Of a stretch of 49,164 nt of DNA, positions 1 to 49,164 are shown in pieces. The notes under the pieces were generated by a model. That model had not been told where the DNA came from and ran no database searches. It was given only the letters and a program-made list of their open reading frames with translations. The stretch comes from Parcubacteria group bacterium Greene0416_36 (GTDB lineage: Bacteria; Patescibacteriota; Patescibacteriia; VMEV01). The stretch lies in contig VMEV01000010.1 in NCBI GenBank assembly GCA_007375725.1, positions 1-49,164 of the forward strand. Direction: 5' to 3'. The position numbers and the translations under genes are program-made. Numbering within the stretch: the stretch's first letter is position 1; each line of letters opens with the position of its first letter.

Positions 1-156
1 GTTATTCTTTTTCATAGGAAGGATGATTTTAATGGTTACTAAACATTTCCATTATCTCATCCCTTCTTTTTTATTTACACACTTTTAGTTTACAGTACCC
101 CGATTGACGAACAAAGCCGCACCGAAAAAGAACCTTTTGAACCGGTAGCTGTACAA

Positions 157-771
157 TTGGCGGAATACGAAGAGAACGACAAGCGAGTCCATATCATACC
201 TGTGTATGATGGATATACTTGGACGCATGGACTGAATGTCGGCCTCAATGCCATTCGCCAAAATACAGTTAGAAGAATCCAAGGGAAGCCTACCTACGAT
301 TTCATATTCCCTAATTCAACCGAAACCGAATTCACGAAAAACCATCTGAATGCCATGCTAAAAGAATTTGAAAACCCTGAGGTTGTTATGGTAGGAACAA
401 CTTTTGCAGGTAAAACTCCAGATGGAACACCTGTCTCATTGGGCAATTCATACAACAATCCTAGGAATACAGGATTGTTGATCAGGACCGCACTATTTGA
501 TGAACATCTCTTTAGAAGCGGATGGGATCCTTATACCGACAAAATAGGAGGACAAGAAGACTACCACATGAAATTAACCATAGAGATCTTCACATCTCTT
601 CAGATGGTCATGTTAGATCTGAAGGTCCCTCTCATTGTCGGAGTCAATTACGACCAAACCAAAAAAGAAAGGGATGAACAATTAGCAATGCAAAAAATCA
701 ATGACAGAATGAAAGGCTGGTCAACCCAAATTAGACTTATGTTCGGTATGATCGAATTTCCAAAAAGTTAG
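157..771 (+). CDS. Hypothetical protein, possibly a divergent GT-A/GT2 glycosyltransferase; start uncertain
   Basis: 204-aa ORF with TTG start. Segments RVHIIP..G....GLNVGL, DFIF and GWD...GGQED resemble GT2 motifs. The frame stays open upstream to nt 43 with no ATG. Confidence 0.45.
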   Translation: MAEYEENDKRVHIIPVYDGYTWTHGLNVGLNAIRQNTVRRIQGKPTYDFIFPNSTETEFTKNHLNAMLKEFENPEVVMVGTTFAGKTPDGTPVSLGNSYNNPRNTGLLIRTALFDEHLFRSGWDPYTDKIGGQEDYHMKLTIEIFTSLQMVMLDLKVPLIVGVNYDQTKKERDEQLAMQKINDRMKGWSTQIRLMFGMIEFPKS

Positions 772-852
772 ACTCCAAATAGATAGAGAACCAAGTCCTG
801 TTTATCTATCCCCACTAATCCAAGGAATCAATTTTCTTGGATTGTTTATTTC

Positions 853-891
853 AACAAAACACAGCCCGCTAGAGACGGGCTGTGTTTTGTT
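853..891. terminator. Bidirectional intrinsic terminator between convergent genes
   Basis: AACAAAACACAGCCCG-ctagaga-CGGGCTGTGTTTTGTT perfect inverted repeat. Confidence 0.75.
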
Positions 892-925
892 ATTTACCCC
901 CTGTCAAGGGGGAATGAAGGGGAGT

Positions 926-3900
926 TTACACCTCCTTCGGGGCGGTCGAAATTTCGTGCTTTTTTTCAAAGCCTTTGCCCACGGGGATAAGGCGGCCGAT
1001 GATGACGTTTTCCTTGAGGCCTTCGAGATAATCAATTTTGCCGGAAAGCGACGCATTGATGAGCACCTTGGGGGTTTCCTGAAAGGACGCGGCGGAGAGA
1101 AAACTGCTCGTGGTGAGCGCCACCTTTGTGACACCCATGATCAGCTTCTCGCCCTTGGCCAATTCGCGGCCGGCTTTCTTGGCTACCACATTGGCTTCCT
1201 CAAAATCTCCCCATTCCATGACATCGCCGGGGAGCAGTTCGGTTTCTCCGGCATCCTTGATGGAGATACGCGAGAAGAGCTGGCGGATGATGATTTCAAT
1301 ATGCTTATCATTGAGCTTCTGACCCTGAGAAGAATAGATATGCTGAATATCCTTGATGATATATTTCTGCACATTCTCTTCTCCGGCTAGGCGGTAAGAT
1401 TCCGCGAGATCCCATGATCCTTCAGTCAGAGCCATGCCTTTGGCGACCAAATCGCCGTCCTTGACCCAGACCTTGAATCCTACAGGAATGAAGTATTCGG
1501 CCATCTTGTCAGCTTCCACACGGACGCCAACATAGCCGTCACCCATGGTGACCATGCCTCCCCGGGTAGAGACCACCTCTTTGCCGGAAGAATCAATCAT
1601 AATGATATTGCCAGCGCCGATATTCTCTCCGGCTTTAACCTTAATGGATGTTTTGGCTCCCTCTTTCTTGCTCTTGGGAGTGGAATAGAAATATTTATCT
1701 TCTTCGACGTCGCGGTACTTAATGCGCACCACTTTCTGTTTGACCAAGGCCGCGCCTTTCTTGGCTCCGGGAGCCTCAACATCAGCCTCTTCCACCTTGG
1801 CCACGCCGCCCACTTCAGACAAAACAGATTTATGCTTGGGCGGACGCACTTCGAATAATTCTTCCACGCGAGGCAACCCTTGCGTGATATCCGATCCGGC
1901 CACGCCACCCGTATGAAAAGTTCTCATCGTGAGCTGGGTGCCAGGTTCACCGATACTCTGCGCGGCAATAATGCCTACTGCGGTTCCCATCTTAACCACG
2001 GTATTGCTTCCCAAATCCCATCCGTAACATTTCTGACATACGCCTCGAGTGCTGGAACATTTGAGTACCGATCGGACGGTAATAGTTTCGAGATCCAATG
2101 GTTCAAGCTCTTTGAAAACCTGGGTATCAATCAGGGTATTGACCGGGAACAATTCTTTCTTCCCCTTGGCATCCATAATCGGAGCGGCAATGTAGCGGCC
2201 CAAGACTCGGTCCATGATGTTTTTCTTGCCCATTTCCAGACTTTCTTTCTTGGTAATGGTCCAGCCTTCTTTGGTGCCGCAATCCACCTCGCGGATGATG
2301 ACATCCTGAGACACATCCACCAGACGGCGAGTCAGATAACCCGAATTAGCAGTTCGAAGGGCGGTATCGGCGAGACCTTTTCGGGCTCCATGAGTGGAGA
2401 TGAAATACTCGAGCACTCCGATGCCTTCCTTGAAGTTTCCTCGGACAGGAAGTTCGATAATTTCACCAGCCGGGTTATTCACAAGACCCTTCATCCCCAC
2501 GATCTGAATCAGCTGGCTCATGGAACCTCTGGCTCCGGAGTTCACCATGGAAGCCACCGATCCATCGGGATTGAGCGCTTTTTTGCTCAGATCCACGATC
2601 TTTTCCTTGGCCTCGGTCCAAATTTCGATGACCTTGGCATAACGTTCGCTTTGAGTCAGGAGGCCCATTTCATATTGAGCCTGGCACTCGTCCACGCGGC
2701 GGTCGGATTCCACGAACACAGCTTGTTTCTCTGGAAGACTTGGCACATCATCGAGTCCCCACGAGAGGCCAGAGCGAGTGATCCATTTATAGCCAAACTC
2801 TTTGATTTCATCGAGAAATTCTGCGGTTCTCTCGATTCCATATTGTTCAAAAAATATTCCCAATAATTTTTCCACTTCCTTCTTTCCCATAATATCGTTC
2901 TGGAAAGGAATTTCCTTGGGCAAAATCTGGTTGAAAAAAATGCGGCCGACGGTAGTGACAGCAATCCGCTCTCCCTTGGCCGATAACTTATCCAGACGCA
3001 CATTCACTTTCTGGCGAAGACCCAATTTTCCAAGATTGTACTGAATAATGGCTTCCGATTCGTTCAATAATCCGGGACGCACTTCAAGCTGAGTCAATGT
3101 CGGAACCGAAGTCACGTAAAAACAACCCCACACCATATCCTTTGAAGGAGTGGTAATCGGTTCGCCGCGAGCCGGAGAAAGAAGATTCTTTGAGGCCAAC
3201 ATCAGATTGGCCGCTTCCCACTTGGCTTCTTCGGTCAGCGGCACATGAACGGCCATCTGGTCGCCGTCGAAATCAGCGTTAAAAGCCGCGCACACGAGCG
3301 GATGAATCTGAATGGCTTTTCCTTCGATAAGAATGGGCCGGAAAGCCTGAATACCCAGACGATGCAAGGTCGGAGCGCGGTTGAGAAGGACATGAGCGTC
3401 CTTGATGATGTCTTCGAGAATATCCCATACCTCGCTTTTATCCGATTCGATATAACGGGAACCGCTCCTGACATTATGAACGATCCCTGCGGCAATCAGG
3501 CGGCTGATAATAAAAGGCTTGAATAATTCCAGAGCCATTTTCTTTGGCAGACCGCACTGATGGAGCTTGAGATGAGGACCCACCACGATAACGGAACGTC
3601 CGGAATAGTCTGTGCGTTTACCCAGCAAGTTGGCGCGGAATCGGCCCTGCTTGCCTTTGAGCATATCCGCCAGCGACTTGAGCATGCGCTTCTGGCCCGT
3701 GGAGGCCTGCACGGTTTTGGCGTGACGGGCTCCATTGTCGATCAAAGCATCCACCGCTTCCTGGAGCATGCGCTTCTCATTCCTCGTGATGACTTCCGGA
3801 GCTTTGAGTTCCTGCAGCTGTTTCAATCGGTTATTGCGGTTAATCACGCGACGATAGAGATCATTGAGATCCGAAGTAGCAAAACGACCGCCGTCAAGCG

Positions 3901-4861
3901 GCACCATGGGACGCAGATCGGGCGGGATTACAGGCAATACGGAAAGCACCATCCATTCCGGACGTATATTATTCTTGCGGAGATTCCGGAGGAGCTGCAG
4001 ACGGCGGAGAGTCTTATCTTTCTTGGCCACCTTGCTCTTTTGGGCCACCTCTTCCAACTCGGCGATCAGCGGACCAAGCTCGACACGAGACAAAAGCGAC
4101 CGAATCGCTTCCGCACCAATGCCGGCTTCAAAAATATGACTGTATTTGAGAGACAGTTCCTGATAAGAAGCCTCGGAAATAATCTGCATGGGAACCAGTT
4201 CTTTGAGCTCAGCTTCGGTTTCCTCCAAAATGGCATCGAGTTCCGCCATCTTGGCTTCCTGTTCACCTATGGCCACTTTCATAGCTTCAGCCGCATCATC
4301 CTTGTTCAATTCTTTTGCCTCTACTTTAGAATCCATCCGTTTAATTTTTTGATCATACTCAGCCAAAATATTCTTCTTTTTCATTTCATACTCATTTTTA
4401 ATTTCCGCCACTACCGCCATTTTGGCATCTTCATTAACCTTGGTAATGATAAAAGAAGCGAAATAAATCACTTTTTCCAAATTGAGCACCGACAAATCCA
4501 AAATGAGGCCAATTTTGGAGGGCACATTTCGCAAAAACCAAATATGAGAAACGGGAACTGCTAAATCAATATGTCCCATGCGCTCGCGGCGGACAATCGA
4601 ACGGGTGACTTCCACCCCGCACTTGTCGCAAACTATGCCTTTGTAGCGAATTTTCTTGTATTTGCCGCAATAGCATTCCCAATCCTTCGAAGGTCCAAAA
4701 ATCTTCTCACAGAATAAGCCATCCTTTTCAGGGCGCTGGGTGCGATAGTTAATCGTTTCCGGCTTAGTCACTTCTCCAAAAGACCAGGCGTGCATCACGT
4801 CCGGGGAAGCCAATTTCAGGCGTATCGAGCTGAAATCGGTTGTTTTTATGGGCGTAAACAT
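926..4861 (-). CDS. rpoC: DNA-directed RNA polymerase subunit beta'
   Basis: [12 protein letters not shown] catalytic motif, N-terminal zinc finger (CYCGKYK..CDKC), [13 protein letters not shown]. Confidence 0.99.
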
Positions 4862-4934
4862 AAATAAGTAAAAAGTTAGAAGGCAAAAGTCACAAGTTTA
4901 AAACTTTAAAACGAGGCGTCTCTGGCGCAAAAAA

Positions 4935-7900
4935 CTACTTTTTCTTTTTAGCTTTGCCCGTGCGTTCATCATCGGACAATTCATGAGTCTGATCATCTAC
5001 TTTGGCGCTGGCAGAATCCAAAAGCTCCACATCCAAACACAAACCCTTGAGTTCGCGGACGAGCACATTAAACGATTCCGGCACATTGAGCTTCCTGATC
5101 GGTTCATTTTTAATAATGGATTCATAGGCTTTGGCGCGGCCCGGCACATCATCGGATTTGATGGTCAGAATTTCCTGAAGCATATGAGCAGCGCCGTAGG
5201 CTTCCAAAGCCCAGACTTCCATTTCTCCAAAACGCTGGCCTCCGAACTGCGCTTTTCCTCCCAAAGGCTGTTGGGTAATGAGGGAGTAAGGACCGATGGA
5301 ACGCTGGTGGATCTTGTCTTCCACCATATGGTTGAGTTTGAGCATATACTTAATTCCAACCGTGATTTTATTATCAAAAGCATCACCGGTTCGGCCGTCA
5401 TACAGCACCATCTGGCCGTCCCGTGTATATCCGGCTTTTTCGAGCTCATCGCGCACCTGTCCTTCCGTGACTCCGGCAATCGGAGGAGTCGCCACCGTAT
5501 ACCCCAGCTTGGTTGCGGCAAGCCCTAAATACGTTTCAAAAAGCTGGCCCAGATTCATACGAGAAATAACACCCAAAGGACTGAGAATGATGTCCACAGG
5601 TTTGCCATCCGCCATAAACGGCATATCTTCCACATTCACAATGCGAGAAATAACACCTTTGTTTCCGTGGCGTCCTGCCATTTTGTCGCCTACCTGAATC
5701 TTTCGGAGCTGGGCAATGGAGACCTGGATGGTTTTGATGACCCCCGAGGGAAGCTTATCTCCCGATTCACGGGAAAACACCTTGATGTCTACCACTTTTC
5801 CATGCTCGCCGTGTTCGAGATACATGGAACTGTCCCGCACATCCTTAGCTTTTTCGCCAAAAATCACACGGAGCAATTTTTCTTCCGGAGACAGTTCAGT
5901 TTCCCCTTTCGGAGTGATTTTGCCCACCAAAATATTGCCCGAAGAAACTTCGGCGCCAATGCGGATAATGCCCTGTTCATCAAGATCCTTGAGCTTCTCT
6001 TCTCCAATATTTGGAATATCGGAAGTCACAATTTCAGGACCGAGCTTGGTGTCTCGGACATCGATGGAATAATCTTCGATATGAATGGATGTATATAAAT
6101 CACGGTGCACCACTTTTTCGGAAATCAAAATAGCGTCTTCATAGTTGCCTCCTTCCCAAGACATAAACGCAACCATGATATTCTGGCCCAAAGCCAATTC
6201 ACCGCCATCGGTGGAGGCGCCATCGCAAAGAGTATCTCCTTTTTTTACCTTATCTCCACGATTGATGATCACCCGCTGATTGAGACACGTCGAAGCATTG
6301 GAACGAGAGAATTTTCGCAAGCGATATTCATGGCGCACCCCTTTAGCAGCTTCGAGCACGATTTTATCACCGGATAATTCCACAATTTTACCGTCTTCCG
6401 GAGCGGTGATTACATGGCCAGAATGGTAGGCCACGGCCGACTCTATGCCCGTGCCGATCACAGGAGCCGACGGATTGATGCAGCAGACAGCCTGGCGCTG
6501 CATATTCGTGCCCATCAGAGCGCGGTTAGCGTCATCGTGTTCGACAAAAGGGATGAGCGACGTGGCAATGGAAAAAATCTGCATGGTCGAGACATCCACA
6601 TAATCAATCTGATCGATAGTCACCACCGACGGCCGGCCATGGTATCGAACCTCGGCTTTCTCAGTGACAAAATAGCCATTATCATCTACCGGAGTGGTCG
6701 CAGGAGTGCTCACATGCCGCTCCTCAGTAAAAGCATCGAGATACACCACGTCATGGGTCACGCGGGGCCGCACAGGAATTTCCACAAGAGTTGTCTTTGC
6801 CAATTTTACGGCTAAATCCTTAGTGATTTTCTCGCCGTCTTTAGCAATAATTTTATCATTAGCAGGATTCTTGATATTCCCCCTTACAATCTCTCCCTCG
6901 GCAGATTGAGGAGCATTAACCACACTTTTAACTACTTTTCTAAATGGGGTCTCAATAAATCCATACTCATTGAGCTTGGCATAGGACGCGATATGGCCAA
7001 CCAGACCAATGTTCGGGCCTTCGGGAGTCGCGATCGGACAGATGCGGCCGTAATGAGTCGTATGCACGTCGCGAACTTCAAAACCCGCGCGGTCTCGAGA
7101 CAGACCTCCGGGACCCATGGCTGAGAGACGACGCTTGTGTTCGAGTTCGGAGAGATGATTGGTCTGATCCATGAACTGGGACAATTGGCTGGACATGAAG
7201 AATTCCTTCACCACGCCCATAACCGGCCGGGCATTGACCAAGCGGGCAGGAGTCAGAGTGGCGATATCATAAGTACTCATGCGGTCGCGCACGATTCTTT
7301 CCATACGAGAAAGACCGATCCTGAATTTATTCTGCACCAGTTCTCCGATGGCACGAACGCGGCGATTGCCCAAATGATCGATATCATCGGCTTCTCGCTG
7401 AGTGATATTGAGATCAATGATTTCCTTAACCACAGCGAGCAAATCCTCGCGGCGCAAAATACGATTCTCCGGAATATTGGAAACCTCAAAATTAAAGCGG
7501 CGGTTGATTTTGTAGCGTCCCACGCGGCCAAAATCATAGCGGTCAAAATTGAAAAACATCGAATGGATGAGAGATTTCGCATTATCCCCGGTGGCCAAAT
7601 CTCCGGGACGAATACGCTTATACACCTCCTTGAGCCCCTCTTCTTCGGTATGGGAGGTATCCTTAGCAATAGAATTTTTGATATAGGAAATTTCAGGATG
7701 CACATCCACGTCAGCAAAGGCAGCCAAAAGCTCATCATTAGTTCCAAAACCAAAAGCGCGGAGAAGGGCAGTAATAGACACCTTGCGCTTCCTATCAATC
7801 TTGGCCCAGATCACGTGATTGGAATCGGTTTCGATCTCAATCCAAGCCCCGCGATTGGGGATAATTTTTGCGCCATAAAATCGGCGGCCACGAAACAGGG

Positions 7901-8330
7901 TAGATGTAAAAAAAATACCCGCGCTGCGAATCAGCTGCGAGACCACGACTCTTTCGATGCCGTTGATAATAAAGGTACCCCGTCCGGTCATGAGAGGAAA
8001 ATCCCCCATATAGATTTCCTGTTCTTTGACATCATTGGTCTTTTTATTAACCAATCGGGTATTGATCCGCAGAGGCGCTTCATAGGTGATATTTTTTTCT
8101 CGAGAAATGGTTTCGGAAAATTTGGGTTCGTCCAAATAAAAATCGAGAAAGGACAATTCTAAATCACGACCGATAAAATCGCGGATGGGAGAGACTTCAT
8201 CGAAGAGCTCACGGAGGCCTTCGCGCAAAAACCAGCTGTAAGAATCTTTTTGAATTTCAATCAAATCCGGGAGAGGAAAAATAGGCTGAAATTTCGAAAA
8301 ATATTTACGAGGGGGTCTCGATTTTGACAT
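4935..8330 (-). CDS. rpoB: DNA-directed RNA polymerase subunit beta
   Basis: SQLSQFMDQ, TPEGPNIGL, GDKMAGRHGNKG and GGQRFGEMEVWALEAYGA motifs; directly upstream of rpoC. Confidence 0.99.
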   Translation of the reverse strand: MSKSRPPRKYFSKFQPIFPLPDLIEIQKDSYSWFLREGLRELFDEVSPIRDFIGRDLELSFLDFYLDEPKFSETISREKNITYEAPLRINTRLVNKKTNDVKEQEIYMGDFPLMTGRGTFIINGIERVVVSQLIRSAGIFFTSTLFRGRRFYGAKIIPNRGAWIEIETDSNHVIWAKIDRKRKVSITALLRAFGFGTNDELLAAFADVDVHPEISYIKNSIAKDTSHTEEEGLKEVYKRIRPGDLATGDNAKSLIHSMFFNFDRYDFGRVGRYKINRRFNFEVSNIPENRILRREDLLAVVKEIIDLNITQREADDIDHLGNRRVRAIGELVQNKFRIGLSRMERIVRDRMSTYDIATLTPARLVNARPVMGVVKEFFMSSQLSQFMDQTNHLSELEHKRRLSAMGPGGLSRDRAGFEVRDVHTTHYGRICPIATPEGPNIGLVGHIASYAKLNEYGFIETPFRKVVKSVVNAPQSAEGEIVRGNIKNPANDKIIAKDGEKITKDLAVKLAKTTLVEIPVRPRVTHDVVYLDAFTEERHVSTPATTPVDDNGYFVTEKAEVRYHGRPSVVTIDQIDYVDVSTMQIFSIATSLIPFVEHDDANRALMGTNMQRQAVCCINPSAPVIGTGIESAVAYHSGHVITAPEDGKIVELSGDKIVLEAAKGVRHEYRLRKFSRSNASTCLNQRVIINRGDKVKKGDTLCDGASTDGGELALGQNIMVAFMSWEGGNYEDAILISEKVVHRDLYTSIHIEDYSIDVRDTKLGPEIVTSDIPNIGEEKLKDLDEQGIIRIGAEVSSGNILVGKITPKGETELSPEEKLLRVIFGEKAKDVRDSSMYLEHGEHGKVVDIKVFSRESGDKLPSGVIKTIQVSIAQLRKIQVGDKMAGRHGNKGVISRIVNVEDMPFMADGKPVDIILSPLGVISRMNLGQLFETYLGLAATKLGYTVATPPIAGVTEGQVRDELEKAGYTRDGQMVLYDGRTGDAFDNKITVGIKYMLKLNHMVEDKIHQRSIGPYSLITQQPLGGKAQFGGQRFGEMEVWALEAYGAAHMLQEILTIKSDDVPGRAKAYESIIKNEPIRKLNVPESFNVLVRELKGLCLDVELLDSASAKVDDQTHELSDDERTGKAKKKK

Positions 8331-8489
8331 AGAATCAAAAAATTCCCGTTTTCCTTATACTTGTGAAATAAAGAGGGCAAAACGAGTTTTTTAAAAATAA
8401 AATTTATAAAAATTTTTGGACTTTTGGGGAGGACATGCGCAAAAATATTCTTCCCGAAGAATATATTGTTTACTAAGGGGTGTCAAATG

Positions 8490-8518
8490 AATATAACAGT
8501 AAATTTAAATAACGTCAA
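8490..8518 (-). promoter_or_regulatory. Candidate sigma70 promoter of rpoBC
   Basis: Minus strand TTGACG-17 nt-TATATT. Confidence 0.55.
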
Positions 8519-8523
8519 ATTGA

Positions 8524-8556
8524 CGGTAGGGGTGGGTTTCCAACCCACCCCTACCG
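8524..8556. repeat. GTAG-type REP-like palindrome; related copies at 9792-9828, 10186-10213, 16348-16377 and 39461-39490
   Basis: CGGTAGGGGTGGGTT-tcc-AACCCACCCCTACCG; every copy starts GTAG/GTAA, folds into a hairpin and is intergenic. Confidence 0.7.
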
Positions 8557-8566
8557 AGGCAAATAA

Positions 8567-9682
8567 CTACTTCTGCACCACTATATAAATATGGTCATCC
8601 ATAGAGGGAACCGACCGCACCCAGAAAGGTGAAAATTCAACAGTGACTTCGCCAACCCCGGGTTTGGAGGCGAAATAATCAATCAATTCCTGGCGAGATT
8701 TGCCTTTGATCGCCTCTTTATCTACGAGAGCGCTGGTTCCTTTGAGGATGCCTTTGGCGGCCATGGAAATTTTGATTTGAGCAGATTTGGCCACGGGATC
8801 ATATTTCTCCAGCTTAAAAGTCAAACTGTCTGAATTGATACCAATGACTTCCATGTCAGTACCCGCCTGACGATACAATTCCTTTTTTGCTAATTCCGCA
8901 ATTTTAACAGGATTCGAAATCAAAACTTGCACCCTGACCTTCATGGCGACCTCAAAATTGGATTTATTATCTCCCGAAGCAGCTGATACGCTTTCGGATT
9001 CAACCAAAACCCAGGAAGCCTCCCGCAAAATGGACTCCCCTACTTCCAAAGCGGATCCGGCCTGCTGGAAAGCGAGATCCTCCAAATCTTTCTGCAAGGT
9101 CGCTTTGGCGGAGGCAATTTCCTGTTCGGTCACGGAATAGACGAATTTTTTACCTCCGGAAAAAGCCTCGGAGCTTTGGCCATAAATAATATTCTCAAAA
9201 GGCTTGCCTAAGCCAGGGACAGAAAACATCCCGGGGGATACATTCCCCTTCTCTCCCTTGTCATCCGCTACGACTTCGACCTCCACTGTGCCTCCCTTGG
9301 GAACTAGAATACGGCGGTTAGTTCTGAAAATAAGCCCGCCGGAAGAGGCAAATCGAGTTTTGGGAACAAGAATTTGATCAGACGAAGATTTGTTGTAAAC
9401 CGTGAGTGTGCCTGTGGCAAAATCATCCGCCCCCGACCCTCCAGGAGCAGACTCGAATTTCTTGGAATCCGACGAGTTGATTTCCAAAACCCGGCCCGCG
9501 ACTCCCTCTTTCTCGGACAAAGAAACCGTTTCAATAAAATCAACGGATAGTTCCGTTTCTTTGGGACGGATGGTGATGGAGGCGTAAGACACCGAAATAT
9601 ATAAAACCACAACAATCACCACCAGGGTCAACCCCGCGAAAGTCAGAGCCAGCTGGCGGTAAAGAGAGACGGAACGATCCAT
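8567..9682 (-). CDS. Membrane-anchored protein with baseplate J-like domain (type common in Patescibacteria)
   Basis: N-terminal TM helix; ATGTLTVYN...L.PKTRF...GLIFRT...VPKGG.VEVEVVAD..GEKGN signature. Confidence 0.7.
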   Translation of the reverse strand: MDRSVSLYRQLALTFAGLTLVVIVVVLYISVSYASITIRPKETELSVDFIETVSLSEKEGVAGRVLEINSSDSKKFESAPGGSGADDFATGTLTVYNKSSSDQILVPKTRFASSGGLIFRTNRRILVPKGGTVEVEVVADDKGEKGNVSPGMFSVPGLGKPFENIIYGQSSEAFSGGKKFVYSVTEQEIASAKATLQKDLEDLAFQQAGSALEVGESILREASWVLVESESVSAASGDNKSNFEVAMKVRVQVLISNPVKIAELAKKELYRQAGTDMEVIGINSDSLTFKLEKYDPVAKSAQIKISMAAKGILKGTSALVDKEAIKGKSRQELIDYFASKPGVGEVTVEFSPFWVRSVPSMDDHIYIVVQK

Positions 9683-9848
9683 ATTAAAATAGGATTTAGG
9701 GTTTAGGATTCAGGAAAGAAACACACACCACAACTCAAGATCATTTAAAAATTACATTCATATTATACCAAAAAAACAAAAACAAAAAAACGTAGGGGCG
9801 GTCCAACGTTACATCGGACCGCCCCTGCATTTATAAAAAAGAATTTCT

Positions 9849-10130
9849 CTAAAGCACCGCATCCTTGCAGGCCTTGGCAACGCGAAATTTGACCACGGTC
9901 TTGGCTGGAATCTGGATCTGGGCGCCGGTGGCGGGATTGCGGCCCATGCGGGCGGCGCGGTCCTTCTTCACGAGCTTACCCAATCCTGGAACCACAAATT
10001 CGCCATTCTTTTTGACCTCAGAATAGGCAATTTCGGTTAAAACACCCAAGAGCATGGCAACATCCTTTTTGGTGTGGCCGGTCTTGGAGGCGACTGCTTC
10101 TAACAACTGAGATTTTGTCATCTTTGACAT
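9849..10130 (-). CDS. hup: DNA-binding protein HU
   Basis: MTKSQL...GLGKL....RAARMGRNPATG..I.IPAK.VVKF. Confidence 0.95.
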   Translation of the reverse strand: MSKMTKSQLLEAVASKTGHTKKDVAMLLGVLTEIAYSEVKKNGEFVVPGLGKLVKKDRAARMGRNPATGAQIQIPAKTVVKFRVAKACKDAVL

Positions 10131-10337
10131 AACCTTTTATTTTAATTATAAAGTTTTTCGAATTTTATTGGATAAGGTATTTTTTGTAAAGACGTGCCAT
10201 GACGCGTCTCTACAAAAAATACCTCGTCCGCAAAAATTCTCTACTTTTATACTCCCTATGATACACAATAAAAAAAGGGTTGCAAGACATTCACTCATCC
10301 ACAGCCCGCCGAAGCTTTAATCTTTTTTTTGGTAAAG

Positions 10338-10598
10338 TCAAATTTTGGCGTCCGTTTCTCCCAAAAAAAGAGACCCAATTTTGCCGTTCAAATCATTGAT
10401 TTGCTTCGTAAAATCAAGGCGGAGCTCTTCTTCTGTACGGACGAAATTCGCGCGCTGATCCACGCTTAAATTTTTATCCGGATCTGCGATCATTGCATCC
10501 AACAAGTCCAATAAGTTTTCCACATAGCGGGACTGTTTTTGGATCTGGCTGTAATAGTAAGAAACGATTTCTTTTTTTTGTTCTTGGGATAAAGCCAT
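10338..10598 (-). CDS. Small hypothetical helical protein
   Basis: ORF from MALSQEQ, tightly packed in the minus-strand gene run. Confidence 0.6.
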   Translation of the reverse strand: MALSQEQKKEIVSYYYSQIQKQSRYVENLLDLLDAMIADPDKNLSVDQRANFVRTEEELRLDFTKQINDLNGKIGSLFLGETDAKI

Positions 10599-10602
10599 AA
10601 AA

Positions 10603-10821
10603 TTATTGCGCCAATTTTGCTCTAGCGGCACGAGTATCGGCGGCATCAACCTCTCTCATTTTCTCCATGATAACTGAGGGCAAAGGAGAACGTTTCAGCT
10701 CAGCAACCCAGCGGTCCGCCAGAGCGACTTTTTCTTTGTCCGACAAAGTTTCCGGTGTTTCCATCTTTTCTTCTGACGGAGCATCCGCTAATTTTTTTTC
10801 TGTCCTAATCTGTTCAGCCAT
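10603..10821 (-). CDS. Small hypothetical protein
   Basis: ORF from MAEQIRT; 4-nt gaps to both neighbours. Confidence 0.6.
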   Translation of the reverse strand: MAEQIRTEKKLADAPSEEKMETPETLSDKEKVALADRWVAELKRSPLPSVIMEKMREVDAADTRAARAKLAQ

Positions 10822-10825
10822 AAAG

Positions 10826-12262
10826 TTACAATAATAATTTAGCGCGCAAATCTTCCATATCGCTCTTTCCATTGCCGTCCGTGTCTTTTTTGAGGGGAGA
10901 TGTCTTGGAAATATTCACCTCATCCCCGTCATCCAGCCCATCGCCATCAGTATCGTTTTTGACAGGATCCGTTCGCACCGAACACACTTCCTCGAAGTCC
11001 GTTAGGCCATCCTTGTCAAAATCCAATTGGACCATCATTTTTTTCTGAGCATCGTCCAGATCACCACAATTTTTAGTTGCGAATCCTCCTAAAACTTCTC
11101 CATAATTGCCGGCAAAAATAACCGGCAAGTTATAGGATCGGCCGAGAAAAGTCCCTTTGGAGCATTGACCGGAGGATAGAGACAGCTCAAAGAATGCGGT
11201 GGGACAGAGCCCAGCGTCCACATCTTCTTTATCGGTTTTCCCGTTTTGGTTCGTGTCGCGGTCCCCCGGGTTAGATCCGTAATCATTGACTTCAATACCA
11301 TCTGATAAACCGTCACCGTCTTTATCCGTACTCAGCGGATCGGAACCAATGCCCAAAAATTCATCTCCATCACCCAAACCGTCGCCATCGGTATCAAACT
11401 TAGTTGGGTCCGTATTGAACCATAATTCTTTCTCATCCGGAATCCCATCTTTGTCATAATCCAAAATAAATTCCGTATTGCTCAATTTGTACGTACAAAC
11501 CGTCTTGGCGGATTCCAATGGAATCTTGGCACAATCTTTGGCGTCTCGGGCCTCGCGATACTGGACCCAGGAACTATATTGATCAAGGACCGTCTTATTT
11601 TTAATCTGGCCCTCGGCTGGAATATCGGATCGAAGCGCATTGACTAAACATAATTTGGAATATTCGAGAGATGTAATGCCGCCACAGACCGAGACACTCT
11701 CTTTGCCAGCGGCGAGAACCGCGAGATTCAAAGCGAGCACGCGGTCCTTGCACTCTACGGCCTCATGGCTATCGTCCAACGAATCGCAAATCCCCGCCTG
11801 GGCCTTATCAACCGCCATAGAGGCAATGCACCGCTCGCGAAGAGATACCGTAGAAATCATGGCGCATTTTTTCGGATCACCGCTCTCTCTGCCTACACGA
11901 AACAGACAATCATTTCTATAACCATCTTCGTAAATACCCAAGCACTGGTCTATGCTTTTGGCATTACTGATCACTTCTGTATGAATAAATTCGTCGATAC
12001 ACCCCTCTTTGGCATCTCCTTCGGCCAAGCCAACACAGCCTTCTTTGGTTGGAATCAAAGGGGGACTCACCAACCTGCCGCCCTCTTCAAAGACCGTATT
12101 GCCGGGTTCATCCAGCAAACGGCGAAAAGCAGGATCTATGCCGCTGGAATCCGGAATCGTCACATCTCCCTCTCCCACGCTGGAAAAAAACCAGACCCCT
12201 CCGGCTAACAAAATAACCGCAGATAAAGCAATGATGGCCCATTGAAATTTAGATAGATTCAT
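10826..12262 (-). CDS. Membrane-anchored Cys-rich protein with Ca-binding DxDxDG (TSP3/binary-toxin-like) repeats
   Basis: N-terminal TM (from MNLSKF), C-x-x-I...C helical repeats, multiple DTDGDGL.DG.E....TDP repeats. Confidence 0.85.
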   Translation of the reverse strand: MNLSKFQWAIIALSAVILLAGGVWFFSSVGEGDVTIPDSSGIDPAFRRLLDEPGNTVFEEGGRLVSPPLIPTKEGCVGLAEGDAKEGCIDEFIHTEVISNAKSIDQCLGIYEDGYRNDCLFRVGRESGDPKKCAMISTVSLRERCIASMAVDKAQAGICDSLDDSHEAVECKDRVLALNLAVLAAGKESVSVCGGITSLEYSKLCLVNALRSDIPAEGQIKNKTVLDQYSSWVQYREARDAKDCAKIPLESAKTVCTYKLSNTEFILDYDKDGIPDEKELWFNTDPTKFDTDGDGLGDGDEFLGIGSDPLSTDKDGDGLSDGIEVNDYGSNPGDRDTNQNGKTDKEDVDAGLCPTAFFELSLSSGQCSKGTFLGRSYNLPVIFAGNYGEVLGGFATKNCGDLDDAQKKMMVQLDFDKDGLTDFEEVCSVRTDPVKNDTDGDGLDDGDEVNISKTSPLKKDTDGNGKSDMEDLRAKLLL

Positions 12263-12272
12263 AGGGTGTAAA

Positions 12273-15266
12273 TTACAAACAGTAACAAGCGGTTTCGAGC
12301 AAATCGTAGCCATGATAAGCACAAGTGTCCCCAGGATTTTCCTGATAGACGGGTGTCTTGCCTCGGGCATTGTCCAGATTGGCAAATCCGGAACAGGTCG
12401 ACACGCCGGTTACGCCATAAGGTTTGCATAAACCGCAAACATTGCTATTGACATCATTAGGCATTGGAGAATAGATGCTTCCTGCGGTTCTCCAATACGA
12501 ATAAGGATCATTAGCCCGGCAATAGTACTCATATTTATCATAGCCGGTAGAGTAATGGTTGGAATAGCTAGGCTGAATACGATCACCCGTATAATAATCC
12601 ATTCCAAAAAAACTCTTACAATTAGTACTTGCTTGGTTGGCGGACAAATTCATTGAGATAGTCGCTATCCCATTATTATTGCAACCACCAGGAGTTGAGA
12701 AGGCATCATCACGAACATATACACAGGCATTGGTCTTAGGGTTAGTAAATCCAACTCCCACGCAGACCCGATTCGTTTTACCGCAAATATCATCGCATCG
12801 AAATCCCTTCTTAAGCGCCGGAAGGCCTGGACTGAAAGCCACCGGTCCGCTGATGGGAACCAAATCCTCTACTCCCGCGCGCACAATCACAAAAGGCTTG
12901 TCTCCAATGAGGCCATCAGCGAATTCAGCCTTTTGATTGATTTCTTTGGATGCGGGATCGGTGGGTGCGGCACAACAATAGTCATGTATGGCTTTATCAA
13001 AAACGTCTGCGCAAACAAGTTTATTGTTCTGGCAGAGGAAAACTCCTTTTTGGCATTCATCGGGCTCGGTAATTCCAATACCTCCCCCACCGACTCGGAT
13101 TTTATCAACATAACAACCTACTCCCAAAGATTCGCCCTTAGGTCCTTTATTGTTGCAAGGCGAATCTTGTGGGAGGAGCTGACAATCTCTCTTGCAAAGA
13201 GTCAGCCTCGCCTTCCATGTGGCTTCATTGTAATTGGGAGGTTTGGACTCTAGAGGATCGCATTGTTCTATACCGGTCACTCGGCCGTCGCCGCAGGTAT
13301 CCGCGTCACATACATCGCCCAGAGGCGCCCAGCCGAATTCTTTCTCTAGTTGGGCGTCAGTATTAGTCTGAAGCGCATCCGAAATAAAGGGACAAAGGTC
13401 CGCGGCTCCGGAGAAACGGATAGAACAGTCTAGGCTCCCTGTATTAACCGTACATTTTCCATTCTCCTTGGCCGGACAAGCACAGACACCATCACCATCG
13501 ATATCATTGTCCGGATCATAGAAACAGCAGTCGCAGACATCGCCTACTCCGTCGGCATCACGGTCTGATTGATCCGTATTGGAAGAAAGAACGCAATTAT
13601 CCTTGGCTCCGGATTTTTCGGGACTTGAAAAACGGGGCCCCGCACAAACGCCATCGCCATCGGCATCATTAGCAGGATCATCAGGACACCAGTCGCAGAT
13701 ATCACCGTAGGCATCTCCGTCCACATTTAGTTGATCTTCGTTGGCATCGTCCACGCAATTATCAGCAGTGTCAATAACCGTATCCTCATCTTTATCCGAC
13801 AAACAGCCCTCCGCAGCGGAGATAAAAAAACGATTACAAATCCACTGGTCGCAATTATCCTGACATTCGGCATTGGAGGGAGTATTGTCTCTAAAATCAC
13901 AGACTTCAAAGCCCTCTTTCTCTCCATTGCCGCACGTGCCAATATCTCCGGAACACGCGTCGCCCAAAAGAGGCCGGCCAGACTCGATTTCCTGCCGCTC
14001 ATCTGTATTTCTCTGATCAGGATTGGGGGCTAGCGGACAATTATCTTCCCCGCCGCGCTTGGTGCCTCCGGATTCGACGCCGCGGAATACGCCGCCGATG
14101 CAGAGGCCGTCGCGGTCGCGGTCATTTTCAGGGTCTAAGGGGCATTCGTCACAGCCGTCTCCCACGCCGTCACGGTCGCGATCACACTGAGCATTGGTTC
14201 GGCGTTCTGGATCGCCCGACTGAGGCTGATAACAAATTCCGGGACGATTGCGGAGCTGGAAGCAGGTCTCGCCAGGGGCGAGCTGATCCACGGTAACAAA
14301 GGCAAATTTCTGATCCTCGGAGCACGCGATATCGCCGAAGCGGTCGCCGGAGGGACAAATATCTAGAGAATTGGGAATACCGTCGCGATCATTGTCGGTC
14401 GTATCCGCGGTCTTGAAGAAAAAACAGCCGGCCGAATCCAGCGGATTATCCACTACACCCTGCCAAGAACCCTCCCCTTTATATTCAAAATTGGCATACA
14501 GCTCGTAGCTGTCGCCATTTTCCATGGAACGATAGCCGTATACCTGGGCTCCGGTGGGACAAAAAAATTGTTTAGAGCGTTCATTCCAGCAAGTCACGGG
14601 ATCCACGTCCTCAGCGCGGCATCCGAAAAATTTATTCTCCGGATCAATGGGAATATCTTTTCCCAGCTCACGGCCCAAGGTCTCCTGCCAGGAAGGCCAG
14701 ACGGAAAAACTCCAGCCCGTCTGGTAACTGCCGGCTCGAAGATCAGGATACACTTTTTTGCCTTTCTTATAATCTTCCAAAATGCGGCGGAGATCATTGA
14801 TTTCCATCACGCGCCGAAGATCTTCCTGAATGCTTTTTTTCACCAGGCCCTCAGGATCAATTTCTTCCCCAATATTAGAATTAAAACGCCAAGTGCGAAT
14901 GAGCTGGCCTAAAATTTCGAGCACTTCCTGCTGGGCTCCTTCATTGAAAGAAATCAAATAAATATTGGAATAAAGCTTATCCCCCACTTTGTTCACAGCC
15001 GCCACATAAATCGTGCGGCCATCCCGGATAGCCGGATAGCCGTCCACCTCCAGCGCTTCCGGTTCCCCTGGATTAGGCACATTCTCCAAATACCATTCCA
15101 AAGGCGATAATATTCCATTGATATAAGTATGCGGATACTGCGCCAAATCCCCGGCATTCTGAATCACACGCACGCCGATCACATTTTGAATGGCAGATGC
15201 CTTGTCAGGTAAAGACAGCTCAAAGATAATAAAAAAAGATAAAATTAAGAGAAGCCGACGGAGCAT
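12273..15266 (-). CDS. Large secreted Cys-rich surface protein with thrombospondin type 3 repeats and a pilin-like segment
   Basis: Signal peptide; DNCP..PNPDQ.N.D.DG.GD.CD repeats; CGNG..E..E.CD repeats; D.RR......L...LE.Y......YP segment. Confidence 0.85.
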   Translation of the reverse strand: MLRRLLLILSFFIIFELSLPDKASAIQNVIGVRVIQNAGDLAQYPHTYINGILSPLEWYLENVPNPGEPEALEVDGYPAIRDGRTIYVAAVNKVGDKLYSNIYLISFNEGAQQEVLEILGQLIRTWRFNSNIGEEIDPEGLVKKSIQEDLRRVMEINDLRRILEDYKKGKKVYPDLRAGSYQTGWSFSVWPSWQETLGRELGKDIPIDPENKFFGCRAEDVDPVTCWNERSKQFFCPTGAQVYGYRSMENGDSYELYANFEYKGEGSWQGVVDNPLDSAGCFFFKTADTTDNDRDGIPNSLDICPSGDRFGDIACSEDQKFAFVTVDQLAPGETCFQLRNRPGICYQPQSGDPERRTNAQCDRDRDGVGDGCDECPLDPENDRDRDGLCIGGVFRGVESGGTKRGGEDNCPLAPNPDQRNTDERQEIESGRPLLGDACSGDIGTCGNGEKEGFEVCDFRDNTPSNAECQDNCDQWICNRFFISAAEGCLSDKDEDTVIDTADNCVDDANEDQLNVDGDAYGDICDWCPDDPANDADGDGVCAGPRFSSPEKSGAKDNCVLSSNTDQSDRDADGVGDVCDCCFYDPDNDIDGDGVCACPAKENGKCTVNTGSLDCSIRFSGAADLCPFISDALQTNTDAQLEKEFGWAPLGDVCDADTCGDGRVTGIEQCDPLESKPPNYNEATWKARLTLCKRDCQLLPQDSPCNNKGPKGESLGVGCYVDKIRVGGGGIGITEPDECQKGVFLCQNNKLVCADVFDKAIHDYCCAAPTDPASKEINQKAEFADGLIGDKPFVIVRAGVEDLVPISGPVAFSPGLPALKKGFRCDDICGKTNRVCVGVGFTNPKTNACVYVRDDAFSTPGGCNNNGIATISMNLSANQASTNCKSFFGMDYYTGDRIQPSYSNHYSTGYDKYEYYCRANDPYSYWRTAGSIYSPMPNDVNSNVCGLCKPYGVTGVSTCSGFANLDNARGKTPVYQENPGDTCAYHGYDLLETACYCL

Positions 15267-15271
15267 AAAAC

Positions 15272-15351
15272 AATTACGAATTACGAATGACGAATTACGA
15301 ATGGATCAGCCAGTTGTTCAATTCGTAATTCGTAATTTCTAATTCGTAATT
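15272..15351. repeat. Inverted heptamer tandem repeats (AATTACG/CGTAATT); related tracts at 29008-29073, 36032-36135, 43235-43268, 43633-43666, 45147-45178 and 46520-46548
   Basis: aattacgaattacgaatgacgaattacgaat ... attcgtaattcgtaatttctaattcgtaatt. Confidence 0.8.
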
Positions 15352-15432
15352 AAATTATATCCCATCCATTGATTTTTAAAAAACAATTATTTAGAATAGT
15401 GGTGATTTTACTTGATTAATAGAGATAAAAAT

Positions 15433-16335
15433 ATGATTTTCATTGGACATAAAAATCCGGACACGGATGCGGTATGCGCCGCAATCGGAGCCGCTTCCCT
15501 CTGGGACGGAAAAGCCGCGCGGGCGGGAGAATTCAACAAAGAAACAGAATTTATTTTTAATTATTTCAAAATTCCGATTCCTGAAATCATCACGGATTTC
15601 AAAGGCGAAGCCGTAGGACTTGTGGATCACAATGAAAAAAGCCAATATCCGGAGGGATTGGAAACCGGAAAACTCAAAAAAGTAGTGGATCATCATCTGA
15701 TCAATCTGACCACCAGCGAACCGATTGAAATCATCATGCGACCTTGGGGATCAACCTCGACGGTGATTGCCAATGAATTTGTCCTGGCAAAAAAAGCCAT
15801 CCCCGAAGATGCGGCCAAAGCCATGCTTGCCGGCATTCTCTCAGACACTCTGGCTTTGCAAGGTCCCACAACTACGGAAAAAGACAAAGAAATGGTCATG
15901 ATCCTCCTCCCGCTGACCGGTATCAAGGACTACAAAACCTTTGCCAAAGAAATGTTCATGGCAAAATCCAATCTGGGAAATCTGTCTGCCAAAGAAATTT
16001 TAAATCTTGATTATAAAGTATTTGAACTGGGCGGGAAGAAAATAGGATTTGGCGTGGCTGAAACGGTAGCTCCGGAACAATTACTCGCGAGAAAAATAGA
16101 ATTGCTGGAAGCCATGGGCGTGCAGAAAAACACAGAAAAATTAGATGGACTATTCTTCGCCATCGTGGATGTTCTGGCTAGCCACAGCGACCTCTTGGTC
16201 TTGAGTGATGCTGAAAAAATGATCGCCGAAAAAGCATTTGGTGCTATGGCCAAAGACAATCTGCTCGATATCGAGAAACGAGTATCACGAAAAAAAGAAA
16301 TGATTCCGGCGATATCAGAAGCGATAGGGAAATAA
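15433..16335 (+). CDS. ppaC: Manganese-dependent inorganic pyrophosphatase (DHH/DHHA2)
   Basis: GHKNPDTDA, LVDHNE, VVDHH, GILSDT and SRKK motifs. Confidence 0.95.
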   Translation: MIFIGHKNPDTDAVCAAIGAASLWDGKAARAGEFNKETEFIFNYFKIPIPEIITDFKGEAVGLVDHNEKSQYPEGLETGKLKKVVDHHLINLTTSEPIEIIMRPWGSTSTVIANEFVLAKKAIPEDAAKAMLAGILSDTLALQGPTTTEKDKEMVMILLPLTGIKDYKTFAKEMFMAKSNLGNLSAKEILNLDYKVFELGGKKIGFGVAETVAPEQLLARKIELLEAMGVQKNTEKLDGLFFAIVDVLASHSDLLVLSDAEKMIAEKAFGAMAKDNLLDIEKRVSRKKEMIPAISEAIGK

Positions 16336-16401
16336 ATAATCAAAAAAGTAGGGGCGCACACACTGATGCTCCCCTACTTTTTTTTCTGAATTTCAAAGAA
16401 A

Positions 16402-16782
16402 CTACCCTCTCATGGACACAGCTTCCCGATATTCGCTAGGGACTGCCATCTTCTCCCCTTTCACTTTTTTGGGAATATCGACGATTTTGATCGTCTTATC
16501 TAGGGCATGCAGGTATTTCATGAAAGTGCTGAGGCGAAAATCCACACGACCATTCTCAATACGAGACAAAAAACTTTTCTTAAATCCAGCTTTTTCTGCA
16601 AAGTCTGATTGAGTCATACCAGAATTTTCTCTTATCTCTAACATGTCTGAAATATACGAATGAATTAAACCTAATTTTTCAACATCTCTTTCCATTTTCA
16701 ACCTTCCTTTTGGATCATTAGCATATACTTCAGCCACATAAGATTCAAAAGAGGTATCTTCATTTTTATTATAGTTATGCAT
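16402..16782 (-). CDS. XRE-family HTH antitoxin (HigA-like)
   Basis: IRENSGMTQSDFAEKAGFKKSFLSRIENG HTH; downstream of a RelE/Gp49-like gene. Confidence 0.8.
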   Translation of the reverse strand: MHNYNKNEDTSFESYVAEVYANDPKGRLKMERDVEKLGLIHSYISDMLEIRENSGMTQSDFAEKAGFKKSFLSRIENGRVDFRLSTFMKYLHALDKTIKIVDIPKKVKGEKMAVPSEYREAVSMRG

Positions 16783-16789
16783 ATTTTTT

Positions 16790-17047
16790 TTATTCTATTT
16801 TAAGATTTTTTATAAAATCCATGTAGTAACCTTCAGCGAGTTCAATTTCCTGAAGTGGAATCTTATTCGATTTTTTTGCAAAAGCATGAAGCAATATAAT
16901 CTGCCTTGGATGATACAATATATAAAAAATTCTATAATTTATTCCATGGATCTCATCTCTTAGTGCCCAAACTTTAACAGGTATCTGGCCATTTGTTTTC
17001 TTATAAAAACAAAGACGCCAAGAATCTTCTAAAGGAATCATACACAT
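16790..17047 (-). CDS. RelE/ParE-superfamily (Gp49/HigB-like) toxin, apparently internally deleted
   Basis: FY...NG..PV and YRIFY......IILLHAFAKKSNKIP..EIELA motifs present; only 85 aa. Confidence 0.65.
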   Translation of the reverse strand: MCMIPLEDSWRLCFYKKTNGQIPVKVWALRDEIHGINYRIFYILYHPRQIILLHAFAKKSNKIPLQEIELAEGYYMDFIKNLKIE

Positions 17048-17081
17048 AATATTAACTCATTAGTTAATTTTAGTCAAAAAA

Positions 17082-17121
17082 AAGACAAGTCTTCATCCCA
17101 TGTAGGTGAGGGCTTGTCTTT
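17082..17121 (-). terminator. Intrinsic terminator after efp
   Basis: aaagacaagtcttca...tgagggcttgtcttt stem followed by a U-run on the minus strand. Confidence 0.7.
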
Positions 17122-17149
17122 TAAAAAAGGAATTTGTTTGATTGTTTGT

Positions 17150-17713
17150 TTATTTCTCCTCCTGCTCACGTCCGACGTATTCCCGATTCTCGGTATTGAT
17201 GATCACGACTTCGCCTTCTTTGATGAAGAGCGGCACATTAATGGTGGCTCCGGTTTCGAGCTCGGCCTGCTTCATGACGGCTCCGGCGCTGTCTCCTTTG
17301 ACCCCGGGAGCGGTATTGACCACTTTGAGCGATACTTTCTTGGGAAGAGAAATGGTCACCAAATCATCCCCCAAAAAGAGTCCGTCCACCTTGGCTTCGG
17401 CCACGAGAAACTGGCCGTCTTCGCCTACCGCTTCGGTGCTAACCTGAAACTGCTCAAAATTGTCGTCCATGAAATAATAATTCGTGGCGTCTTTGTAAGT
17501 GAATTGCATGGCACGGCGAGTCACATCCGCCTCCTGTACGACTTCGTCCGATCGGAAGGTAACTTCGAGCGTCTTGCCATTTTTGACATTGCGCATCTTG
17601 ATGCGGCACATCATGCGGCGCTGAGCCATTTTGGAACGGTTCACCTCGGAAACGATCCAAGGATCATTCTCGTACATCATGGCCATTCCTTTGTGAAAAT
17701 CTCCGGCAGTCAT
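17150..17713 (-). CDS. efp: Translation elongation factor P
   Basis: YFMD.NFEQ, TAPGVKGDSA...K.AELETG..I.VPLFI.EG...I.T....Y..R. Confidence 0.95.
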   Translation of the reverse strand: MTAGDFHKGMAMMYENDPWIVSEVNRSKMAQRRMMCRIKMRNVKNGKTLEVTFRSDEVVQEADVTRRAMQFTYKDATNYYFMDDNFEQFQVSTEAVGEDGQFLVAEAKVDGLFLGDDLVTISLPKKVSLKVVNTAPGVKGDSAGAVMKQAELETGATINVPLFIKEGEVVIINTENREYVGREQEEK

Positions 17714-17842
17714 AAATTAGGCTATTAGGCATTAGCTTCTTAGCTTTTTAGAAGACAAAGTAACTAATCCGAAATGGATATAAAAAATAAAAATCTACTT
17801 ATAAACCTATATAATTAAGACCAAATTAGCCTTTTTGGGAGG

Positions 17843-17881
17843 AAAAAGCAAATCCTCGAGAGGAAGTTTCCAATCGAGGAT
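17843..17881 (-). terminator. Terminator closing array 1
   Basis: ATCCTCGA...TCGAGGAT stem followed by TTGCTTTTT on the minus strand. Confidence 0.6.
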
Positions 17882-17888
17882 ATATTTC

Positions 17889-18865
17889 GCCAAATAGATT
17901 TGGCATAAACAAAAATTCGAATTAAAGCGCAAAATATTAGTAAACAAGAAAGAAATTTGTTATAAAACTTCGCGAGAAAATTCTCGCCTCAAAACTAATT
18001 CAACGCATTATAATCTGCAGAAATTCGAAATATAGTGAGGGATAGTACGTCGATACATTAAAGAGTACTGCCTATTCGAGACCTAAAAAAAAGTCTCCAG
18101 TAACTTAAAAGGCTACAATTAAATCTACGCTACTGGACCGTAGTCCGGTAGGGATATCATCATCCGTCCTTTATAAAAGGACCAGAACCATAATCTAATA
18201 AAAAACAAGACGTTCAACATAAATCCGTAGAAAACATGCCGAGCTTCGAAAAGCTCCTAGGCATTAAAACAGGGTGAAACACGGCAAAGGGACCTACAGA
18301 ACACTGATCCAAAATCCCACAACTTTCATGTCTATTATGACCAGACACCTTAAACGAACAATAATGTGCGGCAACACAATCCGAACTACGACACTTAACT
18401 TGGATATCCGAGCAAAAATGCTCCTGAAAAGTAGAGAAATCTGAAACAGTGAACAGGACCCTAGGGGACCAAAATACACTACACATCCGTCCGAAGAATT
18501 CGGACCAATAATAAACCGCAGACTGCAGGAAACAAATATAGGACATCTCGCAGGACATTGATTTCGCCCTTGATAAAAGGGCCAGAAGAACAATTTATCT
18601 TACTTTAAGATAAGATAATTTAATAAATTACAAGGCAAATAAATACATACCGAGCCAATGAAGGCTCCTTGGCACTACAATAAACTAAAGTAAAACAGAC
18701 CATAGTAATCTAAAGGACGCCACTCCATCCGCGAGCAAAGACTCGCCAAAAATCTAAATGACCGCAAGCTAAACCAAGGGAAATAAAACCAATAAGCCCA
18801 AAGGCAAACAATCCGAGAACGAAAAGCTCTCCTATGCAATATTCTTCCTAAACAAACAGAAAGGC
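17889..18865 (-). ncRNA. Putative guide-RNA array 1: 12 hairpins and 11 complete pentamer-periodic tracts
   Basis: Hairpins start at 17889, 17972, 18078, 18166, 18241, 18328, 18410, 18489, 18566, 18652, 18731 and 18815. After each of the first 11, the + strand has a purine every 5 nt for 10-16 steps, starting exactly 5 nt from the stem. No credible ORF. Confidence 0.85.
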
Positions 18866-18890
18866 CTTTTCAAAGAACAGCAACCCAATA

Positions 18891-18919
18891 AATCTAGTCT
18901 AATAGCCAAAGAATGTCAA
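18891..18919 (-). promoter_or_regulatory. sigma70 promoter for array 1
   Basis: Minus strand TTGACA-17 nt-TAGATT, followed by boxA-like TGTTCTTTGAA (18869-18879). Confidence 0.75.
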
Positions 18920-18930
18920 TCCTCCCAACG

Positions 18931-18970
18931 AAAAAACAGCTTATTTTGTTCAATAAGCTGTTTTCTGTTT
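18931..18970 (-). terminator. Intrinsic terminator after the helicase gene
   Basis: aaaacagcttatt-ttgttc-aataagctgtttt. Confidence 0.7.
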
Positions 18971-18996
18971 CTTCTAAAAAACAAAAAGTAATATAG

Positions 18997-21030
18997 TTAT
19001 TTCTTCAAAAACGCACGGGCATCCAGACAACAATCTGCAAAGGTTTTGCCAGATATATAAGAGGTTCTTAGCTTTTCAGGGAGGGCGTAATAGACAAGCC
19101 CCTTAAATCTCTGATCATAACAGATCGTAACGGATTTGATTTTCCCGTCGCGTTCCGTACGGCCGCGGGCTTGCTTGATACGGATCTTGACCAGCCATTG
19201 ATGGATAGCGAAAGCGCCGTTTTTGCCGAACTTGCGATTCTCGAACTTCGACTCGGGAGAATTCGGATCAGGGTATCCAGGACGAAGGGTGATCACTACT
19301 TGAGCCAGACCATCCGGCAAGTCAATCCCTTCGGAAAAATTCTGCTCCGTACCGAGTAAAACCATGCCTTTGCCACCGCGAAACAATTCCACAGCTTCTT
19401 TGGGAGTTTTCGGCATAGTACCCAGCATCGCATCCGATCTCGGACTATTCGAACTGCGACCTCGGGAATAAGTGATGACATCGAGATTTTCTTTGTCCGG
19501 AGAGGAATAGAATAAGAACTTATCCAACTCTTGATGCGATCCAACCAGAACTAAAACACGAATCCCTTCGGCGTTAAAAAGTTTGCATTCCTTAACAATA
19601 CTTTCCAGGCTCTTGGCAGGTTCTCTATCCGAACGCACACTGTAAGCCAGACTCGGAGTGTCGCTCGGCATATAAATACGGGTGTTCTCAGCCGGGAAAC
19701 CGGATTCGAGAAAAAGATACTGAGGAAAATCAATGCCGGAAATATACCCAAAAACAGTACGGTCGCCAATGGTGGCGGACATCGCCAAAGTTCGGGACAA
19801 AAGCACTTTCTTACGAATCAGAGGCCTCACATGATGGGACTGGATGGTAAGGCGATTGATGACTTTTGGCCCCCTTCCTCCGTATTCTTCTTCTGGAATG
19901 GGTTCAGACACAAAATAACTGAATACATAGTTGAGTGCCATGTGCTTGATTTCATCATTTTCTTCCTTGGGAATAGCATAACGAAGGGACTGGATGTACC
20001 TCCAAAGATTGAAAAGAAGATTCTGCACCTCATTGAGAGCTTCGCGCCCTCCTTCCGCTTGGCTCGCCATTTTCTCCAATTCATTTTTTTTGGATTCCAA
20101 AGGAGAAGTGTCAATGGCTTCCAAGGCTTTGATGAGTTTTTTGATTTCATCATCTTCCAAGACGATTTTGGTGAAAGGAGGCTTATTCCTAGATACGATT
20201 TTCTTGAACACAACGAGAAATTTCTTGAGAGAGACGGACACACTTTCGTCCACTTTCTCCACGACCTCAATCGCGCGTTCTAAATGCCAGTCAGTAATAT
20301 CGTAAGAGAGGACATTGCGCACCAGTGGCGTGATATTGTGAACTTCATCCAGGACCACCGCGTCATGATCTTCCCAAACCCCTTTCTCGCTTTTAAAAAG
20401 CCTCATGATCAAATAAAAGGCATACGTGGTCACAACAATTCCCTCGTACTGCTTAGCCGCATATTTATGAGCATAATACGGACAGGGAACCGCCCCTTCT
20501 TCAAGAGTTTTTCCAGTCGCCTGATCCACCCGATGACCGCAGCTTCGCAGTATCGCACAAGGAATTTCATTGGCTTTCCACGCCGGCTTTTGATCCGGAT
20601 AATAAAGACAATCATGAGACTCTCTGCCTTCGAGCACAAATACCATATCCGAAAAACGCTTAGCGATTTGTTTGGCTTGAGCCAAATTGGGCACCACGTA
20701 GAAAATTCGTTTATAGCCATGCAATTTCCGAAGAACTGAAAGCCACACGATACCAATGAGAGACTTGCCGACGCCAGTTTCTCCCTCCAATAAAACTTGA
20801 TCATGGCCTTGGGATAGAAAACGAAAAGCCTTGAGCTGAGCCTCTCTCATTCGGAAATAACGCGGAATATGCCAAGGAAAACACTCCACATAAGGAGCCA
20901 ATGCCGGATTGGCAGCGACTTCCACAGCAAGCATTTCTCTTGTATACCCTTCCTGAGGCGATTCTTGTACGATCGGAATAGGGGAAGGTGTATCTGCAAT
21001 TGAACCCAATAATAATTGATCCGCCATCAT
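18997..21030 (-). CDS. DinG/Rad3-family SF2 helicase with probable FeS-binding cysteines
   Basis: GETGVGKS (motif I), DEVH (II), SAT (III), EGIDLP (V), QARGRTER (VI); GRESHDC...PC....C...PCPYY cysteine cluster. Confidence 0.88.
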   Translation of the reverse strand: MMADQLLLGSIADTPSPIPIVQESPQEGYTREMLAVEVAANPALAPYVECFPWHIPRYFRMREAQLKAFRFLSQGHDQVLLEGETGVGKSLIGIVWLSVLRKLHGYKRIFYVVPNLAQAKQIAKRFSDMVFVLEGRESHDCLYYPDQKPAWKANEIPCAILRSCGHRVDQATGKTLEEGAVPCPYYAHKYAAKQYEGIVVTTYAFYLIMRLFKSEKGVWEDHDAVVLDEVHNITPLVRNVLSYDITDWHLERAIEVVEKVDESVSVSLKKFLVVFKKIVSRNKPPFTKIVLEDDEIKKLIKALEAIDTSPLESKKNELEKMASQAEGGREALNEVQNLLFNLWRYIQSLRYAIPKEENDEIKHMALNYVFSYFVSEPIPEEEYGGRGPKVINRLTIQSHHVRPLIRKKVLLSRTLAMSATIGDRTVFGYISGIDFPQYLFLESGFPAENTRIYMPSDTPSLAYSVRSDREPAKSLESIVKECKLFNAEGIRVLVLVGSHQELDKFLFYSSPDKENLDVITYSRGRSSNSPRSDAMLGTMPKTPKEAVELFRGGKGMVLLGTEQNFSEGIDLPDGLAQVVITLRPGYPDPNSPESKFENRKFGKNGAFAIHQWLVKIRIKQARGRTERDGKIKSVTICYDQRFKGLVYYALPEKLRTSYISGKTFADCCLDARAFLKK

Positions 21031-21123
21031 TTTTTCCTTTCAGGAAAATTAATAAGAAACAAACTAAAACACGAACAGGTTCATTCAATCAGAAAACCCA
21101 TAATTTGTAAAGACTCGTCCAAT

Positions 21124-21153
21124 AAAAAAACACTCTCTTGGCGAGAATGTTTT
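21124..21153 (-). terminator. Possible terminator/attenuator between the RAMP-like gene and the helicase
   Basis: Minus strand aaaacattctc-gccaa-gagagtgtttt, then ttt. Confidence 0.5.
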
Positions 21154-21186
21154 AATTGTCCAATATTTCACTATAAAATCTATCGA

Positions 21187-22053
21187 TTATGTTTTTCCGG
21201 AATTCGCAGGAAGAGAAACTCCTTCCTTCACTTCTTCCTCTTCCATTTTATACGGAAGCGAAATGTATTCATAATCGTCTTCTTTCAAGAGTTCTTTCTT
21301 TACTTCTTGCACACGAACAATCTTGAAGGTACCGTTGGTGCCGTTACAGTTTACACGATAGGACCCGATTCCATAGATCACACCGCCGTTTTTGAGGCAT
21401 TGAAGCGCGATATCGATAGTCTTGGGACCCAAACGATCTTTGACTTCGCAGAGGAATTTGATCTGGGTGCCTTCGGGGTATTCGGGACGCACAATGCGGC
21501 AAGTGATTTCAGCTTTTGGAATAACACCGCGGTCTTCATTGACACGGAATTTTTCCTTTCCGACAATGCACATTTCCTGATCCACAAATTCGGCAGTATA
21601 CCCCAAAATCCTGAAAAAAGAACCGATAATGCTTCCGCTGGTCTTGGTGGAAACTTTCTTGCGATTGCCCAAATCCACATCACATCCCCCGCAACGAGTA
21701 GCCGCATAAATCCACTTGGCAGGCACGCCCGATTTACCAGAATCAGGATCGATCCACACTTTTTTCCTGGCAATTTCTATGCCCGGAAGCCCTTTTACCT
21801 TAACTTTCTTATCAGCAGAATCGATTTCCAATAATTTCTCTGGAGTCATCGGATCGCCCAAAAGTGGAGAGGTCGTTTGGATCGTGATTTCCAAAATGGT
21901 GATATATTTGGTTCCATACGAAACAGGAGAGGAACCTTTCTTTTCCTTTTTCTTCCCCTTTTCAGCGCTCGCCGCACTATCAGCAACGGTTTCAACCACG
22001 GGAATCGGTTCAGTCGCGACAGCAGAGGAACTATCATTTTTTTGTCTAGCCAT
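21187..22053 (-). CDS. Stand-alone RAMP/Cas7-like protein (288 aa)
   Basis: AAGGAG RBS before ATG 22053. LEITIQTTSPLL first strand, G.P...I.AA helix, RPEY...T.I.F and a C-terminal glycine-rich loop GG..YGIGSYR....G..GTF, which is the RAMP/Cas7 layout. Judged by eye, no HMM run. Confidence 0.75.
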   Translation of the reverse strand: MARQKNDSSSAVATEPIPVVETVADSAASAEKGKKKEKKGSSPVSYGTKYITILEITIQTTSPLLGDPMTPEKLLEIDSADKKVKVKGLPGIEIARKKVWIDPDSGKSGVPAKWIYAATRCGGCDVDLGNRKKVSTKTSGSIIGSFFRILGYTAEFVDQEMCIVGKEKFRVNEDRGVIPKAEITCRIVRPEYPEGTQIKFLCEVKDRLGPKTIDIALQCLKNGGVIYGIGSYRVNCNGTNGTFKIVRVQEVKKELLKEDDYEYISLPYKMEEEEVKEGVSLPANSGKT

Positions 22054-22112
22054 GCTAGATCTCCTTAAAAACAAAATACTCAATCTACACAAAACACTAA
22101 AAAATAACAATC

Positions 22113-22353
22113 GAGGTTCAAAGACCCCCTTTACAATACACTACTTAAAAATAAACAGATGAAAAATGAAGGAACATACTCTATTTCGAGGTTAAAACCT
22201 CCAAAACATTAACTTACGAAACAACAAATTAATTAACACCGTTTTAAAGAAATCAATAAAACAGTATATACCGCCCGCATAATGCAGGCCTAAACCTCAC
22301 AGGGATTGACGCAAATCCGCGCAATTATACTCAGAGGTAATCTGCAGGAAAAT
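22113..22353 (-). ncRNA. Putative guide-RNA array 2 (3 units) in the leader of the RAMP-like gene
   Basis: Hairpins 22113-22128, 22188-22201 and 22273-22289; purine every 5 nt on + for 11, 13 and 12 steps from 22133, 22206 and 22294; G.U pairs form only on the minus strand. Confidence 0.82.
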
Positions 22354-22499
22354 TGTCGTTCTAATTGTAAAGAACGTGTTCATCCAAGCATAACCCCAAA
22401 TACTTGTCAAATCTTCCAGGATATGCTTCAATGATGAGTCCAATGTAATTTCAGACCGAGAGACTATAAAACAAATTCCAATCAAAACAGGAGAAACAA

Positions 22500-23489
22500 A
22501 TGAACGATATCGCAACAAGACCAGTACGCGAAAAGAGTCCATGGACCGTGGCCTTTGAAAACAGAAAACATCTCGGAGATTTTTCTACCCCAGCTTGGAA
22601 ACAGGCATATGGTATTATCAATAAAGATTTTTCCAGATTCGAAATACTCGACTGCCCAAATAAAGCGGGACTTACCATTGACTGCGGGCACGCCAGAATC
22701 AAAAACCAAGCAATCGGGATAGAAGGAAACACCTTAATGGTGCACATCTCCGATGTCGCAAGCTTCATTCCCAAAGACAGCCCTCTGGATGTCGAAATGC
22801 AGAGCCGAGTCATATCCATACAAAATTCCAGGATTCTCCCCTTCCGGTTAGCAAAGGAACAGTTCTCGCTGGAACAGAATCAGAAAACCAAATGCCTCAC
22901 GTTCCAATGGGCATTCGATGAATACGGAGAAATCAATCAGTTGCGACGAAAAATATACCATTCCAATGTCGAGGTCCCGATATCGATTTCATTTGAACAA
23001 GCCGATGGCATCCTCGAGGATCCTCTACACAAATACCACCCAGTCATACGAAGCCTCAAATCGATCGGAGAACATCTGGTCGACCTGCGCATCCGCAATG
23101 AGTGGACATTCACGCGCGAACGAAAAAAAACATGGGTGGAAAAAAACGGACAATGGATTTTCACAGACTATATCGACGGGTCTCAATCCCCCAATGACTG
23201 GATCATGCAGGAGGTCATGATTCTAGTGAATTACACCGTGGCATCCCTGTTAGACCAATTGGGTATCCATGGATGCTACACCGATCCCTATCGCTCTCCC
23301 AATGGTATCCGCTATTGCCAAGCCACAGCCCCCATGCATAATTTGGAAGATCTTGTAAATCAAAGGATTCTATTGGCATTATTATCACTCGGGAAAATTC
23401 CTATACCCTATACCCTGGAAGAAATGGAGGAAATCAAAACCAAAACCAATCGCATGTACTTCGCCCGATCTTCGGGAGGGAAAAAATAA
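22500..23489 (+). CDS. RNB (RNase II/R catalytic)-domain protein, predicted inactive
   Basis: TID...LMVHISDVASFIP.DSPLD.E..R..S, FSL, EVMILVN and ATAPM..LEDLVNQRIL match RNB motifs; the catalytic DxDD is replaced by IKNQ. Confidence 0.75.
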   Translation: MNDIATRPVREKSPWTVAFENRKHLGDFSTPAWKQAYGIINKDFSRFEILDCPNKAGLTIDCGHARIKNQAIGIEGNTLMVHISDVASFIPKDSPLDVEMQSRVISIQNSRILPFRLAKEQFSLEQNQKTKCLTFQWAFDEYGEINQLRRKIYHSNVEVPISISFEQADGILEDPLHKYHPVIRSLKSIGEHLVDLRIRNEWTFTRERKKTWVEKNGQWIFTDYIDGSQSPNDWIMQEVMILVNYTVASLLDQLGIHGCYTDPYRSPNGIRYCQATAPMHNLEDLVNQRILLALLSLGKIPIPYTLEEMEEIKTKTNRMYFARSSGGKK

Positions 23490-23500
23490 AAAACAAACAA

Positions 23501-23661
23501 TTCTGTCCTGTCTATTTGCCTAGATCAAAACAAACTAAATTTGAATTTAGGTCCTTTATAATAAAGGACGAAAAAATTTCACATTATTCACGTCAAACAA
23601 ACCTAATTCACGTGGACTTAATTTCATTCCTGTTCGTCTCTGAGCCTCTCTAATCGAGGCT
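23501..23661 (+). ncRNA. Putative guide-RNA array 3 (2 units), opposite orientation, downstream of RNB-like gene 1
   Basis: Pyrimidine every 5 nt at 23501-23546 (10 steps) and 23588-23638 (11 steps); each tract ends 5 nt before a hairpin (23551-23569, 23643-23661) that is followed by GAAA/GGAAAT. Confidence 0.78.
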
Positions 23662-23668
23662 GGAAATC

Positions 23669-23717
23669 AAAAAGTAGCTTCTTCTCAAATTTCAGAAAAA
23701 GCTACTTTTATTTTTTT
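23669..23717. terminator. Bidirectional terminator between convergent arrays 3 and 4
   Basis: AAAAGTAGCTT...AAGCTACTTTTATTTTTTT. Confidence 0.7.
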
Positions 23718-23718
23718 C

Positions 23719-23957
23719 AGCCCCCAGAGAGGGCTCTTGAATATACTATAATTTAGAGTGCCTGAAAGAACAGAACAATAAGGCACGGAAAAGCAAACCG
23801 CGTTTTTAGAAAAACGCCAACACTTAACTCTTGATCGAAATAAAATAATACACAGGAATAAACTATAATAGAACAGCATCCGAGTATGGTGAGTACTCCT
23901 AGAATTGAATGGAATTTACAACAAAGGACAATGATGAGCACCAATCTACAGTAAAAG
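23719..23957 (-). ncRNA. Putative guide-RNA array 4 (3 units)
   Basis: Hairpins 23719-23735, 23800-23817 and 23882-23898; purine every 5 nt from 23740 (12 steps), 23822 (10 of 11) and 23903 (11). Confidence 0.82.
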
Positions 23958-23966
23958 TACCCAATG

Positions 23967-23995
23967 AAACTAGCAATTGGATAGAGGGATGTCAA
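23967..23995 (-). promoter_or_regulatory. sigma70 promoter for array 4
   Basis: Minus strand TTGACA-17 nt-TAGTTT with TG extended -10. Confidence 0.7.
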
Positions 23996-24081
23996 GAGCA
24001 AGCCCTTGTACAATCGATCCGGATATGCTTCAATACTCTCGATTTTCAGTATATTTATCTCTCATTTTAAGGAGTCCAAAA

Positions 24082-25029
24082 ATGGCTAAAAATGGCCAAA
24101 AAAAGAAGATCAACTGGAAAGAGTATTTTGAAAAAAGACAGAATTCGTATCTGTCGGATGCGTCACGCGAAGAATTCGTCAAACATCTGCATTCTGCAGC
24201 ATCCGAAAATAAAAAAATAGAAAGGACAATAATCACCAGCATCACATTCGACAAGGAAATCTATATGAATGAGGCGATACTGATCGAATATCCCTATATT
24301 CATATCAGCGTCCCGGATATAGTCAGTCTCGTTACTCCCAAGAAGACACTGGATAAAGAATTGTACGAGAGAGCCTCTTCCGTTAAAGATAACCCTCTTT
24401 TTCCGGAAGATCTCATCAACCTTCGATCCTCTTTCAAGCATGATGAACTTCGAAATGCTTATACTCTCTCTTGGAAATTTGGCGATGCCGGAGAAATTCA
24501 AGAACCCAAATTTTATCCCAGCCAAATTCTATCAATTGGATATATCCAACCTTCGCCAAGCGCTGAAGCTAAAGACTATCCCAAGAACTTGGAACAAATC
24601 GGACTAAAACTCATTGATCGCAGAATCAAAACGTTTCAGCTCTTCAAGAAAGAGGAAAAATTGCCAGTTGCAGAGAAAGAAGGCTATAAAATTTTCGAAT
24701 GCTACCTCAGAAACTCCACCATGAGCTGGGTTGAAAAAGAACTTGCCATCTTTGCCAATATCCAAGCTGGGGAACTATTTCATCAGAAAGGCATAGCCGC
24801 ATGTTTTGCCTCTCCCTATGGTTCTCCCTGTGAAACCCACTATGCTCCCATCATGCGGCCGCTGGATTCCTATCGAGATCTCATCAATCAGCGAGCACTC
24901 TTGTCAATTTTCACCGGACTCAAAAAGGATTTCCCCTATACTCCCGCGCAGATAGCGAAAATAAATGAAAGGATTCAAACACGGTACAGCGCGTGGAAAA
25001 ATCTAGAAAAGAAAAATTCTAATCTATGA
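24082..25029 (+). CDS. Second RNB-like protein (paralogue), predicted inactive
   Basis: AAGGAG RBS before ATG 24082; IHISVPDI...LD.E..ERASSV, ELAIFAN and HYAPIMRPLDSYRDLINQRAL; catalytic aspartate motif lost. Confidence 0.7.
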   Translation: MAKNGQKKKINWKEYFEKRQNSYLSDASREEFVKHLHSAASENKKIERTIITSITFDKEIYMNEAILIEYPYIHISVPDIVSLVTPKKTLDKELYERASSVKDNPLFPEDLINLRSSFKHDELRNAYTLSWKFGDAGEIQEPKFYPSQILSIGYIQPSPSAEAKDYPKNLEQIGLKLIDRRIKTFQLFKKEEKLPVAEKEGYKIFECYLRNSTMSWVEKELAIFANIQAGELFHQKGIAACFASPYGSPCETHYAPIMRPLDSYRDLINQRALLSIFTGLKKDFPYTPAQIAKINERIQTRYSAWKNLEKKNSNL

Positions 25030-25056
25030 AATTGATCGGTTTCCAAAAAAACCATC

Positions 25057-25100
25057 AAAAAAGTAGCCGATATTTAACCATCAGGCTACTTTTATTTTTT
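25057..25100. terminator. Bidirectional terminator between RNB-like gene 2 and array 5
   Basis: AAAAGTAGCC...GGCTACTTTTATTTTTT, nearly the same as 23669-23717. Confidence 0.7.
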
Positions 25101-25102
25101 CC

Positions 25103-25482
25103 GTGGATTGAATCCACCTGCACACAAATTGATTATGGCTTGAGTCAAGGCAATCCGAAATAATATAGAGAAATCTACGATAATTCAAAAAACAGAACAG
25201 CAATCCGCGCTCTTTTCTAAAAGCGCCTTAAATTTACATTAAATCAATGTAAGTTACACCGGTCGAGACTAAAGAGGTACAATTCGCCTGATAAGTCAGG
25301 CCAGCGATAAAAACCAACTCAAACTACATAAATCTGATATACGTAAATATGACGAAACCATTCGCGTCTGAAAAGACGCCTAGACAAGAAAGCAACGAAA
25401 TCAACACTAAGCCAAATAACAGAACAATAATCCGCGCCCCATTCAATGAGCGCCTACAATAAAAACAAGATTAAATAGAAAA
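25103..25482 (-). ncRNA. Putative guide-RNA array 5 (5 hairpins; 4 complete tracts plus a short leader tract)
   Basis: Hairpins 25103-25117, 25207-25226, 25286-25301, 25364-25379 and 25434-25453; purine every 5 nt from 25122 (17 steps), 25231 (11), 25306 (11), 25384 (10) and 25458 (5). Confidence 0.85.
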
Positions 25483-25505
25483 CACAACAAATTAAGAACT
25501 CATCA

Positions 25506-25534
25506 AACTTATACAATCAATCAATGATTGTCAA
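25506..25534 (-). promoter_or_regulatory. sigma70 promoter for array 5
   Basis: Minus strand TTGACA-17 nt-TAAGTT, then boxA-like GTTCTTAA. Confidence 0.7.
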
Positions 25535-25539
25535 GGGTG

Positions 25540-25571
25540 TGTCGCAAAAACATAATAATGTCTTTGCGACA
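25540..25571. promoter_or_regulatory. Palindromic operator-like site TGTCGCAA-N16-TTGCGACA (second copy at 34375-34406)
   Basis: Identical half-sites and spacing at two loci, each between back-to-back TTGACA boxes. Confidence 0.65.
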
Positions 25572-25577
25572 AAATTC

Positions 25578-25606
25578 TTGACAATTGATTTTAGAAAATT
25601 TATAAT
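25578..25606 (+). promoter_or_regulatory. Consensus sigma70 promoter of the mazEF-like operon
   Basis: TTGACA-17 nt-TATAAT. Confidence 0.85.
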
Positions 25607-25629
25607 ACACACAAATAATGTGTAAAGAT

Positions 25630-25890
25630 ATGTCAACTATCACACTCTCACCCAATACGAAAGAACGCATCAATGTCATGCTTCCACGACGGATCATCCG
25701 TTCGATCGGCCGTCTATCGAAAAATAGAAAACGAAGCCAATTCATCGCAACCGCGGTCGATTTTTATATTGATTCAATGCAAAACAAAAAACTCAAATCT
25801 CTTCTACAAGAAGGAGCGCAAAAAAGATCCGAAAGAGATCAGATAATCACCGAAGAAATGGGCCTCATCGATACGGTTTATGAAAAATAA
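25630..25890 (+). CDS. Ribbon-helix-helix antitoxin (MazE/EndoAI-like)
   Basis: RINVMLP...I......RSQFI..AV pattern; overlaps the start of the toxin gene. Confidence 0.8.
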   Translation: MSTITLSPNTKERINVMLPRRIIRSIGRLSKNRKRSQFIATAVDFYIDSMQNKKLKSLLQEGAQKRSERDQIITEEMGLIDTVYEK

Positions 25891-26248
25891 GACCCTTTTC
25901 CCAAAGCGAGGCGAAATATATCTCGTCAATTTTGATCCTACAGTAGGAGCGGAGATGAAAAAAACACGGCCGGCTCTCATTTTACAAAATGATATTGCAA
26001 ACAAATATAGCGCCATAACCATCATCGCAGCAATCACCTCTCAATTCGAACTGCCTCTCTACCCTACTGAAGTTTTATTGGACTCTTCCGCATGCCGGCT
26101 AGACAAAGAATCAGTCATAGTACTCAATCAAATCCGATCCATCGACAAAACACGCCTGATCAAAAAAATCGGAGAAATTCCAGCGAAGTCATTACAGCAA
26201 ATAGAAATAGCACTAAAAATAAGCCTGGGTCTTATAAAGATAGAATAA
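25880..26248 (+). CDS. mazF: PemK/MazF-family toxin endoribonuclease
   Basis: KRGEIYLVNFDPTVGAE.KKTRPALILQND..N, QIRSIDK.RL. Confidence 0.93.
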   Translation: MKNKTLFPKRGEIYLVNFDPTVGAEMKKTRPALILQNDIANKYSAITIIAAITSQFELPLYPTEVLLDSSACRLDKESVIVLNQIRSIDKTRLIKKIGEIPAKSLQQIEIALKISLGLIKIE

Positions 26249-26361
26249 AATCCTCCTCGATTTCGGGAGGGTTTTGTTTTCATCCCCCTTGCCAGCCTCC
26301 CTCCCTTTCCACTAATCTAAACCCAGAATCGGAGACCCCCCTAATAAGCTAAAGCCTAGTT

Positions 26362-28950
26362 ATGTCCGAACCCACACCCATGCTACGCCAGTATTTTGAG
26401 ATCAAGCGCCAGCATCCGGACTCGATCGTGATGTTTCGATTGGGGGATTTTTATGAGATGTTTGGGGAGGACGCGAAGGTGGCGTCGAGGATTTTGGGGA
26501 TCACCCTCACGGCTCGTGGACGCGGGACGGAGAATGAGATCGCCATGTGCGGCATCCCCCAGCATAATATCACCGTGCATGTGGGGAAACTCACAACCGC
26601 CGGAAAATCCGTGGCGATCTGCGACCAGACCAGTGATCCGAATCTGCCGGGAATAGTGGAGAGGAACGTGACAAGAGTGGTCACGCCAGGAACCACGCTC
26701 GACTCGAGCAATCTGGACGAGAAAAAAAATAATTATATCGTGGCGATCATAGCCCAAAAAGGACGATACGGTTTGGCCCTCGCGGATCTGGGAACCGGAC
26801 ACTTTCAGGCAACAGAAATTGACGGCGGAGAAGAGCTGACCCAACAAATACAAAAACTCCGCCCCAGCGAGGTACTTCATGACGGGGAGCCTCTCTCCGG
26901 ATCTTTTTTCCAGAAAGAATTCCATCTGCCGGACTGGGAAGGACCCAAGACACTATTTGCGGCGCAGTTTGGCAGGCCCGATCTCTCAGGATTCGGCTTT
27001 ATCAATATGCCTTTGGCCGAAGAGGCGGCGGCGATTCTGCTTTATTATCTCAAAAATACCCAAAAAACCGCGCTCTCCCATATCGACTCCATTTCTCGCT
27101 ATGTCTGGGAAGACAAAATGATTCTGGATGCCTCGACCATCCGCAATCTAGAATTGTTTGAAAATAATTACGACCGGAGCCGGAATAATACCCTGTTCTC
27201 AATTTTGGATTTCACGGCCACCTCGATGGGGGCTAGAGTTTTACGAAACTGGATCACCTTGCCCCTCGGAGACAAAGACCGAATAGAAGAGCGCTCCGAA
27301 GGAGTCGAGTGGCTCTCTAAAAACAAAGAAGCAAGAACCGCGGTCAAAGAGCATCTGGACAAAATAGCGGACATCGAAAGAATCTCCGGGCGTATCGGAT
27401 GCCTGCGCGCCGGGCCCAAGGATCTGATTGCCATGGCTCACTCTCTTCGAGAAATTCCAGAGATTAAAGAAATACTCAAACCCTCCCAAGAATCAGCGAA
27501 TTCAATATTAAATAAGCTGGAAAAAGAATTGGATCCAATAGAACCGGTGGGCGAACTTATCGCCAAAAGTATTGCGGAGGAGCCTCCTGCGCTCGTTTCG
27601 GACGGCGGAGTGATCCGCAATGGATACAATCCAGATCTTGACCTACTCCGGTCCATTTCCAAAGGCGGCAAGGACTGGATCGGGGAATTTGAGACACGGG
27701 AAATCGAAAAAACAAAAATTTCGTCGCTCAAGGTACGGTACAACCGTGTCTTCGGGTATTATATCGAAATTTCAAAAACCAATTTGGACCGCGTCCCGCC
27801 CCATTATATCCGGAGGCAAACCCTCTCCAATGCTGAACGCTTCACGGTCGAAGAGCTCAAGAATTACGAAGACAAAATATTGGGAGCCGAGGCGAAAATT
27901 TTGTCGCTGGAAAATGAACTATGGAATCAAATAATCGGACAAATTTCCAAATATTTGGGAGAGATCAAAAAACAATCGCATTTGCTGGCTGAGATCGACG
28001 CCCTCTATTCCCTGGCGGAATGCGCCTACCAGCGGAATTATACCAAACCCGAATTCGTGGAATCCGACGAAATTCGGATTGAAGAAGGACGCCACCCGGT
28101 CATCGAGACCTTACTTCCAGCGGGCACCTACATCCCAAATGACACTCTTTTGAATAACCAAACCCACCAATTCATTTTGCTCACTGGCCCCAATATGGCC
28201 GGTAAATCCAGCTATCTTCGGCAAGTGGCTCTCATCTTGCTCCTCTCCCACATCGGCAGTTTTGTGCCGGCTAAAAAAGCCGCGGTCTCAATCACCGACC
28301 GTATTTTCACGCGCGTTGGAGCCGAGGACCGCCTCTCGGAAGGGCAGTCCACCTTCATGGTGGAAATGCAGGAGGCCTCCAATATCATTCATAACGCGAC
28401 TGGAAACAGCCTTATTTTGCTCGACGAGCTGGGTCGCGGCACCAGCACTTACGATGGAGTGTCTTTGGCCTGGGCCATCTCGGAATACATCCACAATCAT
28501 CTCAAAGCCAAAACCATTTTTGCGACCCACTATCATGAACTCATCGAGTTCGCGAATTCTCTTCCTCGCGCGAAAAATTATTCCGTGGCCGTGTCGGAAC
28601 ATAAAGGAGGCGTGGTATTTCTCCGAAAAATTATTCCTGGCGGGATCAATAAAAGCTACGGCATTGCCGTAGCCGCGCTCGCCGGGCTCCCCAAACAAAT
28701 CCTCGAGCGAGCCCATGAACTACTGGCGGATCTAGAAGGACAAATCCATCTGGGAAGCAAACCCAAATCCAATCAAACCGCCCTCCCCTTTTTCGCTCCC
28801 CCGCCCAAATCCGATCCAGCAGTAGAAACGGTCCTTCTCGAAATCAAAAACATCGATATCAACCAAACCACGCCGATGGAGGCGATGAGGAAATTGGAGG
28901 AGTGGAAAAATAAGCTAACAAACAACAAATCCCCCTTAATCCCCCTTTGA
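26362..28950 (+). CDS. mutS: DNA mismatch repair protein MutS
   Basis: TPMLRQY, FRLGDFYEMF, TGPNMAGKSSYLRQ, DELGRGTST and ATHYHEL motifs. Confidence 0.98.
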   Translation: MSEPTPMLRQYFEIKRQHPDSIVMFRLGDFYEMFGEDAKVASRILGITLTARGRGTENEIAMCGIPQHNITVHVGKLTTAGKSVAICDQTSDPNLPGIVERNVTRVVTPGTTLDSSNLDEKKNNYIVAIIAQKGRYGLALADLGTGHFQATEIDGGEELTQQIQKLRPSEVLHDGEPLSGSFFQKEFHLPDWEGPKTLFAAQFGRPDLSGFGFINMPLAEEAAAILLYYLKNTQKTALSHIDSISRYVWEDKMILDASTIRNLELFENNYDRSRNNTLFSILDFTATSMGARVLRNWITLPLGDKDRIEERSEGVEWLSKNKEARTAVKEHLDKIADIERISGRIGCLRAGPKDLIAMAHSLREIPEIKEILKPSQESANSILNKLEKELDPIEPVGELIAKSIAEEPPALVSDGGVIRNGYNPDLDLLRSISKGGKDWIGEFETREIEKTKISSLKVRYNRVFGYYIEISKTNLDRVPPHYIRRQTLSNAERFTVEELKNYEDKILGAEAKILSLENELWNQIIGQISKYLGEIKKQSHLLAEIDALYSLAECAYQRNYTKPEFVESDEIRIEEGRHPVIETLLPAGTYIPNDTLLNNQTHQFILLTGPNMAGKSSYLRQVALILLLSHIGSFVPAKKAAVSITDRIFTRVGAEDRLSEGQSTFMVEMQEASNIIHNATGNSLILLDELGRGTSTYDGVSLAWAISEYIHNHLKAKTIFATHYHELIEFANSLPRAKNYSVAVSEHKGGVVFLRKIIPGGINKSYGIAVAALAGLPKQILERAHELLADLEGQIHLGSKPKSNQTALPFFAPPPKSDPAVETVLLEIKNIDINQTTPMEAMRKLEEWKNKLTNNKSPLIPL

Positions 28951-29008
28951 CAAGGGGGAAACTGCTCCCTCCCTTGTCAAAGGGAGGGCTGGGGAGGGAT
29001 TTGTTGTT
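28921..29008. repeat. Dispersed palindromic element (CCCC(T)TTGACAAGGGG family); copies at 895-926, 39323-39392 and 47962-47999
   Basis: aacaacaaatcccc.ttaatccccctttgacaagggggaaac...gagggctggggagggatttgttg, nearly identical at 39323. Confidence 0.75.
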
Positions 29009-29435
29009 CATTCGTCATTCGTCCTCCTTCGCCTTTCAGCTTCGGCGGGACAAGTAATTCGTCATTCGTAATTTTCCTCGCCCCTCCCAACACAAAAAAC
29101 AAAGCCAGCGGAGCACCCCAATTGGCCCAACGCTCAATGAAGTCCCAGATCGGAAGACCCACTAATGGGCGGAGAAGCGCAGTCCATAGCCCCCAAAATG
29201 CAGCCCAAAGAAGAATGGTACGATTGGGGCGAATGAGAATCCAAAAGGCCGCAATAATATCGAAAATACCAATCCAAAATAAAAATCTGGTCGCTAATTC
29301 AATATCCGCCCCAGTGAATTGCTGAATCCAGAGTACCCAATCTGATTTGCCACGAATGGCAAACACTCCATGCCCCACAAACTCCCCCCACACCGCGATG
29401 CGGAGGATCCACTCGATTTTTTTGTCTAGTATCAT
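28977..29435 (-). CDS. Integral membrane protein (DoxX-like, about 4 TM)
   Basis: Hydrophobic helices; ILRIAV...F.GHG, WDFIER.ANWGAPL; start chosen at MILDKK. Confidence 0.7.
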   Translation of the reverse strand: MILDKKIEWILRIAVWGEFVGHGVFAIRGKSDWVLWIQQFTGADIELATRFLFWIGIFDIIAAFWILIRPNRTILLWAAFWGLWTALLRPLVGLPIWDFIERWANWGAPLALFFVLGGARKITNDELLVPPKLKGEGGRMTNEQQIPPQPSL

Positions 29436-29477
29436 AAAATGCAAATATTTTTTATATTTGCATTTTAACATGTTTCG

Positions 29478-30272
29478 TTAGAGAAGTCGGCGACCAGAAC
29501 GTGGAGAATGGGCCGGGACAGTTATAGGTTTAGGATATGAAGCTAACCCCTCGCGGATCCCTTCATTGCGGATACGGAGGGCAGTCCAAATTTCAACCGA
29601 ACTATGATTGGCGCGCAAAATGAGAAAAACCCATTTTTTCGCCTCCATACGATCCAAATGCTCTTCTTTATAACAAGTAAGAGAGGGCATATGAAGAAGA
29701 CACCTGTTTTTATTGAGGAACAAAAATAATTTTTCATGTCCTATGTTCCAATTTTTGGCTTTCTTAGCAACTCCCTCATGGACAATCAGACAGTAATCTT
29801 GGCATCCCAACTGAACCGCTGGCTTATAGAAATAAGCTCCGGTGCGCAGTTCCGGAACGAAGGGTGTTATTGCCGGAGCCAATAATTCGGCATGGTTAGT
29901 TCTTGTATTCTCCATGCGAGCAGGAGTCCAAATGCGTAGCTTATAGTGATCAAGTTCATTGACCAACACCCAGTCATTTTTTTTCAGAATCGCTAGCTTT
30001 TCTGGAGTAAAAATGATTCGATGCATACCCGAAGTGGCGACCATTTGTGTAAAAAAAGGTCTACGGCGAATCAGCCTGAGCACTAAATTTGGAAATAGCA
30101 ATAAGATTTCCGAAGTATATTTATCTTCCAACTCACTGAATTGCCCGACCAGATAGTTTTTTCTATCCGCGATGCTTTTCATGCCCGAGGCTCGCTCTGC
30201 GATACCACGATGAACAATGCACAGCGGATACTTCAAAGATACTTCATAAATCATTTGGCCTTGTCGAGTCAT
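29478..30272 (-). CDS. Hypothetical protein with an internal domain duplication
   Basis: 264-aa ORF with an AGGAG RBS; two related halves (CIVHRGIAERA..LRIWTPARM versus LIVHEGVAKKA..VEIWTALRI). Confidence 0.7.
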   Translation of the reverse strand: MTRQGQMIYEVSLKYPLCIVHRGIAERASGMKSIADRKNYLVGQFSELEDKYTSEILLLFPNLVLRLIRRRPFFTQMVATSGMHRIIFTPEKLAILKKNDWVLVNELDHYKLRIWTPARMENTRTNHAELLAPAITPFVPELRTGAYFYKPAVQLGCQDYCLIVHEGVAKKAKNWNIGHEKLFLFLNKNRCLLHMPSLTCYKEEHLDRMEAKKWVFLILRANHSSVEIWTALRIRNEGIREGLASYPKPITVPAHSPRSGRRLL

Positions 30273-30368
30273 AAAAGACTCCTTTATAAAGAACGTTTAC
30301 AATTTATTTTCACCTATCCATTTTCTATCACATTTCCATAGAAAACGAATATCCGAAAATAAAGAGAA

Positions 30369-31090
30369 CTCTCGACAATAGATATTTTTATCTATTGTCG
30401 AGAGCCTATTTGCGTGGTGTTATTGATTTTCCTTTCCCTTTTTGGACAATCCAGATAGAGCGACAAACCCGATACCACACCAATCGAGCTAGCCACTATG
30501 GGAATGCACACCGTATAGGGAATCAGAATATTCGACACAATAGACTATTCTGAAATTTACTCCCCCATCCCCTGCCAACGGGAAGTTTTTAATCTCGCCT
30601 TATCAAGATGGCAAATACTGTCCATTACCACCGAGGTAATGGTTATTTTTTAATTCCATTGCCAAAATCAGCCTAGGGCTGAATAAACCATCCAAAAAAG
30701 AACGCAATGGAATGAGAATTCATGATGAGTAAGGCATCATGTCCGTTCGGGAACCTTAAATAAAGGGTTCAACATAAACGGAACAACTCCCGAATTAATA
30801 AAAAGAACATTTTACCCGAAGAGCTGTTGGGATTTTAACAGCTGATCTTTCAGTTTCCTGAAAGTCTACCCATTCGGACACCTTTCTGTGTGAGGCATGT
30901 TTACTCGACAACCGAGCAGCTATTCCGTGATCATGCCTCACTTATATACGGAAGAGCTTTCGTACTTAATGAAAGTGAGATCAGCAAGGATATGTGCTTT
31001 TCACTTTCTTTTTTAGCTACCCTCATTTTTCTAAGGAGTATGTTGTAAATAAGATGAAACTCCTCCTTTACTTCAGTCTCATCTCGGCAT
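30369..31090. ncRNA. Candidate large structured non-coding RNA (~720 nt), family unknown
   Basis: No ORF of 60 aa or more; at least 10 stems, including nested and multibranch ones; G.U pairs favour the + strand. Confidence 0.5.
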
Positions 31091-31093
31091 TTC

Positions 31094-32812
31094 TTATGGC
31101 TGCGGCCTCACTTGAGGGGGTAGGAGGCGACGACTATTGGTGAATTCGATCGCGAGCTGGCTCATTTTTAGAAAGGCCGCCTCGTCGCGACTCGGAATAT
31201 AGTCTTCTACAGCGTTTTTCAGTATTTCAGTTGTTAATTTTTGCGTAGGTGTTTCTTCGGCAAACTGTTTAGCTCGAAGAAGAACCGCTTCCAGCTGAGC
31301 ACCGGTCCAATTATCACTCTGGTCAAGAGCAAAAGAAAAGTCAAGGCTCGCGGCATCGATTTGGTATTTCGTGCACAGAGCCTCAAGAATTTTTTTGCGT
31401 GTTTCTCGATCAGGAACAAGCAATGGAACACGCTTGTCCATGCGACCTTCACGGAGAATGGCAGGAGGTAGACGGTTGGGGTAATTGGTCGCCAAAATGA
31501 AAAATAATTTCCCACGGTTAGCGTCATCACCCATGACATTTTGTAGCATGCCTCGCACACGATTACCCACGCCTGAGTCGCCGGCATATTCTTCACCAGA
31601 ACCGATGGCTTCAGCCGCTTCATCGACAAAAAGAATTGTAGGCGCCATAGCGGCGGCAATATCCATAGCCAGACGCATATTGCGTTCCGAGTCTCCAACA
31701 AATTTGGAGAAGATATTGCCGAGCATCAAAAAATTGACGCCGGACTCTTTTGCCAGGGCTTCAGCGATAATGGTTTTGCCAGTTCCCGGAGGACCCATGA
31801 GGATCCATCCTTTGTCCGTAGTTTTGGACCCGGTGCGAAGTTTGGCAACCTGCACACGGAGGGCTTCTTTGATATATTCAAGTCCTCCAATGGATTCGAA
31901 GCCATGTTTTGGGCGAACAACACGCAAGACTCCCCCGCTTTGTTTTTCGATAAGTTCCATTTTTTTCTGCCAAATAAACCGTTCGTCCAGTTCTTTTCGG
32001 GTAGTTTTGGCAACCAAACAGAAATCATCGAAATCCTTGCAACGAAGACCAGCCATGAGATTAGCAACCATAGGCGCATTCAAACCTGAACCAAATTTCA
32101 CGACATGAGCTTTAGTCGCCCATCTCAAAAACTTCTGATGCTCATCGCGATTAGGCCGTGGAATATGAATCCCCACAACATTGGAGTCATCATGTTTGAC
32201 CGCGGAACTAACACGTTCTGGATTGCGCTCAATGAGAATAACCGGATTGCCCGTTCCTCGGAGTGGAGAGTCAAGGCTAGCCCAGCGCTGGAGAGTCACC
32301 GATGGAACCGAGACATAGTCATTCTCCGAAAGAATGGACTCGGCATATTCCAATATAAGCGCGGCTTTTTTCTCAGTAAGTTTGCCGGTGGAGATAAGTT
32401 TCTCAAGAAGCTGAAATGACCGCTCAGGATCCGTCGGTAAGTCCGTTGCATTACCCAACCCGCCCAAGCTCGCAAGCAAAGAGCTGGAAGAAGTGGAAGA
32501 CGAACTAGGAGCAGCATCGCCCGTAATGAGCGATTTGAATTTCTCACGCATTATGGAAGGACGAGGCCGTCCTGTGGACGGTTCTTGAAGAGACTTGATG
32601 ATTTCATCTCCAAAAGTAAAACCCGCCGCTTTGTCCCAAAAAACTACGATTTCACGACCTGAAAGCTGAGTCGCCACAAATTCTTTGAGAGTCAGAAATG
32701 TTTCATTTAAAGGAAAAAGGTCGGAAATATTTCCGGAAATGAGAAATACATATCCCAACTCCGCTTCGTATGCTTGACGAAGTTTATCCCACCACGTATG
32801 TGCTGTATGCAT
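31094..32812 (-). CDS. AAA+ ATPase (Ycf46-like, degenerate N-terminal AAA domain)
   Basis: F.SIGGL..IK, GPPGTGKT, LFVDE, ATN.P..L..A.LREGR.D. Confidence 0.9.
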   Translation of the reverse strand: MHTAHTWWDKLRQAYEAELGYVFLISGNISDLFPLNETFLTLKEFVATQLSGREIVVFWDKAAGFTFGDEIIKSLQEPSTGRPRPSIMREKFKSLITGDAAPSSSSTSSSSLLASLGGLGNATDLPTDPERSFQLLEKLISTGKLTEKKAALILEYAESILSENDYVSVPSVTLQRWASLDSPLRGTGNPVILIERNPERVSSAVKHDDSNVVGIHIPRPNRDEHQKFLRWATKAHVVKFGSGLNAPMVANLMAGLRCKDFDDFCLVAKTTRKELDERFIWQKKMELIEKQSGGVLRVVRPKHGFESIGGLEYIKEALRVQVAKLRTGSKTTDKGWILMGPPGTGKTIIAEALAKESGVNFLMLGNIFSKFVGDSERNMRLAMDIAAAMAPTILFVDEAAEAIGSGEEYAGDSGVGNRVRGMLQNVMGDDANRGKLFFILATNYPNRLPPAILREGRMDKRVPLLVPDRETRKKILEALCTKYQIDAASLDFSFALDQSDNWTGAQLEAVLLRAKQFAEETPTQKLTTEILKNAVEDYIPSRDEAAFLKMSQLAIEFTNSRRLLPPQVRPQP

Positions 32813-32833
32813 GATTGGCCCCTTTTTGTTATT

Positions 32834-32932
32834 TTAATTTTTCAAAATTCGAAGAACATTCAAAATAAATGTCCTAACGGTATCGACAATCAGTACGATT
32901 CCAAATACGGTTAGGACGGTGAATTTTTTCAC
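32834..32932 (-). CDS. Putative 32-aa membrane microprotein
   Basis: GAGG RBS, GTG start, MKKFTVLTVFGIVLIVDTVRTFILNVLRILKN; fills the operon gap. Confidence 0.5.
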   Translation of the reverse strand: MKKFTVLTVFGIVLIVDTVRTFILNVLRILKN

Positions 32933-32941
32933 CGTTGCCTC

Positions 32942-33601
32942 TTATTTTTTAAGCAACTCGCTGACTTTTTTCCAGACCTGTTCATTTGTCAGAAATTCTG
33001 GAAAACCCGTGTGTGTCACATGGCCAGACAAGTCGAGTGCTGCCGAATATTGCTGGGTTCCCAATAACTCTTCCCTAGAAATGCCGTTGGAAAGAATGAC
33101 GATTTCTTGATTGGCCGATCCCAATAAATTCGACCGATTCGATTTTTGGGACAAAAGATACGGTCCTGCAACCAAGGCATCGGTCCATTTCAAGAGGTCA
33201 GCACTTCCGGAAGGAGCCTTGGAGCTCATCAAAAATTCGTAAGTATAGCCCGTAAAAATAAGTAAACTCAAATTCAATGATTCACGGATTTTACGAGCAA
33301 GAAACGAAAGAGCCCTGGCTTGTTGAAAAGGTTCTCCACCGGAGAAAGTCACGCCCTGGATCGAATTTTTGAGAAGAGATCCATTTATCATCTCCACAAT
33401 CGAATCCAATGTAGAGGATGTGCCTTTTCCGGGGTCCCACGTATGCGAGTTCCAGCATCCCGGACAGTTCCGAGTGGCGCCATTCGGCTGAGGAACCCCA
33501 ATGCAACCTTGCAACCATAGAACAAACCGTTTACCGGGACCATTGACCGTATTGCATGGCAAAAAGCGATGAATACGGAGGGTGCGTGTGTCTTCCCTCA
33601 T
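32942..33601 (-). CDS. Radical SAM / NrdG-like activase protein
   Basis: VNGPGKRFVLWLQGC...CPGCWN, GVTFSGGEPFQQ, FTGYT, D.LV.GPY and GS.NQ motifs. Confidence 0.88.
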   Translation of the reverse strand: MREDTRTLRIHRFLPCNTVNGPGKRFVLWLQGCIGVPQPNGATRNCPGCWNSHTWDPGKGTSSTLDSIVEMINGSLLKNSIQGVTFSGGEPFQQARALSFLARKIRESLNLSLLIFTGYTYEFLMSSKAPSGSADLLKWTDALVAGPYLLSQKSNRSNLLGSANQEIVILSNGISREELLGTQQYSAALDLSGHVTHTGFPEFLTNEQVWKKVSELLKK

Positions 33602-33603
33602 CG

Positions 33604-33822
33604 TCAATTCCTTTTTTCGTAGATGATTTGCTGTTCTTTTACCACCGATTGCGGACAAGATGTGTCTTTGTGAACCAGGTTGGTAATTTCGGATTTGATG
33701 CCCAAAGCTTCAAACTGTCTGGCCAGTTCCGCAGCGTGTTTGAGGCAAGCTTTGCCTACAAAACCTGACAGATTGCTGGTGATTTCGCCCTTGCTGTTGA
33801 GAACGATTTTTTCACTAGGCAT
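33604..33822 (-). CDS. DUF2997-like small protein
   Basis: I.....GEI.....GF.G.AC......F..LG pattern; context with AAA ATPase. Confidence 0.6.
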   Translation of the reverse strand: MPSEKIVLNSKGEITSNLSGFVGKACLKHAAELARQFEALGIKSEITNLVHKDTSCPQSVVKEQQIIYEKRN

Positions 33823-33842
33823 GTTTGGTCCCTTAACTAAAA

Positions 33843-34289
33843 TTAGATTTCGACCAAAAGTTCCAATTGTTTATCTGAATTGACAGTCAGCGAAAATTTT
33901 TGCTGCTGTTTTTCAGCGATAAACATGCGTGCTGCCAGGCAACAAGCACCACCGAGCAGATTCTCTACCTTTTGACGAAGAACCTCGGCTCGACTTTGCT
34001 GGTCCGGAGAATAAAAATCCCCCATAATAGCCAATTGCCCGAGCTTGTCCACGCCCAATCCCATTCCAGGAAATAAGGCAGAATTGCTTGCCGCACCCTT
34101 GGCATCTAGCCCCGAGACAATGGACATACCCTGAAAGGTTGTCACTTGCTTGCCTGCCCAGTCTAGAATATATGGAGTAACCAAAATTCCTTCCAATTCC
34201 AACATTTTGGAAAGAACCTTAATGCCCTCAGTCAAAATAGCAGGATGAATTCCCGCACAGCTGACTTTTTCTGTTTTTATGTGTGACAT
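33843..34289 (-). CDS. DUF1257/Ycf35-like protein
   Basis: MSHI.T N-terminus, G.G......L....D.Y; first gene of the DUF2997/AAA cluster. Confidence 0.55.
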   Translation of the reverse strand: MSHIKTEKVSCAGIHPAILTEGIKVLSKMLELEGILVTPYILDWAGKQVTTFQGMSIVSGLDAKGAASNSALFPGMGLGVDKLGQLAIMGDFYSPDQQSRAEVLRQKVENLLGGACCLAARMFIAEKQQQKFSLTVNSDKQLELLVEI

Positions 34290-34340
34290 TTGTCCTCACT
34301 TCTATTGTGTTTAAAGAACACTTAGCAAAAACGTAAAGTT

Positions 34341-34439
34341 AATCTAGCAGACTTGATTTTTTTTGTCAAGAATTTGTCGCAAGGACAGGATCGTATCCTT
34401 GCGACAAATTCTTGACATTTTCAAAAAACATGCTAAATT
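34341..34439. promoter_or_regulatory. Divergent sigma70 promoters inside a long palindrome
   Basis: TGTCAAGAATTTGTCGCAAGGA...TCCTTGCGACAAATTCTTGACA; minus strand TTGACA-17-TAGATT, plus strand TTGACA-16-TAAATT. Confidence 0.7.
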
Positions 34440-34492
34440 GTTTTGTTCTTTAACAATTTGTCATCCACTCTCCTTTTTAAGGAGTCCTATTT

Positions 34493-34918
34493 ATGGACTG
34501 TGAGCAAATCATGGACACTTTAATGAAAACCCAAGAAACACAAGAACCCTTAAACAATGAAGAAAACAAAAAAATACTCATTCATTGTGCGGAGTGCCAA
34601 GAATGCAATCTTTTTATGGGTTTTTGTAACCTCAGCCCGGACAGAATCAAGAAAAAAGTGAGAAATAAATGTGCCTATTTCTTGGTACATGCATACACTC
34701 CTTTTGCTAAGTTAGAAGACTTACAGGAATTCTACCTACACACAACGCATTGCTCAAAATGCGCTCAAATCTCTTTCGACCATTTCTCCGAAGAAGCCAG
34801 AAACTCCCCTATATCAGAAGAAGAGGAAAAGGCAATCATCAAAAAGCTTGACAAGCTACGAATTCAAGAAAACATAGCTTGGTATATCAAGCTATTCACC
34901 GGAAAAATAAAATTATAA
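34493..34918 (+). CDS. Protein with two HxxxCxxC (zf-HC2/ZAS-like) zinc motifs
   Basis: MDC start, HCAECQEC and HTTHCSKC; AAGGAG RBS. Confidence 0.65.
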   Translation: MDCEQIMDTLMKTQETQEPLNNEENKKILIHCAECQECNLFMGFCNLSPDRIKKKVRNKCAYFLVHAYTPFAKLEDLQEFYLHTTHCSKCAQISFDHFSEEARNSPISEEEEKAIIKKLDKLRIQENIAWYIKLFTGKIKL

Positions 34919-34928
34919 AAAATAATAA

Positions 34929-34958
34929 AAAAACAGATCCTATACGGTCTGTTTTTTT
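34929..34958 (+). terminator. Intrinsic terminator
   Basis: aaaaacaga...tctgttttttt. Confidence 0.55.
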
Positions 34959-35128
34959 GATATAAAATTTCAAAAATACTCCAATCAATATTTCAATACA
35001 AGTATCAAATTCATAAAAATAATAAAGGTGTGTTAAAATATATAAACTTATTATACCCTCACCTGAATCCTTCCGCCAAAGGCGGATCCGCCTTTGGCGG
35101 AAAATCCTAGTTCCTGAATCCTAGACTT

Positions 35129-36028
35129 ATGAATCGCATTCAAAATTCACTCGTCAATATCGTCCGAGCCTGGACTGGAGTACAGGACTTGTCCTTGCTT
35201 CCCAAGGGCCACCCTGCCCGTTTTTTTCTCGAGCGGAGCCTGGATGATCTGGAGTCGAGTCACTATCAAGATCTCCTCTCCATGCTCGACGAAATAGGCG
35301 CTGCTTATTGGGAAGAAGTGGAAAAAATGATTCCAGCTGCGCGCGAAGAATTTTCCAGCCCCAAAGAACAGGATCATTTTTTTGACGCCCTCCGCCCCAA
35401 GGTCCCTTTCATGCAGAGATTCCGCTATGAATTCCTCAGTTCGCAGATCATCGAAATCATCCATATCAAAAATGAAATCATGGAAACGTACGGACAAAAA
35501 ATAGGCAAAAATGCAGGAGCCATCGGGCTCAAAATCACTCTCTTGACCTTAGCGCTCATCCTCCTAGCATGGGCCGTGGTCAAACAATTCGAAAAAAAAG
35601 CGGTAGTTGACGAAGACGAAGCGCGGAGAGTTAATCTCATCCACGCCATGGAAGGAATCGGTAAATATTTCATTACCACACGAGAAAAAGATCCCTCCCA
35701 AAGCACTTATCCCCATATTACGGACCGAGAAAATGGCTGGGAGCAACTGCACCGACAAGTCAGCACCCTGGTGCCGAATTTCCTCGAGAATCCTCCGGGA
35801 GAAAAATGGTATTACTACATCTCCAATGGCCCTCAGATTGGAGCCCCAGGTACCTGTTTTGCCATTGACGTACGACTGGAAAATAAAGATCAAGAAGCCA
35901 ATACCCCTTCCGGGTTCCTCGAATCCGGCTGTGACACCAACAATAATCTCGACTGTTTTTTCAAAGCCGGCGTCTACGAAACCCCGAGTGGCACGAAATA
36001 TTTCAGATTAGTGGGGGGGGGATGCTGA
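35129..36028 (+). CDS. Membrane protein with a pilin/pseudopilin-like C-terminal domain
   Basis: Central TM helix, then DEARR..L......I.KY......YP, YYYIS and F.I...LEN with a cysteine pair. Confidence 0.55.
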   Translation: MNRIQNSLVNIVRAWTGVQDLSLLPKGHPARFFLERSLDDLESSHYQDLLSMLDEIGAAYWEEVEKMIPAAREEFSSPKEQDHFFDALRPKVPFMQRFRYEFLSSQIIEIIHIKNEIMETYGQKIGKNAGAIGLKITLLTLALILLAWAVVKQFEKKAVVDEDEARRVNLIHAMEGIGKYFITTREKDPSQSTYPHITDRENGWEQLHRQVSTLVPNFLENPPGEKWYYYISNGPQIGAPGTCFAIDVRLENKDQEANTPSGFLESGCDTNNNLDCFFKAGVYETPSGTKYFRLVGGGC

Positions 36029-36194
36029 AAAAATTAAGAATTTCAGAATTAAGAATGAAGAATTAAACAGCCCTGCTTTATTTGCTGTTTGTTGCTCATT
36101 CTTAATTATTCATTCTTAATTTTTAATTAATTTAACTCTTCCCCACCTTATACACTTCCCCAAGCCATACCTACGGAGTTAATCTGGTACCGAT

Positions 36195-37997
36195 ATGGCG
36201 AATTTAGATCTCATCAAACAGCGCATTGATATTGTGGAACTGGTAGGACAATACGTGCAGCTCAAAAAAGCGGGGACGAACTGGAAGGGACTGTGCCCTT
36301 TCCACAATGAAAAAAGTCCGTCTTTCATGGTCAGCGAGACTAAACAGATGTTTCACTGCTTCGGCTGCAGCGCGGGCGGAGATATTTTTGAATTCATCAA
36401 AAAAATGGAAGGCGTGGAATTCAAAGAAGCCATGATACTTCTGGCCAAAAAAGCCGGAATCACCCTCGAATACCAGTCCCCGGGACAAGAAAACCGAAAG
36501 AATCGTCTCTACGACATATTGGAAGAGTCCACACAGTTTTTCGAAAATGCCCTGCGACAAAATAATGCGGGGGCGGATTTTGCCAGAAATTATATCGCCA
36601 CAAAAAGAGGACTGACTGACCAAACCACGAGACACTTTCGAATCGGCTATGCCCCAGACTCTTGGAGTGATCTTTGCGATTTTCTAGCCACGAAGAAATT
36701 CTCGGCCGAAGAAATACTCGAATCCGGCATGGGCGCCTGCTCGGAAAAAACCGGCCGAGTGTATGACCGATTCCGCAACCGCGTCGCCTTCCCTATTTTC
36801 AATCCCTTCGGCAATATCATCGGATTTTCAGCGCGAGTACTTAATCCCGAACGCGACAAAATGGGCAAGTACATCAATAGCCCGGAAACTCCGACCTTTC
36901 ACAAAGGCTCGGTCCTTTATGGGCTCTTTCAAGCCAAAGACGCAATCAAGGAAAAAAAGAGCGCGATTCTGGTCGAAGGCCAGGTGGATGTCATTGCCTG
37001 CCATCAGGCAGGATTCCGCAATGTCGTTGCGGCCTCAGGCACAGCCCTGACGCAAGACCACCTCAAAATTTTGGCGAGATACACTGACACGCTCTATCTC
37101 TGCTTTGATTCGGATAAAGCGGGTCAAATGGCGCTCCTGCGTTCGGCAAAAATCGTCCTCCCCGGCACTCTGGCGGCGAAAGTCATCACTCTGCCCGCGG
37201 GCAAGGATCCGGATGAGCTCATCCAAAAAAATCCGGCCCTTTTCCAAGAAGGCGTCACCGCCGCGAAATCTCTGCTCGATCACTATTTTCACGCCATCAC
37301 GACTAGAGCGGATTTTGGCAATGCCGCGGCCAAAGAAAAATCGATCCGATTTTTACTCAAGATCTTGACTCTCTCCTCCAGCGCCATCCAGAAAGAATAT
37401 TATCTGGAAAAAATATCACATGCCTTTGGCATTTCTGGAAAATCTCTGAATGAAGAATCGAAAAAAATAAATGCGGGACCCAAAATTAAACCCTCCGTCA
37501 CGCCGCCAGCCGCGGCTGCAGTCTCTCCTCAAAAAATCACGCCCCAAGAAAAAAAAACGAGTGATCTCCTAGACCGCGTTCTGGGACTGTGGCTCTCGGA
37601 CTGGCTCGAAACACCTCGCCCCCCGCTCCCGGAAGAGTATTTGAAGTTCGATTTCTACCCCAAAACCTCGCTTTACAAGCGGATATCCGATTGGTATAGT
37701 GCACATAATTCAAACAATTTAGCTGATTTTACCAAAACTCTTCCACCCGAAGAGCATTCTATTTTTCAAAAACTCACCTTTCTGGGTGATGAATATTACG
37801 GACATTTTCAAAACGACTCGCGCTCCAAAGAATGGCAATTCCTCTCTACGGAGATCAAAAAAATCGCGCTCTCCAGAGAATTAGATACCACGAGTAAACA
37901 ATTATTTGTCGCCGAAGCGCAAAAAGACGCCGAAAAAATACAACAATTGCTTGTGGCTATGAATGGCCTCCACAAACAAATGTCCTCTCTCAAATAA
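36195..37997 (+). CDS. dnaG: DNA primase
   Basis: [11 protein letters not shown] zinc finger, [21 protein letters not shown] and FDSDKAG TOPRIM motifs. Confidence 0.97.
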
Positions 37998-38008
37998 TCA
38001 CCTCGACT

Positions 38009-39271
38009 ATGCCCCCAAAAATTATTGCAAAAAAAACACTCTTCAAGGGCGGGAAAAAATTCGCGGTACCCGCCAAAAAAGGACAACCTTCTAGAGGCAA
38101 AGGAAAATCTCCCGCAGCAGAAGAAATAATCCCTCACGTGACCGTTCCCCCCTTCAATGAGTCGGAGCTCGACGCCTTGGTCAATAAAGGAATGGTACGC
38201 CGCTTCATCACCGAAGCCGAACTCATGCAGGCCTTCCCAGAGGTCGAAGAATACATCGACCAGTATGAAGATTTCCTCGAACGCCTCGACTCCGAAGGCA
38301 TCCCCATCGTGGAGCCCCGAGGCGGATTCCTAACCAGCAAAACCCAGCAGTCTCAGACCCTCAAGACTCTAGGAATAGACATTGAAAAAGAGAAAGAAAA
38401 AGCCCGCGAAGCCGACAAAAAACTCTCGGAACTCGCCGAGGAACTCTCGGCCGATTCAATCCAGATGTATCTCCGAGAAATCGGAAAAGTGCCGCTTCTT
38501 AAAGGCGAAGAAGAAATCGCCCTGGCCAAGCGCAAAGAAAAAAATGATAAAGAAGCTGAAAAAAAGCTTATTGAAGCTAACTTGCGCCTCGTGGTTTCGA
38601 TTGCCAAAAAATTCACAGGCAAAAGCTTATCACTTCTGGATTTGATTCAAGAAGGAAATATCGGACTCTTCCGCGCGGTCGAAAAATTCGAGTATCGAAA
38701 AGGGTTTAAATTCTCGACTTATGCCACCTGGTGGATTCGCCAGGCCATCACGCGGGCTCTCGCTGATCAGTCCCGCACCATCCGCATTCCCGTCCACATG
38801 GTCGAAACCATCAATAAATTCCAGCAGGTGGAACGCCAATTGATTCAGGATCTCGGACGCGAACCCCTCCCCGAGGAAATCGCGGCCGAGATGGGCGAAG
38901 ACGTGGAGAAAATCCGGCAGATCATCAAGATCTCCCAGGACACCGTGTCCCTCGGCACTCCCGTGGGCGATGACGAGGAAGACGGCTCGACTCTCGAAGA
39001 ATTCATCGAGGACGTCAAAAACCTCACCCCCGACCGCGCAGCCGCTCTCGAACTCCTCAAAGATTACGTCAAAAAGATCATTCATCACCTGACTCCCCGC
39101 GAACAGAAAATCCTCGAGATGCGCTTCGGACTCGAGGATGGAGTGCAGCATACCCTCGAAGAAGTCGGCAAAGAATTCGACGTGACACGCGAACGTATTC
39201 GCCAAATTGAGGCGAAGGCCCTCGAGAAACTGATGACTCTGGAGGGGATAGAGAAATTGAAGGATTACTAA
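38009..39271 (+). CDS. rpoD: Primary RNA polymerase sigma factor
   Basis: [48 protein letters not shown]; follows dnaG. Confidence 0.97.
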
Positions 39272-39494
39272 TACCCAATTTAAATAACCCATTATCAATT
39301 AAAAGCCTTTTGAAAATAGCCTAACAACAAATCCCCCTTAGTCCCCCTTTGACAAGGGGGAAACAGCGCGAGGGTTGGGGAGGGATTTGTTGCTGGAGCA
39401 TTCAGATGTTTTTGATAATTGACTAATTGAATTTGGTATAAAGAGATATCGCAATAAAAAGTAGGAGCTGACGCACAGGTCAGCCCCTGCTTTT

Positions 39495-40385
39495 TTATTC
39501 CTTCTGGCCAAACTGGACTCTGGCAAAAAAAGGAATCTCGCCTATTCTTCCCATTATCTTTTTTACTCCTCCGGATATTTTTTTGGGGAAAGAAAGATTA
39601 TCTTTAAGGTTATATTTCTCTTGCAGAAATTCTATTTTCTCGCGGTGTGCCGGTAAATTTCCCACAAAAAACTCCAGACTCAAGACCTCCTTGGCTAAAT
39701 CCTTCTCCAATTTATCTTTCATTTTTAAAAGCAAGGTATTTTTCGATTCCACTGCTTTTGGATCATTAGGGGAGGGAGCAAATAATTTCGCCGAACCCGG
39801 TAGCATATTGCCAGTCACAATGACCTCTTTTTTATCAAAATCAACATCGACAAAATCTCCAGAAACCGCGCTCTCAATGCTTCCCAGAATAGGAGAAAAT
39901 AAATTAGCACCTAATTTATCCTTCTTCGTGATTTTTCCACTGGAATCTCTGGCAAACCGGCGGCCCATTGAATCAATATTTACAAAAGGGGGCTCTCCTT
40001 TTTGATACCGAATGGTAGAAGCGGCAAATGCGACTATCTCTCCCGCCTTATTATTCACGATATGGGTCAGATGAGACTGTGCACTCCCATCAGGATTGGC
40101 AATGATGGTATTATGATATTTGCTCCAAGCCCGCTCCACCTCAACGCGCTTTTTATGATCGCTCTTTCTTCCATAATAAACGGCGAAAGCGTCCATCCAC
40201 AAATCCACCACTTCTTTCAATTCTTCGGCATTCGCCTCTGAACAGGGCAAATCAAATTCAACCTTTCCTGTTTCAGGTTCGGGACGCTGACCCGGCTCAC
40301 TGATTTCTCCGATCTTCTGACGAATATCTGATATCTTTTCTTGTTCAGAAATGATTCCAACTGCGCTCGGCATTGCCTCTGGCAT
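39495..40385 (-). CDS. Hypothetical protein (possibly GNAT-like fold)
   Basis: 296-aa ORF; GEIVAFA...VNIDSMG segment only weakly suggestive. Confidence 0.55.
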   Translation of the reverse strand: MPEAMPSAVGIISEQEKISDIRQKIGEISEPGQRPEPETGKVEFDLPCSEANAEELKEVVDLWMDAFAVYYGRKSDHKKRVEVERAWSKYHNTIIANPDGSAQSHLTHIVNNKAGEIVAFAASTIRYQKGEPPFVNIDSMGRRFARDSSGKITKKDKLGANLFSPILGSIESAVSGDFVDVDFDKKEVIVTGNMLPGSAKLFAPSPNDPKAVESKNTLLLKMKDKLEKDLAKEVLSLEFFVGNLPAHREKIEFLQEKYNLKDNLSFPKKISGGVKKIMGRIGEIPFFARVQFGQKE

Positions 40386-40484
40386 ATAATTTCTAATTAA
40401 TATTCAACAGCAAATTCATTATAAAAAAAATTCGTCTTTTTTGACAAAAACGAACTTTTATTTTTGATTTTTCTAGTCTAGATT

Positions 40485-41420
40485 TTAGACTAGATTTTGA
40501 ATGAGAGATTCTGCAACAATCCTTGCAGAATCTCTATGGTATCCTCCGGATAAAACCATAAGGACCGGAATTTGTTTGATTTTGCCAAAATCAAACATCT
40601 TTCTGTCTCTTTCTATAATGCCTTTCCATGAAATTTGCAGGAAACTGAGTGGGTCCAGGCAATAAATATCAGTCCCCGCATTATAAACGATCAAATCAGG
40701 ACCAAAATTGTCAATCTGAGGGAAAATGAACCTATCCATATCCCGTAAATAATCATCATCCCTCAATGGACCCAATCCTATATCAACTTCAATTGATTTT
40801 TTGGCTGCCTCAATTTCCGCAGTATTTGTGTTCGGAAAAAGACGGTAGTCATAAAAATCAATAATTTGAACCTCATTGGAAATGACTTCTCGAGCAAGGG
40901 AACGAGCATTCCCGTCTCCCAAATGAGCATCCAGATCAACAATCGTCACCCGACTGACTTTTTTTTGAGATAAAAGCTCTCGAATCGCAATCGAAATATC
41001 GGGAACAATACAAAATCCGTGCCCATGATCCCATCGCGCATGATGGAATCCCCCGCCGAGATTTACCGCAACCCCCTCCTCTAAAGCCAAATTCGCGGCT
41101 AGAATGGTACCGCAACTAGCAAGTATCATGCGATCCACCACACCCCGTTTCAATAGACTATAAGGCAAGTATCCCAAAATCGGCACTTCTAAAGCATTCG
41201 CCACAAAATGAGAATTGCGCAATTTTTCTCGATACTCCGGATCAAGATAACTCCAAATCAATTCACGATTCATCCGTGGAGTCACAAAAGCATCCTTAAA
41301 TTTTCCCGACAGATCTAGCATTTTCTTGATCCGCTTATACTTATTGGAAGGAAAAGGATGTAATTTCTCAAGTCCCCATAATGAAATATTATAATCCGGA
41401 TGATAAACAATTTTACTCAT
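40485..41420 (-). CDS. Histone deacetylase family protein (HDAC11-like)
   Basis: HPFP..KY, GGGFHHA, GFC, DLDAHLGDG, YNAGTD...DPL and SGGY motifs. Confidence 0.92.
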   Translation of the reverse strand: MSKIVYHPDYNISLWGLEKLHPFPSNKYKRIKKMLDLSGKFKDAFVTPRMNRELIWSYLDPEYREKLRNSHFVANALEVPILGYLPYSLLKRGVVDRMILASCGTILAANLALEEGVAVNLGGGFHHARWDHGHGFCIVPDISIAIRELLSQKKVSRVTIVDLDAHLGDGNARSLAREVISNEVQIIDFYDYRLFPNTNTAEIEAAKKSIEVDIGLGPLRDDDYLRDMDRFIFPQIDNFGPDLIVYNAGTDIYCLDPLSFLQISWKGIIERDRKMFDFGKIKQIPVLMVLSGGYHRDSARIVAESLIQNLV

Positions 41421-41564
41421 AATAAGACCTTTCTGTGTATTTTATATAAGGAACGCGAAAACAACATATGTTTATATCAGTAGAGCAAAATTAAGTCAAA
41501 AAGAAGCCACTTGATATTTTGCCAAAAGTTGTGTATGCTACATGTGTATTAAATTCAAAAAAAT

Positions 41565-41795
41565 ATGAACCGAACTCAAATCATCCTCGACTCCGAAACA
41601 AAGATAGAATTACAGCGTTATGCCTACCAGACTGACCAATCCATATCGGAACTCATTCGCACGGGAATGAAAGAGTTTCTAGAGAAGAATAAAAAAAATA
41701 ACCGCGGCGTACAAGGCCTCAAGCACCTCGCGAGGATTTCCAGAAAAGGCGGTCCCACAAATCTATCGGCAACGATTGATAAGATTTTATATTAA
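41565..41795 (+). CDS. RHH/CopG antitoxin (VapB-like)
   Basis: RTQI.L......L...A......ISELIR; upstream of a PIN gene. Confidence 0.8.
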   Translation: MNRTQIILDSETKIELQRYAYQTDQSISELIRTGMKEFLEKNKKNNRGVQGLKHLARISRKGGPTNLSATIDKILY

Positions 41796-41807
41796 TCTGA
41801 AAAGCCT

Positions 41808-42212
41808 ATGAGAATATTCGTGGACACCAGCTTTTATATTGCTCTCTTGAGGCAAGACGACACCCAGCACAAAAAGGCTACTGCCATTTTGGATAAGCTC
41901 GATCACACCGATGCGATTTTGTACACTTCCCACTTCGTCATAGACGAAACGGTGACCGTGCTTTCCATGAGGGTTTCCAAAAAAGAAGCCAATAAATTTC
42001 TGGACACCGTCCTACAAAAAGATTTCCCGATGATTTTGGATATGGATTCCGCACTCCGAAAAACATCACATGATTTTTTTCGTTCTCTCAAAAATAAAAA
42101 TATCAGCATGATCGACTGCCACTCCGTCATTCTCATGAACCATAAAAATATCGAATACTGCCTCACTTTTGACGATCATTTCAAAAAAATGGGATTCAAA
42201 GTTTGGGGATAA
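41808..42212 (+). CDS. vapC: PIN-domain toxin (VapC family)
   Basis: IFVDTS, E, S..DC.S and TFD.HF acidic PIN residues. Confidence 0.9.
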   Translation: MRIFVDTSFYIALLRQDDTQHKKATAILDKLDHTDAILYTSHFVIDETVTVLSMRVSKKEANKFLDTVLQKDFPMILDMDSALRKTSHDFFRSLKNKNISMIDCHSVILMNHKNIEYCLTFDDHFKKMGFKVWG

Positions 42213-42363
42213 CTTTTTAAAATCCCATTCTACGCTAAAATTAAAAACCCCATTCACTTTTAGCGTAAACCGCGGTTTCATGCCCATTTTCACAAGTGCT
42301 AAAACTATGCCGTATTCCAGAATAAAAAAACCGCGTCGATTATTGTTCTCGAACGCGTTTTTT

Positions 42364-42843
42364 TTATTTTCCTTTTAAAACGATCTTATCAAAAATTGGT
42401 TTAAAATTCCGAACTTCTTGATCTACACCTGCACAACCAATACAATTTTTTGTTGCAGATAAAATAAACTCACGATCAGACCAAGGATTTTTATGATGAT
42501 CGATTACAAACCCCAATTTTTCCAATTCCTTTATAAAAAAATTAATGCCTTTCAGTTCCTTGATAAAGGAAGGAAGTCCGCCATCCTTACTAAAATAACA
42601 AGAAAAATTGAAAGTCATAAAAAAAGAATCTATATTTTCACAAGTAACTCCCAAGAGTATACGAAACCCAAAGTGGGAAAACGACTTACCGGAAAAACGG
42701 CAAAAAACATATTGATCAGATGAACCAAATGGCATCTCAATACATACCTTTTGCGTTGGAAAATTATTTTTCAATAATTTAGCAATACTATCCAGTTTTT
42801 CTCTGGATATTTTTTTAATTTTTTTCAATTCTGAAGATAACAC
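42364..42843 (-). CDS. Hypothetical AT-rich protein
   Basis: 159-aa ORF, GTG start with AGGAG RBS. Confidence 0.6.
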   Translation of the reverse strand: MLSSELKKIKKISREKLDSIAKLLKNNFPTQKVCIEMPFGSSDQYVFCRFSGKSFSHFGFRILLGVTCENIDSFFMTFNFSCYFSKDGGLPSFIKELKGINFFIKELEKLGFVIDHHKNPWSDREFILSATKNCIGCAGVDQEVRNFKPIFDKIVLKGK

Positions 42844-42870
42844 ATCAATCTCCTAAAAATTGTCAAACAA

Positions 42871-43230
42871 CTAAGGCTTCAACATCTCCCTCACCCCCGT
42901 CCACGCCAATAGCGCGCATTTGAGGCGGCCGGCATTGATGGAGGTGCACAACATTTCTAGTATACCTTCTTTAGATATGTCAAGTACTTCCTCAATTGTC
43001 TTCCCTTTGATGACCTCAGTCAGCATCGATGCCGCTGCCATGGAGATAGCGCAGCCGGAACCGGTGAAGGACACGTCAACGACTCGATTTTCGTCCAGTT
43101 TCATGTATAAAACAAGTCTGTCCCCGCATGTCGGATTATACTCCGCGCGCACCAAAGAATACCCCTTCATTTCTCCATAGTTGGAGGGGGTTTTGTAGTG
43201 GTCGATGATGTTTTGGTGGTAGAGATCCAT
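42871..43230 (-). CDS. sufU: SUF system NifU/SufU-type scaffold
   Basis: DLY...IIDHY..P.N.G, NPTCGD, GCAISMA.ASM and R.KCALL.W motifs. Confidence 0.92.
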   Translation of the reverse strand: MDLYHQNIIDHYKTPSNYGEMKGYSLVRAEYNPTCGDRLVLYMKLDENRVVDVSFTGSGCAISMAAASMLTEVIKGKTIEEVLDISKEGILEMLCTSINAGRLKCALLAWTGVREMLKP

Positions 43231-43258
43231 AACAGAATTAAGAATGAAAAATGAAGAA

Positions 43259-43624
43259 TTAAGAATTATCACGATCTTCTTTTTTTGAAGTCTTTAAAAT
43301 AGTGACTATAATACTCAAAATTTCATTTATTGCATTTAGAAAATAAACAGATAGTTTTTCATTTAAATAGCCGGAATCTTTCAAAAGCCTGATCCAATAG
43401 AGAGTTTCTCTTGCTTCTTTATAAGCAATTGTCATTTTGGCAACAAAATCTCTTTTTGATTGTGCGCCCTGTGCCTCTTCAACATTTGCGCCAATAGAAG
43501 TCCCACTTCTCAAAACCTGCCGCGATAAAACGAATTCTTTATCTTTCGCCACTAATTGCTGAGCTAGCTTCACAATCTGGATTGCAAAATAATAACTTTT
43601 TTCTTGAATAATATTTTCTTTCAT
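43259..43624 (-). CDS. Four-helix-bundle (23S rRNA IVP-like) protein
   Basis: LSRQVLRSGTSIGANVEEAQGAQS..DF..K..IA.KEARET.YW; flanked by heptamer repeats. Confidence 0.9.
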   Translation of the reverse strand: MKENIIQEKSYYFAIQIVKLAQQLVAKDKEFVLSRQVLRSGTSIGANVEEAQGAQSKRDFVAKMTIAYKEARETLYWIRLLKDSGYLNEKLSVYFLNAINEILSIIVTILKTSKKEDRDNS

Positions 43625-43652
43625 ACTGCTGTTCATTCTTAATTCTTCATTT

Positions 43653-44888
43653 TTAATTCTTAATTTGAAACACCCTCTTCACTTTCCCAATCGCCTTTAT
43701 CAACTCATCCACATCTTTCTCCGTATTATAAATATAAAACGACACGCGCGCCGTGGCCTCGGTCTTCCATACCCCCATCATGGACTGAGAGCAGTGGTGG
43801 CCAGCGCGGATGGCTATTCCGAAAGTATCGCAGATGGTGGCGATGTCATGAGGGTGCACGCCGCGAATGCCAAAAGAAATAATGCCTCCGCGACTGATCA
43901 TGTCCATGGGGCCGTAAATTTCGACGCCTGAAATTTTCTGGATCTCCCCCAAAGCATACTCGGTCAATTGTTTTTCATGTTCAAAAACCGCGCCCATGCC
44001 AATGGCCGACAAATAATCCACGGCAACGCCAAGAGCCACGGCCTCGGCAATCGGCGGGGTGCCGGCTTCGAAGCGCTCGGGAACATCGGCCCAAGTGGAC
44101 TCAGTCAGATGCACTTCTCGGATCATGCCTCCCCCTCCCTGATACGGTTCCATTTGAAGGAGCAGGTCCTTCTTGCCCCATACGACTCCGATTCCCGTGG
44201 GCCCCAGCATTTTGTGGCCGGAAAAAACGAGAAAATCGCATCCGAGACGCGCAACAGAAACCGGCATATGTGGCACACTCTGCGCGCCATCTAAAATTAA
44301 CAAGGCCTTTTTCTCTCGAATCCAAGGTACTATTTTCTCGACCGGATGAATCACTCCGGAAGAATTCGAGGCATGCGCCACAGACACGATTTTAACCGGA
44401 AGGGTCTTTATTTTATTTTGAAAATCCCCCAGATCCCAGCGTCCCTCTACTGTCATTTTCACCGCCTCCACAGTAAAGCCAAAAATCTGCGAGGCCAATT
44501 GCCATGGAACTAAATTAGAGTGATGCTCGCCTCCCGAAACCAAAACCACATCGCCTTTCTTCAGGAATGTTTTCCCCAGTGAAAAAGCCAAAAGATTCAG
44601 GCCCTCGGTCGCATTTTTAGTGAAAATAATTTCTTTGGCATCTTTAGCTCCAATAAACCGAACTACTTTTTCTTTCGCCTCTTCGTATTTCGCAGTCGCC
44701 TGTTCGGACAAAGAGTAAACCCCGCGATGCACATTGGCATTATCTTTCCTATAAAAATTCGAAATCGACTCAATCACCGCCTTCGGCTTCTGCGTGGTGG
44801 ACGCATTATCCAGATAAACCAAAGAATAACCATTGGATTTGGTTTTTAAGATTGGGAAGTTGGATTTTATGTGTTTTGTGTCAAGCAT
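43653..44888 (-). CDS. sufS: Cysteine desulfurase SufS
   Basis: YLDNASTTQKP, EHHSNLVPW, FSGHKMLGPTG and RAGHHC motifs. Confidence 0.95.
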   Translation of the reverse strand: MLDTKHIKSNFPILKTKSNGYSLVYLDNASTTQKPKAVIESISNFYRKDNANVHRGVYSLSEQATAKYEEAKEKVVRFIGAKDAKEIIFTKNATEGLNLLAFSLGKTFLKKGDVVLVSGGEHHSNLVPWQLASQIFGFTVEAVKMTVEGRWDLGDFQNKIKTLPVKIVSVAHASNSSGVIHPVEKIVPWIREKKALLILDGAQSVPHMPVSVARLGCDFLVFSGHKMLGPTGIGVVWGKKDLLLQMEPYQGGGGMIREVHLTESTWADVPERFEAGTPPIAEAVALGVAVDYLSAIGMGAVFEHEKQLTEYALGEIQKISGVEIYGPMDMISRGGIISFGIRGVHPHDIATICDTFGIAIRAGHHCSQSMMGVWKTEATARVSFYIYNTEKDVDELIKAIGKVKRVFQIKN

Positions 44889-44895
44889 AGTAATC

Positions 44896-45127
44896 GTCCG
44901 TCATCCCCGAGAAGCCTCGTCCCGCCATAAGCGGGATACGAGGCTGGATCGGGGATCCAGACCCTTCATATGTAAAAAAAATTATACTTGTCAGACCTTT
45001 TTATCTAGTAGAAAAAACAACCCATTCCTCGCAACAACTATTTTAGTATGACCAAATCCGATGCCTCTAAATAGAGTCGTTGCCTGGATCCCCGATCCGC
45101 CCTACGGGGCTCTCGGGGATGACGGAG
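44896..45127. repeat. REP-like composite inverted element (GTCATCCCCG...GGATCCAG / CTGGATCCCC...CGGGGATGAC)
   Basis: Complementary ends at 44896-44961 and 45083-45127 around an AT-rich core. Confidence 0.6.
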
Positions 45128-46346
45128 AGGGCACATGGATCTGCCGAATTCGTAATTCGTCATTCGTAATTCGTAATTTATTCTGTAGCAGCTCCCTCAC
45201 ATCCTCATTCGGACACGCGTCGATGATCTCGCCCAGGAATCCGCCGATCAGCACCGAACGAGCCTCGTCTCTCTCAAGTCCGCGACTCTGGAGATAGAAT
45301 AACCGGTCGGCGTCAAGCTGGGTAGTCGAAGACCCATGCTTGGCTCCCACGTCATTGGTATGCACGCGAAGAATCGGCAGGGATCGCTTCTTGGCAGAAG
45401 CCGACAATTGTAATCCTGATTCCACCAGATGCGCATTGGAAAGTTTCGCGTCTTTGGAAAGTTCCAAATCCCCCACAAAATCGATGAAAGCTGATCCGTC
45501 GAGAGTGCCTTTGACCACAATATCAGAAGTGGACCTCTCGGCCATGTGATGAGCATTGGCAATAATGGAAATTTCATCCGTACCTCCCGCGCGATACAAA
45601 CCGCGGTAAGAATACTCCGCCTTCTCCCCCGCCAAATACGCCTGATTGAAGATGCGCGCGGCCGGACAATTGAAAGAGGCGCCCCAGACTCGGCAGGAAG
45701 CATTGGCCTCCAAGAAAATCTCGCGCGTGAAAAAAGACTTGGCCTGGCACTCATTATAAAAATTAGAAATCTCGAGTGCCACTCCCTCGCCCACAAAGAC
45801 ACGGTCCAGGCCAAAAGACATCGGCAACTCTTTCGGCTCGGCTCCGGAAGACACGGTGATTTGGGCGGCCACACCCGATTCGACCACCCAGGCCACGACA
45901 AATCCCAGAGGCGCGCTTTGATGGTAATGCATAAAAAAATGGCGCGTCTCGTGCTCGGCGGAAACCAATACCAAACCGCCCGAAGAAAAGACGGCCAAGT
46001 TGGCTAGGACCATGATATCCGAGTCTTGCGAAATATTATGAAAGATATAATTCGAAAAAAATTCCAGATTCTTCTCCAGTTCCGTGTACTCCAAAAAATT
46101 CATGTCGATGTTTCCAGCCGCGGAATCAATGCTCACAACCTCGCCAGCGCTGATCTCCAGAGGCTCGCTCAATTTTTCTTCTTTTCCCAACAACATTTCC
46201 AAAGCGGCCAACTGTTCCTTGGTGAATTTTTTCTCTTTCAAAAGTGAGAACGCAAAATCACGGCCTTCTTTGATAAAGCGAGGCTCGCGGCGTGTTTGAT
46301 TGAGATTATCTTTAATAATTTTGATTTGAGAAATGATGTGTTGCAT
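45102..46346 (-). CDS. sufD: Fe-S assembly protein SufD
   Basis: P.L.V...DV.AKHGSS...D...LFYLQSRGL....A...LI.GF; between sufB and sufS. Confidence 0.88.
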   Translation of the reverse strand: MQHIISQIKIIKDNLNQTRREPRFIKEGRDFAFSLLKEKKFTKEQLAALEMLLGKEEKLSEPLEISAGEVVSIDSAAGNIDMNFLEYTELEKNLEFFSNYIFHNISQDSDIMVLANLAVFSSGGLVLVSAEHETRHFFMHYHQSAPLGFVVAWVVESGVAAQITVSSGAEPKELPMSFGLDRVFVGEGVALEISNFYNECQAKSFFTREIFLEANASCRVWGASFNCPAARIFNQAYLAGEKAEYSYRGLYRAGGTDEISIIANAHHMAERSTSDIVVKGTLDGSAFIDFVGDLELSKDAKLSNAHLVESGLQLSASAKKRSLPILRVHTNDVGAKHGSSTTQLDADRLFYLQSRGLERDEARSVLIGGFLGEIIDACPNEDVRELLQNKLRITNDELRIRQIHVPSPSSPRAP

Positions 46347-46358
46347 AAAAATGTATCA

Positions 46359-46504
46359 GTGTCATTGCGAGCGATTTCGAACCGATAAAGTCATTTAAAA
46401 AAATGACGGCTGAAGAGAAGAGTGTGGCAATCTCGTGATCACACTATCCCCTTCGACACGAGATTGCTTCATCCCCGCTAAGACGCGTGTCTTCGCAATG
46501 ACAG
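46359..46504. repeat. REP-like element GTCATTGCGAG...GCAATCTC / GAGATTGC...CGCAATGAC; partial copy at 48831-48870
   Basis: Nested inverted repeats visible in the sequence. Confidence 0.65.
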
Positions 46505-46559
46505 TAACTCCGCAGGCTGTTCATTCTTAATTCTTAATTTTTAATTTTGCATTTGTTGC

Positions 46560-47921
46560 CTACCCCACCCACCCGCCCTCATCTATCTCCATCTGAATGA
46601 GGCGGTTCATCTCAACCGCGTATTCGAGGGGGATTTCTTTCATGATGGGTTCGATGAAGCCATTGATGATAAGCGAGACGGCTTGGTTTTCGGAAAGACC
46701 GCGGCTTTTGAGGTAAAAAATCTGGTCCGGGCTGATTTTGCCGGTGGCGGCTTCGTGGACGCACTCAGACGTGTCATTGTCGACTTTGATATAAGGAAAA
46801 GTATCGGATCCGGAAATGGGATCGAGGAGGAGAGCGTCACAGCGAACGGAACATTTCGCATTCGCGGCACCAGGAAGAATATTGACGAGTCCTCGATAGT
46901 GGCTTTTGCCGCCGTCTTTGGCCAGGCCTTTTGCCATGATGTGAGACGAAGTATTCCTGCCGATATGAATCACCTTGGCGCCCACGTCTTGGATCTGATT
47001 TTCCCCGGCAAACGCGACCGAGAGATGCTCGGCTTTCGATCCGTCGCCTTTGAGGACGGAACAGGGATACACCATGGAAATGCAGGAACCCAAGTTGCCC
47101 GTCACCCACTCGATCACACCTTTTTCCTCGACCATGGCGCGCTTGGTATTGAGATTGTGCACGTCAATGCTCCAGTTCTCAATGCTCGAGTACCGGCACC
47201 GCGCGTTTTTGCCGACAAATACCTCCACTCCTCCGGCATGAAGCGCGGTCGAGTCATACCGCGGAGCACTGCACCCTTCGATATAATGCGCCACCGCGTC
47301 ATCTTCCACCACGATCAGGGTATGTTCGAACTGGCCAAGTCCCGGAGTATTCATACGAAAATACGACTGGACAGGCATATCGAGCTTGACTCCTTTTGGA
47401 ATATAGAGAAAAGTCCCGCCGCTCCAGAAAGCATAGTGAAGCGCCATGTATTTGTGCTCGGCAAGAGACAAACATTTTGAAAAATATTTTCGGACAATGT
47501 CTTCGTGGTCAACCAGAGCCACGCTCAAATCTTCGTATAAAATCCCCATTTCTTTCCATTTGGATTTGAGATTGTGATACACGACTTCAGACTCATATTG
47601 CGCGCCCACGCCAGCCAGAGCCTTGCGCTCGGCTTCGGGAATGCCCAGTTTATCGAAAGTTTTCTTGATTTCTTCCGGAACATCTTCCCATTTTTTGGCA
47701 TTGCGGATCTCTCCGGGAGACGCGTAATAGACAATTTTCTCCAAATCCAAACCTGAGAGAGATGGTCCGAATCCCGGCATTTGTTTGTCTGTAAAAATTT
47801 TATAGGCCTTGAGGCGTAATTCCAGCATCCAAACAGGCTCTTTCTTATCCGCGGATAATCGGCGAACCAGATCTTCGGACACGCCCGGTTTGAGGCCGGT
47901 TAGGTGGTCGGTGTGAATCAT
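46560..47921 (-). CDS. sufB: Fe-S assembly protein SufB
   Basis: GVGAQYESE, GQFEHTLI, YIEGCSAP and HEA..GKI..DQIFYL.SRG motifs. Confidence 0.96.
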   Translation of the reverse strand: MIHTDHLTGLKPGVSEDLVRRLSADKKEPVWMLELRLKAYKIFTDKQMPGFGPSLSGLDLEKIVYYASPGEIRNAKKWEDVPEEIKKTFDKLGIPEAERKALAGVGAQYESEVVYHNLKSKWKEMGILYEDLSVALVDHEDIVRKYFSKCLSLAEHKYMALHYAFWSGGTFLYIPKGVKLDMPVQSYFRMNTPGLGQFEHTLIVVEDDAVAHYIEGCSAPRYDSTALHAGGVEVFVGKNARCRYSSIENWSIDVHNLNTKRAMVEEKGVIEWVTGNLGSCISMVYPCSVLKGDGSKAEHLSVAFAGENQIQDVGAKVIHIGRNTSSHIMAKGLAKDGGKSHYRGLVNILPGAANAKCSVRCDALLLDPISGSDTFPYIKVDNDTSECVHEAATGKISPDQIFYLKSRGLSENQAVSLIINGFIEPIMKEIPLEYAVEMNRLIQMEIDEGGWVG

Positions 47922-47923
47922 AT

Positions 47924-48739
47924 TTATTTCGCCATTTTCAATTTCTTTTTTGCTGACTGTTCTCCCTCCATTGTCAAGGGGAGGGCTGGGGTGGGGTTGA
48001 ACCCCTCCTCCTCGAGCTGATCCACCAATTCCATGCCTCCGGACTTCACGATCTTTCCCTCTTTGAGAATATGAACGGCATCGGCTTTGATGTATTCGAG
48101 AATGCGTTTGTAATGGGTGATGAGCAGAATACTCGATCCCTTGGAAATAAGCACATTGATTCCTGAAGCGACGGTTCGGAGAGCATCGACATCGAGACCG
48201 GAGTCGATTTCATCGATAATAGCCAATTTCGGTTCCAGAAGTAACATTTGCAAAACCTCCGCCTTCTTCTTCTCCCCCCCGGAAAATCCCTGATTCAAAT
48301 AACGGTCAAGAAAGGACCGGTCCATATTCAGCTCCTTCATTTTCTCTAGGAGAATTTTTCGAAAATCCATGCTTTTTAGATCCACGGATTCAGAATTTGC
48401 CACTTTCATTTTGGAATTATAGGCCAAACGCAAAAATTCAGGGAAGGACACGCCGTCAATTTCCACGGGATTCTGAAAAGATAAAAAGATACCTTTTTGT
48501 GCGATTTCAGAAGGATCCATTTCAGAAATCTTCTCTTTTCCAAATAAAATCTCACCGCCGGTCATCTGGTACTGCGGATTCTTGGCAATCACATGTGCCA
48601 GCGAACTTTTCCCCGAGCCATTGGGACCCATCACGACATGCACCTCCCCCGCTGGAATCTCCAGATCCACCCCGCGAAGCACTTCCTTGTCCGTCTCAAT
48701 GATTTTGGCCTTTAAATTGTGTATCGATAAATTGGGCAT
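47924..48739 (-). CDS. sufC: Fe-S assembly ATPase SufC
   Basis: MGPNGSGKS, FQNPVEI.GV, GFSGGEKK, DEIDSGLDVDAL and ITHY motifs; start chosen at MPNLS. Confidence 0.96.
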   Translation of the reverse strand: MPNLSIHNLKAKIIETDKEVLRGVDLEIPAGEVHVVMGPNGSGKSSLAHVIAKNPQYQMTGGEILFGKEKISEMDPSEIAQKGIFLSFQNPVEIDGVSFPEFLRLAYNSKMKVANSESVDLKSMDFRKILLEKMKELNMDRSFLDRYLNQGFSGGEKKKAEVLQMLLLEPKLAIIDEIDSGLDVDALRTVASGINVLISKGSSILLITHYKRILEYIKADAVHILKEGKIVKSGGMELVDQLEEEGFNPTPALPLTMEGEQSAKKKLKMAK

Positions 48740-49013
48740 AAATAAAATACTATGACTAATTGAGTCATAGTAATGCAAAACGAACAAAAAATCAAGTCTT
48801 TATACCATTTCTTGCTAACCACTTTGCAAGCTGTCATTGCGAAGACGCCGTAGCGGATGAAGCAATCGCATGGCAGAATAGTGGTTATTTGGATTTGGTA
48901 TTACTCTTCTATCCCGAAATGCTTCTCCATAAATTCAGCACGATTGATCTTATACTGTAAATCCCTTGCCATTTTCTTAGCCTTACGATAACGAAAATGA
49001 TTCCAGATCCCCA

Positions 49014-49056
49014 TTGCCAATCTTGCCAATCTTGTCAACCCTGTCAACCTTGTCAA
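49014..49056 (+). repeat. 9-nt tandem repeat (about 5 copies of YYTGYCAAY)
   Basis: ttgccaatc ttgccaatc ttgtcaacc ctgtcaacc ttgtcaa. Confidence 0.7.
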
Positions 49057-49164
49057 ATAGACAAGCACCGAAAGTTAGGTTTGAAAAGCACCGATAGGAA
49101 GATTAAGGTGGAAAATATGATGATAAAAAAAACACGCTCACCTCAACGATAGCGAACGGGATGA

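Follow-up and report, generated by a model that had tools for sequence, protein, structure and literature searches.

Why would an ultra-small bacterium from groundwater, with a 1.03-Mb genome, carry, in tandem, two genes for RNase II-like (RNB) proteins that appear unable to cut RNA? The question is raised by a window of 49,164 nucleotides, the whole stretch of DNA analysed here, from Parcubacteria group bacterium Greene0416_36 (GCA_007375725.1, VMEV01000010.1:1-49164). An earlier note on this DNA had described the two proteins as catalytically dead RNB paralogues embedded among arrays and had proposed that selection keeps them for some non-catalytic role. The problem has two parts: (i) whether the proteins belong to the RNB family and have lost its catalytic residues; and (ii) what the genes might be kept for. 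The answer that we favour, and to which we give roughly an even chance, is that both are maintained as non-catalytic, RNA-binding pseudo-exonucleases.

The gene pair, its signals and its domain content

The first gene, ORF1, lies at positions 22500-23489 on the + strand and encodes 329 aa. The second, ORF2, lies at 24082-25029 on the same strand and encodes 315 aa from its ATG, or 350 aa from an alternative TTG start at 23977. Both products match the Pfam RNB family (PF00773) above its curated gathering score of 29.3 bits, ORF1 with 93.3 bits (E 2.3e-26) and ORF2 with 56.1 bits (E 4.6e-15), and they share 30% identity with each other across 261 residues (E 3e-33). Their description as RNB-family proteins of these lengths is therefore correct.

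The RNB domain stands by itself in both proteins. At E <= 1, Pfam gives no other domain, except for two chance matches of ORF2 that stay below threshold, and cold-shock, S1, wH and HTH domains are absent from both. The NCBIfam models for RNase R, RNase II and the superfamily reach 20-47 bits against cut-offs of 369-642, with the RNB region alone matched, and tblastn detects no remnants of accessory domains in the DNA that flanks the genes; the claim that flanking cold-shock and S1 domains are missing is thus borne out. For ORF1, the only one of the pair to be modelled, AF2 predicts a fold with a pLDDT of 86.4 and a pTM of 0.84. In Foldseek searches this model matched RRP44, RNase R and RNase II (E 1e-18 to 1e-15, best 2.9e-18, TMq 0.61-0.73). 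Over RNB structures as a whole, E values ran from 1e-18 to 1e-13, and one of those retrieved was the Ssd1 pseudonuclease 7am1 (rank 39, E 2.9e-13). An Atlas model gave TM values of 0.76-0.81 to RNB clusters, and PDB entry 2ix1 was both a structural and a profile match.

Each gene is preceded by a Shine-Dalgarno sequence that can be read directly, AGGAG at 22489-22493 (+) for ORF1 and AAGGAG at 24069-24074 (+) for ORF2. Further upstream on the + strand are two 30-nt blocks of repeat family D9 that are 80% identical, TTGTCA-N17-TTCAAT at 22403-22432 before ORF1 and TTGTAC-N17-TTCAAT at 24005-24034 before ORF2. The ORF1 block is promoter-like and may act as a promoter; neither block was listed by a consensus promoter scan. 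Both contain the 14-mer GGATATGCTTCAAT, at 22419 and 24021, and at up to one mismatch this element has no further site in the genome. ORF1 is followed by a hairpin and T-run, AAAAGTAGCT ... AGCTACTTTT ATTTTTTT, read from the sequence at 23670-23717 (+), and ORF2 by another at 25059-25100 (+). Both belong to repeat family D2 and are putative terminators; the consensus scan omits the first because its loop is longer than 8 nt.

The frames of 329 and 315 codons are open where the other five frames reach at most 126. They have stayed so despite a dN of 0.80 between ORF1 and ORF2 and a dS that is not computable because synonymous sites are saturated, and the earlier observation of intact frames with ribosome-binding sites in the face of strong divergence holds in full.

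Catalytic residues and the central deletion

The residues of the two proteins were aligned with those of 59 RNB proteins drawn from the 150 best search hits, and E. coli residue numbers were assigned by offset. At the motif-I acidic positions (D201, D207, D209 and D210 of E. coli RNase II), ORF1 has D-I-N-Q and ORF2 has D-gap-N-E, compared with D-D/E-D-D in 56 of the 59 comparators. The first Asp is kept in ORF1 as D61; in ORF2, MAFFT aligns TFD with TID, and this protein may retain the first Asp followed by a two-residue deletion. Both have Asn at the D209-equivalent. The statement that the motif-I aspartates have been lost is thus right for three of the four positions, but not for the first, which is D in ORF1 and possibly in ORF2.

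The loss of the SPIRRY arginines is complete. Motif IV reads APMHNL in ORF1 and RPLDSY in ORF2, compared with SP[IL]R[RK] in 58 of 59 comparators, and its arginine positions are occupied by H-N and D-S, respectively, and by R-S in a third copy discussed below, where the same number of comparators has R-R/K. The column of Y253, a Tyr in 58 of 59 comparators, is deleted in both proteins; at that of Y313, a Tyr in 57 of 59, ORF1 has F165 and ORF2 has Y154. Across the 42 columns that are at least 80% conserved in the 59 canonical relatives, ORF1 retains 26 and ORF2 retains 21. The losses correspond to D207, D209, D210, Y253 (deleted), the YRxQ Arg and R500/R501; the structural motifs HIxD, LD..R..S, E.MILAN, P...DL..R and PY are retained, as is the aromatic residue equivalent to Y313. 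The roles of the catalytic and RNA-holding residues, and the requirement of the two-metal mechanism for the motif-I acids, are set out in PMC12320835. Judged by this alignment, residues that the mechanism requires are missing from both proteins. The check suggested in the earlier note, a Pfam RNB HMM search with a catalytic-residue alignment, has thus yielded an RNB match together with catalytic losses.

The centre of the proteins is indeed shortened, as had been described: between the Asn of 'ILAN' and motif IV the three paralogues have linkers of 32, 32 and 29 residues, where those of the comparators span 45-133 and mostly 61-107. ORF1 and ORF2 are missing about 40 residues ahead of motif IV, and about 80 residues are absent relative to B. 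subtilis RNase R. By residue offsets, the missing segment of about 40 residues would contain the tri-helix wedge of RNase R.

Distribution, ancestry and surroundings

Among 1.84 billion representatives, close matches are limited to ORF1, ORF2 and a third copy, which lies on another contig and is broken at its N-terminus (Pfam RNB, 40.8 bits). Three in-frame TAA stops interrupt the motif-I region of the third copy, and preservation is thus not uniform across the family. A word-based homologue search with ORF1 returned the query itself only, and the collections searched contain no orthologues of the pair. In a metagenome scan, the paralogue profile detected 40 loci, none of which exceeds 38% identity or is a close relative. 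Full-length RNB proteins with both motifs account for 35 of them; of the other five, four reach a contig end and one (L032, 810 aa) lacks both motifs by pattern. Sequencing runs that bear the locus comprise four DNA runs from one groundwater study, which may be the source of the window DNA, and zero RNA runs. The contigs of the four runs are identical to the window and therefore provide no variation to use. The gene pair is known from one uncultured genome.

RNB proteins are found in 2 of 301 genomes of the host's class, and the host cell encodes PNPase and RNase J. Among these 301 sampled genomes, the host genome is the sole member of its family. In a phylogenetic tree, ORF1 and ORF2 are sisters (SH-aLRT 98) and the third paralogue, ORF3, falls outside, a join that carries a long-branch warning; the end branches of 1.71, 2.49 and 3.14 are 2-4 times the median of 0.74. 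The loss of activity probably came before the duplication, because ORF1 and ORF2 share derived characters, namely the same deletion, N at D209, the lost RR and a PYT motif.

The plausible genes between efp and mutS are a helicase, a Cas7-like gene, the two RNB genes and mazEF only. Since the efp/mutS synteny is not conserved in five same-order genomes, the borders of an island cannot be drawn. The G+C content of the region is lower than that of its surroundings, and tRNA and Rfam scans of the window were empty. The helicase (18997-21030, - strand) is of the DinG family and resembles the type IV CRISPR-associated DinG (PADLOC typeIV_DinG, PDLC01439, E 6.2e-40, profile positions 17-566 of 575); with NCBIfam cas_csf4 it scores 21 bits against a cut-off of 400. 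The Cas7-like RAMP protein (21187-22053, - strand) was recognized through AF2 and Foldseek, with no match in Pfam, NCBIfam or PADLOC. Its model is of moderate confidence (pLDDT 62.8), the best Foldseek matches are Csm3 and type VII Cas7 (E 5e-7 to 3e-5), and a word-based homologue search returned the query alone. The Cas7-like family is present in 9 of the 301 class genomes, the other eight of which have no RNB-like gene, and the Cas7-DinG module recurs in about 3% of the class. Csf1, Csf3 (Cas5) and Cas6/Csf5 are not among the plausible genes between efp and mutS. Among the papers returned by literature searches, none describes a Cas7/DinG system of Parcubacteria or of the candidate phyla radiation. 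Directly downstream of the RNB genes is a complete MazE/MazF pair with its own perfect promoter. A complex prediction for residues 44-262 of the Cas7-like protein with ORF1 returned no answer (score 0.00) and counts neither way.

The position of the genes 'among the arrays' holds in one sense and not in another. TRF, a repeat finder and Rfam reveal no CRISPR-type array, but hairpin arrays with variable stems are real and specific to the locus. Around the RNB genes, 2852 nt of non-coding DNA include, on the + strand, 16 hairpins that have perfect stems and the flanks C|G...C|C. Dinucleotide shuffles give 0.2 +/- 0.5 such hairpins (300 shuffles, maximum 3), and the density here is 5.6 per kb compared with 0.18 per kb-strand genome-wide. 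The main array (17972-18835, +) consists of 10 units spaced at 74-170 nt with the consensus cAAT(C/T)C-G-stem-loop-stem-C-C; the stems vary between units, and no array of identical repeats was found. The genome has only three such clusters, of which this array is the largest; two are at this locus, and the one elsewhere is a 3-hairpin group on contig C24. Hairpins of the same type and strand occur between the Cas7-like gene and ORF1 (22188-22201), between the terminator-like hairpin of ORF1 and the upstream block of ORF2 (23800-23817 and 23882-23898), and downstream of ORF2, where there are five (at 25103, 25207, 25286, 25364 and 25434, together spanning 25103-25453). No hairpin cluster is found near the third paralogue. 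TIGR units, according to PMC12045711, yield 36-nt RNAs and require a Nop-domain Tas protein. An assignment of the arrays to TIGR-Tas was rejected, as there are no 36-nt-RNA units and no Nop-domain Tas protein here.

Possible roles and known parallels

As maintained pseudo-exonucleases, ORF1 and ORF2 would be a tandem pair of separately transcribed genes, each encoding a minimal RNB core stripped of the domains that feed RNA to it (an N-terminal CSD or wH/HTH and a C-terminal S1). A bacterium with an RNase II of the wH-HTH-RNB-S1 type was probably the source of the ancestral gene, which would have passed by horizontal transfer into a lineage otherwise without an RNB enzyme. Truncation and inactivation would have been followed by duplication, as the shared derived features suggest, and both copies would since have been retained as folded, expressed proteins. 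The residual RNB cleft would bind single-stranded RNA without cutting it, as a clamp or protector and not as a nuclease, with actual RNA decay in the cell left to PNPase and RNase J. What argues for retention in a non-catalytic role is the combination of catalytic loss with intact frames, ribosome-binding sites and the unique 14-nt element. Binding of the canonical 3'-end kind may be weak or absent, because the equivalents of Y253 and R500 and all anchor domains have been lost. Because the genes are located in a hairpin-array locus beside a Cas7-like gene and a type-IV-like DinG, array transcripts would be the most obvious candidate ligand; this ligand, and a role in the Cas7-DinG module, are candidates to which position points.

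Alternatively, the genes could be decaying relics of a horizontally acquired RNase II gene that has lost its function and is drifting towards loss, in which case the open frames would be survivors with no role. Such a history would fit an orphan family on very long branches, a third copy that already has its stops, a class that in nearly all genomes lives without RNB, and related Cas7-DinG modules that do without it as well. However, neutral drift over such a distance would break frames, as it has at the N-terminus of the third copy, and yet at a 70% residue difference and synonymous saturation the pair has kept frames of more than 300 codons, Shine-Dalgarno sequences, a confidently predicted RNB fold and structural motifs, and an identical 14-nt element upstream of both. 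Moreover, genomes of about 1 Mb seldom retain 2 kb of dead DNA, and we consider decay unlikely. That the proteins are still nucleases that use different catalytic residues is hardly credible: RNB cores alone can be active, ORF1 retains D61, and ORF2 has the aligned Asp and a Glu at the D210 position, but only one of the four acidic positions is conserved, the Asn at the D209-equivalent is the one seen in the 2ix1 mutant, and the motif-IV arginines and the Y253 loop are missing.

It is also conceivable, if unlikely, that the proteins are dedicated accessory subunits of the neighbouring RAMP (Cas7-like)/DinG RNP, with the task of binding or measuring array RNAs at their 3' ends. Same-strand array-type hairpins occupy every intergenic gap flanking both genes and otherwise occur only in the C24 group, the neighbours are Cas7-like and type-IV-DinG-like, and because RNB is otherwise foreign to the class, its presence at exactly this locus is notable. 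There is a precedent in type III-A CRISPR-Cas, where the Cas7-family protein Csm5 recruits RNase R for crRNA 3'-end trimming (PMC9762709); there too an RNB-family protein is paired with a Cas7-family RAMP. In that system, however, RNase R is the active housekeeping enzyme and is encoded elsewhere, whereas the present proteins are inactive-looking, their setting is not type III and an interaction would be a putative one. Further against a subunit role, the other eight genomes with the module do without an RNB-like gene, the third paralogue lies away from any hairpin cluster, and the RNB genes, each with an upstream block and a terminator-like hairpin to itself, run divergently from the cas-like genes or independently of them. 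The earlier proposal is partly supported: the evidence set out above argues for a non-catalytic role, and the tie to the RAMP has no support other than adjacency. Decidedly unlikely is a more elaborate form of the idea, in which the pair would be domesticated 3'-end clamps or rulers for the hairpin-array RNAs of an undescribed minimal Parcubacteria Cas7-like/DinG system. They would then be a frozen, D209N-like analogue of RNase R-Csm5 that sits on the 3' tail by each hairpin and shields it from PNPase, with no trimming. A role that does not involve RNA is more improbable again; the RNB shell would be reused as a protein-binding scaffold, regulator or decoy, for example in a defence island that holds MazEF. 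The RNA-gripping residues are largely lost and all RNA-anchoring domains gone, MazE/MazF is directly downstream and the regional G+C is lower, but the aromatic residue equivalent to Y313 persists, as does much of the set of motifs that line the cleft, no result points to a partner, and MazEF is a complete pair with a promoter of its own.

The relatives that score best against the paralogue profile (96-108 bits) are sll1290-like exoribonucleases with the domains wH_RNase_II, HTH_RNase_II, RNB and RNase_II_C_S1, a type with a solved relative from D. radiodurans (2r7d). They have in common with the window proteins the RNB fold and a C-terminal DL.NQR..L ... PY signature. In contrast to the RNB-only window proteins of 315-329 aa, with a 32-residue linker and no catalytic set, these enzymes are 650-700 aa long, have RNA-binding domains at both termini, retain D-D-D-D and SPIRRY intact and have a linker of 68-80 residues. 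A second parallel is E. coli RNase II D209N (PDB 2ix1), which we take to be an engineered, inactive, RNA-trapping form that binds RNA without cutting it. It has Asn at the D209 position, as do both paralogues, but unlike them it is otherwise complete in its catalytic and RNA-binding residues and in its domains.

To our knowledge, fungi (Ssd1/Sts5) are the only organisms in which RNase II-family pseudo-enzymes are established. A duplicated bacterial version that consists of RNB alone would show how far an RNB shell can shrink and still be kept, and the pair would offer a compact, naturally occurring candidate RNA 3'-end binder; the setting makes it more interesting, with an RNB-poor lineage, a hairpin-array locus, and Cas7-like and type-IV-like DinG neighbours. 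The fungal proteins, which belong to the RNase II/Dis3L2 family, likewise lack catalytic residues and are kept as non-enzymatic proteins; in Ssd1 the CSD and S1 domains are still present, inserted loops block the RNB funnel, and RNA is bound by a new surface on the CSD (PMC8934651). In the window proteins, by contrast, the accessory domains have been lost and the RNB core has a deletion where that of Ssd1 has insertions; their origin is independent and lies in bacteria, the nearest relatives being bacterial wH-HTH-RNB-S1 enzymes and not descendants of fungal Dis3L2.

Among the papers returned by our literature searches, none reports natural inactive bacterial RNB paralogues, and the searches of the RNB literature found none on the inactive-looking RNB proteins of Ktedonobacteria type. 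By pattern, neither DxDD nor SPxRR occurs in these bacterial RNB-domain proteins (P0052, P0152-P0165, P0178, P0180 and P0193; 18 of 50 proteins checked). In P0052, which is 26% identical to ORF1, the linker is shortened to 49 residues. These proteins differ from the window pair in being 400-550 aa long and in falling inside an active RNB-dsRBD clade, and they form a separate clade with a support of 100. One of them is named by its source 'hypothetical protein KDW_31050 [Dictyobacter vulcani]'.

Homology and active-site residues of the RNB pair

The window, contig C22, belongs to a 1.03-Mb genome of 25 contigs with a completeness score of 100%. Two neighbouring genes, ORF1 (22500-23489, + strand) and ORF2 (24082-25029, + strand), account for all the long frames in their part of the window. 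These run without interruption for 329 and 315 codons, respectively, with Shine-Dalgarno sites 6-7 nt upstream of the ATG (AGGAG for ORF1; AAGGAG for ORF2), and both products match Pfam RNB above its curated cut-off of 29.3 bits (93.3 bits for ORF1 and 56.1 bits for ORF2), as an earlier note on this DNA had stated for the intact frames and the RNB identity alike. The two proteins are 30% identical (E 3e-33). The evidence on fold comes from ORF1: its AF2 model (62-row alignment) has a pLDDT of 86.4 and a pTM of 0.84, and a Foldseek search against the PDB returned 44 matches at E <= 0.001, every one an RNB protein, including RRP44, RNase R, Dis3L2, RNase II and its D209N form, D. radiodurans 2r7d and the Ssd1 pseudonuclease 7am1. 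An Atlas model of identical sequence gives TM values of 0.76-0.81 to RNB clusters. By homology and fold, ORF1 and ORF2 belong to the RNB superfamily.

The paralogues were aligned with 59 RNB proteins drawn from the 150 best matches of the representative search (residue numbers are those of E. coli RNase II). ORF1 has D-I-N-Q and ORF2 D-gap-N-E at the four acidic positions of motif I, where 56 of the 59 comparators have D-D/E-D-D (the others being two fragments and the protein P0052). Motif IV is APMHNL in ORF1 and RPLDSY in ORF2, compared with SP[IL]R[RK] in 58/59. When ORF1 is paired by HMMER with B. subtilis RNase R (8cdu), TIDCGHARIKNQA stands opposite TIDGADAKDLDDA in motif I, and TAPMHNLEDL opposite TSPIRRYPDL in motif IV. 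ORF1 retains 26, and ORF2 21, of the 42 columns that are at least 80% conserved among the comparators. The losses comprise the D207, D209 and D210 equivalents, the Y253 equivalent (its column is deleted), the YRxQ Arg, one His and one Ser ahead of motif IV, and the two arginines within that motif; the Y313 position is still aromatic (F165 in ORF1, Y154 in ORF2), and structural signatures are retained too.

The earlier note had described the motif-I aspartates and the SPIRRY arginines as lost. This is borne out for the arginines and for most of the acidic positions, but the first Asp has probably survived in ORF2, with two residues deleted after it, because MAFFT aligns its TFD with TID. The Pfam search and catalytic-residue alignment proposed there find the domain present and the catalytic set largely missing. 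According to a review (PMC12320835), D201 and D210 of RNase II bind a Mg ion, two more aspartates serve as general base, and Y253 and Y313 form a substrate clamp. Given these roles, ORF1 and ORF2 lack the requirements of the two-metal mechanism, and, judged by sequence, neither passes any of the tests for activity as RNase II or RNase R.

No CSD, S1, wH or HTH domain was detected in either protein by domain search, and the alignments to the NCBIfam models of RNase R and RNase II are confined to the RNB part (20-47 bits, versus cut-offs of 369-642). With ten full-length relatives as tblastn queries against 17000-26500, only the RNB region was matched; therefore no accessory-domain remnants lie in the flanks, and the reported absence of cold-shock and S1 domains stands. 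So does the reported central shortening: the three paralogues (the third, ORF3, lies on another contig) have linkers of 32, 32 and 29 residues from the Asn of ILAN to motif IV, versus 45-133 in the comparators, and residues 472-553 of B. subtilis RNase R (about 80) have no counterpart. By residue offsets, the deleted segment would span the position of the tri-helix-wedge lysine, which the same review gives as K544 in E. coli RNase R and K550 in M. genitalium.

Distribution and history of the family

A three-paralogue profile matched 8055 proteins at E <= 0.001 among 1.84 billion representatives. Matches better than 1e-30 were the three paralogues only; the next best scored 108 bits, and the top ordinary matches are proteins of 650-700 aa with wH_RNase_II, HTH_RNase_II, RNB and RNase_II_C_S1 domains. 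The profile had no match in 40 relatives, and a word-based search with ORF1 returned nothing beyond ORF1 itself, on four contigs. Of the 301 class genomes searched, two gave a Pfam RNB match, that of the window and G159 (canonical full-length domain); among control genomes the domain was detected in 11/14. A metagenome scan gave 40 loci, all at <=38% identity, 35 of them full-length proteins with intact motifs. On these searches the family is an orphan in a class otherwise without RNB. The class apparently manages with neither RNase II nor RNase R; the genome of the window encodes PNPase and RNase J.

ORF3 (contig C19, 44362-45129, - strand; 1327-2088, - strand, of locus L003) matches profile positions 54-308 and lies directly after a glycosyltransferase gene, with no hairpin cluster nearby. 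It has three in-frame TAA codons across the motif-I region and a remaining frame of 224 or 193 aa that ends TAPMRSY...NQRAIL...PYT, and looks like a decaying or truncated copy. The deletion is the same in ORF1 and ORF2, and they also share an Asn where D209 would be, a missing arginine pair and the PYT signature. A 70-row quick-mode tree that carries an explicit long-branch warning joins the two as sisters (SH-aLRT 98), with end branches of 1.71 (ORF1), 2.49 (ORF2) and 3.14 (ORF3) against a median of 0.74; ORF3, with 39% of columns filled, is placed away from the pair, unreliably. From the shared derived features and the sister position, we read truncation and inactivation as having probably preceded the duplication, with fast divergence thereafter. 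Between ORF1 and ORF2, dN is 0.80 and dS is not computable; 91 of 306 aligned residues are identical, with the same codon at 45 of the 91.

Signs of maintenance and possible function

The other five reading frames at ORF1 and ORF2 are open for <=126 codons. Upstream lie 30-nt blocks that are 80% identical to each other (22403-22432 for ORF1 and 24005-24034 for ORF2, both + strand); both contain the 14-mer GGATATGCTTCAAT, which has no other copy in the genome at <=1 mismatch. Terminator-like hairpins with T-runs, read from the sequence, follow ORF1 (23670-23717, +) and ORF2 (25059-25100, +). The blocks may be promoters and the hairpins terminators; a consensus promoter/terminator scan listed neither. 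The locus was found, identical, in contigs of four groundwater metagenome runs, all belonging to a single study, which is possibly where this DNA came from.

Most economically, ORF1 and ORF2 can be read as maintained pseudo-exoribonucleases, predicted to bind RNA but not to cut it. Maintenance is supported by frames that stay intact at saturating divergence, by the preserved fold and by the preserved, unique upstream element; what suggests RNA binding is the descent of the fold and the cleft motifs that survive. Any such binding would probably differ from the canonical mode, because the Y253 and R500 equivalents and every anchor domain are lost. The pair would work like the fungal pseudonucleases Ssd1 and Sts5, yet are not members of that group, which retains CSDs and has its funnel blocked by insertions (PMC8934651), whereas ORF1 and ORF2 have no CSDs.

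There is also an inactive-looking clade of Ktedonobacteria-type RNB proteins of 400-550 aa (P0052, P0152-P0165, P0178, P0180 and P0193), whose source annotations are 'ribonuclease R' or 'RNB domain-containing protein'. Pattern matching found neither DxDD nor SPxRR in 18 of 50 proteins checked. The clade is distinct in the tree (support 100) and nested within active RNB-dsRBD proteins, and so appears to have arisen by a second loss, independent of the first; ORF1 and ORF2 are thus not unique among bacterial proteins in having lost RNB catalysis. Among the papers that our literature search listed, none dealt with inactive RNB proteins of either type.

Hairpin arrays and the Cas7-like/DinG module

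The "arrays" of the earlier note are real hairpins concentrated at this locus, but not CRISPR repeats: repeat searches and Rfam detected no array of the CRISPR type. Eighteen hairpins, all on the + strand (17972-18835, 22188, 23800, 23882 and 25103-25453), have a common flank, cAAT(C/T)C-G...C-C, and stems that vary from unit to unit. Within 2852 nt of non-coding sequence, a strict perfect-stem rule finds 16 on the + strand and 3 on the -, against a shuffle expectation of 0.2 +/- 0.5 (maximum 3 in 300 shuffles) and a genome-wide density of 0.18 per kb-strand. Outside this locus, the genome's sole same-strand cluster of at least three hairpins is on contig C24 and has three.

Beside the pair lie a DinG-family helicase (18997-21030, - strand; PADLOC typeIV_DinG, E 6.2e-40 over nearly its whole length) and a 287-aa Cas7-like protein (21187-22053, - strand) with no family match, whose model, built with three relatives (pLDDT 62.8), finds Csm3 and type VII Cas7 as structural matches (E 5e-7 to 3e-5). 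The Cas7-like family occurs in 9 of the 301 genomes; a DinG-like helicase adjoins it in at least G004, G041, G052, G075, G116 and G264, and hairpin-bearing non-coding stretches occur in G004, G041, G052 and G264. A recurring module can be described, of Cas7-like protein, type-IV-like DinG helicase and ~1-kb non-coding hairpin arrays with a spacing of 75-180 nt (window 17730-22110 and 25030-25617; loci L015 in G052, L016 in G004, L017 in G041, and L058-L062). Stems vary between units in G000 (the genome of the window), G004, G052 and G264; the G041 array consists of identical repeats, AGCCCTCCG-N9-CGGAGGGCT-GTTT. No Cas1/2, Cas5, Cas6 or large subunit was seen in the module, and we found no published description of it.

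The earlier note raised a link between the RNB pair and the RAMP (the Cas7-like protein); what suggests a tie to the module is the embedding of the pair in this locus. A link is biologically reasonable, no more, by analogy with type III-A systems, in which RNase R partners Csm5 in trimming crRNA (PMC9762709), and it is weakened by the eight other genomes with the Cas7-like family, none of which has an RNB-like gene, and by the stray third copy. Elsewhere the module's neighbours are often RNA enzymes, which could be chance in small genomes (L015:5276-5893, -; L016:4540-5103, -; L058:6175-7677, -; L059:3854-4417, -; L061:1805-3337, +): NYN-domain proteins (G052, G004), a CCA-adding/poly(A) polymerase-like enzyme (G075), a LigT 2H phosphoesterase (G264) and RNase Y with YmdB (G179, G277). 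The module may be more novel than the RNB pair.

Directly after the last hairpin is a MazE-like/MazF (PemK) pair (25578-26248), headed by a perfect TTGACA-N17-TATAAT promoter match (25578-25606). At gene ends in the window there are runs of inverted heptamer pairs, AATTACG/AATTCGT and AATTAAG/ATTCTTA (15272-15351, 36032-36128, 43234-43268, 43632-43665, 45147-45178 and 46522-46554), and repeated G/C-tract palindromes of the types CCCCCTTTGACAAGGGGG and CTCCCTCC..GGGAGGG (28921-29001, 39323-39367 and 47962-47998; repeat families D3 and D5).

Follow-up and report, generated by a model that had tools for sequence, protein, structure and literature searches.

Array 3, on the plus strand of the window analyzed here (the whole stretch of DNA under study, 49,164 nucleotides, which is a complete 49-kb contig of a 1.03-Mb genome), very probably consists of two genes for the guide RNAs (vrRNAs) of a VIPR system, each with 10 to 11 pentamer repeats and a 3' hairpin tail. 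VIPR (Viral Interference Programmable Repeat), a CRISPR-like apparatus that binds DNA as directed by RNA, combines the Vipr protein, its vrRNAs and a vap gene, and the reference in the preprint texts is the type II system of Escherichia phage SUSP1, PDB 36pp (10.64898/2026.04.26.720920, 10.64898/2026.04.26.720927). In those texts Vipr is presented as a small ancestral RAMP and the vrRNAs as RNAs of ~100 nt with 9–16 YNNGG repeats and a structured 3' tail, whose NN bases read double-stranded DNA and skip one base at every repeat; alternative repeats (NNNGG, YNNNG, NNNNG) are named, and seven types are distinguished, with nucleases or helicases as vap in types III–V (10.64898/2026.04.26.720920). 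One Vipr protomer is reported per repeat (10.64898/2026.04.26.720927). We assign the window locus to VIPR because of the homology and fold of its Vipr protein, the anatomy of its vrRNAs and the conservation of vipr, helicase and arrays as a module. A pyrimidine every 5 nt followed by a hairpin is the vrRNA signature; the identification itself came from a profile match in the PDB. The preliminary description of array 3 had the strand logic right and did not recognize the nature of the system.

Anatomy and position of the array 3 units

The first unit, P1 (23496–23575, plus strand), contains 10 pentamer repeats of the form Y-N-N-W-K (23501–23550) and a hairpin tail (23551–23569), then GAAAAA; the second, P2 (23588–23667, plus strand), contains 11 pentamer repeats (23588–23642) and a hairpin tail (23643–23661), then GGAAAT. 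Direct reading and a run-length scan both place a pyrimidine at every fifth base, at 23501, 23506 and onward to 23546 in P1 (10 steps) and from 23588 to 23638 in P2 (11 steps), as had been claimed for the plus strand. This rhythm is not an effect of composition, because the off-phase pyrimidine content is only 0.44 in P1 and 0.50 in P2. Both hairpins are perfect (8 bp in P1, 6 bp in P2) and both start 5 nt past the last in-phase pyrimidine, with GAAAAAA and GGAAATC on their 3' sides; the spacing of 5 nt between run and hairpin and the GAAA or GGAAAT beyond it had likewise been described correctly.

Array 3 lies between the stop codon of RNB-like gene 1 (23487–23489) and a two-way terminator-like hairpin (~23669–23717, both strands). 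This hairpin, recognized from minimum-free-energy folds of both strands and flanked by T/A runs on both sides, closes RNB-like gene 1 and array 3 on the plus strand and array C on the minus strand; a consensus terminator scan omits it, its loop being longer than the scan allows. No terminator-like hairpin was found between the stop codon at 23489 and array 3, the first one being 3' of the units, and it is plausible from this arrangement that array 3 shares a transcript with RNB-like gene 1.

The minus-strand arrays and their repeat form

Four further arrays occupy the minus strand. Array A (17883–18887) holds 12 vrRNA units, one of them degenerate (18322–18403), and has its own promoter-like site (TTGACA-17-TAGATT, 18919–18891); array B (22107–22344) holds three units upstream of vipr; array C (23713–23953) holds three and converges on array 3 at their shared terminator; and array D (25097–25508) holds five and ends at a two-way terminator (~25057–25100) common with RNB gene 2. 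The minus strand thus totals 22 clear units and one degenerate unit in four arrays, and with array 3 included the locus has five arrays and 25 guides, distributed over both strands; most of these guides lack a terminator of their own. Two other features of the contig are recorded alongside. Array D is adjoined by a MazE/MazF-type toxin–antitoxin pair (25618–26248, plus strand; PemK_toxin at 1.6e-31 for 25880–26248) with an operator-like inverted repeat beside it (~25528–25585) and a perfect TTGACA-17-TATAAT promoter at 25578–25606; this region also seems to be where array D starts, in the divergent direction. Farther away, between rpoB and a DHH phosphoesterase gene, the minus strand at 8567–15266 encodes a Baseplate_J-like ORF (371 aa), a TSP3-repeat protein (519 aa) and a 997-aa protein without a family, all three phage-fibre or surface-protein-like in a housekeeping neighbourhood.

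When the 22 clear minus-strand units are aligned at the hairpin, one phase of period 5 holds a pyrimidine with a frequency of 0.96 (z = 10.6), and no other combination of period (3–8) and base class (ten classes) gives a stronger signal; the corresponding frequency in array 3 is 1.0. The minus-strand pentamer reads Y(92%)-N-N-W(79%)-K(83%), and positions 2 and 3 are near-uniform in base use, as is expected for free NN bases. The fixed triplet is W-K-Y, with AUU, UUU and UGU the commonest forms. Its pyrimidine is kept in 211/220 minus-strand repeats and in 20/20 array 3 repeats; the GGY triplet occurs in 9/220 and 0/20, respectively, and a G precedes the pyrimidine in 65–67 of the 220 and in 5 of the 20. 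Units carry 10–18 in-phase repeats, the number of repeats filling the available spacer length, and the guide genes are ~75–95 nt long. Pentamer repeats with a conserved triplet and NN are thus present, as in VIPR, with a consensus that is related to the canonical one and not identical with it.

The structured 3' tail of VIPR guides is present here as a simple hairpin, not as the pseudoknot of the SUSP1 clade. Tail sequences differ between units, yet 97.7% of cells are paired, versus 55.9% in shuffles (0/500 reach the observed value), and all six hairpin pairs show two-sided, compensatory changes. As read from the folds, the sense hairpins include eight G.U pairs and no A-C mismatch breaks any sense stem, which indicates a selected structure on the pyrimidine-periodic strand.

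Scoring of array 3 with a model of the other arrays

The array 3 units share the flanks of the minus-strand units, with a G on the 5' side of the stem and G[GA]A on the 3' side. To score them, a covariance model (R2) was built with only the 22 minus-strand units as its training set, array 3 being left out. P1 obtains 32.1 bits, with E = 3e-4 for the window and E = 0.006 for the whole genome, and is genome-wide the only non-training match with E < 0.01; another match, with 24.6 bits, has E = 0.18. With 18.1 bits (E = 0.17 in the window), P2 is not significant on its own. The two are the best non-training matches in the window, where the degenerate array A unit scores 17.0 bits, the best background match 16.0 bits and the array 3 stretch read on the minus strand 13.3 bits; the training units themselves score 34–55 bits. 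The scoring that the preliminary description had proposed as a check consequently succeeds for P1 and falls short for P2 by itself, although P2 is supported by its tandem position, its strand and its full-length match beside P1. Together with the common flanks and the anchoring of the pyrimidines to hairpins, these scores uphold the earlier view that the periodicity is specific to orientation and not a by-product of A-richness on the plus strand.

Array 3 is nevertheless weaker than the minus-strand arrays, with K-Y in 12/20 repeats versus 180/220, and given this and its model scores it could be decaying. A stronger form of the same idea holds that P1 and P2 are decaying vrRNA relics, which an inversion or duplication moved to the plus strand along with the RNB-like gene and which no longer serve as guides. 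The lower scores of both units, the scarcity of K before the pyrimidine, the presence of A/C-rich repeats such as CAAAA and CAAAC, and an orientation opposite to that of vipr and the helicase (related loci, described below, are dominated by same-strand runs) would all agree with it. Neutral decay, however, would erode pyrimidines, stems and flanks no more slowly than the remaining positions, and all 21 of 21 in-phase pyrimidines, both perfect stems, the 5' G and the 3' G[GA]A are intact; what decay looks like at this locus is seen in the degenerate array A unit (18322–18403) with its 17 bits. We consider the relic reading improbable and continue to treat P1 and P2 as guide genes.

The Vipr protein

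The vipr gene (21187–22053, minus strand) encodes a minimal, Cas7-like RAMP of 288 aa with a family profile match to SUSP1 Vipr and a predicted Csm3/Cas7 fold. With the window ORF alone as query no PDB match was obtained, single-sequence searches found only the ORF itself, and PHROGs, Pfam, NCBIfam and PADLOC gave no match for 21187–22053; scans of viral contigs with the vipr ORF and with RNB gene 1 also found nothing. The ESM Atlas gave two leads, viral clusters without a name (TM about 0.6) and, as a weak one, RAMPs (0.75). A profile of the family (23 members, the first row being the window ORF), in contrast, matches SUSP1 Vipr (PDB 36pp_D) with E = 1.5e-22 over 194/202 residues and with the G-loop aligned, with Csm5 and a Cas7 far behind in the same search of the PDB. 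For an AF2 model made with the alignment (pLDDT 74.4), Foldseek ranks Csm3/Cas7 chains from complexes of type III-A and type VII first, with E = 4.5e-8, a prob of 1.0 and a TMt of 0.53–0.57. A minimal RAMP with RRM core, G-loop and thumb thus stands beside the arrays, as it does in VIPR.

The aligned G-loop reads S-Y-R in the window Vipr, D177-W178-R179 in SUSP1 and s-f-R in the family consensus. In the text describing the SUSP1 complex, H17 and D177 read G1 of the triplet, R138 and W178 read G2, and a purine-excluding pocket (E71, M72, R179) accommodates the pyrimidine (10.64898/2026.04.26.720927). Loss of the G1-reading Asp from the window Vipr would fit the loss of G1 from the triplet, and leaves the shift from G2 to U unexplained. 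Binding of the W-K-Y repeats by the window Vipr is an extrapolation, the triplet lying far from the characterized GGY.

The helicase and related Patescibacteria loci

Adjoining vipr is a gene for a DinG/XPD-type Fe-S helicase (18997–21030, minus strand; Pfam Helicase_C_2 and DEAD_2, four conserved Cys), whose best match in the defence library is PADLOC typeIV_DinG PDLC01439 (6e-40). It is likely the vap accessory gene, and an accessory gene acting on DNA is accordingly present next to vipr and co-conserved with it in 12/13 loci. The helicase is accessory in its distribution, occurring in 1/20 relatives and in 8/400 other Patescibacteria genomes.

Twelve related loci were collected through helicase homologues of 35–38% identity and compared by all-against-all BLASTP of their ORFs. 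A Vipr homologue is encoded on the helicase strand in 12 of the 13 loci (the window and 11 of the 12 related ones), the window vipr ORF matching family members in other loci with E from 3e-15 to 3e-4. In the 12 non-window loci, the helicase strand carries 76 period-5 K-Y runs and the opposite strand 9, and 11 of the 12 have at least one same-strand run. Their ORF-free flanks carry G-Y-N-N-N repeated 10–20 times and ending at a strong hairpin (G at 62–88%), and many units end in a hairpin and U-run with a TTGACA box thereafter, which marks the units of the related loci as small RNA genes. Conservation alongside the arrays is seen for Vipr and the helicase but not for the RNB-like genes, none of which occurs in any of the 12 related loci. 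Searched with R2, 150 class genomes and 150 phylum genomes yielded one isolated match each (34 bits), and G151, which holds one of these matches, contained no further units. R2 misses the related helicase-linked arrays because their flanks differ.

Three loci with a helicase homologue deserve separate mention. In L036 (G443:C1:366700-384600), a helicase (8027–9835) and a Vipr homologue (7092–7784) are accompanied by no same-strand period-5 run by the criteria used; a different repeat form or very few guides may account for this. In L017 (G004:C20), a 122-aa ORF upstream of the helicase (7584–7952) is overlain by period-5 G-Y tracts (7585–7645, 7878–7973) and is probably part of a vrRNA array, not a gene, and a 900-nt GC-rich stretch past the helicase (10200–11116) is a second array. 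In L019, the sequence downstream of the helicase homologue (1834–2770) holds several short units, each ending in a terminator hairpin and two with an identical stem, and only two period-5 runs (2293–2348, 2550–2620), then a tRNA-like gene by eye; a Vipr homologue was not found in this 9.8-kb contig part, and the contig starts at the helicase.

The RNB-only genes

Two paralogous genes on the plus strand are interspersed among the arrays: RNB-only gene 1 (22500–23489, 329 aa; Pfam RNB 2.3e-26, the RNase II/R catalytic domain) and RNB-only gene 2 (24082–25029, 315 aa; Pfam RNB 6.7e-15), which share 30% identity (BLASTP 3e-33). Aligned with B. subtilis RNase R (8cdu), gene 1 reads TIDGADAKDLDDA versus TIDCGHARIKNQA. 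Three of the four Asp of RNB motif I, which we take to be the catalytic residues with the roles assigned in the RNase II literature, are replaced in gene 1 (D-x5-I-x-N-Q), and by reading of the alignment gene 2 has N-E at the last two of these positions. No CSD or S1 domain was found in either gene with Pfam, and the RNB domain stands alone. The combination of four Asp with CSD and S1 domains that defines RNase II/R exoribonucleases is therefore not found in these proteins, which judging from their residues are probably catalytically inactive.

A single-sequence search with RNB gene 1 found only itself. A profile of three RNB paralogues, searched against 1.8 billion representatives, recovered only those three below 1e-30, with ordinary RNase R/II from 1e-24. 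The third paralogue, shorter at 224 aa and 22% identical to gene 1, is encoded on another contig (C19:44383-45090, minus strand; L003 1483–2157), where the vrRNA model has no match. Upstream of both RNB-like genes, the block GGATATGCTTCAAT (22420–22433 and 24021–24034, plus strand) stands behind a TTGTCA or TTGTAC box, and these promoter-like sites are back to back with opposite-strand TTGACA boxes of arrays B and C. The preliminary description had taken array 3 to tie the RNB-like gene to the system by transcription; a shared transcript is indeed plausible from the sequence, whereas the partnership conserved with the arrays is that of Vipr and the helicase.

The embedding of RNB-like genes among the arrays, with array 3 in the 3' UTR of one of them, also invites a reading without Vipr, in which the periodic tracts are platforms or sponges for another RNA-binding oligomer (a TRAP-like ring or the RNB-like proteins) and array 3 is a cis-regulatory 3' UTR of RNB gene 1. 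TRAP sites are triplets spaced by 2 nt, and the triplets here, being 2 nt apart, resemble them. The number of repeats per unit, 10–18 and filling the spacer length, is consistent with a filament but not with a fixed-size ring, and on this ground a TRAP-like ring was dropped; moreover, it is a Vipr homologue that 12/13 loci conserve as the partner, and only at the window locus do RNB-like genes accompany arrays. We regard a non-Vipr platform as very unlikely, and guide genes for Vipr remain our reading of P1 and P2.

Occurrence of the pattern across the genome

Among 8943 G-followed hairpins in the 1.03-Mb genome, 34 have a pyrimidine at all ten positions from -5 to -50. The G[GA]A tail is also present in 21 of those 34, and 16 of the 21 fall within the 17.9–25.5 kb locus, which at 7.7 kb makes up 0.7% of the genome; P1 and P2 are among them. 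Runs of at least nine in-phase pyrimidines are by themselves common genome-wide (2405 outside the locus), but since array 3 is anchored to hairpins, keeps one of five positions near-invariant with positions 2 and 3 random (the opposite of uniform decay), belongs to a pattern so concentrated in 0.7% of the genome and has its like beside helicase homologues of 35–38% identity in other lineages, an origin by chance, base composition or a decayed pentanucleotide microsatellite has next to no probability, and the microsatellite was dropped. Type III toxin–antitoxin RNA repeats, REP/BIME elements and integron attC sites were also rejected, the units being not sequence-identical or wrongly spaced and lacking a matching enzyme. 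An Rfam gathering scan of the window returned 0 matches and a tRNA scan 0, and word searches of the literature on 5-nt periodicity or on DinG in Patescibacteria found nothing relevant.

Own-genome targets were sought in two ways. Contiguous complementarity to the repeat tracts gave a best E of 0.15. Read with a skip-1 NN code, P1 matches at 16/20 bases and P2 at 18/22; shuffled guides reach 16–18, and skips of 0 or 2 do equally well. For every guide of the locus, own-genome matches are thus no better than those of shuffled guides, which fits foreign targets and proves nothing. The only sequencing runs that contain the locus are four DNA runs from one study.

Proposed mechanism

From the sequence, we infer that these RNAs are produced and bound by Vipr, that they are directed to targets, and that array 3 shares the transcript of RNB-like gene 1. 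Transcription of that gene would probably run on through P1 and P2, which would then be cut out of the 3' UTR of its mRNA. In each vrRNA, the fixed triplet W-K-Y with its almost invariant pyrimidine alternates with two free bases NN, and the hairpin would form the constant tail. By analogy with SUSP1, one Vipr protomer would occupy each repeat to build a helical filament, with 10 to 11 protomers on P1 and P2; the filament would bury the fixed triplet and present the NN bases, which would pair with double-stranded DNA while every third target base is skipped. The DinG-like helicase would act as the accessory (vap) enzyme.

A further step, which we put forward tentatively and think rather unlikely as a whole, is that the locus is a VIPR variant in which a near G-less triplet (AUU, UUU, UGU) is read by an altered G-loop (S-Y-R for D-W-R) and two dead RNase II-like proteins have been recruited as a new accessory class. 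Such proteins might act on the short 3' ends of G[GA]A type past the hairpin tails, as clamps or as protection, or might help to cut guides from long transcripts. If this were so, the placement of array 3 in the 3' UTR of an RNB-like gene would couple production of the factor to its own substrates.

Comparison with known systems

The RNB-only genes share homology with the catalytic domain of RNase II and RNase R. They differ from these enzymes in that the RNB domain occurs alone, three of the four Asp are replaced in gene 1, and the close relatives are only paralogues from the same genome.

Type IV-A CRISPR-Cas (the Csf complex with CasDinG) resembles the locus in its Cas7-like RAMP backbone, in a guide with a 3' hairpin and in its DinG helicase. 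Compared with class 1 CRISPR-Cas in general, the locus is without identical direct repeats, Cas1/Cas2 and Cas5/Cas6/Cas8, and the 5-nt periodicity is encoded in the guide itself. PADLOC detected no Cas protein in the window vipr, the RNB genes or two neighbouring unknown ORFs, with the DinG model alone found, and none among 14 non-helicase neighbour ORFs from four related loci. The hairpins differ between units and the would-be spacers carry a period-5 constraint, which sets the locus apart from a type IV-like CRISPR-Cas system.

A text on non-canonical VIPR repeats names 21 period-5 clusters with non-canonical triplets, e.g. GAC/NN, CAC/NN, WGT/NN and TGH/NN (10.64898/2026.10.21.760802), and as there, the arrays of this locus have period 5, a fixed triplet other than GGY and a Vipr-like fold next to them. 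Of the forms named in that paper's text, to which the comparison applies, WGT fits just 39/220 minus-strand repeats and TGH just 38/220. The helicase-linked Patescibacteria loci agree with the window in having vipr, a DinG/XPD-type Fe-S helicase and many hairpin-tailed pentamer guides; they differ in using G-Y-N-N-N, which fits the printed YNNNG form, and in that many of their units have a terminator and promoter of their own.

With SUSP1 VIPR the locus shares a homologous minimal RAMP, pentamer-repeat guides built of a Y-ending triplet and two free bases with a structured tail at the 3' end, a single accessory enzyme acting on DNA, and long flanks free of ORFs. The SUSP1 system is phage-borne, whereas this one is on the chromosome of an ultra-small Patescibacterium; GGY there is W-K-Y here; the conserved pseudoknot tail there is replaced by a hairpin of variable sequence with GGAU or GAAA; and here 25 guides are spread over five arrays on both strands, mostly terminator-less. 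The window locus is thus another member of VIPR, a system already in print, with variant features of its own: the 25 guides in five arrays, the G-poor W-K-Y triplet, and two RNB-only genes, in the first of which array 3 separates stop codon and terminator. The RNB-like pseudo-nucleases, if functionally linked, would represent an accessory type that goes unmentioned in the accessible portions of the VIPR preprint texts. VIPR is months old (2026 preprints), and the examples characterized in those texts come from phages, use GGY and are directed against rival phages or satellites. The locus extends this set to the chromosome of an ultra-small bacterium of symbiont type, where a helicase is the partner and the pyrimidine is the one strictly kept base of the triplet; it thereby helps to bound what Vipr proteins need to recognize.
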